The notes under the pieces are model-generated. The model saw nothing but the letters and a program-made list of their open reading frames with translations, searched no databases and was not told where the DNA came from. The position numbers and the translations under genes are program-made. Positions 1 to 27,706 of a stretch of 27,706 nt of DNA are shown one piece after another (the stretch's first letter is position 1; the number at the start of each line of letters is the position of its first letter). The DNA is from Gammaproteobacteria bacterium (GTDB lineage Bacteria > Pseudomonadota > Gammaproteobacteria > UBA6429 > Thiohalophilaceae). Location of the stretch: contig JANNJI010000175.1 of NCBI GenBank assembly GCA_031405795.1, positions 1 through 27,706 of the forward strand, given 5' to 3'.

Positions 1-2
1 AG

Positions 3-482
3 GGTGGCGCCAATATGTATCTTGATCACGAAATTCTGTATATCTACTTGAGAGATGCTAATCCCGACTATATCTCTGCCTTGCAGCGTCCGGACGTTTT
101 GACCATCCCTGCCAATATTGAAGAAGGGGATGAAATCCGCGCAGAACAGATCGGACCGGTATTTTCCACCGACCGGCAGGGAAATTTGCATATGCGTTAC
201 TCCGCACGCACGCGGAATATTCACTGGCGTGATGATACGGTCACCGCCGAGGCGGTTGCCACGATTCAAGCACTGTTAAACAGTGATTTACCGTATATCA
301 TGCGCTATCGGCTCGCGGCGAATCAGGGGATTATCTGTAACAATGTCTTGCACAACCGCACGGCGTTTACGGATGGGGGGCTGCAGCAAACCAAGCGGTT
401 ATTATATCGCGCCCGTTATTTTGATCGGGTGAGTAACACGGATATGCCAAATGAACAAAAGGGGATATTATGCTCTGGTTGA
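3..482 (+). CDS. TauD/TfdA-family Fe(II)/2-oxoglutarate dioxygenase-like protein, 5' partial
   Basis: Frame is open from the window edge (GGAN precedes MYLD), so the true start is probably upstream. C-terminal HMRYSAR and NQGIICNNVLHNRTAF match the TauD/CAS-like distal-His segment. Confidence 0.7.
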   Translation, partial: GGANMYLDHEILYIYLRDANPDYISALQRPDVLTIPANIEEGDEIRAEQIGPVFSTDRQGNLHMRYSARTRNIHWRDDTVTAEAVATIQALLNSDLPYIMRYRLAANQGIICNNVLHNRTAFTDGGLQQTKRLLYRARYFDRVSNTDMPNEQKGILCSG

Positions 483-664
483 GTGAATTGTTAATTCAGG
501 AACATACCTTCACCTCGTTTGAAGAATTGAAAAAACAGGTGCAGCATCGCGGCGCACAAGGAGAAATGTTTTTTCGCATGGATGTGAAGCCACCGTTTCC
601 TGATACACCAGGCAATTGGGAAGATCAACTCGAAGCTGCATTTACCAGCGGGCAACAACGATAG
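470..664 (+). CDS. Small conserved hypothetical protein (64 aa)
   Basis: Overlaps the tauD-like stop and ends 12 nt before cas6, an operon-like spacing. Sequence LWLSELL...FFRMDVKPPFPDTPGNWEDQLEAAF resembles small proteins I recall from sulfur-oxidiser clusters. Confidence 0.7.
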   Translation: MLWLSELLIQEHTFTSFEELKKQVQHRGAQGEMFFRMDVKPPFPDTPGNWEDQLEAAFTSGQQR

Positions 665-676
665 TGGAGTGTAAAC

Positions 677-1366
677 GTGTATTGGAGTGAATCCCCCTCA
701 GGAACAGATCAGTTTATTGTGCCTGATGATATTGTCGATATCGTCTATAAACTGGACTGCAAATCTTTACCGTTGGATCATGCCTGGTCTTTATCACAAG
801 CACTGCAACAAGCTTTACCCTGGCTTGCCGAGGATGCAGACGCCGGAGTACATTTAATCCATGTGGCGGAATCAGGCAACGGCTGGTATCGCCCGGATGA
901 TCCGGAAAATGATACATTGTGTTTATCGAAACGTACGCGCATGACCTTGCGCATATCCAAACATCGCATTGACGACGCGCATCGATTGACGAGTAAAACC
1001 CTGGATGTCGCGGGTAGCCCTCTGACGGTGAAGGAGGGGTCAATTAAATTGCTGAGTACCTTGCCTACTTTGTTTGCCCGTTATGTTATTTGTGATGCCA
1101 CAGTGGATGAGGATGCTTTTTTGCATAGTCAGGTGGCTGCACTGCGTGGTATGGGTGTCCCTGTGACAAAGGTGTTGGCGGGAAAACAAAATACCTTGCG
1201 CCTGCCAGAAGGGCCAATTGCCACCCGCAGCATCATGATCGCGGACTTAATCCCTGAACTGTCGGTGCGGTTACAACAACAAGGATTGGGGGCGGGGCGC
1301 AAATACGGTTGTGGGTTATTTGTACCGCAGAAGGGCATAAAACCGGTCGCCGGTGAAAACGACTAG
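677..1366 (+). CDS. cas6: Cas6 family RAMP endoribonuclease (type I-MYXAN Cas6/Cmx6-like), orphan
   Basis: GTG start. N-terminal LPLDHAWSL, GVHLIH, LSKRTRMTLR and C-terminal Gly-rich loop QQGLGAGRKYGCGLFVPQK typical of Cas6. Confidence 0.85.
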   Translation: MYWSESPSGTDQFIVPDDIVDIVYKLDCKSLPLDHAWSLSQALQQALPWLAEDADAGVHLIHVAESGNGWYRPDDPENDTLCLSKRTRMTLRISKHRIDDAHRLTSKTLDVAGSPLTVKEGSIKLLSTLPTLFARYVICDATVDEDAFLHSQVAALRGMGVPVTKVLAGKQNTLRLPEGPIATRSIMIADLIPELSVRLQQQGLGAGRKYGCGLFVPQKGIKPVAGEND

Positions 1367-1495
1367 CAATATTATGGGACATGTCTCTTATTGCCAGTTG
1401 ATTCTCGAGCAAAAATCCAGATAATAAGCACCTTCAAATTTTGATTTTATGAGTAATAGAGTTTATCCATTCAAACTTTAAGAGAGGACAGTCCG

Positions 1496-1834
1496 ATGGC
1501 AATTCAATTCAATGGTAAATCCATCGAAACAACGGCAAATGGTTATCTGGTAAATGCAGAAGACTGGAGCAAGGAATTATCCCAACTGCTTGCCAATGAA
1601 GAGGGTATTGGTGAATTGACCCAACGTCATTGGGATCTGATCGAATATCTGCGTGACGAATACTATAATAACGGTCAGAACCAGCCGAATGAGCGCACCA
1701 TACTCAAAGCCATGACCGAGAAATGGGGCAAAGCCACGTCAAAAGACATGTATGACTTGTTTCCGCTCATGCCCTCCAAGCAAGGCGGAAAAGTAGCGGG
1801 TTTACCGGAGAGTCGTCGCAAGGGTGGGTATTGA
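1496..1834 (+). CDS. DsrC/TusE/DsvC-family protein lacking both C-terminal cysteines
   Basis: GYLVNAEDWS, LTQRHWDLIEYLR, LFP...KVAGLP are DsrC-fold signatures. The protein ends RRKGGY and has no Cys. RBS GAGAGGA upstream. Confidence 0.9.
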   Translation: MAIQFNGKSIETTANGYLVNAEDWSKELSQLLANEEGIGELTQRHWDLIEYLRDEYYNNGQNQPNERTILKAMTEKWGKATSKDMYDLFPLMPSKQGGKVAGLPESRRKGGY

Positions 1835-1975
1835 TTTCCAGCGCCCTGCTATCCAAATTGGATATAGTGGGGGCTAAAGCGCCGGTGCTATATTTCCTAA
1901 CCCAGATGCAGGTCTTCGGTTTTGTCGAAGATTGAAAGTGTATTTACTTTACAGTGCGTTAATGCGAGGTAAGTT

Positions 1976-2182
1976 ATGAGTGACAAGCAAGCAAACATCA
2001 AAAAAATGCTTGAAATGCAAAAGATGTTCATGAATCTGGAGCATGAGAGCGGTGTGGATTCTGAAACCTACTATGCCGCACCAGCAGGGCATGCATTACA
2101 CAACTACCGTCATGAATATCAGCAGTTGGCGATGGAAGTGTGCGATTTGGCACATGCTGAGAAAAAATCGCATCGCGATTAA
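1976..2182 (+). CDS. Small hypothetical protein (68 aa)
   Basis: RBS GAGG upstream, predicted helical composition, followed by a strong terminator. Confidence 0.7.
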   Translation: MSDKQANIKKMLEMQKMFMNLEHESGVDSETYYAAPAGHALHNYRHEYQQLAMEVCDLAHAEKKSHRD

Positions 2183-2196
2183 TCGCAAAGTCCCAA

Positions 2197-2238
2197 CAGA
2201 AATAAAAAAGCCGCATTACTGCGGCTTTTTTATTTCTG
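2197..2238. terminator. Bidirectional intrinsic terminator
   Basis: Perfect 19-bp inverted repeat CAGAAATAAAAAAGCCGCA-TTAC-TGCGGCTTTTTTATTTCTG with A/T tracts on both sides, between convergent genes. Confidence 0.9.
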
Positions 2239-2254
2239 CATTACCTGGGAGTAT

Positions 2255-2929
2255 TCAGATATCAGCCCACATACGGACTAAATTGACGTAACTGCGATCC
2301 AATTGCTGGGTGTTTTCATTCTCCGGTGCAGTTTTCAACAATGCTTCTCTGACACTGTTAAGCCCGTAGAGCAATTCACGTTTAGCGGGGTCGCGCACTA
2401 AACTTTGCACCCAAGTCACGGCGACCAGACGCTCACCTTGTGTCACCGGATTAACGTGATGGAGGCAGGAGGAAGGATAGAGAATCGCATGACCGGCGGC
2501 GCATTTGATTTGTTGCTCACCATAACTGGTGCGGATAACCAGCTCACCGCCGTGATAATTTGCCGGGGAATTTAAAAATACCGTGACCGAGACATCCGAG
2601 CGATAACGCTGACCTTGCGGACCCATGATCGGATCATCAATGTGATCGCCGTAAGATTTACCCAGTCCATAACGGGCATAAAACGGCACCGCGACACGGT
2701 GTGGCAAGGCGGCATTTTGAAAGTGAGGGTGTTGCACTAAACTACCCATAACGAGGTGGTTAAGGCGGTTTAATTGCGCGGCAGCCGGGCTTACCTCTTC
2801 ATTATTTTTCACCTGCTGGGCAACCTGACCTGCGGAGAGTTTGCCATCCACAAACGGCGCGCCCGCCAACAACGTATGGATTTCAGCTAATTGGCCAGCA
2901 TTGAGCACGGCGGGTATTTCCACAAGCAT
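2255..2929 (-). CDS. ybiX: PKHD-type Fe(II)/2OG hydroxylase (YbiX/PiuC family)
   Basis: FVDGKLSAG, VKNNEE, YGDHIDD, RSDVSVTVFL, YHGGELVI, LYPSSCLHHVNPVTQGER, YVNLVRMWA. Confidence 0.9.
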   Translation of the reverse strand: MLVEIPAVLNAGQLAEIHTLLAGAPFVDGKLSAGQVAQQVKNNEEVSPAAAQLNRLNHLVMGSLVQHPHFQNAALPHRVAVPFYARYGLGKSYGDHIDDPIMGPQGQRYRSDVSVTVFLNSPANYHGGELVIRTSYGEQQIKCAAGHAILYPSSCLHHVNPVTQGERLVAVTWVQSLVRDPAKRELLYGLNSVREALLKTAPENENTQQLDRSYVNLVRMWADI

Positions 2930-2993
2930 AGGGTGTGTTCCTGCTGATCAATTCCCGATAGAATAGCGAATGACAAGTTTATAGGAATCCGCG

Positions 2994-3317
2994 ATGAAAC
3001 TAAATGTACAAATTGACGAGCGCATGTATCAGATCGAGGTTCCTGAGGATATGGCATACACCGCGAAGGACATTTTTGCCAAAATGGACCGTGAAATGGA
3101 TAACGGTTGGCAGATGAGCCGGGAATGGGTTCAGGATCTCGATGCGACACAACGCTGTCAGGTGGCCGCCAATCGATTATTAACGGCAGTAGAAAATAAT
3201 CATCAACCGAGCATGATGTTGATGTCGGGCTATATCCTCTACAAAATGCCATCCATTCAAAAGATTTTTATCGACACACAGGGTGATATGACGCAGACAC
3301 AATTGTATACCCGTTAA
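2994..3317 (+). CDS. Conserved hypothetical protein (107 aa)
   Basis: RBS AGGA upstream and natural-looking sequence (KMDREMDNGWQMSREWV, QRCQVAANRLLTA). Divergent from ybiX. Confidence 0.75.
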   Translation: MKLNVQIDERMYQIEVPEDMAYTAKDIFAKMDREMDNGWQMSREWVQDLDATQRCQVAANRLLTAVENNHQPSMMLMSGYILYKMPSIQKIFIDTQGDMTQTQLYTR

Positions 3318-3327
3318 GGTTATTGTA

Positions 3328-3350
3328 ACTGATGGTGGGTTTACATCAGT
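3328..3350. terminator. Possible terminator hairpin between convergent genes
   Basis: ACTGATG-N9-CATCAGT 7-bp stem just after the 3317 stop. The T-tract is weak. Confidence 0.3.
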
Positions 3351-3429
3351 GTGACTTTTCTATCAGGCTACTCAGTCTATGATAACCAAGTAAAGGGATT
3401 ATGAAGTCAGCACATTTAACTGCGCCTGT

Positions 3430-4392
3430 TCAGCCATCCAAATTAACATCAAAAATTTCTAATTTATCTGCATCTACCAGTGCAGTGCCAATAATATCAT
3501 TGCGTACATCGGGGTCAAAGGTGTTCGGGTGGGTGCCGGAGCGCTTTATCGCGAGTACCGTATCCAGTGTATCTTTTTCCGCTTGCACCTGCTGGTATAG
3601 CAGTAATGAGTCACAGTAATATTCATTGCAAGTATCGGAGCGCAGGTTTCGTGGTAGTGCGCAACCTGAACGGGTCTGGTTAATACAGGCACCTTCGATA
3701 GTTTCTGAGCTAAGGTGGGATAAATACAAGTTGAGTATTTCTTCATCTGAAAAATCAGGGTGGGTTTCTTTACAACGATTGATAGTTATCACAGTCAGGT
3801 AAGCGTGGTTGTTGCCGGCCAGGCAGCACCCACCTTGACACATACCGCAGAGCCGATCGCTAATGGTACGTAATGCAGGTTTTTCTAAAAAAAACTGTGC
3901 TGTTTTTACGTGTGGTTCCTGATGTATGACATTAGGCACTTCAGCGTCGTCAGCATGCTGAGTAGTCTGGCTAATCAAGTTGCGTATGTGTTCCGTGTAA
4001 CTACTTATCCGTTCCTGCGTGAGCGGAAATACAGAAGTCAGCCCTGATGGAATGGTCAGTAAATACGTGTTTTTATTCGTAAGTTCAGGATTATTTTTCA
4101 GAACGGAGTGCAATAGGATGCTGTGTTCATTGGACTCTTTTTCCTTGGCTTCTTCAATATATTTTTTCTTCTTAGCAGCCATTTCTCTGCGTTCATGAAT
4201 AAGGTTTCTTTGAAATTCGAGACGGGCACTAAATATTGCAGGGGACATGGAAGATTTTTGACTCATAATCCTCCTGCAATCAAAACTACGGCATGCCAAA
4301 TATCCCAGATCATTGGTTGACACCAAGTCAGGTTGACTTAATGTGCAATCACATACTTCGCATTTAACCTGATTGAAAATAGGATGTGGCAT
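3430..4392 (-). CDS. Cys-cluster protein, YkgJ/CxxCxxCC-like metal-binding domain plus N-terminal Cys motifs
   Basis: LCGMCQGGCC...CINQTRSGCALPRNLRSDTCNEYYC; N-terminal CEVCDC and CRSFDC. Confidence 0.6.
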   Translation of the reverse strand: MPHPIFNQVKCEVCDCTLSQPDLVSTNDLGYLACRSFDCRRIMSQKSSMSPAIFSARLEFQRNLIHERREMAAKKKKYIEEAKEKESNEHSILLHSVLKNNPELTNKNTYLLTIPSGLTSVFPLTQERISSYTEHIRNLISQTTQHADDAEVPNVIHQEPHVKTAQFFLEKPALRTISDRLCGMCQGGCCLAGNNHAYLTVITINRCKETHPDFSDEEILNLYLSHLSSETIEGACINQTRSGCALPRNLRSDTCNEYYCDSLLLYQQVQAEKDTLDTVLAIKRSGTHPNTFDPDVRNDIIGTALVDADKLEIFDVNLDG

Positions 4393-4596
4393 TTATTCAT
4401 TCGCAATATTAGCGGAACTGGTTTCAATTGTAATATTATCCAATAAAACAAATAATTGAAATACCTGATCAAGAGTGCCCGGTTATATCCTTTACAAAAT
4501 GCCAACCACCTCATAGGTTTTTATTGATGCGCAAGCTGACATGACCTGGAGGCAACCGTAAACCCGTTAAGTGGCTGAAGCTAATCTAATCCCACG

Positions 4597-5085
4597 TTAA
4601 AGTGACTTTTCCATTTTAACATGCCCGATACTGCCAAATAATGTCGGTGCCAGACCGGTGTTCTGATACTGCCGAGATTGATAAAAAGCTTGGGCATTGT
4701 CACGCGCATTGAGCAGGATGGTGGTTACCTGCCATTCGTGCGCCTTGGCTTCAAGGGTCTGTAATATTGCCGAACCAACCCCGCAGCGTTGGAATGGCGG
4801 TATCACCGCCATGTACCGAATGTGTGCTTGTTGCTGGGTGAGGCGATGTATTCGGCCTATGCCGATCAAATCATTATTATCGAGCAAGGCCATTACATGA
4901 TAAGCGTGAGCTTCATGTTCATCTTGTTCATTACCACGTGGTTGTTGCCACGGTGCACGCAGAATCTGCCAGCGCAGATCAAAACAGGCCTCTAATTCCT
5001 GAGTTGTAGCAGGTGACTTAATAATAAAGGTTGGATTGGCCATGAGTCCGGGGAGGGGCGATGAGCCGTCGTTCACGACTGGCAT
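4597..5085 (-). CDS. GNAT family N-acetyltransferase
   Basis: LRWQILRAP, RYMAV, motif A QRCGVGSAIL, LNARDNAQAFY. Start overlaps the upstream stop (TGATG). An alternative start lies at 5043. Confidence 0.9.
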   Translation of the reverse strand: MPVVNDGSSPLPGLMANPTFIIKSPATTQELEACFDLRWQILRAPWQQPRGNEQDEHEAHAYHVMALLDNNDLIGIGRIHRLTQQQAHIRYMAVIPPFQRCGVGSAILQTLEAKAHEWQVTTILLNARDNAQAFYQSRQYQNTGLAPTLFGSIGHVKMEKSL

Positions 5086-5687
5086 CAGGCAAATACCACC
5101 CAGGTTGTGGCGATGTATTTTACTCCTTGTTGCAGTGTCACGCCGCGATGTTCATGAGTCCAAAATGGCGGGAATAAAATGAGTTTGCCTTGCTCGGGTT
5201 TGATTTTTATATTTTGGTACAAAAATTCCGTTTCACCACCTGGTCCAGCAACATCATTCAAGTACCACAAGGCCACCAATTGTCGTTGACTGAATTCATG
5301 GCTGCCGCCATCAATATGCCAATGATAATGTTCACCAGGGTTAGTGCGTTGGATCGCATAACCCATGTCCTTAAACGGACCCTTGAAAAAATGATAGCGT
5401 TCGCGAAATTCAACGATGGCTTTGCCCAGTGACTGAAATAGCGCGCGATCCACGTCGTGCCAGTGCGGTTTGCCGCTGACAACTAAATCCGTGGATTTTT
5501 TAATACTCCGATCCTGTTCCGCCAATTGACCGATGCGACCTTCATACTGTTCATGTTGATGCTGTTCAAAACGCTGAATCATGTCAAGGCATTGTTCAGT
5601 AGAAAGGGCGTAATTTTTTTCAAATATGAAAGCATCAGGTTTGACTTCGACGATGGTCGATAGTGGGGTAAGGGTTTTTATGTGCAT
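5085..5687 (-). CDS. 2OG-Fe(II) oxygenase (prolyl-4-hydroxylase-like)
   Basis: HxD (WHIDG), LWYLNDV..GGETEF, GKLILFPPFWTHEHRG, KYIATTW. Confidence 0.85.
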   Translation of the reverse strand: MHIKTLTPLSTIVEVKPDAFIFEKNYALSTEQCLDMIQRFEQHQHEQYEGRIGQLAEQDRSIKKSTDLVVSGKPHWHDVDRALFQSLGKAIVEFRERYHFFKGPFKDMGYAIQRTNPGEHYHWHIDGGSHEFSQRQLVALWYLNDVAGPGGETEFLYQNIKIKPEQGKLILFPPFWTHEHRGVTLQQGVKYIATTWVVFA

Positions 5688-5700
5688 TTTATTCGGTTTT

Positions 5701-6744
5701 TCAGAGGCGATTGTTGTCGATCAAATCCATCAGCGGTTGGTTAAAGTCAGCAGGATGCTTTTCGATGAATGACATGATGCGCTGACATAACGTGCTCCAA
5801 TGCACCACACTTTCCTTACTAACACGATATAGTTCTGTACTATCACCGGTACGGTGCCAGTCTTCGTAGACGGCAATAATACCAGGAAATAAATATTTTC
5901 GCATATTGGTTAGATTGGCGAAGAAAAAATGCAAAGCCGCCGCATTTTCGTGTTCAAGTATTTGCGGCAATGTCGATAGGGTATCCGCATAGAGATCACG
6001 TACAGCACGCAACATGATTTCTAATTTTGAGTGTGGTACTTGTAGTAGCAATTTCTCCCAGTCTTCGCCAAGTTGATAGTGCGCCATGACCTCGCCGATT
6101 TCGTGCCAAATGACGGATTGCAATTCGTTCTGAGTCATTGTATCTAATGCCAGATCCAAGTCGCACTCAAAATCATAATATGCCAAGGCGCGGCCCAAGG
6201 CATTGTCTGGCTTATTCCATAACCACTGTTCGTATTTTTCCCATAACATGCGCCGTAACGCATCACGGCGAATATAAATATTTTTCCCCTGACTCATGGC
6301 CGGTGGTGAGGTCAAGTCGCAGGCATATTCGTCGCCGGAAACATAGATGTCGAATTCCTGATGGACCTCATGTTTTTCCAGGACGCCAAGAAAAAAATGG
6401 GGCTTCACGTTGTATCCAAATCCACCACTATATATAAGATGCTGAGGGGCTAAGGCAGTGTTGATGGCAGCTGAATCAAATGGGTCGTACGTTGTGCCAT
6501 TAATGGCAAGGGGTTTAAAGGATTCATCTTGCAAGGTTTCCCACAGTTGCTCACGTGAACGCAGCCAATTGCCGACACTATCGTTGGGTAGCGGATCACC
6601 GAAGTTATAGCCGTGTTCCCAGCGGTAATATTCACGCATCTTGAGCAGATAAATGCACATCGTGTAGTTCCCGGCGGCAGTGGCGTCGGCAATGTGGCAA
6701 TTTTTCTGTACTGTTTGCTTAATTTGCTGTAAATCCAGACTCAT
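5701..6744 (-). CDS. Conserved hypothetical protein, Sfum_1244-like
   Basis: N-terminal VQKNCHIADA...YTMCIYLLKMREYYRWE and WHEIGE...RAVRDLYAD resemble this family as I recall it. Family name not verified by search. Confidence 0.6.
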   Translation of the reverse strand: MSLDLQQIKQTVQKNCHIADATAAGNYTMCIYLLKMREYYRWEHGYNFGDPLPNDSVGNWLRSREQLWETLQDESFKPLAINGTTYDPFDSAAINTALAPQHLIYSGGFGYNVKPHFFLGVLEKHEVHQEFDIYVSGDEYACDLTSPPAMSQGKNIYIRRDALRRMLWEKYEQWLWNKPDNALGRALAYYDFECDLDLALDTMTQNELQSVIWHEIGEVMAHYQLGEDWEKLLLQVPHSKLEIMLRAVRDLYADTLSTLPQILEHENAAALHFFFANLTNMRKYLFPGIIAVYEDWHRTGDSTELYRVSKESVVHWSTLCQRIMSFIEKHPADFNQPLMDLIDNNRL

Positions 6745-6907
6745 ATGGGTAGTGTAGGCGATAATTATTCACTTGTGAGGCAGTAAATTCTGGGTAGAAT
6801 ACACTGAATTTAGGCTAACATAGATAGCATGGTGTTGCCAGCCTTACCGGCTTGGCATCTGGTAGGCACATGGTTTTTCAGAGAATTAGTCGGTGAGGTA
6901 AAAAAAC

Positions 6908-7459
6908 GTGCGTGTGAGGAGCAAGTGGAATCGTAAAGATAAGACCCATTCGGTGGAAGAGGTGGGTGCCGCGTTGGCCTTTATTGCCTGGCGGATTGCA
7001 CAAAACAGTATCCTGAACATGGAAAACCACGAATTTCAAACTGACACGCAACCACAACGCTTGAATATCATTGCAGAGTTTCTGTGTTTTACCCTGCACG
7101 TTATTGATCGCATGACAATCGATCGTTTTGATGCCGACTCCCGTGTGCGTTTCATGACGGAATTAGCGGCTAAGTCTGCCAAAAATATGTATGACAATAA
7201 AAAAGAAATGCTGGGACCGGGTGAGTACCGCCAGGAATTTATTGATTTACTTAATATACGCCTGGCGGATTACGCGGAGTTTTCTTATGATGCCGACAAC
7301 GGTGGCCCGAGTTTCCCGATGCGACGTTTTTTTGGGGATCGGGTCACTGAACAAATGGGTGAAAAAAATCGGCGCTGGGTCGGCGATCAAATTATTGACG
7401 TGGAAGTCCCGGAGATTTTTTCGACGTTAAAACGTTCAGTGCCGAATTTGTTTATGTGA
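6908..7459 (+). CDS. Conserved hypothetical protein (183 aa)
   Basis: GTG start with RBS GAGG upstream and a long natural-looking ORF. Confidence 0.75.
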   Translation: MRVRSKWNRKDKTHSVEEVGAALAFIAWRIAQNSILNMENHEFQTDTQPQRLNIIAEFLCFTLHVIDRMTIDRFDADSRVRFMTELAAKSAKNMYDNKKEMLGPGEYRQEFIDLLNIRLADYAEFSYDADNGGPSFPMRRFFGDRVTEQMGEKNRRWVGDQIIDVEVPEIFSTLKRSVPNLFM

Positions 7460-7739
7460 TAACCTGGTCGGCCATACAGCAACTGCATTGTTGCTTTCTT
7501 TGTGAAATCTTAGCACCAGTCTTAGCCAATAAAATCAGTTCACCCGCCTTTCACTAGCATAGGTGAAAAAGGTTAACAAGTGAATATTCCAGCCTGCGCC
7601 GGGGAATTTTTCATTTGTCCCATCAAGCAGACTTTGTATATTACCTCCAATGCCAGTTTTAGCAGGATAAATAACCAAGTAATGGCCAAAGCCAAATACG
7701 AACAGCGTTTCGCAGGTATTTTCACGCCAGGATGCAAAG

Positions 7740-9128
7740 ATGGAACACAGGCTATTAAATCTGATACCTTTTACTTCGCAAATTAACAGTGATGCGGTGT
7801 ACAGAATGATATCAGACATCGGTTACCGGGTGAAAATCGTCAAAAGTGATAACTGGCTATCTTCAATAGCGCTTCAACCAACAAACCTTTCAGTATTATT
7901 ACTTGATAAAGATATATTTCTTCAAGACAAATTACGCACTGCATTGACAAAGGGAAACCGATCTCCAACCTTTGCCATCATAGGCGATCAGAAAATTAAT
8001 GAAAATGTAAAATTGTTGGAATTGTGTGATGATTTCACGACCTGGCCTTGTTACGCGCAGGAATTAACATGCCGCCTTGAACGGCTTGCCAGCCTGGAGG
8101 GGAAATCCTGGAACTCGCCTGCTGATTGTGGGAAAGTACAAGAGGAATTTATTTCACTTAATTTGCTGGGCCAATCGAATAAGTTTGTTCAGTCTCTCAA
8201 TCTTATAAAAAAAGTTGCCCACTGCGATGTGTCGGTGTTCATTGAAGGCGAAACGGGTACTGGTAAAGAAGTTACTGCGCGCGCAATACACTACTTAAGT
8301 GCCAGGCAAAACCATCCTTTCGTGCCGGTCAACTGTGGTGCAATACCGGATAATCTGCTTGAAAATGAATTGTTTGGCCATGAGAAAGGCGCATTTACGG
8401 ATGCAAAAGAGTACCAGCCGGGCCTTATTGCTCAGGCGGATGGCGGAACATTGTTTCTTGATGAAATCGATTCGATGTCACCCAAGGCCCAGGTTGCACT
8501 GTTACGTTTTCTGCAAGATCAGGAATACAGACCCTTGGGCGCTAAAAAATACAAGCAAGCGGATGTCAGAATTATTACGGCAACAAATTCCAATATTCGG
8601 ACGTTGGTTGAACAAGGCGCCTTCCGTGAAGATCTATATTTTCGTATTAATATTATGTCCATAACCTTACCACCGCTGCGTGAGCGAGGCGGTGATATCC
8701 GCATTCTGGCAGAGCATTTTCTGCAACTTTGTCGGGAACACTATCACCAACCTGATAAATTTTTACACAAGAATGCCCTTCGGTGGTTGGAAAATTATAG
8801 TTGGCCCGGAAACGTACGGGAATTGGAAAACACAATACACCGTATGTTTCTTCTCGCAGAGGGAGCCGCAATTCATACTATTCATACTGTAAATGTTGGA
8901 AACGGGCATACTGAGCGTCGAAAAAACCTTCCCGATCGAAGAAATAAATTGTTATTTACCATGGGTTTTAATGAGGCAAAAAACAATATGATTAAGGAAT
9001 TTGAGAAAAATTATCTCTCTGGGTTGATGGCAGAATCACTTGGTAATGTCAGTAAAGCGGCAAAGATCGCAGGTAAAGAGCGGCGCGCATTAGGTAAACT
9101 TCTGAAAAAACATCAAATTAAATCGTGA
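7740..9128 (+). CDS. Sigma-54-dependent transcriptional activator (bEBP): degenerate receiver-like N-terminus, AAA+ domain, Fis-type HTH
   Basis: Walker A GETGTGKE, ENELFGHEKGAFTDA, Walker B LFLDEI, FREDLYFRIN, WPGNVRELEN, C-terminal GNVSKAAKIAGKERRALGKLLKKH. Confidence 0.95.
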   Translation: MEHRLLNLIPFTSQINSDAVYRMISDIGYRVKIVKSDNWLSSIALQPTNLSVLLLDKDIFLQDKLRTALTKGNRSPTFAIIGDQKINENVKLLELCDDFTTWPCYAQELTCRLERLASLEGKSWNSPADCGKVQEEFISLNLLGQSNKFVQSLNLIKKVAHCDVSVFIEGETGTGKEVTARAIHYLSARQNHPFVPVNCGAIPDNLLENELFGHEKGAFTDAKEYQPGLIAQADGGTLFLDEIDSMSPKAQVALLRFLQDQEYRPLGAKKYKQADVRIITATNSNIRTLVEQGAFREDLYFRINIMSITLPPLRERGGDIRILAEHFLQLCREHYHQPDKFLHKNALRWLENYSWPGNVRELENTIHRMFLLAEGAAIHTIHTVNVGNGHTERRKNLPDRRNKLLFTMGFNEAKNNMIKEFEKNYLSGLMAESLGNVSKAAKIAGKERRALGKLLKKHQIKS

Positions 9129-9223
9129 AATTAATCTTCGCTTTAGTAATAATGAATAATTTGTGACTATTGATTTTTTAGGTATTACCTGGGATTGATA
9201 TTATTTTATGGTGCGTGTTGATG

Positions 9224-9252
9224 GAGGGTTACCGATAAATCGGGTAACCCTC
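9224..9252. terminator. Hairpin between convergent bEBP and lipoprotein genes, probable terminator
   Basis: GAGGGTTACC-GATAAATCG-GGTAACCCTC inverted repeat. No strong U-tract. Confidence 0.5.
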
Positions 9253-9272
9253 ACCTTGTATTTTAATATAGA

Positions 9273-10232
9273 TTACTTAGTTTTGCAGGCAATAATTGCG
9301 TCTTGCACTTGACGCCGCAAAGCAATTGTTTGAGAAAAACAACTGGTAGTCACATCCGCATTATTTGAACCTTGGCATAAATTAATAGCTTCATTCCATT
9401 GCCATTTTGTGTTGTTGCCCCGGCTAACATTGCCATGCATAACTTTTTCGAAACACCGGGCTGGCTGGATACTGGTTTCCTTGCCTTTGCAAAGTGACTG
9501 TACATTGGCATCAGACCAAGTTTTATGGCCGGAATAATCCCATGCAATTTTTCCTTGAACGGCATTGTAACAAGTATTCACAGGGAGAGGAGCTATAATA
9601 CCTGTTGATAATTGACGTTGTTCGTTAATAATCGTAGAAATAGGAAGAATGGAAGGGGGCCTTTTTACAGGAGTAGTTGTTGTGGGGGATGCAACGGTTG
9701 TAGCGGGTGTTGCTGGCGTAGCTGGTGAAGTTACGCCAACCGTTGGCGGTTTTGGAGAATCTACATCAGGTTCAGCCATCGCATTCCAGTTTTTAGTTAA
9801 TTTGAATGTACGTGTTTTAACAGGCGTACCATCTCGTGATAACTCAATTTCAATTTGGTTTGAGTCAATTGTACGACCTACCAACGCATCTGACCATGTT
9901 AATGTTAAATCCACTGTCCCACTCATAGTGCCAGGTGTTTCTACGGTACTTGTGATTCCTGGAATGCGCGAACCATTTTTTACAGCTTTTGCTTGAAATT
10001 GAACGCCATCCGGTTTGAATAGATCTTTGTAAAAGACTTGTATAGAAACGGCATTCCCAAGCTTCTGTACTACTTCCATTTTTGTGATTTTAGCCCGATT
10101 ATCAATTTCCTTCCCCGCAGCACTTGAAACCACTCCTCCAAAAAAATCCGTTAATGGACTGCTGCCATCTTCATTTTGCATCGTTGCACACGAAGATATA
10201 CATACACTTAATATTAATATTGCTGACTTCAT
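9273..10232 (-). CDS. Predicted lipoprotein with Pro/Thr linker and C-terminal Cys/Trp repeat domain
   Basis: True start is probably the ATG at 10232 (AGGAGG upstream), not 10304. MKSAILILSVCISSC is lipobox-like. Linker SPATPATPATTVASPTTTTP, then two ~40-aa units each with W..W...LCxG...CF. Confidence 0.7.
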   Translation of the reverse strand: MKSAILILSVCISSCATMQNEDGSSPLTDFFGGVVSSAAGKEIDNRAKITKMEVVQKLGNAVSIQVFYKDLFKPDGVQFQAKAVKNGSRIPGITSTVETPGTMSGTVDLTLTWSDALVGRTIDSNQIEIELSRDGTPVKTRTFKLTKNWNAMAEPDVDSPKPPTVGVTSPATPATPATTVASPTTTTPVKRPPSILPISTIINEQRQLSTGIIAPLPVNTCYNAVQGKIAWDYSGHKTWSDANVQSLCKGKETSIQPARCFEKVMHGNVSRGNNTKWQWNEAINLCQGSNNADVTTSCFSQTIALRRQVQDAIIACKTK

Positions 10233-10449
10233 ATAGCCTCCTAAGTACTGAAAAAACAATTGACAATTTGTCTTATTAATAGAGAAAGATATCTTCTCTA
10301 ACAATGTGAACGTTAGAGTTTGCTATTTTAAATATCAGTAAATTATTTACCGATAAAATGTGACTTATTTACATAATACGGATTAAATATTTACATTGTT
10401 GTGATAATCAGCGATGGCAATTATTTTGTTAACAAGACAAGGTTTGAAT

Positions 10450-10555
10450 CCGGGTGATGTTTGACCCGGCATGGGTGTAAAGTTACCCATGCCGTAATGC
10501 CATGTTTACTGCTGAATATTTTGTTTTATATAAATAACCGGGTCGGGCGTGACCC
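10450..10555. promoter_or_regulatory. Three palindromic GGGT-N8-ACCC boxes, candidate enhancer (UAS) sites
   Basis: CCGGGT-GATGTTTG-ACCCGG (10450-10469); CGGCATGGGT-GTAAAGTT-ACCCATGCCG (10467-10494); GGGT-CGGGCGTG-ACCC (10540-10555). All lie in otherwise AT-rich DNA. Confidence 0.65.
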
Positions 10556-10616
10556 AGCATTAAAAGTATGAAAATATTAATAGCAACTAATTCAGTAAGT
10601 TAGCGGTAAAAATATT

Positions 10617-10633
10617 TTGGCACATGTATTGCT
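10617..10633 (+). promoter_or_regulatory. Sigma-54 (-24/-12) promoter of the CIS operon
   Basis: TTGGCACATGTATTGCT: GG at 10619-20 and GC at 10631-32 with exact 10-nt spacing, 45 nt upstream of the ATG at 10679. Confidence 0.85.
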
Positions 10634-10678
10634 GATACAGAGCTTAAGAATGGAAAAATATTATATAACGCATTAAAT

Positions 10679-10924
10679 ATGCAAAAAAAAAATCGCAGCG
10701 ATGTTATTTTGGTAGCTAAAGAAATTGATCAGTATTTAGTGGATCACCCAAATGCGGCAGATAGCCTGGAGGGTGTAGTTACTTGGTGGCTGGCTCGGCA
10801 GAGGTATACAAAAGCAACAGATGTTGTGCAACAAGCGTTAGAGCATTTGGTGCGTGAAGGGGTAGTGAAAAAAATTGTTATAAATGGAAACAAAACGGTT
10901 TATGCGCATAAAGAAAAGGATTAA
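10679..10924 (+). CDS. Small winged-helix-like protein (81 aa)
   Basis: YLVDHPNAADSLEGVVTWWL...VQQALEHLVREGVV followed by a beta-hairpin-like end (KIVINGNKTVY). Confidence 0.7.
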   Translation: MQKKNRSDVILVAKEIDQYLVDHPNAADSLEGVVTWWLARQRYTKATDVVQQALEHLVREGVVKKIVINGNKTVYAHKEKD

Positions 10925-10962
10925 CGGTAATTTTAACGAAATTTAACCAGGTGAAATAATAA

Positions 10963-11532
10963 ATGTTTAATGATTTTGATGCCATATTAAAAAATTTGAT
11001 AGTAAGCGGACTTTCCAATGGTCTGAACGAGAAAAATATTCTATTTGTAACACCTGATGTTGGTTTTAAACCGGAACTTCCTGCAATTAACTGTTTTCTT
11101 TATGACATTCGTGAAAACAGTGAGTTACGTAGTAATGAATGGTTTGTTGACAAAAATGCAGACGGCACAGTGTCAAAAAAACGTGCGCCATTATGGTTGG
11201 ACTGTAGCTATATTATTACGACTTGGGCGACCACTATCGAGAGTGAACATCGTTTGCTTGGGGAGGTGTTCGCAACGTTATTATCCTATGAGGTTAAAGC
11301 AGGTGATTCTTCGAACCATAGCGTTAACAATAGATCAGGAAAAACGTTTTTAAAATTTAATAAAAACATGGCAAATAATATTTATGATATGTGGAATTCG
11401 CTTGGTATTAAACCTCGATCAATGCTTAGTTATACCTTGACTGCCAGTATTGAAAAGCAAGCGCCAGAAAATATAATGCTAGTTAAAGAAAAAGTAATCA
11501 ATATGAATGTTATCAAAGAAATGGCTTTATGA
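10963..11532 (+). CDS. Pvc16/Afp16 (DUF4255) tail terminator/cap protein
   Basis: LPAINCFLYDIRENSELR, PLWLDCSYIITTW, EHRLLGEV, KPRSMLSYTLT. Confidence 0.9.
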   Translation: MFNDFDAILKNLIVSGLSNGLNEKNILFVTPDVGFKPELPAINCFLYDIRENSELRSNEWFVDKNADGTVSKKRAPLWLDCSYIITTWATTIESEHRLLGEVFATLLSYEVKAGDSSNHSVNNRSGKTFLKFNKNMANNIYDMWNSLGIKPRSMLSYTLTASIEKQAPENIMLVKEKVINMNVIKEMAL

Positions 11533-11534
11533 TG

Positions 11535-11565
11535 ACCGATCTTATGTAAGATACGGTATTTTTTT
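11535..11565 (+). terminator. Intrinsic terminator-like hairpin inside the operon
   Basis: ACCG-ATCTT-ATGT-AAGAT-A-CGGT followed by ATTTTTTT directly after the pvc16 stop. Confidence 0.45.
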
Positions 11566-11621
11566 GCATAGTTATATATTTAATCACAGCAGTGCCAGGA
11601 TATTATTAAGGAGAAAATGTT

Positions 11622-12944
11622 ATGGCAAATTATCTATCGCCGGGAGTTTATGTTCATGAGGTTCCTTCAGGCACGGCACCAATTAACGGTGTTGGAACAT
11701 CTACCGCTGGATTTATTGGTATCTTCGCTGATGTCATCCAAATTCCTTTTGAAAACCCTGACTATGATCCATCCAAGAAGGCTACTGAATCGGAAGCTGA
11801 ACCAGTTGATATGGCTGAGCCTGCGCCGGGCGCCGCTGCAAGAAGACGTGCGGCCAGAACAACAAGTGGTCAAAACAGTCCTTTTATAACGAAAGAGTTT
11901 AAACCAATCGATGCTGGTGAAGTTAAATTAGTCACCAATAAAAGCGAATTCAGAAAATTTTTTGGTGATTTTTCAACTGATGACGGCCATGGAAAATTGC
12001 TGCATGCGGTTAATGGATTTTTTGATAATGGTGGAACACGCTGTTTTGTTGTGCGCGTAAAAGAAAAATCCAAGATACTTACTACTGCGCTGGAAAAATT
12101 CGAATCCATCGATGAAATTTCTATCGTCGCGGCGCCCGGTATCGCCGATGCAGACGTACGTAGCGCACTTGTTACGCATTGTGAAAAAATGGGTGACAGA
12201 TTCGCAATATTGGATTGTGCGGAAGAAACCGAGACTGATGGAACCTTTGATCGGGATAAACTCAGTGAACCGCAGGATTCAAACTATGCTGCAGTGTATA
12301 TTCCCTGGTTTCGTGTTTTTGATCCGGCATTAAAAATCACCAATCCAGACGGAAATGGCAAACGTTATATTGCGCCGAGTGGTCACATTGCTGGTATTTA
12401 TGCACGTGTTGATGCTGAACGTGGGGTGCATAAGGCGCCAGCAAACGTAGTAATCAGAGGGGTGGCGAGCCCGGATGATCTTAAGTATCGCCTGAGCAAG
12501 GCACAGCAAGATGGATTAAATCCTGTTGGGATTAACTGTATACGCCACATAAATGGGAATGTGAAGGTGTGGGGCGCGCGAACCATCGGTGGCGCCAGAA
12601 ATGATGAATGGACATATGTATCAGTGCGACGACTGTTTCTTTATCTACGTGAATCTATTGATGAGGGCACCCAGTGGGTCGTATTTGAACCAAACACGCC
12701 TAACCTTTGGGCAAAAATAACGCGAAATATTACCGCCTATTTGACCAACGTATGGCGCGATGGTGCATTGTTTGGCAACAGCCCGCAAGAGGCTTTTTAT
12801 GTCAAATGTGATGCAGAAACAAATCCACCGGAAATACGTGATTTGGGACAGGTTGTAACTGAAATTGGTGTTGCTGTTGCCAGACCGGCAGAGTTTGTTG
12901 TATTCCGTATCAGTCAATGGCAAGCAGAAGCAACAGCCGAATAA
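11622..12944 (+). CDS. Contractile tail sheath protein 1
   Basis: YLSPGVYVHE, FFDNGGTRC, AAVYIPW, PSGHIAGIYARVDAERGVHKAPAN, VWGART, YVSVRRLF, RPAEFVVFRI. Confidence 0.96.
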   Translation: MANYLSPGVYVHEVPSGTAPINGVGTSTAGFIGIFADVIQIPFENPDYDPSKKATESEAEPVDMAEPAPGAAARRRAARTTSGQNSPFITKEFKPIDAGEVKLVTNKSEFRKFFGDFSTDDGHGKLLHAVNGFFDNGGTRCFVVRVKEKSKILTTALEKFESIDEISIVAAPGIADADVRSALVTHCEKMGDRFAILDCAEETETDGTFDRDKLSEPQDSNYAAVYIPWFRVFDPALKITNPDGNGKRYIAPSGHIAGIYARVDAERGVHKAPANVVIRGVASPDDLKYRLSKAQQDGLNPVGINCIRHINGNVKVWGARTIGGARNDEWTYVSVRRLFLYLRESIDEGTQWVVFEPNTPNLWAKITRNITAYLTNVWRDGALFGNSPQEAFYVKCDAETNPPEIRDLGQVVTEIGVAVARPAEFVVFRISQWQAEATAE

Positions 12945-12982
12945 TATAAATCCATTATCGGAAAAAACAGACCAGGAAAAAA

Positions 12983-14122
12983 ATGTCACAATATTATTCG
13001 CCCGGTGTTTACATACGAGAAATCGTTCCGCCACCCGCGCCTGGGTTGCAGACGGGCGTACCTGTTTTTATTGGCTACACACGATGCTCGCCAAATAAGA
13101 CAGATGATCAATCATCCTATGTGCTTACCAGCTGGCAGGATTTTCTGCAAAAGTTTGGAGAGCCGGTAACGACAGGTTTCCTGGGTTATGTGGTACAGGG
13201 ATTTTTCGAAAATGGCGGTAAGATTTGTTACGTTTATCCACTCGAGGGTGATATTGAAATTGCATTACGACGGTGTTTGGAATTTTTGGAGTCATGGGAA
13301 GAATGCGATCTTGTGTGTGCGCCAGATGTGATGCTAAATCCAGAAAATGCTATCGAGTTACAAAGGGCATTACTGGACCATTGTGAAAAACAAGGTAATC
13401 GATTTGCCGTACTGGATTCGCTTCACGCAAGTGATGAACATACCGTGGTACGGCAGCGGCAAGCACTGCGCTCGAATAACGGCGCACTTTATTATCCCTG
13501 GGTGGTTGTGAGTTCTGATACTGAGCCATGCGGTAAGGTTGTCCCGCCGTGTGGGCATGTCGCCGGGGTTTATGCAAGCACTGATAGGCAGATTGGCGTA
13601 CACAAAGCTCCGGCAAATGTGCAGCTTAAAGGTATTGTCGGTATTGAAAGTGATATTAATGTTGAGATACAAGATCGTTTAAATCCACACGGGATTAACT
13701 GTTTACGTATTTTTCCAGGCAGAGGTATTCGTATTTGGGGCGCAAGAACATTGAGTGCTACACCAACCTGGCGTTATATCAATGTGCGGCGGCTTTTAAT
13801 GAGTGTGGGATGCTGGTGCGATAAAAATCTATCCGATATTGTATTTGAAATTAATCATCCAAGATTATGGGCTCGCCTTGAACGTGCATTAACGGCCTAT
13901 TTAACAGAATTATTCATGCGTGGAGCATTGCAGGGTAAGTCAGCGCGTGAAGCGTTCTATGTTAAATGTGATGCCGACACAAACACTGTCAATATGATAA
14001 ATGCAGGAACAATTATAACTGAAATCGGGCTGGCACCATCAGTGCCAAGTGAATTTGTTGTAATGCACATTGTACATAGCAACAACGGTGTTCATTTATT
14101 AGATCGTATCTGGAATACATAA
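12983..14122 (+). CDS. Contractile tail sheath protein 2
   Basis: YYSPGVYIRE, FFENGGKIC, GALYYPW, PPCGHVAGVYA, GVHKAPAN, IWGARTL, YINVRRL, PSEFVV. Confidence 0.95.
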   Translation: MSQYYSPGVYIREIVPPPAPGLQTGVPVFIGYTRCSPNKTDDQSSYVLTSWQDFLQKFGEPVTTGFLGYVVQGFFENGGKICYVYPLEGDIEIALRRCLEFLESWEECDLVCAPDVMLNPENAIELQRALLDHCEKQGNRFAVLDSLHASDEHTVVRQRQALRSNNGALYYPWVVVSSDTEPCGKVVPPCGHVAGVYASTDRQIGVHKAPANVQLKGIVGIESDINVEIQDRLNPHGINCLRIFPGRGIRIWGARTLSATPTWRYINVRRLLMSVGCWCDKNLSDIVFEINHPRLWARLERALTAYLTELFMRGALQGKSAREAFYVKCDADTNTVNMINAGTIITEIGLAPSVPSEFVVMHIVHSNNGVHLLDRIWNT

Positions 14123-14141
14123 ATTATCAAGGAGAAAAGAC

Positions 14142-14597
14142 ATGGCAACAGGAGAACGAAGAGATCCTTACCGGCAATATAACTTCATTGTAGAAATGGA
14201 TGGTATAACCCGCGCTGGGTTTAAGGAATGTTTTGGTTTGGATTCAAGTCAGGACATTGTTAATTATCGCGAAGGCGGTGAAAAATTGTCGGTTCGGCAA
14301 TTGCCAGGATTGGTCAGATATTCAAGGATTGTTCTTATGCGGGGGGTTACCGATGATCCTGAGCTATGGAATTGGCGTAAAGATGCGCAAGATGGAAAGA
14401 TTAAACGCAAAAATGGCTCTATCGTTTTATTGGACGACACAGGCGCAGAAAAAGGTCGTTGGAACTTTACTGATGCATGGCCGGTGAAGTGGGTTGGCCC
14501 GCACTTTAATGCCACAGGTAGCGAGGTTGCGATTGAAACGCTTGAACTGACACATGAAGGCCTCGATAAAATAATGCAGGCAAAAGCGGGTAAGTAA
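14142..14597 (+). CDS. Tail tube protein 1 (T4 gp19-like, Afp1/5)
   Basis: DPYRQYNFIVE, YREGG, LPGL, IVLMRGVT, WNFTDAWPVKWVGP, AIETLELTHEG. Confidence 0.95.
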   Translation: MATGERRDPYRQYNFIVEMDGITRAGFKECFGLDSSQDIVNYREGGEKLSVRQLPGLVRYSRIVLMRGVTDDPELWNWRKDAQDGKIKRKNGSIVLLDDTGAEKGRWNFTDAWPVKWVGPHFNATGSEVAIETLELTHEGLDKIMQAKAGK

Positions 14598-14630
14598 TAA
14601 AGTGGAAGTCAACATAGGTATGGCGATCAG

Positions 14631-15107
14631 ATGCAAATAAATGTCAGAAAAGATCCCTATTTAGCCTTTAATTTTCTGGTTGAAATTGATGGCCTGCAAG
14701 TGGGTGGGTTCAATGAAGTCGAAGGTTTGCATCTTAAGGTTGAAACCATCGCTTATTGCGAAGGCGGTGGCGGTGGGACTGTGTATCATTTGGCAGGCGA
14801 GCCTCGTTATGGTTGTGTCACCTTAAGTCGCGGTATGACAACGTCAATGGATCTGTGGGATTGGGTATTAAAAACTGTCGAAGGTGAGATTGTTCCGCGT
14901 CAGGTATCGATTGTTTTACGGAATATAGATCCGGAGTTGGAAGAAACACGTTGGAACCTCGCAAATGCATGGCCGCGCGAATGGAAGGCAGGCTGTTTTA
15001 ATGCGTTGAAAAGTGCTTTTTCAATAGAAAGCTTGTCATTGGTATTTGGCAGTATAAAACGAGAAATAGGCAATGTTAAACAAGTTAAAGAAAATATTAC
15101 TGCTTAA
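14631..15107 (+). CDS. Tail tube protein 2 (gp19-like)
   Basis: DPYLAFNFLVEIDG, FNEVEGL, VTLSRGMT, WNLANAWPREWKA, IESLSL. Confidence 0.92.
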   Translation: MQINVRKDPYLAFNFLVEIDGLQVGGFNEVEGLHLKVETIAYCEGGGGGTVYHLAGEPRYGCVTLSRGMTTSMDLWDWVLKTVEGEIVPRQVSIVLRNIDPELEETRWNLANAWPREWKAGCFNALKSAFSIESLSLVFGSIKREIGNVKQVKENITA

Positions 15108-16131
15108 GCTCGAGCGTATACTGCGGAATTGGGCAGATGCAATCCTGAAACTAGTGACAATTCCACCGTCAGTGGACGAAATCAGCAATGATTCAGTAAA
15201 CGGCGAAGCCGTGTTGGATATGCCTGGTGAACAAGAGCCGCGCAATTCAAAAGAAACGAATTATGTAGCAGCGGAAAATATAAATAAAGAATTAATGTCG
15301 CGCCCAATAGTCACTTTTTCTAATACAGTTGACCTGGAAATAATGCCACAATCCGCAGCGGATGTTAACGAAAGTAGTGTAACTCCCACCAGTCTGCAGT
15401 CACCAGTTAATGATAGTGGTGCTGCTACACGTGGGGTTGTTGCAACGGAAAAAGAGAGGGACATAAAACCATTTTTAAATGAAACGGTACGGGAAATGGT
15501 CGGCGCGGGGTATGGCCAAGTTAAAACACAAAAAGATAAGTATAAAATCGAGAACTATATTACAGACGGTGGCATTCAATACCAACCAGCTGCATATAAC
15601 AAACACGAAATTCAGCAACACTATAGCCTTTTAGCAACAGGCCATTCCGATGATGATGGCTATAAAGCCGCATCATTAACGTTAAGCATTGTAAAACGTG
15701 AAAAATACAATGCATTTTATGCTGAATTTTACAACGAAAAAAACATATTCGATAAATCAGACGTCTGTATTGATGAGCCGCAAGAAAAAATAAATTTTAC
15801 ACGAAATATTGCAGAACATGTTCAGCATATTCCAGCATCAATCGTAAAGGGTAATTTCTATATTGCTGAAAAATCAATATCGGAGTCGGGCATAAAGACT
15901 GATCCAGGAGCAAGGCATTGGCCGGAACTTGGCGAATCCGCGCCAATAATTCATATTAATGATGGACATAACTCAAGCGGTAATGTGCAACATTGGCCGG
16001 AATTTCCCTTGATGGATCAAGTAATTGATACAGCGTATGTACATGAAATGTCGCATGCCGATTATTACCGTGAGCTTATGCATCGTCGTGAGCTGGATAT
16101 GGAACAACAAGGTCAAGTATGGAACGCGTAG
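15073..16131 (+). CDS. Hypothetical CIS-associated protein, mostly low-complexity
   Basis: Fills the gap between tube 2 and Afp7 and overlaps both. Amphipathic N-terminal helix and two HWPE motifs near the C-terminus. Confidence 0.7.
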   Translation: MLNKLKKILLLKLERILRNWADAILKLVTIPPSVDEISNDSVNGEAVLDMPGEQEPRNSKETNYVAAENINKELMSRPIVTFSNTVDLEIMPQSAADVNESSVTPTSLQSPVNDSGAATRGVVATEKERDIKPFLNETVREMVGAGYGQVKTQKDKYKIENYITDGGIQYQPAAYNKHEIQQHYSLLATGHSDDDGYKAASLTLSIVKREKYNAFYAEFYNEKNIFDKSDVCIDEPQEKINFTRNIAEHVQHIPASIVKGNFYIAEKSISESGIKTDPGARHWPELGESAPIIHINDGHNSSGNVQHWPEFPLMDQVIDTAYVHEMSHADYYRELMHRRELDMEQQGQVWNA

Positions 16132-16844
16132 CATTTCTGATTGAGAGCAGCGGCGAGCGCTTGGGATGCATGTTAAATCCCGGAAGCCTGGTTTTAAGAC
16201 GCCGTGCAGGGATAAAGTCACGTGAGTCAGTTGGCGGATTTATTACGGGCACTGAATTAGCCGATGAGCCATTGCAGTTAACTAATGGTGGCTGCACGGA
16301 GTTGACACTTGATCTGTTATTTGACGTGTCGTTACCAGGCTCATCGATCACGAGCAATGATGTCAGGGACTTAACCCGGCCGCTCTGGAATTTAGCGGAA
16401 AACACCAAGCAAGTCGACATGAACAAAAAACTCCCGTTGTGCTGTTTCCTGTGGGGTAAACAATGGAATATTCCAGGGGTCATCACAGCCATTGCCGAGC
16501 GGCTGGAGTTTTTTACACCGTCTGGTTTACCCAGGCGTTCCTGGTTGCGCCTGATATTAAGGCGTGTTGCCTCATCTGCGACACTGGCGCCAATGAATAA
16601 TATTGAAACTCAATTGCCTGATTTGGAACAAGCGGAATTCGATTTTCAAAATACGCTGATTGCCAGCGAAGAAAGTGATACTGAAGTTAAGATTACCGCG
16701 GTATCCGGTGAACGGTTGGATCAACTTGCCTATCGGTATTATGGTGATACACGATTCTGGCGGCATCTGGCCATATTTAATGATATTACCAATCCGTTGG
16801 ATTTAGCGGGTGGCGATTCAATCGAAGTACCGGCTTTAACATAA
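16119..16844 (+). CDS. Afp7/Pvc7-like tube initiator with C-terminal LysM domain
   Basis: MLNPGSL, TELTLDLLFD, FLWGKQW, ERLEFF..SGLPRR; LysM-like GERLDQLAYRYYGDTRFWRHLAIFNDITNPL. Confidence 0.88.
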   Translation: MERVAFLIESSGERLGCMLNPGSLVLRRRAGIKSRESVGGFITGTELADEPLQLTNGGCTELTLDLLFDVSLPGSSITSNDVRDLTRPLWNLAENTKQVDMNKKLPLCCFLWGKQWNIPGVITAIAERLEFFTPSGLPRRSWLRLILRRVASSATLAPMNNIETQLPDLEQAEFDFQNTLIASEESDTEVKITAVSGERLDQLAYRYYGDTRFWRHLAIFNDITNPLDLAGGDSIEVPALT

Positions 16845-16849
16845 GGATT

Positions 16850-18427
16850 GTGGTTATGGATATGTTAGTTTCGCTGCCGAAGTTAACCATCGAAATAAAT
16901 GGGACGGCTATGTCAGTTGCCGATGGGCGTGTGTTGTCGGGTTTACGGGTTCAACAGCGCCTTTCGTTGCCAACCTTGTGTGAAATGACTTTCATAGATC
17001 CAGATGGAACTATCGCAACGTCAAATCAATTAATAATAGGCGCAGAATTATATATTTCTATTGACAGCCAAAACACATCGCTGTTCCAAGGGCAAATTAC
17101 CGCGATAGAGTATGATTACGGCTCTTCAAATGATAGAACAGTTCGAATACGTGGTTATGATAATCTCCACCAACTTCGTAAACGTCAACCCGTGTGTGCA
17201 CATGTCGAAGTAACCCTTGTTGAATTGGCGCGGACATTTTCAGCGAGCCTAGGGATGTCAGTTGCAGCAACTGAAAGCGGGCCGGTCTGGAAAAAGCTTG
17301 TGCAGTTTCGCCAATCCGATCTGGAATTTATGACGGAACTTTCTGAGCGTTGCGGCTTGTACTTTACGCTACGAAATAATGTGTTGCAGTTTCTGACCTT
17401 AAAAGGGTTTGGCGAACCGGCTCTATTAGCACTGGGTGACTCGTTGCTTGAGGCGCGCGTTGTTGCAAATGGTGATCCTGCATGTCATTCCGTAACAACA
17501 ACAGGATGGGATCCTTGGTTAGCCGCAGAACACAGCGGTTATGCCAGTGTGGCGCGTGTTGGCCGTTCAGTAACTACCGAGATTCCAGCGGACAGCGTTG
17601 GTGGGACAGGTGAGCGGATACTGGTTGACGAAGTTGTTCAAAATGCCAGCCAGGCTGAGGTTATTGCCCAGGCCGAGCTTGATCGACGCGTGGCAGGAGC
17701 GGTGGTTTTTTTTGGCGTTGCTACCGGCAACGCGCAATTGCAGCCAGGTATACCGATCACTGTCAGTGGTATCGCAGATGCGATTAGTGGTAATTATGTA
17801 TTAACAGCGGTTACGCACACGATTGATCATAAACATGGGTTTTTGTCGATACTTGAAACCGCTCCGCCTCCGAACAGCAAAAAGAAACATAGCACGGCAA
17901 CTACCGTGGGTATTGTTACGCGGGTTGACGATCCGGAGGGCCTTGGTCGAATTCGTGTGAAGCTGCCAAATTACAATAATATCGAAACGGATTGGTTACA
18001 AATTGTGGCGCCGGGTGCAGGCAAAGATAAAGGTATTATTGCCTTAAACGACATTGGTGATCGGGTTTTACTTGTGTTTAATCACGGTGATCCTGCACAG
18101 GCTATTGTACTCGGTGGTCTTTATGGCTCTGTGTCACCACCCGATGCGGGTGTGGTCAATGGTGCAATTCGCCGTTATCTTTTTCAGACGCCTGGTGGGC
18201 AACGTATAAAACTGGATGATGAAAAAGATACGGTAGCCATTTCTAACGGCAAAGGCACAACAGTTAGCTTGTCGCCTGGCAGAGCAAAAATCACCAATAG
18301 CGATGGCAGTTATATCGAACTATCCCGTGAAAAACTCACCATCCATTCCAAAGTTAAGCTGGAGATCGAAGCGCCAGGACAGGCAATAGTCATGCGTGGC
18401 CAATCGATTGATTTTGCGAGGGCATGA
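16850..18427 (+). CDS. VgrG-like spike / baseplate hub (Afp8-like, gp27-gp5 fusion)
   Basis: LFQGQITAIE, QFRQSDLEF, YVLTAVTH, OB-fold GIVTRVDDPEGLGRIRVKLP, DIGDRVLLVF..GDPAQAIVLGGLY. Start may be the ATG at 16856 (better RBS spacing). Confidence 0.92.
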   Translation: MVMDMLVSLPKLTIEINGTAMSVADGRVLSGLRVQQRLSLPTLCEMTFIDPDGTIATSNQLIIGAELYISIDSQNTSLFQGQITAIEYDYGSSNDRTVRIRGYDNLHQLRKRQPVCAHVEVTLVELARTFSASLGMSVAATESGPVWKKLVQFRQSDLEFMTELSERCGLYFTLRNNVLQFLTLKGFGEPALLALGDSLLEARVVANGDPACHSVTTTGWDPWLAAEHSGYASVARVGRSVTTEIPADSVGGTGERILVDEVVQNASQAEVIAQAELDRRVAGAVVFFGVATGNAQLQPGIPITVSGIADAISGNYVLTAVTHTIDHKHGFLSILETAPPPNSKKKHSTATTVGIVTRVDDPEGLGRIRVKLPNYNNIETDWLQIVAPGAGKDKGIIALNDIGDRVLLVFNHGDPAQAIVLGGLYGSVSPPDAGVVNGAIRRYLFQTPGGQRIKLDDEKDTVAISNGKGTTVSLSPGRAKITNSDGSYIELSREKLTIHSKVKLEIEAPGQAIVMRGQSIDFARA

Positions 18428-18765
18428 TGAAAATAATGACACAAGATGCAATCGTCGTATGTGCGCATGAAACCGGTATTGTTGGGATTATAGCGACACA
18501 AAACCTGGTGACCGTCACAGGTCGAGGGGTTTTAGTCGAAGCCGATCCGGAACAACGCCCAATTGTGGGCTGCCCAATGGTGGGTGTCGGTATTTTTCCG
18601 TGCCTTCAAACATTGAGAGTCCAGGCTGGTTATTCCGATTTAATTCGAATTGAAAATCGTCGAGTGTGCCTGGATACCGTGACGGGGCTTACCAATGGAA
18701 CACCACCGGGCACCGTCATCTATAAAGTACGCAAACCAGGCCAGGATTTAGTTTCGGAGGTGTAA
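18424..18765 (+). CDS. Probable spike-tip protein (PAAR-like / Afp10 position)
   Basis: Small beta-rich ORF between spike and gp25 with CAH, GCP, PC and VC metal-ligand candidates. No literal PAAR motif. Confidence 0.65.
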   Translation: MMKIMTQDAIVVCAHETGIVGIIATQNLVTVTGRGVLVEADPEQRPIVGCPMVGVGIFPCLQTLRVQAGYSDLIRIENRRVCLDTVTGLTNGTPPGTVIYKVRKPGQDLVSEV

Positions 18766-18766
18766 T

Positions 18767-19183
18767 GTGGCTATAAAAAATCGTGCAGTGTATTTTCACC
18801 ATCCGGATTTCGATTCGATCGACAGCATGGCAGGTTTACAGATTACCAAAAATGGTGGTCTGCAAATGGTTGACGAAGATGCCTCGGTGCGCCAAGCGAT
18901 ATTATTAATATTATCCACTGCAAAAGGCGAACGAGTAATGCGGCATGATTACGGGTGTGATTTGGATCAATTGGCATTTATGCCAACAGATGAGACAACA
19001 CTCGGTCTGGCCATTCATCTTGTACGCCAGGCATTGAGACAATGGGAGCCGAGGATTGATATCCTGCACTTGGATGCGGAGTTTAATAAAAACGAATCCT
19101 CCAGGATGGATATTATGCTGAATTACCGCGTTCGTCGTACTTCAGCCACTGGCAACATGATTTTTCCAATAACTATGTCGTAA
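18767..19183 (+). CDS. GPW/gp25 baseplate wedge protein (Afp9-like)
   Basis: SVRQAILLILSTAKGERVMRHDYGC, ALRQWEPRI. GTG start. Confidence 0.93.
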   Translation: MAIKNRAVYFHHPDFDSIDSMAGLQITKNGGLQMVDEDASVRQAILLILSTAKGERVMRHDYGCDLDQLAFMPTDETTLGLAIHLVRQALRQWEPRIDILHLDAEFNKNESSRMDIMLNYRVRRTSATGNMIFPITMS

Positions 19184-19193
19184 ACAGAATAAT

Positions 19194-21797
19194 ATGACGC
19201 TACCAACGCCTAAACTTGATGACCGCAGATTCGACGACCTTGTCGCTGAGGGACGCCGTAGAATTGCACAACGCTGCCCCGAATGGACCGATTTAACGGT
19301 AAACGATCCTGGCATGATGTTGTTAGATGTATTTGCGTATTTAACAGACATCATGATGTTTCGGTTGAATCAAGTGCCGGAAAAAAATTATGTGCGTTAT
19401 TTACAACTGATTGGTGTGCAAATACAGCCGCCGGCTGCTGCAAGTGTCCGGCTGACATTCAAAGCGAGTCGTCCACAGGATAAGCCATTGGAAATTAAGC
19501 GTGGCACACGGGTGACAACCGCGCATGCAACAGGAAGCTCCGGCTCACCCGTGTTTGTAACTGCAGAGACGATTACTCTGGCCGAGGGTGCAATACAATC
19601 CGAAGTGATGGCCTATCACTGTGACATGATCGAAACAGAATTTGCCGGTTATGGTACCGGCATGCCGGGCTTGGCTATATCCGCACGCCAACCACCTATT
19701 GTTGCGCCGATTGGCGATAGTTTAAACCTTGTTGTTGCCGTTGAGGCTATTCACGAAGAGTTGGAAGTAGGCACCGCAGCGATAAACCATGAAGGAAAAA
19801 CCTATCGAGTTTGGCGTGAGGTGGAAGATTTCAGTAATGTGGGTGATGATAAATATGTTTATGTTGCCGACCGGACCAATGGCGTTATCAATTTTGCCCC
19901 CGCATTGCGCATGCAAAAGAAAGGCGGCGCGTTGGCGGAATTACCAGAAGCCTTGGCAGCCATTCCTAAAGATGGCGCAGGCATTCTGCTGTCATATTTT
20001 CGCGGCGGTGGTATGGAAGGCAATGTCAGTGCCAAAACATTAACTGTACTGAAAGATCCTTTACCCGGTCTTGATGTTAGCAACGCCGACCCTGCCACGG
20101 GTGGGCGTGCAGTCGAAAGCCTGGAAAATGCCTTATTACGAGGTCCGATTGAGCTTCATTCCTTACGTCGGGTGGTGACCGCCAGAGATTTTGAGTTGGT
20201 CGCAACACGCAATTCCGGCGCAATTGAACAAGCGCAGGCCTTTACCAAAGCGACACAATGGTGTTTTGCAACACCTGGCACCGTACAAATATTATTGGTC
20301 CCGCAGGTACCAAAAGAAATGCGCGGGGCATTTGGTCAGGTTACTGTCGAGACGTTACAAAAGCATCAGACCGATACGGCACGCATACAGATACAACAGA
20401 TTATCGATGAAAGAAAGCCCATGGGAATTACCACAGAGGCGATTTGGACACGACTCAAAACGGTTCAAGTAAAGGCGCGTGTTATTGTGCATCGCGAGGA
20501 AGACGCAGCAGCAGTGAAACAGCGTTTATTACAACGACTCTATCAAACCATCAGCCCCTTAGCGACACCACCCAATGTCAAAGCGTGGTCGTTTGGCCGA
20601 TCCTTAACAGGTTGGGATGTTTATAAGATCATGAGTTATGAACCTGGCGTCATCTCTGTCGCGCAGGTTCGTCTTGTCGTTGAGAATGCACCTGATAAAG
20701 CAGTGCGTGCACTCGCCGCAGATATGTATCAGCCTGACACGTGGTATGTTGGTGAAGAAAACATGTGCTTCAGAACATTAAATAATGCCAATGGCTGGGA
20801 AACTGTCGGGCAGTTTAACGGTGAAGTGATCGATTTAATCAAACCGTATCCGCCGGAGATTGGTGCGCTATCAAAACATGCAGGCCTGGTAGCGATTGCG
20901 ACGCGGTTAGATGGAGAAAAGTCTGGCTCACGCTTGCATTTTTCACGTGACTGTGGAGAGAGTTGGGAGTTGGGCCCACAAACGAAATTTCATATTCAAG
21001 ATATGGCTTGGATCGAGCGTGACGGTGTTGCCAATCTATTGCTTGCCACCGAGTTAGGTTTGTTTCAAGTTGAAGCAAAACCCGGTGCGGTGCCGCGACA
21101 AATCGTGGTGGATGAGGCGAGTAAAGATCTTGGTTTTGTGGCGGTGGTTGTCGCGACCGGTGCCTGGGGTGGTACCAGTGTTGCTGTGGCGGCACGCGGC
21201 GAACGAGGTGTGTTTCTTTCATCCGAAGGTGGCCGACCAAATACATTCAAACCAATTGGTCTTGATGGTGAGGTGATTCCTGTACTTGCCGTGCAACGAC
21301 GTGACCTGGATCAATATTTATGGGCGGGGGTTGCTGCGCCCGGAGATCAAGCTGGCACGGGTTGTTATCGTTGGCGCCTGACCGGTTCAGTGGAAAATAA
21401 TGAAGGCTGGCGGCCTTATAACACAGGTTGGAAAGGCGGTAGTTGCCGTTCATTGGCCTTTCAACGTTCGCGTATTTTTGCGGCTACATCACGATTAGGC
21501 GTTTTACGCTTGGATGTGGATGCACAAGATCCAACCTGGTTGATTCCAGACGTGAGTTGTGGATTGCCACTACATGAAGTCGGCAGATTGGAAATTGTGG
21601 ACAGTGTCGTGACAGATCCGGCAGGAAAGTTTGTCATCGCGGCAGGAATAAAAGGTATTTATCGTAGCGAGGACAGTGGTGTTAACTATGTTAAGTGTTC
21701 CAACAATGAGTTTACGGATGAAGTGACGCTGCCAAAAACGTGGTTGTTTTGTTCTGCCGAACATGACATAGAGGTGGTCAGCGAAGATGAAGCATAG
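19194..21797 (+). CDS. Baseplate J-like assembly protein (Afp11-like) with inserted beta-propeller
   Basis: LPTPKLDDRRFDDL, WTDLTVNDPG, RLNQVPEK, NADPATGG..ES, RRVVTARDFE. From about aa 500 there are Asp-box-like motifs (SRDCGESW, SEDSGVNY). Confidence 0.92.
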   Translation: MTLPTPKLDDRRFDDLVAEGRRRIAQRCPEWTDLTVNDPGMMLLDVFAYLTDIMMFRLNQVPEKNYVRYLQLIGVQIQPPAAASVRLTFKASRPQDKPLEIKRGTRVTTAHATGSSGSPVFVTAETITLAEGAIQSEVMAYHCDMIETEFAGYGTGMPGLAISARQPPIVAPIGDSLNLVVAVEAIHEELEVGTAAINHEGKTYRVWREVEDFSNVGDDKYVYVADRTNGVINFAPALRMQKKGGALAELPEALAAIPKDGAGILLSYFRGGGMEGNVSAKTLTVLKDPLPGLDVSNADPATGGRAVESLENALLRGPIELHSLRRVVTARDFELVATRNSGAIEQAQAFTKATQWCFATPGTVQILLVPQVPKEMRGAFGQVTVETLQKHQTDTARIQIQQIIDERKPMGITTEAIWTRLKTVQVKARVIVHREEDAAAVKQRLLQRLYQTISPLATPPNVKAWSFGRSLTGWDVYKIMSYEPGVISVAQVRLVVENAPDKAVRALAADMYQPDTWYVGEENMCFRTLNNANGWETVGQFNGEVIDLIKPYPPEIGALSKHAGLVAIATRLDGEKSGSRLHFSRDCGESWELGPQTKFHIQDMAWIERDGVANLLLATELGLFQVEAKPGAVPRQIVVDEASKDLGFVAVVVATGAWGGTSVAVAARGERGVFLSSEGGRPNTFKPIGLDGEVIPVLAVQRRDLDQYLWAGVAAPGDQAGTGCYRWRLTGSVENNEGWRPYNTGWKGGSCRSLAFQRSRIFAATSRLGVLRLDVDAQDPTWLIPDVSCGLPLHEVGRLEIVDSVVTDPAGKFVIAAGIKGIYRSEDSGVNYVKCSNNEFTDEVTLPKTWLFCSAEHDIEVVSEDEA

Positions 21798-22332
21798 CGA
21801 TATTCAAAAACTACTGCCGGAAGTTTATCAGCGTGGCTTGCAGACGGGTAAACCACTGGATGCATTATTGGATGTCATGATTGGCATGTTTTCGCCGTCA
21901 GAAACGGTATTGGAAAAAATTGATACGTATTTTAGCCCTTATACGGCGCCGGATGCATTTGTCCGCTACCTGGCGAAATGGGTTGATCTTGATCGCTATC
22001 TTGGCACAACAACAGAGCGATCGTCTTCATCACAATTGGCCCCGGTGGTAATAGAACCTGGGCGCTTACGTGAACTTGTTGCGAAAGCGGCAGAGTTGTC
22101 ACAATGGCGTGGCACCGCCAAAGGATTACAGGTTTTTTTAGAAACAGCAACAGGCGTCCGTGGTTTTATAATTGATGAGGCGGTGACAGATAAAGACAGT
22201 ACCAAGCGAGTTTTTCATATTCTGATTCGCGCCCCACAGGCCGCGTCACAATACCAACAACTCATTACCCGAATTGTCAATGGTGAAAAACCGGCATATG
22301 TCACTTACGAACTTGAGTTTAGCCAGATTTAA
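21787..22332 (+). CDS. Phage tail protein (P2 gpI-like) baseplate component
   Basis: LLPEVYQ, FSPYTAPDAFVRYLAKWV, RLRELV, WRGTAKGLQVFLE, EKPAYV. Confidence 0.88.
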   Translation: MKHSDIQKLLPEVYQRGLQTGKPLDALLDVMIGMFSPSETVLEKIDTYFSPYTAPDAFVRYLAKWVDLDRYLGTTTERSSSSQLAPVVIEPGRLRELVAKAAELSQWRGTAKGLQVFLETATGVRGFIIDEAVTDKDSTKRVFHILIRAPQAASQYQQLITRIVNGEKPAYVTYELEFSQI

Positions 22333-22346
22333 CAAGGAGAAAATGT

Positions 22347-23714
22347 ATGGCAACAATAGCTACAATTCAATTGCCAGAAGGTGATCAACGCGTTATCAAG
22401 ATAAAACCAGGCGATCATGTGGAAAAAACCTTTACAGTTTCCAACATATACGGATCACAGTTACGCATCGGCTTTCAATGTCAATTTGACAAACCAGAGC
22501 AAAAAAAATGGGCCAAGCCCAAAGAACCAGTCGAACGTGATTTTGGCGACCAGGGATCAGAGCAAGTCAAACTCGAGATACAGATACCAAAAGATGCCGT
22601 TCCGGGCAAATATAATCTAAAACTGTTGGTTTATTCTTTAAAAGATCCAAATCTTGACTTCACCTTGTCTGATCCCATTGTTGTCGAGGTAACCGCTGTG
22701 GATGCTATCGCGCCAAAGCCAAAACAAATATGGCCGTGGATCGTGGCAGGTGTAACAACACTGCTGATCATTGGTGTAGTGACGTGGATATTACTGCCAA
22801 CAAACGTGATAATCCCCAATCTTGTTGGTAAACCCATTGATGAAGTAACCACGCTGTTAGAAGGCAAAAAAATACCTCTCGGCGAAGTTACCGAAGAAAG
22901 GACCGGCAAGGCACAAGTGGGGGAGGTTTTGTCGCAGTCACCAGCGGCGGATACCACAGTAAAAAAATCGGATCTAAAACCCATAAAATTGGTTGTTGAA
23001 ATATTTTCTGTCGGCGTACCCGACGTAAAAGGGATGACGGTTACTCAAGCCCAGCATGAATTTAAATTGAATGGATTAAAATTGGGTGCTGTCAATGAGC
23101 AAAAAACTGGATCCGCACCCGGTGGAACTGTTTTAAAAACCGATCCGGAAATTGGTACACGTGTAGCACCGGATGCTGAAATTATGTTATCGGTGGAAAC
23201 ACAATCTGTAATCATCCCCAGTGTGGCAGGACAGTTGCTAACGCAAGCCAAGCCGGTACTGGAAGGATTGGGTTTAATGGTTCAAGTGGAACTGGTGAAA
23301 ACCGGGGCGCAAGGCTTACATGTTCTGAGTACACGACCCGTCTCAGCGACTGCTGTAAAACCCGGCTCAACAGTTGTCTTGGTTGTTGAGAAACAGATGT
23401 TGTCTATTCCGAATTTCAGCGGTCAAAACCTGGATAGTGTCGTCAATCAACTCAATAATATGAATCTGCGGTTGGGTGCAGTCAGAAGAGTGTTTGTAAT
23501 TGGTAGGTCTACCAATACAGTTCTGTCGCACATTCCTGCTGCGGGTGCTTCGGTTGATCCGCTTACACCGTTAACTTTTATTGTTACCCAGGGTTCGTCG
23601 ACGATATATCCCTACAAGGCGGTCATTTCACCCACTTTTAATATGAAAAGTATAAATACATTGGGGGTAATACGTCGTGAAGTGGCACCACTGGTGGCGC
23701 CAGAGAAACAATAA
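22347..23714 (+). CDS. Single-pass membrane protein: N-terminal Ig-like domain, TM helix, 4 PASTA domains
   Basis: TM segment IWPWIVAGVTTLLIIGVVTWILL. Four repeats beginning IPNLVG, VPDVKG, IPSVAG, IPNFSG, each ending in a V..Q/T.P..G..V......L.V pattern. Confidence 0.82.
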   Translation: MATIATIQLPEGDQRVIKIKPGDHVEKTFTVSNIYGSQLRIGFQCQFDKPEQKKWAKPKEPVERDFGDQGSEQVKLEIQIPKDAVPGKYNLKLLVYSLKDPNLDFTLSDPIVVEVTAVDAIAPKPKQIWPWIVAGVTTLLIIGVVTWILLPTNVIIPNLVGKPIDEVTTLLEGKKIPLGEVTEERTGKAQVGEVLSQSPAADTTVKKSDLKPIKLVVEIFSVGVPDVKGMTVTQAQHEFKLNGLKLGAVNEQKTGSAPGGTVLKTDPEIGTRVAPDAEIMLSVETQSVIIPSVAGQLLTQAKPVLEGLGLMVQVELVKTGAQGLHVLSTRPVSATAVKPGSTVVLVVEKQMLSIPNFSGQNLDSVVNQLNNMNLRLGAVRRVFVIGRSTNTVLSHIPAAGASVDPLTPLTFIVTQGSSTIYPYKAVISPTFNMKSINTLGVIRREVAPLVAPEKQ

Positions 23715-24161
23715 AGAATGAGAAGCAAATTACATTGTATGGAAAAAATAATGACCATTTTTTGTTTACTCTGGCCGCTGTCTTGAAGCAGGTTAAATGT
23801 ATATGAGGAGAAAGTTATGGCAACAATAACGACGATTCAATTGCCGGAAGGCGATAAACGAAGTATTAAGATAAAACTAGGCGAGCGTGCGGAAAAAACC
23901 TTTACGGTTACTAACGTCTACGGCTCCCGCTTGCGCATTGGCTTTCAAACTCAGTTTGACAGTCCACAGCAAAAGAAATGGGCAAAACCTAAAGAACCGG
24001 TTGAACGTGATTTGGGTGATCAGGGATCAGAACAAGTTACGCTTGTCATCGATGTACCGAAGGATGCGGCGCCTGGCAAATACAACCTTAAATTACTGGT
24101 CTATTCGCTGAAAGATCCCAACCTCGACTTTACGTTGTCAGATCCCATTGTTATAGAGGTT
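22347..24161 (+). repeat. Duplicated N-terminal module (22347-22691 and 23817-24161)
   Basis: Manual alignment gives 95 of 115 identical residues between the two N-termini. Confidence 0.95.
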
Positions 24162-24734
24162 CCTGCACCTGATGTTGTCGCAGCACCTGTGCCGAAAATA
24201 AAAATGTGGCCATGGATACTGGCTGGTGTAGCCGTGTTGCTCATTGTCGGTGGAGTAATTACCTGGGTGATCTTGTCATCGGGAGCGAAAGAGCCGGATG
24301 TGGTGGTCAAACCGCCCCCGCCAGATAAGCCAGCTACCCAGAATCCCCCGGCTGCTCAGCGTGCCTGCCCTTATGGTGCGGACCAATGTCTTCCAGAATT
24401 TGTTTGGCGCGAGGCATTTGCTGGAGACCATGTGTGTGTAACACCCGATGTTCGTGCGCAGACAATGGCTGACAATCGGATGGCCGCATCGAGAAGATCA
24501 GTCAGGGGAGGCGCATATGGGCCGGATACCTGCCTGATGGGCTTTGTTTGGCGCGAGGCCTCGCCGACTGACCATGTTTGTGTCACTGGTCAAACTCGCA
24601 CTCAGGCGAGTAATGACAACTTAGCGGCACGGTCACGACGCGACCCCGAGTGCAATCGCCTGTTACAGATACGTCCATTCAAGGCGATGGAAGGAATACG
24701 CCGTGAGGCACCGCCGCCGGAACCAAACAAATAG
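23817..24734 (+). CDS. Single-pass membrane protein: same N-terminal domain, TM helix, Pro linker, two 48-aa Cys repeats
   Basis: TM segment MWPWILAGVAVLLIVGGVITWVIL. Repeats YGADQCLPEFVWREA...DHVCVT...DN and YGPDTCLMGFVWREA...DHVCVT...DN. Confidence 0.85.
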   Translation: MATITTIQLPEGDKRSIKIKLGERAEKTFTVTNVYGSRLRIGFQTQFDSPQQKKWAKPKEPVERDLGDQGSEQVTLVIDVPKDAAPGKYNLKLLVYSLKDPNLDFTLSDPIVIEVPAPDVVAAPVPKIKMWPWILAGVAVLLIVGGVITWVILSSGAKEPDVVVKPPPPDKPATQNPPAAQRACPYGADQCLPEFVWREAFAGDHVCVTPDVRAQTMADNRMAASRRSVRGGAYGPDTCLMGFVWREASPTDHVCVTGQTRTQASNDNLAARSRRDPECNRLLQIRPFKAMEGIRREAPPPEPNK

Positions 24735-24831
24735 GCTGAATGTGAATAGTTAATACCAGCGCGGTGAATAAATATATGGAAACATGCAAACGGTAACACT
24801 AGAGTCATAAAACAAATAGTATGGAAACAGT

Positions 24832-25410
24832 ATGGATACGAAGAAACTGGTAATAATTGCGTTGGTAATGATGGCGGTCTTGTATCTCGCTGGTGTGGGC
24901 ACGCACTTTGCGTCGAAGGAGTGCGATAACAAAAGCACTGACGCGTGCAAAGACAGCTACATTGCCAAATCCGGCAAGTCGGGAGGAAAAGGCAGCTGGG
25001 AGAAATCGTTGGGCGAGCTGATGTCTCCTTTTGCTCCCGGGCTGCCGGTGGCAAAGTTGCTCGATGATAACAAGACAAGCTGTGACTCAGTGTTGTATCA
25101 ATCACAATACCGGGTGATTCAGTTATCCAGCAGCAAACTGTCGTGCCGGATAGCGATTACGGCATTCACAGAAGATGACTTCCGCAAAGGCACACTGACA
25201 CTGATGGAACCGGCTGGCGCCCGGATCAAAGTGCAGTTTACATCCAATGATCCCGAGGTAAAGTCAGAGAAGGACGAAAATAAGCTGCCCATACTCACTG
25301 ACAATGCACCGGTGAACATCACTGTGATGGCAACGGGGGGGACGCTGGTACTGTCGTGCATGAACTGTAATGGTTCTGGTAACAATCTGGTACGGGTGAA
25401 ATTCAAATGA
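24832..25410 (+). CDS. Hypothetical protein with N-terminal signal/anchor helix
   Basis: MDTKKLVIIALVMMAVLYLAGVG followed by a soluble beta-rich domain with several Cys. Confidence 0.7.
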   Translation: MDTKKLVIIALVMMAVLYLAGVGTHFASKECDNKSTDACKDSYIAKSGKSGGKGSWEKSLGELMSPFAPGLPVAKLLDDNKTSCDSVLYQSQYRVIQLSSSKLSCRIAITAFTEDDFRKGTLTLMEPAGARIKVQFTSNDPEVKSEKDENKLPILTDNAPVNITVMATGGTLVLSCMNCNGSGNNLVRVKFK

Positions 25411-25440
25411 TGTGTAACGAGATGCACACAGGGAAATGAC

Positions 25441-26130
25441 ATGCTGGATTCATTGAGAAAGCCGCTTTTTATTATTGCCTTGATATTGCTGGTAATTGCC
25501 GTGCTCGTGGAAATGGGTTCAGTACTGCTCGCTGAAACAATAAAAAATGCGCCCCAGCCTGGTCTGGGTATTTCGTATCTGGTGTTGATCGATGGGATGC
25601 TGCTTTACATCATCTGCTTAATTGGCGTTGCGCTGATTCTGCCAGAACGAGTTTATGGACGCGTCCAGGGTGTGATCACGTTTATAGTTTCGTTATTGAT
25701 ATTGCTTGGCTCGATCGTGCTGATATTTAAAGCGCTATTGTTATTAATGTTAATGTTGTCATTGTTGATGGCTGTGCCATTTGGAACCATCGCCTATTTT
25801 GCACTATACGCAGATTTTAATACGAAAGGTGCGGCTGTTACGCTGGGAATAATCATGTCGTTAAAGTTATTTTTTGCCGGATTTCTGGTGTTTTCGCACC
25901 AGCGGTTTTTGCAAAACAAGAGCCTCATATTTTTGATCCTGACATCACTGCTGGCGAGCATCATTGTTAGTTTTTTACATGGGTTTGTCCCGGGGTTTCT
26001 CGTTAGCATAACAGATGCCATCGGCGCACTTGTTATTGCTATTCTAGCGGCGATATGGGCAGTATTTTTGTTAATTGGTTCTATCCCGGCAATTATAAAG
26101 GCATTGAGGGTTGATAGAGCGCTAAGTTAA
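25441..26130 (+). CDS. Polytopic membrane protein (about 6-7 TM helices)
   Basis: Almost entirely hydrophobic segments separated by short polar loops. Confidence 0.8.
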   Translation: MLDSLRKPLFIIALILLVIAVLVEMGSVLLAETIKNAPQPGLGISYLVLIDGMLLYIICLIGVALILPERVYGRVQGVITFIVSLLILLGSIVLIFKALLLLMLMLSLLMAVPFGTIAYFALYADFNTKGAAVTLGIIMSLKLFFAGFLVFSHQRFLQNKSLIFLILTSLLASIIVSFLHGFVPGFLVSITDAIGALVIAILAAIWAVFLLIGSIPAIIKALRVDRALS

Positions 26131-26202
26131 TTATTTGTAACCCATATGTAACAATTTTTTTGATATAAATATGCTTATTAATAAAAATATTAAGGAAATA
26201 CC

Positions 26203-26871
26203 ATGTCAGAATTGGTAAAAGGACTTTTGACTGTCGTCGTCAGTACGGTACTGATGACAGGCATGTTTGTACTATTAAACATTATTTCTGGCGACATCAT
26301 TCCGCTTGGTTGGGCTGCGTTAATCGGTGCATTATTTGGATTTGGTTATGGCTTAGAAGCCGGAATCGTCGGGATTTATCCATTATCAGAGTTTAAAGGT
26401 TGGCTGGAACTGATTATTGATGCGACCTGGAGCCTGCCTAACACTGTATTTGGTTTCATTTTCGCCAACTGCATTTATCCATTTTTCGGCAACATTTCAA
26501 AAACTCGCAGTAAGGATAGCGGTTGGATTGTCTATATGCCGACCTCAACCGGTAGCGGATTTGGTAATTCCGTATTACAGACATTGGGAACAATCAACTT
26601 AGGTGGCGCAGGGCAACACGAACGTATGCATCTGTTACAGGCAAGGATATTAGGTCCCCTCTATTTGACGCTTTATGCGATTAACTACATTGTCACTTTC
26701 CTGATTCAGGTTTTATGGACATTTACTGTCGGCGGACTGTTGTGGCTGCTTAAAGTACGTAATAAACCCTATTTTAATCCATCAGGACATTCCGCTGTAC
26801 CAGGATTTTTCGGCTGGATTTATTATGCCACGGTATTTGAATTATGGGCATATGCATCGGGTAATCCCTGA
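26203..26871 (+). CDS. Membrane protein with Gly-rich helices and HExxH motif
   Basis: N-terminal TM helices, GALFGFGYGLEAG, WSLPNTVFG, QHERMHLLQARILGPLY, C-terminal FELWAY. RBS AAGGA. Confidence 0.72.
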   Translation: MSELVKGLLTVVVSTVLMTGMFVLLNIISGDIIPLGWAALIGALFGFGYGLEAGIVGIYPLSEFKGWLELIIDATWSLPNTVFGFIFANCIYPFFGNISKTRSKDSGWIVYMPTSTGSGFGNSVLQTLGTINLGGAGQHERMHLLQARILGPLYLTLYAINYIVTFLIQVLWTFTVGGLLWLLKVRNKPYFNPSGHSAVPGFFGWIYYATVFELWAYASGNP

Positions 26872-26944
26872 TCGCCAAGTAAGATGTATTTTGTATTGGA
26901 AATTATGTACCAATAGGATGTTAACTAAAAAAGGAGAAGCTTGT

Positions 26945-27316
26945 ATGGCAAGAAGCGTAGTACCAACTGAACCATTTCGTGAAAAATTATTGAAATTCTG
27001 TCCAACAGAAACGGTAGGCGCCTGTCTGGCAGCGTTAGGCATGCTTTCTGCGATGGACCCCGGCACATTGCATACCACATTGCTGTGGGTTGTTTTTGCG
27101 GCTGGTCTTATTGCGACACCATTCTGGCTTATTTATAAAATGGATATGCGCAAGCCTTTGCAAGTGATCGTCGCGACGCTTGCATTCATTATTTGGATGA
27201 TGACGATTGACGGCGGGCCGTTTTCAACGATACCCGGCTATCAATTAGTGATTGGTTCAGTGGCGCTGATTATTTTTTCAGGATTTATCGCACCACTGCT
27301 TGGTAATATTGAGTAG
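26945..27316 (+). CDS. Small 4-TM membrane protein, paralog A
   Basis: True start is probably the ATG at 26945 (AAGGAG upstream) rather than 26825. KLLKFCPTE...TPFWLIY...LQV...FIIWMM. Confidence 0.8.
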   Translation: MARSVVPTEPFREKLLKFCPTETVGACLAALGMLSAMDPGTLHTTLLWVVFAAGLIATPFWLIYKMDMRKPLQVIVATLAFIIWMMTIDGGPFSTIPGYQLVIGSVALIIFSGFIAPLLGNIE

Positions 27317-27386
27317 TAATGCTTTCATTCAGTGATGTTGTGCATAACATAGTCAATTTTAAAATTTAAAAACAAGGAGATACAAC

Positions 27387-27706
27387 GTGGCTAGTTCAGG
27401 GAATATAAATAGATCGATTGATCGTGATGATGTTTATAGCAAACTCTTGCTTAAGATGCTGCCAACGGAAATGGTAGGCGTCTGTTTGGCGGTGATTGGT
27501 ACAATATTTTCGTTCACGGAACCAGGTGGGCTGCAAACAGGACTATTGTGGACTGTATTTGCGGTAGGACTAATCGCAACCCCTTTTTGGCTTATTTATG
27601 GCATGGAAATCAAAAAACCATTGCAGGTCGTTATCACCACGATCGGTTTTGTTATCTGGATGATGACGATGAAAGGTCCGTTTACCACATTACCTGGTTA
27701 CCAACT
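27387..27706 (+). CDS. Small membrane protein, paralog B (3' truncated, absent from the ORF track)
   Basis: AAGGAG then GTG at 27387. Translates as MASSGNINRSIDRDDVYSKLLLKMLPTEMVGVCLAVIG...GLIATPFWLIYGMEIKKPLQVV...IWMMTMKGPFTTLPGYQ, open to the window end. Confidence 0.85.
   Translation, partial: MASSGNINRSIDRDDVYSKLLLKMLPTEMVGVCLAVIGTIFSFTEPGGLQTGLLWTVFAVGLIATPFWLIYGMEIKKPLQVVITTIGFVIWMMTMKGPFTTLPGYQ

What the first reader, a model, noticed from the sequence alone, without database searches (positions are those of the whole stretch)
470..1834. Orphan Cas6 embedded in a sulfur-relay-type gene cluster
Seen: an intact-looking Cas6 (DH motif, Gly-rich loop) is tightly linked to a TauD-like gene and a 64-aa ORF and is followed by a DsrC-like gene. 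There is no CRISPR array or other cas gene in the 27.7 kb. Established: Cas6 proteins cleave RNA hairpins. Inference: a Cas6 repurposed for processing or regulating cellular RNA in sulfur metabolism. I recall this neighbourhood recurring in sulfur oxidisers, so it may have been noticed before, but I know of no demonstrated function.
Basis: partly seen in the sequence, partly recalled or inferred. Interest (0 to 1): 0.68.

Follow-up and report, generated by a model that had tools for sequence, protein, structure and literature searches.

The report
Domesticated Cas6 in sulfur-oxidation Dsr module
A real CRISPR-type Cas6 protein, with no role in CRISPR immunity, is a fixed part of a small gene set kept next to the sulfur-oxidising dsrAB genes in hundreds of bacteria; what it does there is still untested.

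Summary
Window 677-1366 encodes a Cas6/Cmx6-family protein (PF09559, E 3e-57). Its AlphaFold model (pLDDT 92) matches the type I-B Cas6 of PDB 8FCJ/8FCU (TM 0.77-0.82). It lies in the order dsrQ (TauD-like, cut by the contig start), a 64-aa gene, cas6-like, a cysteine-free DsrC paralogue and a 68-aa gene.

The set lies back-to-back with dsrAB, as shown by joining own-genome contigs and by relatives. Of 401 genomes of the class, 118 carry both PF09559 and dsrA, 7 only the former and 6 only dsrA. Two of the 7 are true I-MYXAN CRISPR operons; three others have the cluster or dsrA cut at a contig end.

The gene is in 24/24 genomes of the family, while Cas1 is in 10/24. Two 1.1-Mb genomes without Cas1 also keep it. 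The own genome's type I-C fragments do not explain it.

Function is unknown. The conserved His, core arginines and glycine loop favour retained RNA binding. Lost positive charge, half the CRISPR-type basic positions lost, and no conserved hairpin argue against it. Palindromic boxes nearby behave as DNA operators, not RNA hairpins.

This scan has reported the same module at least ten times on other genomes. The held literature names only dsrQ.

The parts
3..482 (+). dsrQ: TauD-family Fe(II)/2-oxoglutarate dioxygenase, C-terminal 159 aa. The gene is cut by the contig start.
   Evidence: PF02668 at E 1.4e-7. The full-length homologue in G002 scores E 1.8e-17. The N-terminal part (residues 26-127) lies on own-genome contig C130, running off its start and divergent from dsrA.
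470..664 (+). 64-aa acidic protein with a conserved DTPxNWED motif. It is the tightest partner of the Cas6-like gene.
   Evidence: No Pfam or NCBIfam hit. It is 59-75% identical across the family and present in 74 of 80 loci. It is the only neighbour kept in L095 and L097. Alignment A6.
677..1366 (+). Cas6-like protein of the Cmx6 family, Dsr-linked clade, 229 aa.
   Evidence: PF09559 at E 3.4e-57 and TIGR02807 above cut-off. PDB 8fcj_B by sequence at E 1e-8. AF2 model with pLDDT 91.8. Foldseek hits 8fcu_B and 8fcj_B at E 1e-16 with TM 0.77-0.82, followed by other Cas6 structures.
1398..1425 (+). Sigma-70-type promoter-like site (TTGATT, 16 nt, GATAAT) in front of the DsrC-like gene.
   Evidence: Consensus scan. 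The same hexamers recur in the equivalent spacers of L011-L016, L018 and L019. That this is a working promoter is inferred.
1496..1834 (+). Cysteine-free DsrC paralogue (RspA type), ending in AGLPESRRKGGY.
   Evidence: PF04358 at E 6.4e-31 and TIGR03342. It is 44% identical to the true DsrC of G002, with CysB and CysA both replaced by Gly (A3). Present in 76 of 80 loci.
1849..1894 (+). Conserved box (CTATCC-N5-GGATATAG, 1849-1867) followed by an extended -10 element (TGCTATATT, 1886-1894) in front of the 68-aa gene.
   Evidence: Conserved across 17 relatives. The -10 varies as TAnnnT, which fits a promoter and not a hairpin. A related box lies upstream of dsrA.
1976..2182 (+). 68-aa protein of unknown function.
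   Evidence: No family hit. Present in 62 of 80 loci.
2203..2234 (.). Bidirectional intrinsic-terminator-like hairpin between the 68-aa gene and the convergent hydroxylase gene.
   Evidence: Read directly from the sequence: a GCCGCA/TGCGGC stem flanked by an A-run and a T-run.
2255..2929 (-). PKHD-type (YbiX-like) Fe(II)/2-oxoglutarate hydroxylase, a conserved neighbour.
   Evidence: NF003974 at E 1.7e-72, plus PF13640 and PF18331. Present in 58 of 80 loci.
2994..3317 (+). 107-aa protein of unknown function, a conserved neighbour.
   Evidence: No family hit. Present in 50 of 80 loci.

Best explanation
SHOWN. The gene at 677-1366 encodes a structurally intact Cas6 of the Cmx6 (type I-B/I-MYXAN) lineage. 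It has left CRISPR immunity and become a fixed member of an accessory gene set of the oxidative Dsr sulfur-oxidation system. The set is dsrQ, a 64-aa protein, Cas6-like, a cysteine-free DsrC, a 68-aa protein, usually a PKHD hydroxylase and a 107-aa protein, and in some lineages an extra 238-aa helical protein. It lies back-to-back with dsrAB.

INFERRED, about 0.45. The Cas6-like protein still binds, and perhaps cuts, a specific cellular RNA. It would act as a low-abundance post-transcriptional factor for Dsr-related transcripts, probably together with the 64-aa protein that always accompanies it.

INFERRED. The cysteine-free DsrC and the 68-aa protein are made from their own promoters. These promoters share operator-like boxes with the dsrA promoter, so the whole set would be one regulon.

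The confidence given is for the whole statement. The shown part alone is about 0.95.
For: Family and fold.

Synteny: the same gene order holds in 19 of 19 loci fetched from relatives (18 in family f1, one in f3) and in most of 80 named loci from Thioalkalivibrio, Thiogranum, Thiohalobacter, Sulfuricaulis, Thiothrix and Thiomargarita. In the own genome, contig C130 carries the dsrQ N-terminus divergent from dsrA-dsrB. Contigs C232, C653 and C41 carry dsrEFHCMKL.

Co-occurrence in 401 genomes of the class: 118 have both, 7 only PF09559, 6 only dsrA, 270 neither. The two genes co-occur even where they are far apart on one chromosome (G422, G076, G340, G174).

Independence from CRISPR: Cas6-like is in 24/24 genomes of the family and Cas1 in 10/24. 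G210 and G369 (1.1 Mb, 99% complete) keep dsrQ, the 64-aa gene, Cas6-like, the DsrC-like gene and the 68-aa gene, but have no Cas1.

Distinct clade: it is 22-28% identical to true CRISPR-linked Cmx6, and a branch with 100/100 support separates the two groups.

For RNA binding: H35, R88, R92, R135, R208 and the G-rich loop are conserved in both clades.

For separate transcription and low Cas6-like expression: promoter-like sites are conserved in both spacers. In four marine metatranscriptomes, contigs cover dsrA and the DsrC-like/68-aa genes of G210 but hardly cover dsrQ or cas6-like.
Against: No RNA target was found. There is no Rfam family in the window.

The only conserved palindromes near the genes lie upstream of promoters. 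They show no strand-specific wobble (17 G-U against 17 A-C) and no covariation.

The Dsr-linked proteins are slightly acidic: median pI 6.35 and net charge -3 (n=135), with the window protein at 5.86 and -4. Three CRISPR-linked proteins have pI 9.3-9.6 and net charge +6 to +9.

Of 13 columns that are basic in CRISPR-linked Cmx6, six are lost, including one in the G-rich loop (position 207). New conserved motifs appear instead (SGNGWxRP, N-terminal MxWxE).

Nothing else in the gene set is RNA-related. The metatranscriptome data are assembled contigs, so gaps prove nothing.
Confidence: 0.5

Rival explanations
1. The Cas6 fold is used purely as a protein-binding scaffold or chaperone and no longer handles RNA. 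It might hold the 64-aa protein, the C-terminal arm of the cysteine-free DsrC, or DsrAB/DsrQ. Its role would be in assembly, regulation or oxygen-dependent modification of Dsr proteins.
For: Charge shifts from basic to acidic, and six of 13 CRISPR-type basic positions are lost. New clade-specific conserved motifs appear. No conserved RNA hairpin was found. All other members are proteins of redox or sulfur chemistry, including two 2-oxoglutarate oxygenases. Earlier scan notes mention TusA or rhodanese genes inside the set in other lineages (not checked here).
Against: H35, R88, R92, R135, R208 and the glycine loop are shared with RNA-binding Cmx6 and are nearly invariant over 135 diverse sequences. 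If they were only structural, some drift would be expected. Apparent low transcript level relative to the DsrC-like gene fits a catalytic or regulatory factor better than a stoichiometric partner.
Confidence: 0.35
2. The protein is a DNA-binding regulator that recognises the palindromic boxes upstream of dsrA, the DsrC-like gene and the 68-aa gene.
For: Related boxes sit at three promoters of the set, and the factor that binds them is unidentified.
Against: By established knowledge, Cas6 folds bind RNA hairpins, not duplex DNA. The protein is acidic. The cysteine-free DsrC, whose family carries a helix-turn-helix-like motif (own knowledge), is a more natural candidate.
Confidence: 0.05
3. It is an ordinary CRISPR Cas6 that serves, in trans, a CRISPR-Cas system elsewhere in the genome, for instance the type I-C system whose fragments lie on contigs C315 and C404.
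For: The own genome has Cas3c, Cas4c and the start of Cas1c on short contigs. Arrays may be unassembled in this 881-contig genome.
Against: Type I-C uses Cas5d and has no Cas6 (established knowledge). In the family, 14 of 24 genomes have the gene but no Cas1. The 1.1-Mb genomes G210 and G369 have it without Cas1. True I-MYXAN operons in the same class (L139, L140) carry a different Cas6 that is only 27-28% identical. The gene tracks dsrA, not cas genes.
Confidence: 0.02

Closest known systems
Cas6/Cmx6 of type I-B / I-MYXAN CRISPR-Cas (PF09559, TIGR02807; solved as chain B of the type I-B CAST Cascade, PDB 8FCJ/8FCU)
   Same: Same Pfam and NCBIfam family, above the curated cut-offs. Same two-lobed Cas6 fold (TM 0.77-0.82). 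Same DH motif, core arginines and glycine-rich loop.
   Different: Only 22-28% identical to CRISPR-linked members, and a separate, fully supported clade. No adjacent cas3, cmx8, cas7 or cas5 genes and no array. Slightly acidic instead of basic. Clade-specific N-terminal MxWxE and SGNGWxRP motifs. Co-inherited with dsrAB rather than with cas genes.
dsrQ, the tauD-like gene divergent from dsrA (Lenk et al. 2012, as described in PMC7596348 and PMC9371685)
   Same: The first gene of this set is that gene. It is TauD-family and lies back-to-back with dsrA.
   Different: The held literature names only dsrQ and speculates on sulfonate breakdown. The genes that follow it (the 64-aa gene, Cas6-like, the Cys-free DsrC, the 68-aa gene) are not described in any held paper I could find.
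[quoted passage not shown]
   Same: The gene at 1496-1834 is a DsrC-family protein lacking both C-terminal cysteines.
   Different: It keeps a conserved C-terminal arm (AGLPESRRKGGY in place of AGLPKPTGCV) and is fixed next to a Cas6-like gene beside dsrAB.
Myxococcus xanthus dev operon, where I-MYXAN cas genes act in development (own knowledge, not checked here)
   Same: Cas proteins of the same subtype with a role outside defence.
   Different: There the whole effector operon and an array remain. Here a single Cas6 gene has been taken into an energy-metabolism gene set.

Membership tests
Cas6/Cmx6 protein family (PF09559, TIGR02807) | Sequence match above the curated cut-offs | tested here: met
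   PF09559 scores 193.9 bits against a cut-off of 26.7. TIGR02807 scores 121.6 bits against 98.85.
Cas6/Cmx6 protein family (PF09559, TIGR02807) | Cas6 fold (two ferredoxin-like lobes) with a glycine-rich loop | tested here: met
   The model has pLDDT 91.8. The best PDB matches are all Cas6, led by 8fcu_B at TM 0.77/0.82. The G-loop is conserved.
Cas6/Cmx6 protein family (PF09559, TIGR02807) | Binds and cleaves a repeat-derived RNA hairpin | not testable with these tools
   The candidate catalytic His35 and the core Arg residues are kept. However, positive charge is lost and no target hairpin was found.
CRISPR-Cas system (type I-B / I-MYXAN) | Cas6 encoded with cas3, cmx8/cas8, cas7, cas5 and an array | tested here: not met
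   No cas gene or array in the window. True operons of that kind in L042, L139 and L140 carry a different Cas6 clade.
CRISPR-Cas system (type I-B / I-MYXAN) | Presence tracks the adaptation genes (Cas1) | tested here: not met
   Cas6-like is in 24/24 genomes of the family and Cas1 in 10/24. G210 and G369 have it without Cas1.
Dsr accessory gene set (dsrQ-linked) | Located next to, and divergent from, dsrAB | tested here: met
   Own genome by joining C130 and C175. G002 locus L030. 64 of 80 loci have dsrA within 7 kb.
Dsr accessory gene set (dsrQ-linked) | Genome-level co-occurrence with dsrA | tested here: met
   118 genomes have both, 7 only PF09559, 6 only dsrA and 270 neither, out of 401. 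Five of the seven PF09559-only cases were resolved as CRISPR-type or cut at a contig end; G161 and G281 were not examined.
DsrC / TusE (sulfur-relay members) | Conserved C-terminal cysteine(s): CysA, and for DsrC also CysB | tested here: not met
   The protein has no cysteine. Both positions are Gly in the alignment with the true DsrC. It is RspA-type.

The most novel reading that the evidence does not exclude
The Cas6-like protein brings RNA to the TauD-type dioxygenase DsrQ. Together they would remove sulfonate (bisulfite) adducts from RNA bases, or otherwise modify RNA, protecting the cell from the sulfite that DsrAB produces. This would be an AlkB-like RNA repair system built around a domesticated Cas6. 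It would explain three things together: a sulfonate-cleaving type of oxygenase, an RNA-binding fold, and the fixed position beside a sulfite-generating enzyme. Nothing here tests it.
Probability: 0.04. Interest if true: 0.9.

Novelty: new variant of a known kind. Interest (0 to 1): 0.68.

Why it matters
Cas proteins taken over for non-defence tasks are rare. Here a Cas6 has become a near-universal companion of a central enzyme of the global sulfur cycle, and it is kept even in 1.1-Mb genomes. If it still handles RNA, it would reveal a hidden post-transcriptional or RNA-directed layer in dissimilatory sulfur oxidation. If it does not, it shows how an RNA-binding fold is converted into a protein module.

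There is also a practical point. Annotation pipelines label these genes 'type I-MYXAN CRISPR-associated Cas6/Cmx6'. In the 401 genomes surveyed, 123 of 125 PF09559 hits appear to be of the Dsr-linked kind, so CRISPR surveys that count this family are inflated in sulfur oxidisers.

Tried and rejected
1. RNA-hairpin reading of the palindromic boxes. The boxes are TATCCC-N4-GGGATA and ACCCTACC-N3-GGGGTG upstream of dsrA, with related boxes in both spacers of the window. They lie upstream of the conserved TAGACT -10 element. G-U and A-C pairs are equal (17 against 17), and the variable positions vary independently. I rejected the hairpin reading in favour of a DNA operator. The strict motif is also not enriched genome-wide: 6 hits against about 14 in shuffles.

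2. Single-sequence AlphaFold gave a useless model with pLDDT 48.

3. Rosetta-stone fusions. The N-terminal extension of P0162 is not the 64-aa protein. The long open frames seen come from an extra upstream 238-aa gene, not from a fusion.

4. RNA-seq of the window's own organism: no RNA run on record holds this DNA.

5. Rfam scan of the window: nothing.

6. Lenk et al. 2012 could not be read.

7. Test of an oxygen link through phototrophs. Only one of ten phototrophs in the sample has dsrA, and it also has the gene, so the test was uninformative.

8. My k-mer array scan of the genome gave two hits. Both are short tandem repeats with no spacer structure, not CRISPR arrays.

9. The Cas5d search was uninformative, because the control genomes were silent too.

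Full report
**What is there**

The window is a whole contig of an 881-contig genome that is 94% complete. Five plus-strand genes lie at its left end:
- the C-terminal 159 aa of a TauD-family dioxygenase (3-482)
- a 64-aa ORF (470-664)
- a 229-aa ORF (677-1366)
- a 112-aa ORF (1496-1834)
- a 68-aa ORF (1976-2182)

A bidirectional terminator-like hairpin follows at about 2203-2234. Next come a convergent PKHD-type hydroxylase gene (2255-2929, minus strand) and a 107-aa ORF (2994-3317).

The 229-aa protein matches PF09559 (Cas6, E 3.4e-57) and TIGR02807 (Cas6/Cmx6, above cut-off). The 112-aa protein matches PF04358 and TIGR03342 (the DsrC/TusE family).

By sequence, the nearest solved structure is the Cas6 of the type I-B CAST Cascade, 8fcj_B (E 1e-8). 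An AlphaFold model built on 135 homologues has pLDDT 91.8. Its best PDB matches are that same Cas6 (E 1e-16, TM 0.77-0.82), followed by several dozen other Cas6 and Cas6e chains.

**Where it belongs**

The gene order TauD, 64-aa, Cas6, DsrC-like, 68-aa, with the hydroxylase opposite, is the same in all 19 loci fetched from relatives. Eighteen of these are in the same family and one is in another family of the class. The Cas6-like gene itself is in 24 of 24 genomes of that family.

In a same-genus genome (G002, L030) the TauD gene is full-length. It lies back-to-back with dsrA-dsrB-dsrEFH-dsrC-dsrMK-dsrL.

The own genome shows the same thing in pieces. Contig C130 begins inside the N-terminal part of the TauD gene, on the minus strand, and continues into dsrA and dsrB. 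Contigs C232, C653 and C41 carry dsrEFH, dsrCMK and dsrL. The TauD-like gene is therefore dsrQ, the tauD-like gene divergent from dsrA that Lenk et al. (2012) named. PMC7596348 and PMC9371685 report this name.

A scan of one genome per species found at least 582 loci. I examined the 80 best, which include Thioalkalivibrio denitrificans, Thiogranum, Thiohalobacter, Sulfuricaulis, Thiothrix, Thiomargarita and Marithrix. The number of these 80 loci containing each gene was:
- DsrC-like gene: 76
- 64-aa gene: 74
- dsrQ: 70
- dsrA within 7 kb: 64
- 68-aa gene: 62
- PKHD hydroxylase: 58
- 107-aa gene: 50

The 64-aa gene is the tightest partner. In two loci (L095, L097) it is the only neighbour kept. 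In 14 loci a further 238-aa helical protein sits between the 64-aa gene and Cas6. The own genome has a homologue of it on contig C376.

**Co-occurrence with dsrA**

I surveyed 401 genomes drawn evenly from the class. PF09559 is found in 125 and dsrA (E at most 1e-80) in 124. Comparing the two tables gives 118 with both, 7 with PF09559 only, 6 with dsrA only and 270 with neither. These genomes are related, so this is not a formal test, but they span well over a hundred families.

Of the 7 PF09559-only genomes:
- G045 and G330 carry true I-MYXAN operons (cas6-cas3-cmx8-cas7-cas5-cas4/cas1). One of them also has a 20-repeat array. Their Cas6 is only 27-28% identical to the window's.
- G316 has a dsrA fragment at the end of the contig.
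- G190 and G155 have the gene set cut at a contig end.
- G161 and G281 were not examined; both genomes are incomplete.

Of the 6 dsrA-only genomes, two have dsrQ. One good-quality genome (G315) and two incomplete ones lack dsrQ as well.

In most genomes the two genes lie 2-4 kb apart and divergent. In a few closed genomes they are far apart, yet both are present.

**Not CRISPR**

Cas1 is found in 10 of the 24 family genomes, against 24 of 24 for the Cas6-like gene. Six essentially complete genomes have the gene and no Cas1. Two 1.1-Mb genomes (32-33% GC, 99% complete) keep dsrQ, the 64-aa gene, Cas6-like, the DsrC-like gene and the 68-aa gene beside dsrAB. They have no Cas1.

The own genome does hold cas fragments of type I-C: Cas3c on C315, and Cas4c plus the start of Cas1c on C404. 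It does not refute the reading. By established knowledge, type I-C matures its crRNA with Cas5d and has no Cas6, and the gene's distribution follows dsrA rather than cas genes.

In a maximum-likelihood tree, a branch with 100/100 support and length 1.4 separates 46 sequences of the window's type from six other sequences. Those six are five CRISPR-linked Cmx6 sequences (three cyanobacterial, two gammaproteobacterial) and one Gloeobacter relative that has no cas neighbours. The root is unknown. The contexts of the database proteins that I labelled 'Dsr' were not checked one by one.

**The DsrC-like gene**

It is 44% identical to the true DsrC. Both redox cysteines are replaced by glycine, and the arm reads AGLPESRRKGGY instead of AGLPKPTGCV. 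[quoted passage not shown] It cannot carry sulfur.

**Transcription units and boxes**

The spacer before the DsrC-like gene holds a conserved TTGATT-16-GATAAT site.

The spacer before the 68-aa gene holds a conserved TGCTATATT. Across relatives its variants keep the TAnnnT pattern of a -10 hexamer. It is preceded by a conserved CCAAA-NN-GGATATAG box.

The dsrA-dsrQ spacer of 39 loci contains, in order, a conserved TAGACT (a -10 element for dsrA), a box ACCCTACC-N3-GGGGTG next to its -35 position, and a box TATCCC-N4-GGGATA further upstream.

These palindromes resemble small hairpins of the kind Cas6 binds. For comparison, the repeat of a true I-MYXAN array has a 5-6-bp stem with a tetraloop. 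I therefore tested the hairpin reading. Over 234 stem cells there are 181 Watson-Crick pairs, 17 G-U, 17 A-C and 19 others. The two variable positions vary independently on the two arms. Equal G-U and A-C counts, no covariation and a position upstream of promoters together point to DNA operators of a shared regulator, not to RNA.

I infer that the set is one regulon with at least three transcription units.

Four marine metatranscriptomes hold contigs of the 1.1-Mb relative that cover dsrA and the DsrC-like/68-aa genes, but hardly cover dsrQ or cas6-like. This fits separate promoters and a low level of the Cas6-like mRNA. These are assembled contigs, however, so gaps prove nothing.

**What the Cas6-like protein may do**

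In favour of retained RNA binding: H35 of the DH motif, R88, R92, R135, R208 and the glycine loop are conserved in both clades. They are nearly invariant among 135 diverse sequences of the Dsr type.

Against it:
- The clade is slightly acidic. Median pI is 6.35 and net charge -3, and the window protein has pI 5.86 and charge -4. Three CRISPR-linked proteins have pI 9.3-9.6 and charge +6 to +9.
- Six of 13 columns that are basic in CRISPR-linked proteins are lost, including one in the loop.
- New conserved arginines and lysines appear, along with the motifs SGNGWxRP and MxWxE.
- No known RNA family and no conserved hairpin were found.

I put RNA binding or processing at about 0.45, a pure protein-scaffold role at about 0.35, DNA binding at 0.05 and CRISPR service at 0.02.

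**Literature and earlier notes**

In the held library I found no paper linking Cas6 with dsr genes. Only dsrQ is named, with a speculative role in sulfonate breakdown.

This scan has reported the same gene set on at least ten other genomes, always with function unknown. My results agree with those notes and add the following:
- the class-wide contingency table
- the contrast with Cas1
- the streamlined genomes
- the charge and basic-residue analysis
- the promoter/operator dissection, with rejection of the hairpin reading
- the metatranscriptome pattern

**Verdict**

This is a new functional variant of the Cas6 family, of clear interest to both CRISPR and sulfur-cycle specialists, but without a demonstrated mechanism.

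Noticed in passing
window 10963-27706: Most of the right half of the window is a contractile injection system or phage-tail-like cluster. It has two sheath proteins, a VgrG/gpV-type spike, a baseplate-J protein and a PASTA-repeat protein. G+C dips to 0.35-0.38 at 10-12 kb.
   Followed up: partly
window 5085-6744 (minus strand) and 2255-2929: A third 2-oxoglutarate/Fe(II) oxygenase (5085-5687) lies next to a DUF6866 protein (5701-6744). Within 6 kb there are therefore three oxygen-dependent oxygenases: dsrQ, the PKHD hydroxylase and this one. A GNAT acetyltransferase (4597-5085) and a sigma-54 activator (7740-9128) follow.
   Followed up: no
own genome contigs C315 (L005:679-1716) and C404 (L002:387-1245): Fragments of a type I-C CRISPR-Cas system on short contigs: Cas3c, Cas4c and the start of Cas1c. 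A DpdJ-like helicase lies on C400.
   Followed up: partly
L046:4184-4547 and 38 other loci; window 1849-1867: Conserved operator-like palindromes (ACCCTACC-N3-GGGGTG and TATCCC-N4-GGGATA) lie upstream of a conserved TAGACT -10 of dsrA. Related boxes sit at the promoters of the Cys-free DsrC gene and the 68-aa gene. Together they suggest an undescribed dsr regulon with an unidentified regulator, for which the Cys-free DsrC is a candidate.
   Followed up: partly
L127:1636-2352; own genome C376:1806-2440: An extra conserved 238-aa helical protein (no Pfam family, weak TPR-like lead) sits between the 64-aa gene and Cas6 in 14 of 80 loci. In the window's genome it is encoded elsewhere.
   Followed up: partly
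L045:2974-3765 (Gloeobacter morelensis plasmid pGMOR1): A Cmx6-type Cas6 with a long C-terminal tail sits among a PAPS-reductase-family gene, a cupin gene and hypothetical genes, with no cas neighbours. It may be a second, independent non-CRISPR use of this Cas6 family.
   Followed up: no
class-wide survey: Of 125 genomes with a PF09559 hit, only 2 carried a confirmed CRISPR operon (cluster context was checked in only a subset). The NCBI product name 'type I-MYXAN CRISPR-associated protein Cas6/Cmx6' is therefore misleading for most gammaproteobacterial members.
   Followed up: yes

What the first reader, a model, noticed from the sequence alone, without database searches (positions are those of the whole stretch)
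10450..10633. Complete candidate sigma-54 control circuit for a CIS: activator gene, three GGGT-N8-ACCC boxes and -24/-12 promoter
Seen: TTGGCAC-N5-TTGCT with exact spacing, and three copies of the same palindrome about 60-170 nt upstream of it. Two copies are adjacent, one has 10-bp arms, and an AT-rich spacer separates them from the promoter. A bEBP gene lies about 1.3 kb away. Established: bEBPs bind tandem palindromic UAS about 80-150 bp upstream of sigma-54 promoters; AFP and PVC are instead known for RfaH/NusG-type control. Inference: this defines the binding motif and regulon of an uncharacterised bEBP and offers a way to switch the CIS on.
Basis: partly seen in the sequence, partly recalled or inferred. 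Interest (0 to 1): 0.75.

Follow-up and report, generated by a model that had tools for sequence, protein, structure and literature searches.

The report
Sigma-54 on-switch for injection machine
In front of a phage-tail-like injection-machine operon of an uncultured freshwater-sediment bacterium lies a complete sigma-54 switch (activator gene, its palindromic DNA sites and a -24/-12 promoter); the same layout recurs before such machines in many other bacteria, and I found no paper describing this control for them.

Summary
Three exact GGGT-N8-ACCC palindromes (10452-67, 10473-88, 10540-55) lie upstream of an exact TGGCAC-N5-TTGCT element (10618-33). This is the only cluster of that palindrome in the 3.7-Mb genome, which also encodes rpoN.

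The promoter heads a small winged-helix gene ("sm81", 10679-10924) followed by the contractile injection system (CIS) genes.

- **Same design elsewhere:** 13 other loci with an sm81 homologue, from several families and two classes, have it. A sigma-54-like promoter precedes sm81. A proximal box starts 77-83 bp upstream of TGG (68 bp in one locus, beyond the contig end in another). A distal box lies about 160-180 bp upstream. An orthologous activator gene and sheath or tube genes lie nearby wherever the contig reaches.
- **Activator helix tracks the box:** seven aligned activators at loci with exact boxes share the recognition helix ALG(K/R)L(L/M)KK. Five with other helices lack exact boxes.
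- **Activator:** it has a receiver fold lacking the acidic pocket and conserved lysine, and a GAFTDA loop, a published natural variant.
- **sm81 family:** large (about 4,600 clusters) and has no Pfam model.

No RNA data exist, so the start site and rpoN dependence are untested. This scan noted similar cassettes before on other DNA. It is a new variant of a known kind, closest to VasH/RpoN control of type VI secretion.

The parts
7740..9128 (+). bEBP gene (462 aa). Residues 1-120 form a receiver-fold domain that lacks the acidic pocket and the conserved Lys. Then come an AAA+ sigma-54 interaction domain with a GAFTDA loop and a C-terminal Fis-type HTH with helix KERRALGKLLKK.
   Evidence: Pfam PF00158 224 bits, AAA_lid_14, HTH_8 19.8 bits. 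NCBIfam alignments run to the last residue. Sequence. REC-fold model pLDDT 79.6, best PDB matches FixJ-N, NtrX and NtrC1 receivers. The G002 orthologue is 63% identical.
9273..10232 (-). Intervening lipoprotein gene (320 aa from ATG 10232, preceded by an aggagg ribosome-binding site). Probably not part of the circuit. It separates the activator gene from its sites only in this genus.
   Evidence: A homologue is present in G002 (45% identity) and absent between the bEBP gene and sm81 in the other loci.
10452..10467 (.). UAS box 1 (distal), GGGT-N8-ACCC. Starts 166 bp upstream of TGG; centre about -184 from the predicted start site.
10473..10488 (.). UAS box 2, 21 bp (two helical turns) from box 1. 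Perfect 10-nt arms at 10467-10494.
   Evidence: A third box 20-21 bp beside the distal one is also seen in L024, L031 and L040.
10540..10555 (.). UAS box 3 (proximal). Starts 78 bp upstream of TGG; centre about -96.
   Evidence: A proximal box lies at 77-83 bp in 12 loci including this one, and at 68 bp in one more.
10556..10617 (.). A+T-rich spacer (77% A+T) with an IHF-like site at 10567-10579 (one mismatch). Probable DNA-bending segment.
   Evidence: Not significant in this copy (115 of 500 shuffles do as well). Exact IHF consensus is present in L031 and L035, and the spacer is A+T-enriched against G+C-rich surroundings in L029, L033, L040 and L041.
10618..10633 (+). Sigma-54 promoter TGGCAC-N5-TTGCT. 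GG is at 10619-20 (-25/-24) and GC at 10631-32 (-13/-12). Predicted start site about 10644.
   Evidence: rpoN is present. Equivalent elements precede sm81 homologues in the loci listed.
10679..10924 (+). sm81: first gene behind the promoter, an 81-aa stand-alone winged-helix protein of a large family with no Pfam model.
   Evidence: Model pLDDT 78.6, H-S-H-H-hairpin topology, nearest fold Fur/PerR DNA-binding domains (TMq 0.80, Foldseek E 9e-3). 4,600 representative clusters at E<=1e-3. No Pfam family at curated cut-off.
10963..27706 (+). CIS operon on the same strand: Pvc16_N tail terminator, two sheath genes, two tube genes, LysM-tube, VgrG-like spike, gp25, Baseplate_J, P2_I, PASTA and membrane proteins. 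It runs off the contig end.
   Evidence: Pfam hits. No convincing intergenic terminator.

Best explanation
This is a dedicated sigma-54 switch for the contractile injection system. The proposed steps follow.

1. RNA polymerase carrying sigma-54 sits as a closed complex on TGGCAC-N5-TTGCT (10618-33).
2. Dimers of the linked activator (7740-9128) bind the three GGGT-N8-ACCC palindromes through their C-terminal Fis-type HTH.
3. The activator assembles into an AAA+ ring.
4. It reaches the promoter by looping over the A+T-rich, possibly IHF-bent, spacer.
5. It uses ATP to open the promoter.
6. Transcription then starts near 10644 and reads through sm81 and the whole CIS operon.

What is shown: the sequence elements, their statistics, the presence of rpoN, the activator's domains, and conservation of the layout in other genomes. 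What is inferred: binding, looping, the start site and co-transcription.

The input signal is unknown. The activator's receiver domain lacks the acidic pocket and lysine needed for phosphorylation, so control is probably by a partner protein or by the activator's own level.
For: - **Elements and statistics:**
- **rpoN in the genome:** 235 bits.
- **Activator:** PF00158 at 224 bits, with Walker A GETGTGKE, Walker B LFLDEID and GNVRELEN intact. GAFTDA and GAYTDA are listed among motif variations expected to retain activator function (PMC4641369).
- **Same-genus genome G002:** proteins are only 43-79% identical and the intergenic DNA is unalignable by eye. It still has TGGTAC-N5-TTGCA, a box starting exactly 78 bp upstream of it and another at 164 bp, next to the 63%-identical activator.
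- **Wider sample:** sm81 homologues were found in 12 of 401 class-sampled and 4 of 401 phylum-sampled genomes, both counts including this one. With four distinct metagenome contigs this gave 19 loci examined. Fourteen, including the window, have a box within one mismatch at the proximal or distal position: W, L006, L024, L027-L031, L033, L035, L036, L037, L040, L041. Fifteen have a promoter match of at least 9 of 11 consensus letters with both GG and GC.
- **Gene neighbours:** activator and sheath/tube genes flank sm81 wherever the contig is long enough.
- **HTH tracks the box:** seven of seven aligned activators at loci with exact boxes share ALG(K/R)L(L/M)KK. Five of five with a different helix lack exact boxes.
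- **Dedicated regulator:** in the own genome the only box-plus-promoter pairs are here, apart from one weak pair on C296 that is probably chance. A looser pattern in five genomes recovers each CIS site against a control-level background.
Against: - No transcript data: no RNA run holds this DNA.
- An exact promoter match alone is near chance genome-wide: 5 found, about 3.5 expected by my arithmetic.
- The IHF-like site in this copy is not significant.
- The loci are related, so counts across them overstate independence, and the helix-to-box correlation could partly reflect shared ancestry.
- HTH_8 scores below Pfam's cut-off (19.8 against 22 bits).
- There is no obvious Shine-Dalgarno before ATG 10679.
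- Five loci (L025, L026, L032, L034, L042) have no such box, and L042 also has no sigma-54-like promoter.
Confidence: 0.8

Rival explanations
1. The palindromes are read by the small winged-helix protein sm81, as autoregulator or co-activator, rather than by the sigma-54 activator. Alternatively both proteins bind there.
For: sm81 has a Fur/PerR/MarR-like winged-helix fold. It co-occurs with the boxes as strictly as the activator does.
Against: - The boxes sit at the classic enhancer distance from a -24/-12 promoter.
- sm81's exposed residues vary among loci that keep the same box. The RQR patch is lost in L027, L029, L030, L031 and L033.
- The family's pI ranges from 4.5 to 10, and half the members are acidic.
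- The activator's recognition helix tracks the box.
- sm81 has no evident dimerisation domain for a 16-bp palindrome.
Confidence: 0.08
2. The -24/-12 match is fortuitous. The operon is driven by a sigma-70 promoter, and the palindromes are operators of an unrelated regulator, possibly serving the divergent lipoprotein gene.
For: Exact consensus matches occur at near-chance frequency in the genome. Sigma-70-like hexamers exist in the region, for example at 10368-10397 (+) and 10448-10420 (-). Box 1 abuts the latter.
Against: Those hexamer hits are at shuffle level, 14 found against 11.6 expected. The sigma-54 element and its fixed distance to the box are conserved in loci that have no lipoprotein gene and no alignable spacer. 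A cognate activator gene is always adjacent.
Confidence: 0.06
3. The palindromes act as RNA hairpins (terminators or attenuators) or are a dispersed repeat element, not protein-binding sites.
For: Box 2 has 10-nt perfect arms. Box 3 followed by a T-rich run on the minus strand is flagged terminator-like.
Against: - No gene reads into them on either strand.
- Across loci only GGGT and ACCC are kept, while the outer arms and the loop change without compensation.
- The motif is not dispersed: 34 copies genome-wide, below the mononucleotide expectation of 55.
Confidence: 0.02

Closest known systems
Sigma-54 plus cluster-encoded activator control of type VI secretion (VasH/RpoN in Vibrio cholerae, PMC3439928; Bernard et al. 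2011, PMC3133059, seen only in that paper's reference list; RpoN control of P. aeruginosa T6SS, PMC3804575, seen only as a title and abstract)
   Same: A contractile, phage-tail-derived machine whose gene cluster carries its own bEBP, which acts through RpoN on promoters of structural genes.
   Different: - The machine here is not a T6SS. It has Phage_sheath_1, Pvc16_N and gp19-type tube genes, and its nearest Pvc16_N relatives are cyanobacterial.
- The promoter heads the whole operon, whereas VasH drives hcp operons but not the main cluster.
- The cassette includes a conserved small winged-helix first gene and a defined GGGT-N8-ACCC enhancer.
- Homology of this activator to VasH beyond the shared AAA+ core was not tested.
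Published eCIS regulators: RfaH-type (AnfA1 for Afp), GerE/LuxR-type and BTAD-domain proteins (Geller et al. 2021, PMC8213781)
   Same: Regulator genes placed next to extracellular-CIS-type operons and proposed as master switches.
   Different: The mechanism is different: enhancer-dependent open-complex formation rather than antitermination or sigma-70 activation. No NusG, GerE or BTAD domain was found among the window's ORFs scanned. That paper does not mention sigma factors (0 occurrences).
PspF-PspA and HrpS-HrpV type circuits, in which a product of the sigma-54-dependent operon binds the activator's AAA+ domain. This comparison rests on my own knowledge and was not checked in a paper here.
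   Same: The activator has no working sensory domain, and the first gene of the controlled operon is a small protein. Complex prediction gives weak support for contact with the AAA+ domain.
   Different: sm81 is a winged-helix protein, unrelated in fold to PspA or HrpV. Binding is unproven and the sign of any feedback is unknown.

Membership tests
Sigma-54 (RpoN)-dependent promoter | GG and GC doublets with exact spacing, matching TGGCAC-N5-TTGCW | tested here: met
   11 of 11 specified letters at 10618-10633.
Sigma-54 (RpoN)-dependent promoter | rpoN encoded by the same genome | tested here: met
   PF04552 at 235 bits, in a 505-aa open frame on contig C540.
Sigma-54 (RpoN)-dependent promoter | Intergenic, oriented towards a gene, conserved at orthologous loci | tested here: met
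   45 nt before ATG 10679. Equivalent elements precede sm81 homologues: 15 of 19 loci score at least 9 of 11 with both GG and GC.
Sigma-54 (RpoN)-dependent promoter | Start site about 12 nt after GC; expression needs rpoN and an activator | not testable with these tools
   No RNA run holds this DNA.
Bacterial enhancer-binding protein (NtrC-type AAA+ activator) | Sigma-54 interaction AAA+ domain with Walker A, Walker B and sensor motifs | tested here: met
   PF00158 at 224 bits against a 20.2-bit cut-off. GETGTGKE, LFLDEID, REDLYFR and GNVRELEN are present and invariant in 12 orthologues.
Bacterial enhancer-binding protein (NtrC-type AAA+ activator) | GAFTGA loop that contacts sigma-54 | tested here: met
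   The loop is GAFTDA here. Of 12 orthologues, 10 have GAFTDA or GAYTDA, L032 has GAYTHA and L037 has GAFTGA. These variants are listed as expected to keep activator function; DVU2106 with GAFTDA has assigned targets (PMC4641369). Function of this copy is untested.
Bacterial enhancer-binding protein (NtrC-type AAA+ activator) | C-terminal Fis-type HTH that binds upstream palindromes | tested here: inconclusive
   HTH_8 scores 19.8 bits, below the 22-bit cut-off. NCBIfam full-length models align to residue 461. The helix tracks the box sequence. Binding itself is not testable here.
Two-component response regulator (phosphorylated receiver) | Receiver domain with acidic pocket, phospho-acceptor Asp and conserved Lys | tested here: not met
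   A REC fold is present, but there is no Response_reg hit even at E<=10. By my reading of the alignment, the beta1 acidic pair is absent, Lys is replaced by Trp (..WPC), and the Asp position is not conserved among orthologues. No histidine kinase was found among the window ORFs scanned.
Type VI secretion system regulated by VasH/Sfa-type activators | The controlled cluster is a T6SS | tested here: not met
   Pfam gives Phage_sheath_1, Pvc16_N, Phage_T4_gp19, CIS_tube, Baseplate_J and Tail_P2_I. No T6SS-specific family appeared among the hits. It works like the T6SS case but is not a member.
RfaH/NusG-, GerE- or BTAD-type eCIS regulation | A gene with one of these domains in or next to the operon | tested here: not met
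   None among the 30 window ORFs scanned against Pfam. The last ORFs, from 26203 to the contig end, were scanned against NCBIfam only and gave no hit.

The most novel reading that the evidence does not exclude
The activator and sm81 form a portable two-gene switch with built-in feedback. sm81, made from the very promoter the activator opens, would bind the activator's AAA+ domain through its most conserved surface (residues 23-43, the ..AADSLEG..WW.. patch). It would thereby limit or lock in firing. This would be a new winged-helix class of bEBP partner, spread over thousands of protein clusters and several CIS subtypes. It would also be a general handle for waking silent injection systems.
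Probability: 0.3. Interest if true: 0.75.

Novelty: new variant of a known kind. Interest (0 to 1): 0.6.

Why it matters
Non-T6SS contractile injection systems are widespread, and what switches them on is largely unknown. The published regulators are RfaH-, GerE- and BTAD-type proteins (PMC8213781). It is my understanding, not checked here, that most such systems are silent in culture and are being developed as protein-delivery tools.

Three things follow from this finding:
- A self-contained sigma-54 cassette with a defined 16-bp enhancer, fixed spacing and a dedicated activator gives a directly testable switch. Expressing the activator, or a version without its receiver domain, in an rpoN-positive host should turn on a reporter or the operon.
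- It extends the known sigma-54 link of type VI secretion to a different branch of phage-tail-derived machines.
- It singles out a large, uncurated family of small winged-helix proteins whose members sit behind sigma-54 promoters.

Tried and rejected
- **RNA evidence for the start site.** No RNA run holds the stretch. Only DNA runs from freshwater-sediment, sediment and unspecified metagenomes in three studies do.
- **Extra regulon members.** Box plus strict promoter in the own genome gave only this locus and one weak pair on C296. A looser pattern in five genomes gave 1-4 hits each against 1-2 for the reversed-pattern control, and the non-CIS hits look like coding sequence. No further target is claimed.
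- **IHF site in this copy.** One mismatch at 10567-79, at chance level. Kept only as compatible.
- **Terminator or hairpin reading of the boxes.** Rejected.
- **Internal near-consensus sigma-54 sites.** Those at 20019, 21170 and 23224 are at chance level.
- **Word-based homologue search with sm81.** Found only 6 proteins. The profile search was needed.
- **Pvc16_N scan of genome contigs.** Returned only cyanobacterial loci, which lack sm81 and the activator. They serve as context and gave nothing on the promoter.
- **Complex prediction, activator plus sm81.** Weak support only. Score 0.43, best of 3 controls 0.00. In the calibration the mark was reached by 58 of 80 solved complexes and 2 of 110 mismatched pairs. 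Scores of 0.60 or under were seen in only 7 of those 80 solved complexes and in both mismatches that passed. My own alignments were used, so the counts hold only roughly. This is not treated as evidence of binding.
- **Literature.** Six searches found no paper linking sigma-54, RpoN or bEBPs to non-T6SS CIS. The library lacks most subscription journals, so absence is not proven.
- **Genome G063.** It is flagged unpublished.

Full report
**Observation**

The window is one whole contig (C175) of a fragmented metagenome-assembled genome: 881 contigs, 3.7 Mb, 94% complete. DNA runs that hold the stretch come from freshwater-sediment, sediment and unspecified metagenomes.

- GGGT-N8-ACCC occurs at 10452-67, 10473-88 and 10540-55 and nowhere else in the window. 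Shuffles expect 0.31, and none of 100 reaches 3.
- The genome holds 34 copies, fewer than the mononucleotide expectation of 55. This is the only place with two or more within 200 bp.
- Box 2 has perfect 10-nt arms.
- TGGCAC-N5-TTGCT lies at 10618-33 with no mismatch.

An exact promoter match is not rare by itself. The genome has 5, and about 3.5 are expected by chance on my arithmetic. The case rests on context and conservation, not on the match.

**Surroundings**

- 7740-9128 (+) encodes a 462-aa bEBP with Sigma54_activat (224 bits), AAA_lid_14 and a sub-threshold HTH_8. NCBIfam models align to its last residues.
- 9273-10232 (-) is a lipoprotein gene. Its real start is ATG 10232, behind an aggagg ribosome-binding site.
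- Behind the promoter, all on the + strand to the contig end, come:
  - an 81-aa ORF (sm81, 10679-10924);
  - a Pvc16_N tail terminator, two sheath genes and two gp19-type tube genes;
  - a LysM-tube protein, a VgrG-like spike, gp25, Baseplate_J and P2_I;
  - membrane proteins.
- No convincing intergenic terminator interrupts this run.
- rpoN is present on contig C540.
- With GG at 10619-20 and GC at 10631-32, the predicted start site is about 10644. The box centres then lie near -96, -163 and -184.

**Conservation, the main evidence**

A same-genus genome (G002) has the same operon at 43-79% protein identity. Its activator is 63% identical and its sm81 is 71% identical. Its intergenic DNA is not alignable by eye. 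It nevertheless has TGGTAC-N5-TTGCA, one box starting exactly 78 bp upstream of TGG, as in the window, and a second at 164 bp.

sm81 was then used as a marker. Homologues turned up in 12 of 401 class-sampled and 4 of 401 phylum-sampled genomes, both counts including this one. A profile search of 1.84 billion representative proteins gave 4,600 clusters at E<=1e-3 and 2,538 at E<=1e-10, so the family is large. It has no Pfam model. Four representatives were looked up on their contigs.

In all, 19 loci were examined, excluding the unpublished G063.
- **Promoter.** Fifteen have an element matching at least 9 of 11 consensus letters with both GG and GC. It lies 28-63 nt before the called sm81 start on the metagenome contigs and 57-183 nt before the aligned part of sm81 in the genome loci.
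- **Boxes.** Fourteen (W, L006, L024, L027-L031, L033, L035, L036, L037, L040, L041) have GGGT-N8-ACCC within one mismatch. A proximal box starts 77-83 bp upstream of TGG in 12 of them and at 68 bp in L031. L036 has one at 90 bp, where the contig ends. L037 has only the distal one. Distal boxes lie at 150-180 bp.
- **Third box.** One lies 20-21 bp beside the distal box in W, L024, L031 and L040.
- **Chance.** By my arithmetic an exact box inside a 7-bp window at one locus is expected about once in 10,000 loci.
- **Neighbours.** Where contigs are long enough, an activator gene (40-63% identical) lies beside sm81 and sheath and tube genes follow.
- **Modularity.** L037 has a different gene order with an AAA ATPase, so the cassette is not tied to one CIS subtype.
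- **Contrast.** The nearest Pvc16_N relatives, in cyanobacteria, have neither sm81 nor the activator.

**Who reads the boxes**

In an alignment of 12 activators, the seven at loci with exact boxes share the recognition helix (K/N)ER(R/S)ALG(K/R)L(L/M)KK. The five with other helices (TFDK, ALFE, AFTR, ALRR, TFGK) lack exact boxes. Some of those five show related palindromes such as GGGG-N8-CCCC. These loci are related, so this is suggestive and not a proof.

sm81 is a stand-alone winged helix. Its model has pLDDT 78.6, and the nearest folds are Fur/PerR DNA-binding domains (TMq 0.80, Foldseek E 9e-3). Its exposed residues vary among loci that keep the same box. The family's pI runs from 4.5 to 10. 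I therefore rate sm81 as box reader at about 8%.

**The activator**

- The AAA+ motifs are intact and invariant in the alignment.
- The sigma-54 contact loop is GAFTDA or GAYTDA in 10 of the 12 orthologues. These variants are listed as expected to retain function in the Desulfovibrio sigma-54 regulome paper (PMC4641369).
- Residues 1-120 fold as a (beta-alpha)5 receiver. The model has pLDDT 79.6 and its best matches are FixJ-N, NtrX, NtrC1 and RitR.
- No Response_reg hit appears even at E<=10.
- By my reading of the alignment, the acidic pair after strand 1 is missing, the conserved Lys is Trp, and the Asp position is not kept among orthologues.
- No kinase gene was found among the window ORFs scanned.
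- In one family (L027, L030) the activator has no receiver at all.

The input is therefore probably not phosphorylation.

**Spacer**

The 62 nt between box 3 and the promoter are 77% A+T, with a one-mismatch IHF-like site that is not significant in this copy. L031 and L035 carry exact IHF consensus sites (0 of 500 shuffles do as well). In G+C-rich loci the spacer is clearly A+T-enriched, for example 0.67 against 0.37 in L040. This fits a bending segment.

**Regulon**

In the own genome the only box-plus-promoter pairs are the three here and one weak pair on C296. A looser pattern in five genomes recovers each CIS site against a control-level background. The activator looks dedicated to this operon. 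The caveat is that the own genome is fragmented.

**Possible feedback**

Complex prediction of activator plus sm81 gave weak support.
- The score was 0.43 and the best of 3 controls 0.00.
- In the calibration the mark was reached by 58 of 80 solved complexes and 2 of 110 mismatched pairs.
- Scores of 0.60 or under were seen in only 7 of those 80 and in both passing mismatches.
- My own alignments were used, so the counts hold only roughly.

The predicted interface uses sm81 residues 23-43, its most conserved stretch, and the activator's AAA+ domain (137-141, 177-196, 232-236). I keep a PspA/HrpV-like feedback as the novel reading at about 30%.

**Comparison with what is known**

Mechanistically this is a textbook enhancer-dependent promoter. 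The nearest biological precedent is sigma-54 plus cluster-encoded bEBP control of type VI secretion (VasH/RpoN, PMC3439928; Bernard et al. 2011, cited there). The machine here is not a T6SS.

For the extracellular-CIS type, the survey of Geller et al. 2021 names RfaH, GerE and BTAD regulators and does not mention sigma factors. Chen et al. 2019 mentions no sigma factor or promoter. Six full-text searches found no paper linking sigma-54, RpoN or bEBPs to these systems.

Earlier agents of this scan reported similar sigma-54 cassettes before CIS operons in other genomes. Those are unchecked AI notes. My own loci agree with them.

**Verdict**

It is a new variant of a known kind. Confidence is 0.8 that this is a working sigma-54/bEBP switch for the operon. 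Start site, rpoN dependence, DNA binding and the signal remain to be shown at the bench.

Noticed in passing
window 9273-10232 (-): Lipoprotein gene: lipobox ..ISSC, a Thr/Pro-rich linker, a Cys-rich C-terminal domain and a weak Cna_B hit. It is inserted between the activator gene and its enhancer sites only in this genus. The G002 homologue is 45% identical; elsewhere the activator gene abuts the enhancer. The longest ORF call (TTG 10304) is probably too long; ATG 10232 has an aggagg ribosome-binding site.
   Followed up: partly
window 10651-10677 (+): An 8-codon mini-ORF (ATG..TAA) lies in the predicted 5' leader between the expected start site (about 10644) and the sm81 start. There is no clear Shine-Dalgarno before sm81.
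   Followed up: no
L034 1221-5353: On a metagenome contig the activator-sm81 cassette, with an 11/11 sigma-54 promoter, is followed by a 182-aa ORF and a Bac_transf sugar transferase rather than recognisable CIS genes. The cassette may also drive other gene sets. The contig ends at 7.6 kb.
   Followed up: no
L027 12571-13605 and L030 1996-3009: In two genomes of one family the orthologous activator lacks the N-terminal receiver domain altogether (337-344 aa). It sits divergently or about 5 kb upstream of sm81. The boxes and their spacing are the same.
   Followed up: partly
L025, L026, L032, L037 upstream of sm81: Loci whose activators have a different HTH helix carry other palindromes at enhancer distance: GGGG-N8-CCCC, GGGCA-N4-TGCCC and AGGACA-N4-TGTCCT. 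This hints at a readable helix-to-site code within this activator subfamily.
   Followed up: partly
window 20019-20034 (-), 21170-21185 (+), 23224-23239 (+): One-mismatch sigma-54-like elements lie inside CIS genes, without boxes upstream. With these the window has 4 matches within one mismatch, 1.78 expected, and 5 of 100 shuffles reach 4. They are probably chance.
   Followed up: no
window 7535-7819 (-): A 94-aa ORF overlaps the start of the activator gene on the opposite strand. It has no family hit and is probably spurious.
   Followed up: no

Follow-up and report, generated by a model that had tools for sequence, protein, structure and literature searches.

A putative envelope module beside a Streptomyces-like contractile injection system in an uncultured gammaproteobacterium

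The window analysed here, a whole contig of 27,706 nucleotides from an uncultured freshwater gammaproteobacterium, encodes a contractile injection system (CIS) and, directly behind its baseplate genes, a run of membrane proteins. On balance, we consider it probable that the first four of these genes, g1–g4 (22347–26130), constitute an envelope module belonging to a separate clade of Streptomyces-like CIS, coupling the machine to the cell's own membrane and wall. The mark of this clade, as read from the sequences, is a baseplate-J/Cis11 protein extended at its C-terminus by a long, propeller-like part and, judged by linkage, the families of four of the membrane genes travel with such machines across seven bacterial phyla.

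By Pfam matches, the CIS gene set is complete inside the window. The structural genes, from cap to gp25, lie at 10963..19183 on the + strand and comprise a cap gene (Pvc16_N), two sheath genes, two gp19-type tube genes, a CIS_tube/LysM-like tube initiator, a VgrG spike and gp25, together with genes for proteins of 352 and 113 aa that have no Pfam match. A candidate sigma-54 -24/-12 promoter (10618..10632, + strand), predicted from sequence, heads this cluster; it is the sole exact + strand match to TGGCAC-N5-TTGC outside the ORFs, and a bEBP gene is found at 7740–9128. The sheath is nearest to the Streptomyces CIS sheaths 8bky/8bl4 (E 1e-99), whereas comparison with the tCIS, PVC, AFP and AlgoCIS sheaths gave E 1e-45 or weaker. 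Next come, again on the + strand, the genes for the baseplate J/Cis11 homologue (19194..21797, 867 aa, Baseplate_J E 9.9e-11) and the gpI/Cis12 baseplate wedge (21787..22332, Tail_P2_I E 1.9e-6). The nearest solved chain to the J protein is S. coelicolor Cis11 (9gtp, E 9.4e-56, 652 aa); its long C-terminal extension, labelled a beta-propeller in the original prediction, is propeller-like, and this full-length (propeller-type) form is kept in 80 loci. By sheath and Cis11, the machine is nearest to the cytoplasmic CIS of Streptomyces, and it belongs to the Afp/PVC/CIS-Sc lineage, not to T6SS-i.

Seven consecutive membrane-protein ORFs, g1–g7, follow the gpI/Cis12 gene on the + strand. All seven had been predicted and were confirmed here, and they indeed occupy the tail-fibre slot of a real CIS. 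The stop of gpI lies 14 bp from the start of g1, the intergenic gaps in the g1–g7 region measure 14–102 bp, and no terminator-like site was found in these gaps on the + strand. The locus probably continues on contig C134, which carries the end of g7 (94% identical), a second paralog of the HExxH protein g5 and two Peptidase_C14 genes; in the near-identical genome G001, a second HExxH gene also comes after g7.

The g1 protein (22347..23714, + strand, 455 aa) is composed of an Ig-like head (aa 1–120), one hydrophobic segment (aa 127–160) with the membrane helix at aa ~127–155, four PASTA repeats (Pfam E 2.6e-36) and a short, conserved C-terminal tail. The head model (pLDDT 92) is a beta-sandwich with an ASH/PapD-like fold. 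The paralog g2 (23817..24734, + strand, 305 aa) is 76% identical to g1 over its first 153 aa and has the same head, a helix at aa 127–158 and a Cys-rich tandem-repeat outer domain; its C-terminal part is matched by neither Pfam nor NCBIfam. The head family comprises 245 representative clusters at E 0.001 or better, and a single hydrophobic helix starting within residues 100–190, just past the head, is present in 140 of the 151 clusters examined. The outer domains are binding modules, with PASTA in 82/149 and PAN, ricin, PKD, Lcl_C, crystallin, PG_binding_1 and PD40 among the others. As stated in the original prediction, Lys residues stand ahead of each single-pass helix (APKPKQ in g1, PVPKIK in g2). 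Across the family, K+R is more frequent before the helix than after it in 78 proteins, with the reverse in 30, and Cys is three-fold commoner in the C-terminal part. Both biases, together with the external-type domains (PASTA, lectins), point to the N-in/C-out topology of g1 and g2 that had been suggested.

The head family was found in 71 of the 73 assessable loci with a propeller-type J protein, directly after gpI in 70 of them, with head-carrying loci in Gamma- and Alphaproteobacteria, Desulfobacterota, Chloroflexota, Actinomycetota and Gemmatimonadota. Two head-bearing genes were also seen in six related loci, and two loci (L035 and L063) keep the propeller-type J protein and lack the head family. 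In five whole genomes, every head-domain copy sits at a CIS locus and none elsewhere, which together with the 71/73 linkage rules out chance neighbourhood. Six further family members were looked up, of which three could be judged from upstream sequence, and all three sit after gpI; the other three comprise two on contigs of insufficient length and one whose upstream ORF could not be assigned. Of 400 other Pseudomonadota genomes, none had a member of the family. The Actinomycetes sample comprised 301 genomes, 40 of them with a Cis11 homologue; strong head matches (E < 1e-12) were obtained only in the two that have the full-length J form, and weak ones (E 1e-4 to 9e-7) in four others. A distance-matrix test singled out no partner, and co-inheritance of neighbouring genes is expected anyway.

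The next gene, g3 (24832..25410, + strand, 192 aa), encodes a small Cys-containing protein, predicted from its hydrophobic N-terminus (aa 1–28) to be exported or signal-anchored. Homologues were found in 22 loci, and in the four loci checked where the profile fails (L036, L054, L059 and L081) a signal-anchored ORF of 150–190 aa occupies the g3 position. The g4 gene (25441..26130, + strand, 229 aa) encodes a conserved membrane protein with 6–7 helices and a fold that was not recognised: its model (pLDDT 93.4) had no significant match in the PDB, and AFDB yielded uncharacterised relatives and otherwise no more than a faint resemblance to the membrane domains of CDF transporters. It is present in 67/80 loci at E 1e-33 or better, direct phmmer finding it on either strand of 66 related loci (E 1e-33 to 1e-129); identity across seven phyla is 35–70%, with E24, D51, K142 and D192 invariant. 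In many relatives g4 is on the opposite strand, so co-transcription is no family feature and the module is not always one transcript. The proposed co-occurrence of the membrane genes with the CIS clade is thus seen for g1/g2 and g4, for g3 by position and partly for g5 (35/80), and breaks down for g6/g7 (4–5/80).

In the arrangement that we favour, g1 and g2 would be single-pass inner-membrane proteins with a constant Ig-like (ASH/PapD-type) head in the cytoplasm and a variable wall- or glycan-binding domain facing outward, namely the four PASTA repeats of g1 and the Cys-rich repeat of g2. The g3 protein would be a small exported partner, the highly conserved, polytopic g4 a further part of the envelope module, and g6 and g7 small lineage-specific partners. 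The machine would assemble in the cytoplasm, and the Ig heads would bind at the edge of its baseplate, perhaps to Cis12 or to the Cis11 extension peculiar to the clade. Peptidoglycan may be gripped, or reported on, by the outer domains, assuming that PASTA domains bind it in a diderm periplasm. By analogy, we infer that the machine may thereby be docked at membrane and wall, perpendicular to the membrane, with firing triggered there and coupled to the state of the envelope; firing could be either outward (T6SS-like) or lethal to the own cell (as in Streptomyces).

Related arrangements are known from other systems. In the Anabaena tCIS, a membrane helix in Cis13 anchors the machine, removal of the helix frees it, and the N-terminal part of Cis13 binds the baseplate (PMC8894136). 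Like g1, Cis13 is encoded after Cis12, and its predicted helix (aa 122–154) lies almost at the position of the g1 helix; unlike g1, it derives from a fibre, stops close to the helix without a large outer domain and targets the thylakoid membrane. Against PDB chains, the head profile gave no match. Among haloarchaeal CIS, the membrane-bound machines are marked by a membrane protein specific to their clade; there the putative anchor of a T6SS-like CIS, Hbor_38620, tracks one Cis11 clade, the basis of its predicted membrane-bound action (PMC11566945). Compared by description, Hbor_38620 has six helices and a 150-aa cytoplasmic domain in one chain, whereas here they would be split between g4 and g1. 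The TssJ-TssL-TssM complex of the canonical T6SS has the same would-be role of holding a contractile machine at the envelope; none of the three has a family match in the region, and the earlier description of the module as non-TssJLM holds. CisA (SCO4242) is a bitopic N-in membrane adaptor, encoded just past the baseplate genes, that the S. coelicolor CIS needs for contraction (PMC12237407). It resembles g1/g2 in being bitopic with the N-terminus inside, in its outer domain of sugar- or wall-binding type and in its place immediately past the baseplate genes (the fibre position) of a fibre-less CIS. In the Streptomyces-type loci L103 and L105, the CisA-type proteins combine a zinc ribbon with a disordered, Pro-rich stretch, a helix and an F5/8-type C domain, and the head profile did not match them at E up to 10 (BLASTP E 19); the Ig head is no homologue of CisA, there being no sequence relation although the position is the same.

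It is conceivable, if unlikely, that g1 and g2 are instead effectors, the conserved N-terminal domain being a loading signal and the helix and variable end acting on a target membrane or wall once injected. This has been proposed for Sco4256, Sco4257 and Sco4258 of the S. coelicolor CIS cluster, bitopic proteins with similar N-termini and ricin-type ends that their authors read as tube-loaded 'CIS-associated effectors': their expression is toxic in E. coli, and deletion of sco4256-58 phenocopies CIS loss, with tubes looking empty and CIS-dependent death abolished (PMC10066040). Sco4256-58 and g1/g2 alike have a single membrane helix, an N-terminal domain common to paralogs, a variable C-terminus (carbohydrate-binding in Sco4256-58) and genes that lie in CIS clusters and are missing from CIS-negative strains; polymorphic effectors, too, are usually built from a constant head and a variable tail. 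The g1 head can be aligned over 96 columns (hhalign probability 92.5%, E 4.9e-7) with the first of the Ig domains in the COG1470 / 'hydrolytic protein' family of actinobacteria and at this profile level is remotely homologous to that family, plain HMM searches giving nothing in either direction. That family fits the description of Sco4256-58 by names, architecture and cluster position, and its actinobacterial members differ from g1/g2 in having two Ig domains ahead of the helix and a cluster position not after Cis12. The suggestion of an undescribed subtype is right only in part, since the head has remote homologues in Streptomyces-type CIS clusters (Sco4256-58-like) that were studied under another interpretation. 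At its variable ends, however, the head family has modules for binding (PASTA, lectins, PKD, PD40) and neither enzymes nor pore formers, and the family is almost universal in the clade, at a fixed place beside the baseplate genes, unlike cargo genes, which tend to vary. With a folded head of 120 aa, a helix and an outer domain of 300 aa, such a protein would also be better suited to insertion into the membrane during translation than to being stored in a tube. SCO4256 was recovered as a membrane O-glycoprotein (PMC6593405) and is therefore truly membrane-inserted, and toxic effects of over-expressing a membrane protein in E. coli are unspecific, CisA being likewise toxic (PMC12237407).

Somewhat less probable still is a module that serves mainly as a sensor, not as a mechanical anchor: muropeptides or damage to the wall would be sensed by PASTA or lectin domains and relayed by the head to the baseplate, or to regulation, whereupon a machine lying free in the cytoplasm would fire and kill the cell, with caspase-like neighbours contributing. 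PASTA domains are muropeptide sensors in PknB-type kinases, and the g1 repeats match NF033483 across its PASTA part. In Streptomyces, envelope stress (nisin) makes the CIS fire, and CisA is required (PMC12237407). Here and in four relatives, C14 peptidase genes come after the module, but they are linked in only 8/80 loci, and the head has no attached signalling domain (kinase, cyclase or similar). Sensing and anchoring are not exclusive, and this alternative therefore largely overlaps the envelope-coupling module that we favour.

Very improbable, lastly, is a lysis or release cassette, or a set of unrelated envelope genes beside an extracellular CIS freed on lysis: extracellular CIS do require lysis for release, g3 and g4 resemble holins and spanins in being small and membrane-bound or exported, and g6/g7 and partly g5 have no general linkage to the clade, but no endolysin is present, no tail fibre gene, needed by a released particle, was seen in the window, g4 is in its conservation and helix number unlike holins, and the confinement of the head family to CIS loci in five genomes argues against unrelated genes.

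The remaining genes of the run are less widely shared. The g5 gene (26203..26871, + strand, 222 aa) encodes a membrane protein with a Gly-zipper N-terminus and the sequence HERMH; it has no Pfam or NCBIfam family match, its family has the invariant motif HExxHxxQ..GP...E..Y, and in Micromonospora loci this family lies 7–8 kb upstream of the J gene. It appears to be a further CIS-linked membrane HExxH protein. For g6, listed as ORF 26825–27316, the start preceded by a Shine-Dalgarno sequence is ATG 26945; the corrected gene (26945..27316, + strand) encodes a small 3-helix membrane protein of 123 aa, in agreement with a 123-aa ORF in a genome that is 98–99% identical. Its paralog g7 (27387..27706, + strand, ORF listed to 27704) is 55% identical to it and is cut by the contig end. 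From their narrow distribution, g6 and g7 are lineage-specific additions, and what is left of the dedicated seven-protein envelope module that had been proposed is a conserved trio or quartet with accessory genes. The caspase-like C14 proteins encoded downstream are candidates for cargo.

The window is an entire 27.7-kb contig of an uncultured gammaproteobacterium, and the sequencing runs in which its DNA was found are DNA metagenomes of freshwater sediment, with no RNA run among them. Pfam recognised, on the + strand between positions 10963 and 22332, the genes of a complete, phage-tail-like contractile injection system (CIS): a Pvc16_N cap, two sheath proteins, two gp19-type tube proteins, a tube initiator, a VgrG spike, gp25, an 867-aa baseplate J/Cis11 protein (19194-21797) and gpI/Cis12 (21787-22332). 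The gene set of the Afp/PVC/CIS-Sc lineage (sheath, tube, VgrG, gp25, Cis11, Cis12 and Pvc16 cap) is all in this one cluster. In sequence searches of all solved structures, the sheath matched the cytoplasmic CIS of Streptomyces best (8bky/8bl4, E ~1e-99), with other solved systems at 1e-45 or weaker, and the nearest solved chain to the J protein was Cis11 of S. coelicolor (9gtp, E 9.4e-56). Judged by these E-values against solved structures, the nearest system to this machine appears to be the cytoplasmic CIS of Streptomyces (dbeCIS subtype IId). No ORF of the 27.7-kb contig matched an AAA+ ATPase (Cis15) or an Afp13-type tail fibre in Pfam; the ATPase gene may sit elsewhere in the genome. The J protein is about 215 aa longer than S. 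coelicolor Cis11, and this full-length form is kept at 46-76% identity in the three relatives that we aligned. Its C-terminal extension (20690-21797), originally called a beta-propeller, is kept in 80 of 80 related loci. Two further proteins of the cluster have no family match. A 352-aa protein encoded between tube and tube initiator (15073-16131) has counterparts of 373, 406 and 679 aa in three related loci (L003, L011 and L014), a length variation as expected of a tape-measure protein, and a 113-aa protein encoded after VgrG (18424-18765), at the place of a PAAR-like tip, shares 78% identity with its counterpart in L003.

Directly 3' of gpI lie seven membrane-protein ORFs on the same strand (g1-g7, 22347-27706), all of them present as the original prediction had described. 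The g1 (455 aa) and g2 (305 aa) proteins each have one hydrophobic helix at approximately residues 127-158, g3 (192 aa) has a hydrophobic segment at its N-terminus, g4 (229 aa) has 6-7 helices, g5 (222 aa) carries the motif HERMH, and g6 and g7 are small proteins with three helices that are 55% identical to each other. The intergenic gaps measure 14-102 bp, with g1 starting 14 bp past gpI, no terminator-like site was found in the gaps, and the only exact -24/-12 match outside ORFs on the + strand is a candidate sigma-54 promoter at 10618-10632, upstream of the cap gene. Together, these features would fit, without proving, a single long operon. The most likely start of g6 is the ATG at 26945, which has a Shine-Dalgarno site in front of it, and g7 is interrupted by the contig end.

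The locus probably continues on another contig of the source genome (C134, 5500 bp in total; region L010, 1-2460). This contig opens with the end of g7 (94% identical), followed by a second HExxH paralog (HEEVH; 31% identity to g5) and a pair of Peptidase_C14 (caspase-like) genes. The same second HExxH gene comes after g7 in a genome of 98-99% identity. The two HExxH genes flank the two small paralogs, which suggests cognate pairs. The same C14 genes are found downstream of a g4 homologue in three other loci (L017, L082 and L086).

The first 153 residues of g1 and g2 are 76% identical, while the remainders are unrelated. An exhaustive HMMER search with residues 1-128 of g1, covering the Ig-like N-terminal domain that we refer to as the head, returned a family of 245 representative clusters. 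In 140 of the 151 members examined, one hydrophobic helix starts at residues 100-190, right after the head, and the C-terminal part beyond the helix is variable. This outer domain is PASTA in 82 of 149 members, and in others PAN, ricin, PKD, Lcl_C, beta/gamma-crystallin, DM9, laminin-G, PG_binding_1 or a PD40 propeller; the outer domains of the family are binding modules, not enzymes. In g1 itself, Pfam finds four PASTA repeats, scoring 123.8 bits where the cut-off is 23.2, and neither Pfam nor NCBIfam shows an attached kinase or transpeptidase domain. For the outer domain of g2, nothing usable came from Pfam, NCBIfam or Atlas. Two Chloroflexota loci (L026, 14416-15822, and L025, 7574-9262) encode a second paralog with a TolB-like PD40 beta-propeller instead of PASTA, which shows that the outer module is readily exchanged.

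Positively charged residues (K+R) are commoner before the helix than after it (78 versus 30 proteins), and the Cys frequency of the C-terminal part is three-fold higher. Taken together with the external type of the domains, these biases point to an N-in/C-out topology for the family, and they favour the earlier suggestion that the PASTA and Cys-containing domains are outside. The head is modelled with confidence (pLDDT 92) as an Ig-like sandwich of the ASH/PapD/MSP kind, a fold typical of protein-binding modules. It is a generic Ig sandwich, with no sequence match to solved CIS parts and no CIS chain among its top 50 fold matches. Many of the proteobacterial Ig-TM proteins, as we call members of the head family, end in a short common tail of the approximate form R-x-V/I-x-P-E (IRREVAPLVAPEKQ, IRREAPPPEPNK, PRSVEPADE), independent of the outer domain. 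It is encoded in the window at 23600-23714 and 24650-24734 and found at C-termini in L017, L023, L029-L031, L080, L082 and L086, and it is absent from the actinobacterial members. This tail may serve to dock a periplasmic or outer-membrane partner.

Scanning one genome per species with the J-protein alignment gave 80 loci in Gamma- and Alphaproteobacteria, Desulfobacterota, Chloroflexota, Actinomycetota (mostly Micromonospora and Dactylosporangium), Acidobacteriota and Gemmatimonadota. The head family is present in 71 of the 73 assessable loci, i.e. those with at least 1.5 kb beyond gpI, and in 70 it comes immediately after gpI on the same strand. By kinship, the 80 loci are not independent, 45 of them being from Micromonosporaceae-like actinomycetes. 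The association is nevertheless seen in each phylum with assessable loci except Acidobacteriota, where the single assessable locus was negative. L035 (from a Bryobacteraceae MAG) and L063 (Dactylosporangium cerinum) are the two assessable loci with a full-length J protein and no Ig-TM gene. L035 keeps g5 and a 54-aa remnant of g4, L063 is without recognisable genes after gpI, and both look like decayed or rearranged modules.

When six family members were looked up independently, all three with enough upstream sequence were found to sit after gpI (of the other three, two lie on contigs that are too short and one has a partial upstream ORF that was not identified). In five of five whole genomes, every copy of the head is at a CIS locus, and the head family was not found in 400 other Pseudomonadota genomes. 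Among 301 sampled Actinomycetes genomes, 40 have a Cis11 homologue, which is of the full-length type in 2. Strong head matches (E below 1e-12) occurred only in those 2, and in 0 of the 38 without the extension. Four further Actinomycetes genomes gave weak matches (E 1e-4 to 9e-7), with any Cis11 found there on a different contig. Correlated divergence singles out no partner, as head distances correlate about equally with those of every CIS protein (r 0.72-0.90).

The other genes of the module differ in how closely they follow the machine. Homologues of g4 are present in 67 of the 80 loci (E 1e-33 to 1e-129), frequently on the other strand and in one case upstream of the cluster, and those of g3 in 22 of 80; four loci in which the g3 profile failed were checked, and each has a signal-anchored ORF of 150-190 aa in the g3 position. 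The g5 family is found in 35 of 80 loci, in Micromonospora at the opposite end of the cluster, C14 peptidases in 8 of 80, and g6/g7 in 4-5 of 80. From these counts, the conserved envelope set consists of g1/g2, g3 and g4, with g5 as a looser companion and g6/g7 as local additions. The predicted co-occurrence of the envelope module with this CIS clade is thus borne out for g1/g2 and g4, partly for g3, and in under half of the loci for g5, and does not extend to g6/g7.

Homologues of g4 share 35-70% identity across phyla; four residues in or near helices are invariant (E24, D51, K142 and D192), and this conservation is the strongest in the whole module. The g4 model is confident (pLDDT 93.4) and has no significant match among solved structures; its matches in the AlphaFold DB are confined to uncharacterised relatives and a weak likeness to the membrane domains of cation-diffusion facilitators. 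We set aside a fold of that kind for g4, the likeness being weak (TM 0.5-0.67, E ~0.01). In the g5 family, the motif HExxHxxQ..GP...E..Y is invariant, and the zincin hallmarks H139, E140 and H143 with the downstream E213 are invariant in 16 aligned members, at the level of the motif only. No match of g5 to a curated peptidase or eCIS_core family was found in Pfam or NCBIfam, and PF13699 (DUF4157/eCIS_core) was not found in the source genome. Alignment of g5 with four DUF4157 domains in hhalign covered just the 12 columns of the HExxHxxQ motif (probability 13.6%). An Atlas hint (0.85) at DUF4157/eCIS_core, with no Pfam match, was rejected as unproven. Neither the g4 nor the g5 profile had a match in the three Streptomyces-type CIS regions examined.

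In Streptomyces, contraction depends on CisA (SCO4242), a bitopic N-in membrane protein whose gene comes right after those of the baseplate (PMC12237407). The g1 protein resembles CisA as a bitopic protein encoded directly after cis12/gpI. In actinomycete loci of the Streptomyces type, the protein encoded after gpI combines a zinc ribbon with a Pro-rich region, a helix and an F5/8-type C domain, and this content (zinc ribbon, disordered region, F5/8-type C) differs from that of g1. The head profile had no match at E up to 10 in the CisA-type ORFs of two such loci (L103 and L105), and BLASTP gave E 19. With no sequence relation, g1 is analogous to CisA in position and architecture and falls outside the CisA family. 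The chromosome of Verrucosispora sp. TAA-831 (G438; L036/L097 and L105/L115) carries both kinds of machine, a propeller-type CIS with an Ig-TM protein after gpI and a Streptomyces-type CIS with a CisA-like zinc-ribbon protein after gpI, the latter with a DUF4157 gene at a distance of approximately 20 kb.

There are further precedents for clade-specific membrane anchors. Cis13 of the thylakoid-anchored CIS has a helix at residues 122-154 (PMC8894136), and a profile search of all PDB chains with the head (E up to 10) returned no CIS chain, Cis13 (All3316, 7b5h) included. Hbor_38620 is the putative anchor of a haloarchaeal CIS (PMC11566945). As anticipated, the module is of a non-TssJLM character, with no homologue of TssJ, TssL or TssM in g1-g7 by Pfam and NCBIfam. 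A literature search found no paper uniting CIS and PASTA domains in the sense of a membrane adaptor.

In description, g1 and g2 also resemble Sco4256-58 of the S. coelicolor CIS cluster, reported by Casu et al. as three single-helix proteins with closely similar N-termini and ricin-type ends (PMC10066040); g1 and g2 share with them a common N-terminal domain, one helix, a variable C-terminal binding domain and the location in a CIS cluster. The Streptomyces-type cluster of a Micromonospora genome encodes a protein in which two ASH-type Ig domains precede a helix and a C-terminal domain, and three tandem paralogs of such a two-Ig-domain protein adjoin another Streptomyces-type cluster. Databases name this protein family 'COG1470 family' or 'Hydrolytic protein', and SCO4256 is annotated as 'putative hydrolytic protein, 1 TM, membrane' and is an O-glycoprotein (PMC6593405). 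Aligned by hhalign with 22 COG1470-family members, the head family gave a probability of 92.5% (E 4.9e-7, 96 columns). Plain HMM searches were negative in both directions, so the relation is remote. We conclude that the head is probably a remote homologue of the N-terminal domain of the Sco4256-58 type, SCO4256 being linked by name and itself outside the alignment. A weak head match in a Streptomyces-type cluster (L113, 12862-14577) is not a family member; it is a secreted VWA/Ig protein.

Sco4256-58 are toxic to E. coli; a mutant that lacks them behaves like one without the CIS and has empty-looking tubes (PMC10066040). On the published reading of these proteins as cargo, g1 and g2 would be cargo too, which is the main rival to a role as membrane adaptor or trigger. 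We rate it lower because the variable parts of the family are binding modules, the head family is nearly universal and fixed in position, and SCO4256 occurs in vivo as a membrane glycoprotein. The linkage figures make a lysis cassette or a chance neighbourhood unlikely.

The best-supported reading of the module is a membrane adaptor or trigger, each binding step of which we infer. The Ig heads would bind the baseplate periphery in the cytoplasm, where the clade-specific Cis11 extension is the obvious candidate partner since head family and extension co-occur. The outer domains would act as binders or sensors of peptidoglycan or glycans, and g3 and g4 would complete the membrane platform. Under envelope stress, the nearest relative that has been studied kills the cell that makes it, and the C14 genes after the module in the source genome and four relatives would fit a death programme; outward, T6SS-like firing is also conceivable. 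Of the membrane-tethered CIS with a dedicated envelope module that was originally proposed, the genes in place and the co-occurring set of g1/g2, g3 and g4 stand, and g6/g7 fall away as local additions. The data partly support a CIS membrane adaptor, known as a kind, in a new form that includes g4 as an unrecognised, highly conserved membrane protein. A bolder version seems to us rather doubtful, namely that Ig-TM proteins, an exported g3 and a novel-fold g4 form a third, non-TssJLM membrane complex that docks a clade of Streptomyces-like machines via the Cis11 propeller, with the status of the wall setting the firing and with Sco4256-58 as adaptors of the same descent. That clade would span Micromonospora to sulfur-cycling proteobacteria and Chloroflexota.

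To our knowledge, CisA is found only in Streptomyces and its relatives. A 2026 study of Roseiflexus reports the lack of a close CisA homologue there (PMC12998442). The locus analysed here belongs to a sister clade of machines with its own conserved membrane set in seven phyla, and bears on how fibre-less cytoplasmic machines meet the membrane. Since the carriers include cultured, tractable actinomycetes (Micromonospora, Dactylosporangium) and Desulfobacter curvatus DSM 3379, the question can be addressed at the bench. The remote homology to Streptomyces proteins that have been called effectors means that this assignment deserves a second look, and the comparison has brought to light in g4 a strongly conserved membrane protein without a recognisable fold relative.

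Lastly, some features lie outside the CIS cluster. A gene for a DUF6866 protein (5701-6744, - strand) has two 2OG-Fe(II) oxygenase genes and a GNAT acetyltransferase gene as neighbours and lies upstream of the bEBP gene, with no evident link to the CIS. Besides a Cas6 gene, the contig has no CRISPR array or other cas genes; this gene (Pfam E 3.4e-57) adjoins a DsrC-like gene (677-1366 and 1496-1834), as had been noticed originally.

Follow-up and report, generated by a model that had tools for sequence, protein, structure and literature searches.

Two paralogs with a common head and tail in the tail-fibre slot of a gammaproteobacterial contractile injection system operon: candidate envelope adaptors

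It is an open question how contractile injection systems (CIS) other than the T6SS engage a membrane before they fire, and three unrelated answers are known so far: Cis13 of Anabaena, CisA of Streptomyces, and a haloarchaeal 6-TM protein. The same question is raised by a CIS operon in a gammaproteobacterial MAG, where two neighbouring paralogs, here called A and B, fill the tail-fibre slot. The window, which is the whole stretch of DNA analysed, comprises 27,706 nucleotides. On the same strand before A and B lie genes for a cap, two sheath proteins, two tube proteins, a spike, gp25, baseplate J and a gpI-like protein, and no other fibre-like gene is present in the loci of the family. A cyanobacterial thylakoid CIS, guessed from base composition, was rejected as the source; the closest relatives are gammaproteobacterial MAGs. 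Features of the two paralogs and their neighbours are collected in the table.

Table. Positions in the window of paralogs A and B, their predicted parts, and the neighbouring genes of the operon
Feature	Position	Strand	Description and basis
cis11-type baseplate J gene	19194..21797	+	867 aa, long C-terminal extension; Baseplate_J E 1e-10, TIGR02243 E 2e-68
Short cis12 / P2 gpI-like baseplate gene	21787..22332	+	181 aa; Tail_P2_I E 1.9e-6, TIGR02242 E 5.7e-15
Paralog A	22347..23714	+	455 aa; predicted Ig-like head, TM helix, four PASTA domains, tail
A, predicted N-terminal Ig-like (PapD/ASH-type) head	22347..22700	+	residues 1-118; AlphaFold2, Foldseek, hhalign
A, predicted transmembrane helix, WPW-led	22731..22796	+	residues 129-150; hydropathy, model
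A, four PASTA domains	22809..23594	+	residues about 155-416; Pfam PF03793
A, C-terminal tail	23595..23711	+	residues 417-455; core IRREVAP near end
Paralog B	23817..24734	+	305 aa; head and TM helix as in A, Pro-rich linker, two Cys repeats, tail
B, predicted N-terminal Ig-like head	23817..24170	+	residues 1-118; identity to A
B, predicted transmembrane helix	24207..24275	+	residues 131-153; mean hydropathy 2.69
B, two Cys-containing repeats, unnamed	24363..24665	+	residues 183-283; core FVWREA..DHVCV....R.Q...DN
B, C-terminal tail	24666..24731	+	residues 284-305; core IRREAPPPEP
Co-conserved protein, N-terminal membrane anchor	24832..25410	+	192 aa; homologs downstream of family members
Co-conserved polytopic membrane protein	25441..26130	+	229 aa; homologs in related loci

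The heads of A and B are identical at 96 of 118 residues, and the 95 of 115 counted in the preliminary description of this locus were reproduced exactly. Alignment of the two proteins by BLASTP (116/153 identities, E 4e-80) is confined to residues 1-150, with no second significant segment beyond them. The helices that follow had been called similar and WPW-led, and indeed both are strongly hydrophobic; the mean Kyte-Doolittle hydropathy in A is 2.53 over 19 residues, and its AlphaFold2 model has a helix at residues 130-149. The payloads behind the helix are unrelated, as had also been noted. The four PASTA stretches of A are recognized by Pfam (E 2.6e-36) and match PASTA regions of PknB among PDB sequences (2kui and 3py9), and no similarity between the ectodomains of A and B could be detected (best local score 28, p = 0.57 by shuffling). 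No signal peptide is present. A and B are probably bitopic inner-membrane proteins of a CIS-associated family.

The repeat of B is a Cys-containing unit of about 48 residues, present in two copies and without a match in Pfam. At least 1338 database proteins carry a repeat of this type, mostly as three to four copies behind a signal peptide, and some of them also contain SH3_3 or PASTA domains. Each copy is modelled as a hairpin and a 17-residue helix (AlphaFold2 pLDDT 87.9). Foldseek returned no PDB match for this fold, nor did the ESM Atlas provide a usable lead (score 0.78).

The head of A is modelled as an all-beta sandwich (AlphaFold2 pLDDT 92.7) whose top Foldseek matches are the ASH domain of CEP192, MSP, and the pilus chaperones DraB, FaeE and CupB2, and the N-terminal domain is thereby predicted to have a PapD/ASH-like Ig fold. 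It is the best-conserved region of the protein, with 68% identity to the family member P0005 versus 40-58% for the PASTA domains. Neither the top 50 Foldseek matches nor a PDB-wide profile search (E up to 10) gave detectable similarity of the head to solved CIS components. The family head does align with the first Ig domain of Sco4256-type proteins (hhalign 92.7%, E 4.3e-7, 95 columns), where the Streptomyces side consisted of seven Streptomyces and Kitasatospora homologs annotated as 'hydrolytic protein / RICIN' and reached through CIS-bearing Streptomyces plasmids. The proxies for Sco4256 were the pSCATT homolog given in the published Supplementary Data 4, and its relatives. By this profile comparison the two domains are homologous, and the families distantly related.

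At their other ends A and B had also been described as similar, which holds, but can be seen only through P0005 as an intermediate. Compared directly, the tails match weakly, in the IRRE..P heptad only (score 25, p about 0.05). The tail of A, however, has a Smith-Waterman score of 59 with that of P0005 and 57 with that of P0009, and the tail of B scores 59 with that of P0005; in each case none of 5000 shuffles reached the score. Because the tails of A and B each match that of P0005 strongly, the shared tail is real, with about 21 residues homologous in A and B. Among 131 other representatives of the family, 16 carry R-x-[VILA]-x-P within the last 16 residues, compared with about two expected (an enrichment of 6-10 times; maximum 8 in 1000 shuffles), and the tail is a genuine, recurrent C-terminal motif. 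HMMs built from four close tails and from 17 distant tails recovered their own seeds only and left the two groups unconnected, so that the argument for the tail rests on the pairwise shuffling tests and the motif enrichment.

The preliminary description had suggested a sorting or processing signal. A real and recurrent motif is present, but nothing marks it for such a role: sorting-signal models of Pfam and NCBIfam do not match the tails of A and B, which lack the hydrophobic-plus-basic end of a PEP-CTERM-, LPXTG- or GlyGly-CTERM-like signature. Both tails end acidic and Pro-rich with no hydrophobic segment, and that of B is modelled as a coil of low confidence (pLDDT 60-79). Most likely the motif [IL]-R-R-E-x-x-P ... 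E-P would act as a short linear peptide on which a partner shared by A and B docks, this being the weakest step of the explanation. We consider it possible, if rather doubtful, that the similarity is instead a leftover of common descent, B having come from an A-like gene, with no function of its own. Such a remnant would agree with a tree in which A and B duplicated after their lineage had separated from the single-copy, A-type lineage of P0005, with a tail identity of only 33-38%, below that of the folded domains, and with the failure of HMMs of distant tails to score the tails of A and B; it agrees less well with the retention of the tail in B while the whole stretch from helix to tail was replaced, with the last 30 codons of B, which carry no substitution relative to the sister MAG, and with the enrichment of R-x-[VILA]-x-P at the extreme C-terminus despite different payloads.

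That sister MAG (locus L012) keeps both genes and both tails. Its copy of A (L012:10001-11365) is about 95% identical, with dN/dS 0.13, and its copy of B (L012:11467-12384) has dN/dS 0.14; both genes are under purifying selection. The heads of A and B are under strong constraint with respect to each other as well (dN 0.11, dS 1.77, dN/dS 0.06), at about 77% DNA identity over 300 nt. Because dS has reached this value, the duplication is old. Recent gene conversion and programmed cassette switching were rejected on the same dS and on the lack of inverted repeats; the sole direct repeat at A/B is the 77%-identical head itself. The term 'cassette-like', used earlier for these paralogs, therefore suits them on the evolutionary scale only, with no inverted repeats or switching sites to support it in a stricter sense. 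Separate regulation of B was also rejected, since promoter-like and terminator-like sites around it are no commoner than in shuffles.

The family to which A and B belong is large and uncurated. A representative search yielded at least 208 cluster representatives, of which 148 were analysed for architecture. All 148 have the head at residues 1-115, and in 139 a TM helix lies at about 125-150. Behind the helix 46 different Pfam families occur, with PASTA in 82 of the 148 representatives and ricin, PAN, PKD and LamG among the others. In the 139 members with a helix, the flank richer in K+R is the N-terminal one in 75 and the C-terminal one in 32, which amounts to a modest positive-inside bias. 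The idea of a modular adaptor family in the preliminary description is supported as to modularity, by the many Pfam families behind one head and helix; the docking of the head to the machine we infer from the gene position directly behind cis12 and from the published mass-spectrometric detection of Sco4256 in CIS particles after purification (PMC10020575).

In three lineages, paralog pairs group by their genome of origin (supports 98/96, 99/95 and 100/100), and lineage-specific duplications with different outer domains have recurred there. In its own phylum the family is rare, since among 401 sampled genomes there was a single marginal match besides the window's own genome. A locus search with a single protein recovered the sister MAG alone. 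The loci from Pseudomonadota are two, the source MAG and a Paracoccus plasmid, and the wider range of phyla is drawn solely from unconfirmed leads in the ESM Atlas. Paracoccus sp. MC1862 is culturable and carries a compact cluster, with the family member WP_182804542.1, on its 66.7-kb plasmid (NZ_CP067227.1), so that experiments are feasible.

The short cis12 gene lies directly upstream of A, with a gap of 14 nt, and has homologs in nine related loci. A family member adjoins cis11/cis12 in eight of ten independent loci, the exceptions being L013 and L010, the latter a short contig that bears the L009 protein. The family gene directly follows the short gpI-like gene in L006, L007, L008, L009, L011, L012, L014 and L017, and lies between cis11 and cis12 in L015. 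A cis11 ortholog of about 865-875 aa precedes the family members of L006, L007, L009, L011, L014 and L015, and that of L017 is somewhat shorter (843 aa); the cis11-type protein with its long extension is a candidate docking partner. At L013, the family member P0091 has no CIS core genes within 8 kb. Homologs of the 192-aa protein, which matches nothing in Pfam, NCBIfam or PHROGs, are found downstream of family members in L006, L007, L008, L011, L012 and L014. The 229-aa protein has homologs in seven related loci (L006, L007, L012, L013, L014, L015 and L017), and is thus present even at L013. No PHROG matched A, B or any of the downstream genes. Related clusters have separate effector-like genes (Peptidase_C14, CHAT) at their flanks.

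What A and B do can be read in several ways. We give an even chance to their being envelope adaptors, with a cytoplasmic head on the baseplate, wall-binding domains in the periplasm, and membrane proteins as partners. The head would dock on the periphery of the baseplate, at the cis11 extension or at the short cis12, and the helix would cross the inner membrane to place the ectodomain in the periplasm. In that compartment, peptidoglycan would be the ligand of A's four PASTA domains, and the disulfide-type repeats of B would bind a second ligand in the envelope. A and B, along with the 192-aa and 229-aa proteins, would fix the machine at right angles to the inner membrane, much as in the T6SS, and they may also signal the status of the wall to the baseplate. 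The synteny behind cis12, the constraint on the head, the recurrent duplications, the co-occurring 229-aa protein, and the precedents of Sco4256, Cis13 and CisA all favour this reading; its topology is favoured by the lack of a signal peptide, the K+R bias on the N-terminal side, the PASTA domains behind the helix, and the occurrence of the Cys repeat elsewhere behind Sec signal peptides. Against it stand the modest size of the positive-inside bias, the separation of P0091 from CIS core genes, the lack of detectable similarity between the head and solved CIS components, lectin-type ectodomains (ricin, PAN, PKD, LamG) that would equally suit target recognition, and the publication of Sco4256-58 as effectors (PMC10066040).

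That last point leads to a reading that we regard as unlikely, in which A and B are membrane-active effectors, as published for Sco4256-4258; the head would serve for loading, and the TM helix would lodge in a target or self membrane once the machine has fired, with the C-terminal domain binding the wall at the destination. The homology of the head with the first Ig domain of Sco4256-type proteins speaks for it. In Streptomyces, these proteins are reported as required for CIS-mediated cell death: a mutant without all three of Sco4256-58 behaves like one without the CIS, its tubes have an empty lumen, and any one of the proteins is toxic when expressed in E. coli (PMC10066040). Among the Streptomyces homologs, roughly one in three has pore-forming-lectin-like domains (PMC10020575). 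Toxicity in E. coli does not discriminate, however, as the adaptor CisA is toxic there too (PMC12237407). Moreover, the gene of A sits in the fibre slot, and that of L015 even between cis11 and cis12, rather than among distal cargo genes; a signal-anchor helix of such strong hydrophobicity would end up in the membrane of the producer itself; no toxic activity is known for four PASTA domains; and related clusters have their own flanking effector-like genes. Somewhat less probable again, in our view, are receptor-binding fibres of a released, extracellular CIS, with the head on the baseplate, C-terminal domains that recognize a target surface (PASTA binding the exposed peptidoglycan of a prey), and a hydrophobic segment for oligomerisation or transient storage at a membrane. 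The fibre-slot position and the conserved N-terminus followed by hypervariable C-terminal binding modules would fit such fibres, and a locus with two alternative 'fibres' would resemble tailocins, which have multiple fibre genes. Yet a canonical TM helix stands at one fixed position in nearly all members, an N-in/C-out topology would put the producer's membrane between the binding domains and the baseplate, no coiled coil or fibre shaft is present, and the published catalogue of eCIS receptor-binding domains names neither PASTA nor transmembrane fibres.

A broader version of the adaptor reading is more tentative than the adaptor reading itself. The family may be the missing membrane anchor by which a compact eCIS-like particle becomes an envelope-fixed, T6SS-like injection machine in Gram-negatives, and Sco4256-58 may be docking or trigger subunits. 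Here the cytoplasmic Ig head would sit on the baseplate wedge, PASTA or other ectodomains would pin it to peptidoglycan, and the C-terminal peptide would recruit a periplasmic or outer-membrane partner. The family fills the fibre slot of one CIS clade, and over half of its members have wall-binding domains; it therefore offers a concrete and testable idea of how such machines may be coupled to the envelope of diderm bacteria. The pair A and B is a natural experiment in this respect, with the same head and tail around a different middle, and can separate the roles of the three parts.

Among known systems, the T6SS offers a likeness in the proposed mode of working only. Its TagL or extended TssL is an inner-membrane subunit whose periplasmic peptidoglycan-binding domain fixes the apparatus to the wall; there is no homology to A and B, and the OmpA/Pal-type domains and TssJLM complex of the T6SS are not encoded here. 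PASTA Ser/Thr kinases (PknB/Stk1) and class B PBPs, like A, have a PASTA array directly after a single TM helix. Pfam finds no kinase or transpeptidase domain in A, and with the NCBIfam model PknB_PASTA_kin (NF033483) it scores 122.6 bits, where the cut-off is 450, in a match confined to the model's PASTA part.

Cis13 (All3316) of the Anabaena thylakoid CIS (Weiss et al. 2022, PMC8894136) is, like A, encoded behind cis12 and has an N-terminal domain followed by a TM helix, at residues 122-154 as compared with 129-150 in A. Its N-terminal domain sits on the baseplate, and the helix anchors the machine to the membrane (PMC8894136). Unlike A and B, however, Cis13 lacks a large ectodomain and stops soon after the helix, and its membrane is the thylakoid, which the host of A and B lacks. 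The family did not match Cis13 of the solved tCIS baseplate (PDB 7B5H) in an all-PDB profile search (E up to 10) or among the top 50 Foldseek matches. CisA (SCO4242) is an adaptor with N-in/C-out topology that the Streptomyces CIS requires in order to fire (Casu et al. 2025, PMC12237407). It shares with the model of A and B the bitopic topology and a gene beside baseplate genes, and its cytoplasmic part is predicted to contact Cis11. That part is largely unstructured with a Cys-rich segment, whereas the head of A is modelled as a compact Ig domain, and the outer C-terminal domain of CisA, of a sugar- or substrate-binding type, is unrelated to the PASTA domains of A or the Cys repeat of B.

A likeness in architecture is shown by Sco4256, Sco4257 and Sco4258 of the Streptomyces coelicolor type IId CIS, published under the names 'CIS-associated effectors' (Casu et al. 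2023, PMC10066040) and 'putative toxin' (Vladimirov et al. 2023, PMC10020575). These too are neighbouring paralogs whose N-termini closely resemble each other, and in each a single TM helix leads to a C-terminal domain that varies (ricin in two of the three); their first domain is PapD-chaperone-like, and their genes belong to CIS clusters and rarely occur elsewhere. The same kinds of template, including 4DJM (DraB) and 3Q48 (CupB2), are returned by Foldseek for the head of A and by the published HHpred searches for Sco4256-58. However, the Streptomyces proteins have two Ig domains before the helix (about 215 aa, TM about 219-250), where this family has one (about 118 aa). A and B further differ in their position in the fibre slot directly behind cis12, their diderm gammaproteobacterial host, their PASTA or Cys-repeat ectodomains and their C-terminal tail motif, and identity is only about 19%. 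The architecture has thus already been published for Sco4256-4258, but was read there as that of effectors, and the link to A and B makes it worth asking again whether those proteins serve as cargo or as docking subunits.

Paralogs A and B lie directly 3' of the gpI-like gene of an operon for a contractile injection system (CIS). The gap is 14 nt between the gpI-like gene and A and 102 nt between A and B, and a GGAG ribosome-binding site is found upstream of both. Across this stretch, promoter-like and terminator-like sites do not exceed their frequency in shuffled sequence, and the pair is therefore probably co-transcribed with the baseplate genes. The window is one complete contig of 27.7 kb from a 3.7-Mb MAG, and its closest relatives are MAGs labelled Gammaproteobacteria bacterium.

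Features of the window and of related loci
Feature	Coordinates	Strand	Remarks
CIS operon	10963-22332	+	Pfam and other family models
Cap and sheath genes	within 10963-22332	+	Pvc16-type cap, two sheath genes
Tube genes and CIS_tube/LysM gene	within 10963-22332	+	two gp19-type, one CIS_tube/LysM-type
Spike and baseplate genes	within 10963-22332	+	VgrG-like spike, gp25
cis11-type baseplate J gene	within CIS operon	+	867 aa
cis12-type short P2 gpI-like gene	within CIS operon, ends 22332	+	181 aa
Paralog A	22347-23714	+	455 aa
Paralog B	23817-24734	+	305 aa
Cys repeats of B	24363-24665		two copies
Last 30 codons of B	24642-24731
Polytopic membrane protein	25441-26130		229 aa, no family name
HExxH-bearing polytopic membrane protein	26203-26871
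Tandem paralogous small membrane proteins	26948-27316 and 27387-27706		about 122-135 aa, 3-4 helices
Second head copy	L010:7597-7872		contig-truncated
CIS cluster, Paracoccus plasmid (L017)	NZ_CP067227.1, 43.5-55.2 kb		compact, same clade
Sco4256 homolog, pSCATT	L018:9818-11146	-	listed in PMC10020575 supplement

The count of 95 identical residues among the first 115, given in the preliminary description, is exact, and a strongly hydrophobic WPW-led TM helix is indeed present in both proteins. BLASTP aligns A with B over residues 1-150 only (116/153 identities, E = 4e-80). Beyond the helix, A carries four PASTA domains (Pfam E = 2.6e-36), and its top PDB sequence matches are structures of PknB PASTA; B carries a Pro-rich linker and two Cys-containing repeats of ~48 residues each, with no match to the ectodomain in Pfam, NCBIfam or PHROG. 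The payloads are unrelated, as had been stated (best local score 28, p = 0.57). The pair is conserved, in order and with complete tails, in a sister MAG (L012), whose A is 93% identical to that of the window over head and TM helix (residues 1-155). Between the two MAGs, A and B show dN/dS values of 0.13 and 0.14, respectively; both are genuine genes under constraint.

The heads of A and B differ by a dS of 1.77 and a dN of 0.11, and thus the duplication is old and the likeness has been kept by selection on the protein; recent gene conversion as its source is ruled out by these values. The sole DNA repeat at A/B is the head itself, 77% identical, and no inverted repeats were found there. The term "cassette-like" therefore describes the evolution of the pair and not a switching mechanism. 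In a maximum-likelihood tree of heads, the A copies of the window and sister MAG group with the two B copies (support 98/96), and P0005, a single-copy A-type protein from another MAG, is their sister (97/97). P0005 resembles A in having four PASTA domains as well as the tail, and B was therefore most likely derived from an A-like gene in which everything between helix and tail was replaced, which fits the earlier suspicion of a swapped middle between constant ends. The two copies at locus L015 also pair (99/95), one with PASTA and a B-type Cys repeat and the other with PASTA and a different domain, as do the two at L010 (100/100). The second L010 head lies 6.5 kb from P0098 and is nearly identical to the head of that protein, which makes this pair, too, a duplication within one genome.

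For residues 1-118 of A, AlphaFold2 predicts a beta sandwich with a mean pLDDT of 92.7; a helix comes next at 130-149. The top Foldseek matches of this head are ASH/PapD/MSP-type Ig domains; matches include CEP192, the pilus chaperones DraB, FaeE and CupB2, and ciliary central-pair proteins. No curated model covers the head, and matches to NPCBM_assoc/NEW3 are sub-threshold only. An exhaustive head search (E up to 1e-3) yielded 208 cluster representatives of 129-630 aa, almost all with the head at residues 1-115. A TM helix at about 125-150 is present in 139 of 148 analysed members, PASTA follows it in 82 of the 148, and post-helix modules total 46 Pfam families, among them the binding modules PAN, ricin, PKD, Lcl_C, beta/gamma-crystallin, LamG and PG_binding_1. 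The proposal of a modular family with a conserved N-terminus is thus borne out. Among the 139 members with a helix, the K+R-richer flank is N-terminal in 75 and C-terminal in 32; this bias argues, together with the absence of any signal peptide and the fact that PASTA is an extracytoplasmic domain, for a topology in which the head would be inside and the ectodomain outside.

AlphaFold2 builds each Cys repeat of B as a hairpin and a helix of 17 residues (pLDDT 87.9); two cysteines per repeat are invariant, and Foldseek finds nothing similar in the PDB. The repeat occurs in at least 1338 database proteins (P0155-P0273 among them), in none of which has it a family name; three or four copies following a Sec signal peptide is the usual arrangement, and SH3_3 or PASTA is present as well in some. 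It is an extracytoplasmic module with a putative binding role and, being widespread, uncurated, confidently modelled and unmatched in fold in the PDB, a candidate new domain family.

The similarity of the two C-termini is weak when they are compared directly (IRRE..P only, score 25, p about 0.05). However, each matches the tail of P0005, used as an intermediate, with a score of 59 that 0 of 5000 shuffles reach, and the tails are therefore homologous across both types. The common tail, roughly 21 residues, reads I-x-x-[LF]-K-x-[LM]-E-x-[IL]-R-R-E-x-P-P-x-E-P. Its core, R-x-[VILA]-x-P, falls in the C-terminal 16 residues of 16 of the 131 representatives beyond four close tail sequences, with varied payloads (about 1.6-2.5 expected; maximum 8 in 1000 shuffles). 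Tail HMMs do not bridge close and distant tails. The tail, modelled as coil and less conserved than the folded domains, is read here as a putative short linear motif; the motif is real, but the tail, suggested earlier as a sorting or processing signal, matches no known sorting-signal model in Pfam or NCBIfam. When compared with the sister MAG, the last 30 codons of B show zero substitutions, whether synonymous or nonsynonymous, where the dS of the rest of B (0.12-0.44) predicts ~4 synonymous changes; this may reflect chance or a constraint on the nucleotide sequence before the following gene.

In seven of nine neighbourhoods examined, the family member (P0005, P0009, P0021, P0098, P0049, P0019 and the Paracoccus plasmid protein) lies directly behind a short gpI-like gene, which is itself preceded by a baseplate J gene; the latter encodes about 840-875 aa (843 aa in Paracoccus, L017; about 865-875 aa elsewhere where complete). 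P0111 (L015) lies between cis11 and cis12, followed by a second paralog. Up to 8 kb from P0091 (L013) there is no CIS core gene; its neighbours are Peptidase_C14, CHAT and ceramidase genes like those flanking other clusters, and it also adjoins a homolog of the 229-aa membrane protein. Such homologs co-occur with the family in seven related loci (L006, L007, L012, L013, L014, L015 and L017; phmmer E 1e-29 to 1e-130), and a 192-aa anchored protein of the window recurs in six; the family therefore belongs to a set of membrane proteins conserved as a module in this CIS clade. The HExxH-bearing protein is kept in L012 and L007, both with tail-bearing neighbours, but is absent from L006, whose family member has the tail, and thus tail and gene are not strictly linked. 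Both tandem small membrane proteins, which match no family, are kept in L012. Just downstream of the related clusters in L006, L013, L014, L015 and L010, large Peptidase_C14 (caspase-like) and CHAT/TPR proteins, a ceramidase and a phage-type lysozyme recur as candidate effectors or regulators; the contig of the window ends before the matching region.

The preliminary description saw the paralogs as adaptors whose conserved domain docks to the machine. Modularity is supported by the head search and payload catalogue, and docking of the head to the CIS is a well-founded inference. With middling confidence we favour an envelope adaptor or anchor role, because the genes occupy the fibre slot behind cis11/cis12, the proteins have signal-anchor topology and wall-binding ectodomains, and membrane proteins are co-conserved with them. 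Given the same four features, a role as cargo is unlikely, and one as target-binding fibres slightly less likely still.

The window, which is gammaproteobacterial, offers a clean, naturally occurring domain-swap pair, together with the Cys-repeat payload and the shared C-terminal motif. Paracoccus sp. MC1862, a cultured strain whose 66.7-kb plasmid encodes a family member annotated merely as "PASTA domain-containing protein", is a tractable experimental system for this clade. Our literature search found PASTA domains nowhere mentioned together with CIS, and neither PASTA nor transmembrane fibres figure in a recent catalogue of eCIS receptor-binding domains. Vladimirov et al. found Sco4256 of Streptomyces in purified particles (PMC10020575). 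In their description its first domain resembles PapD chaperones, a TM helix comes next, and the third domain is variable and lectin- or toxin-like; they report homologs from actinomycetes, filamentous cyanobacteria and Chloroflexi, encoded in type IId clusters. As proxies for Sco4256 we used the pSCATT homolog and six Streptomyces/Kitasatospora plasmid relatives annotated "hydrolytic protein", "hydrolase" or "RICIN domain-containing protein". Profile-to-profile comparison aligns head residues 13-111 with their first Ig domain (92.7% probability, E = 4.3e-7, 95 columns), which indicates remote homology to Sco4256-type proteins at about 19% identity. Unlike the window family, the Streptomyces proteins have two Ig domains before the helix. 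The anchor Cis13 of Anabaena (PMC8894136) and the adaptor CisA of Streptomyces (PMC12237407) differ from the family in sequence and fold, but are alike in position and logic.
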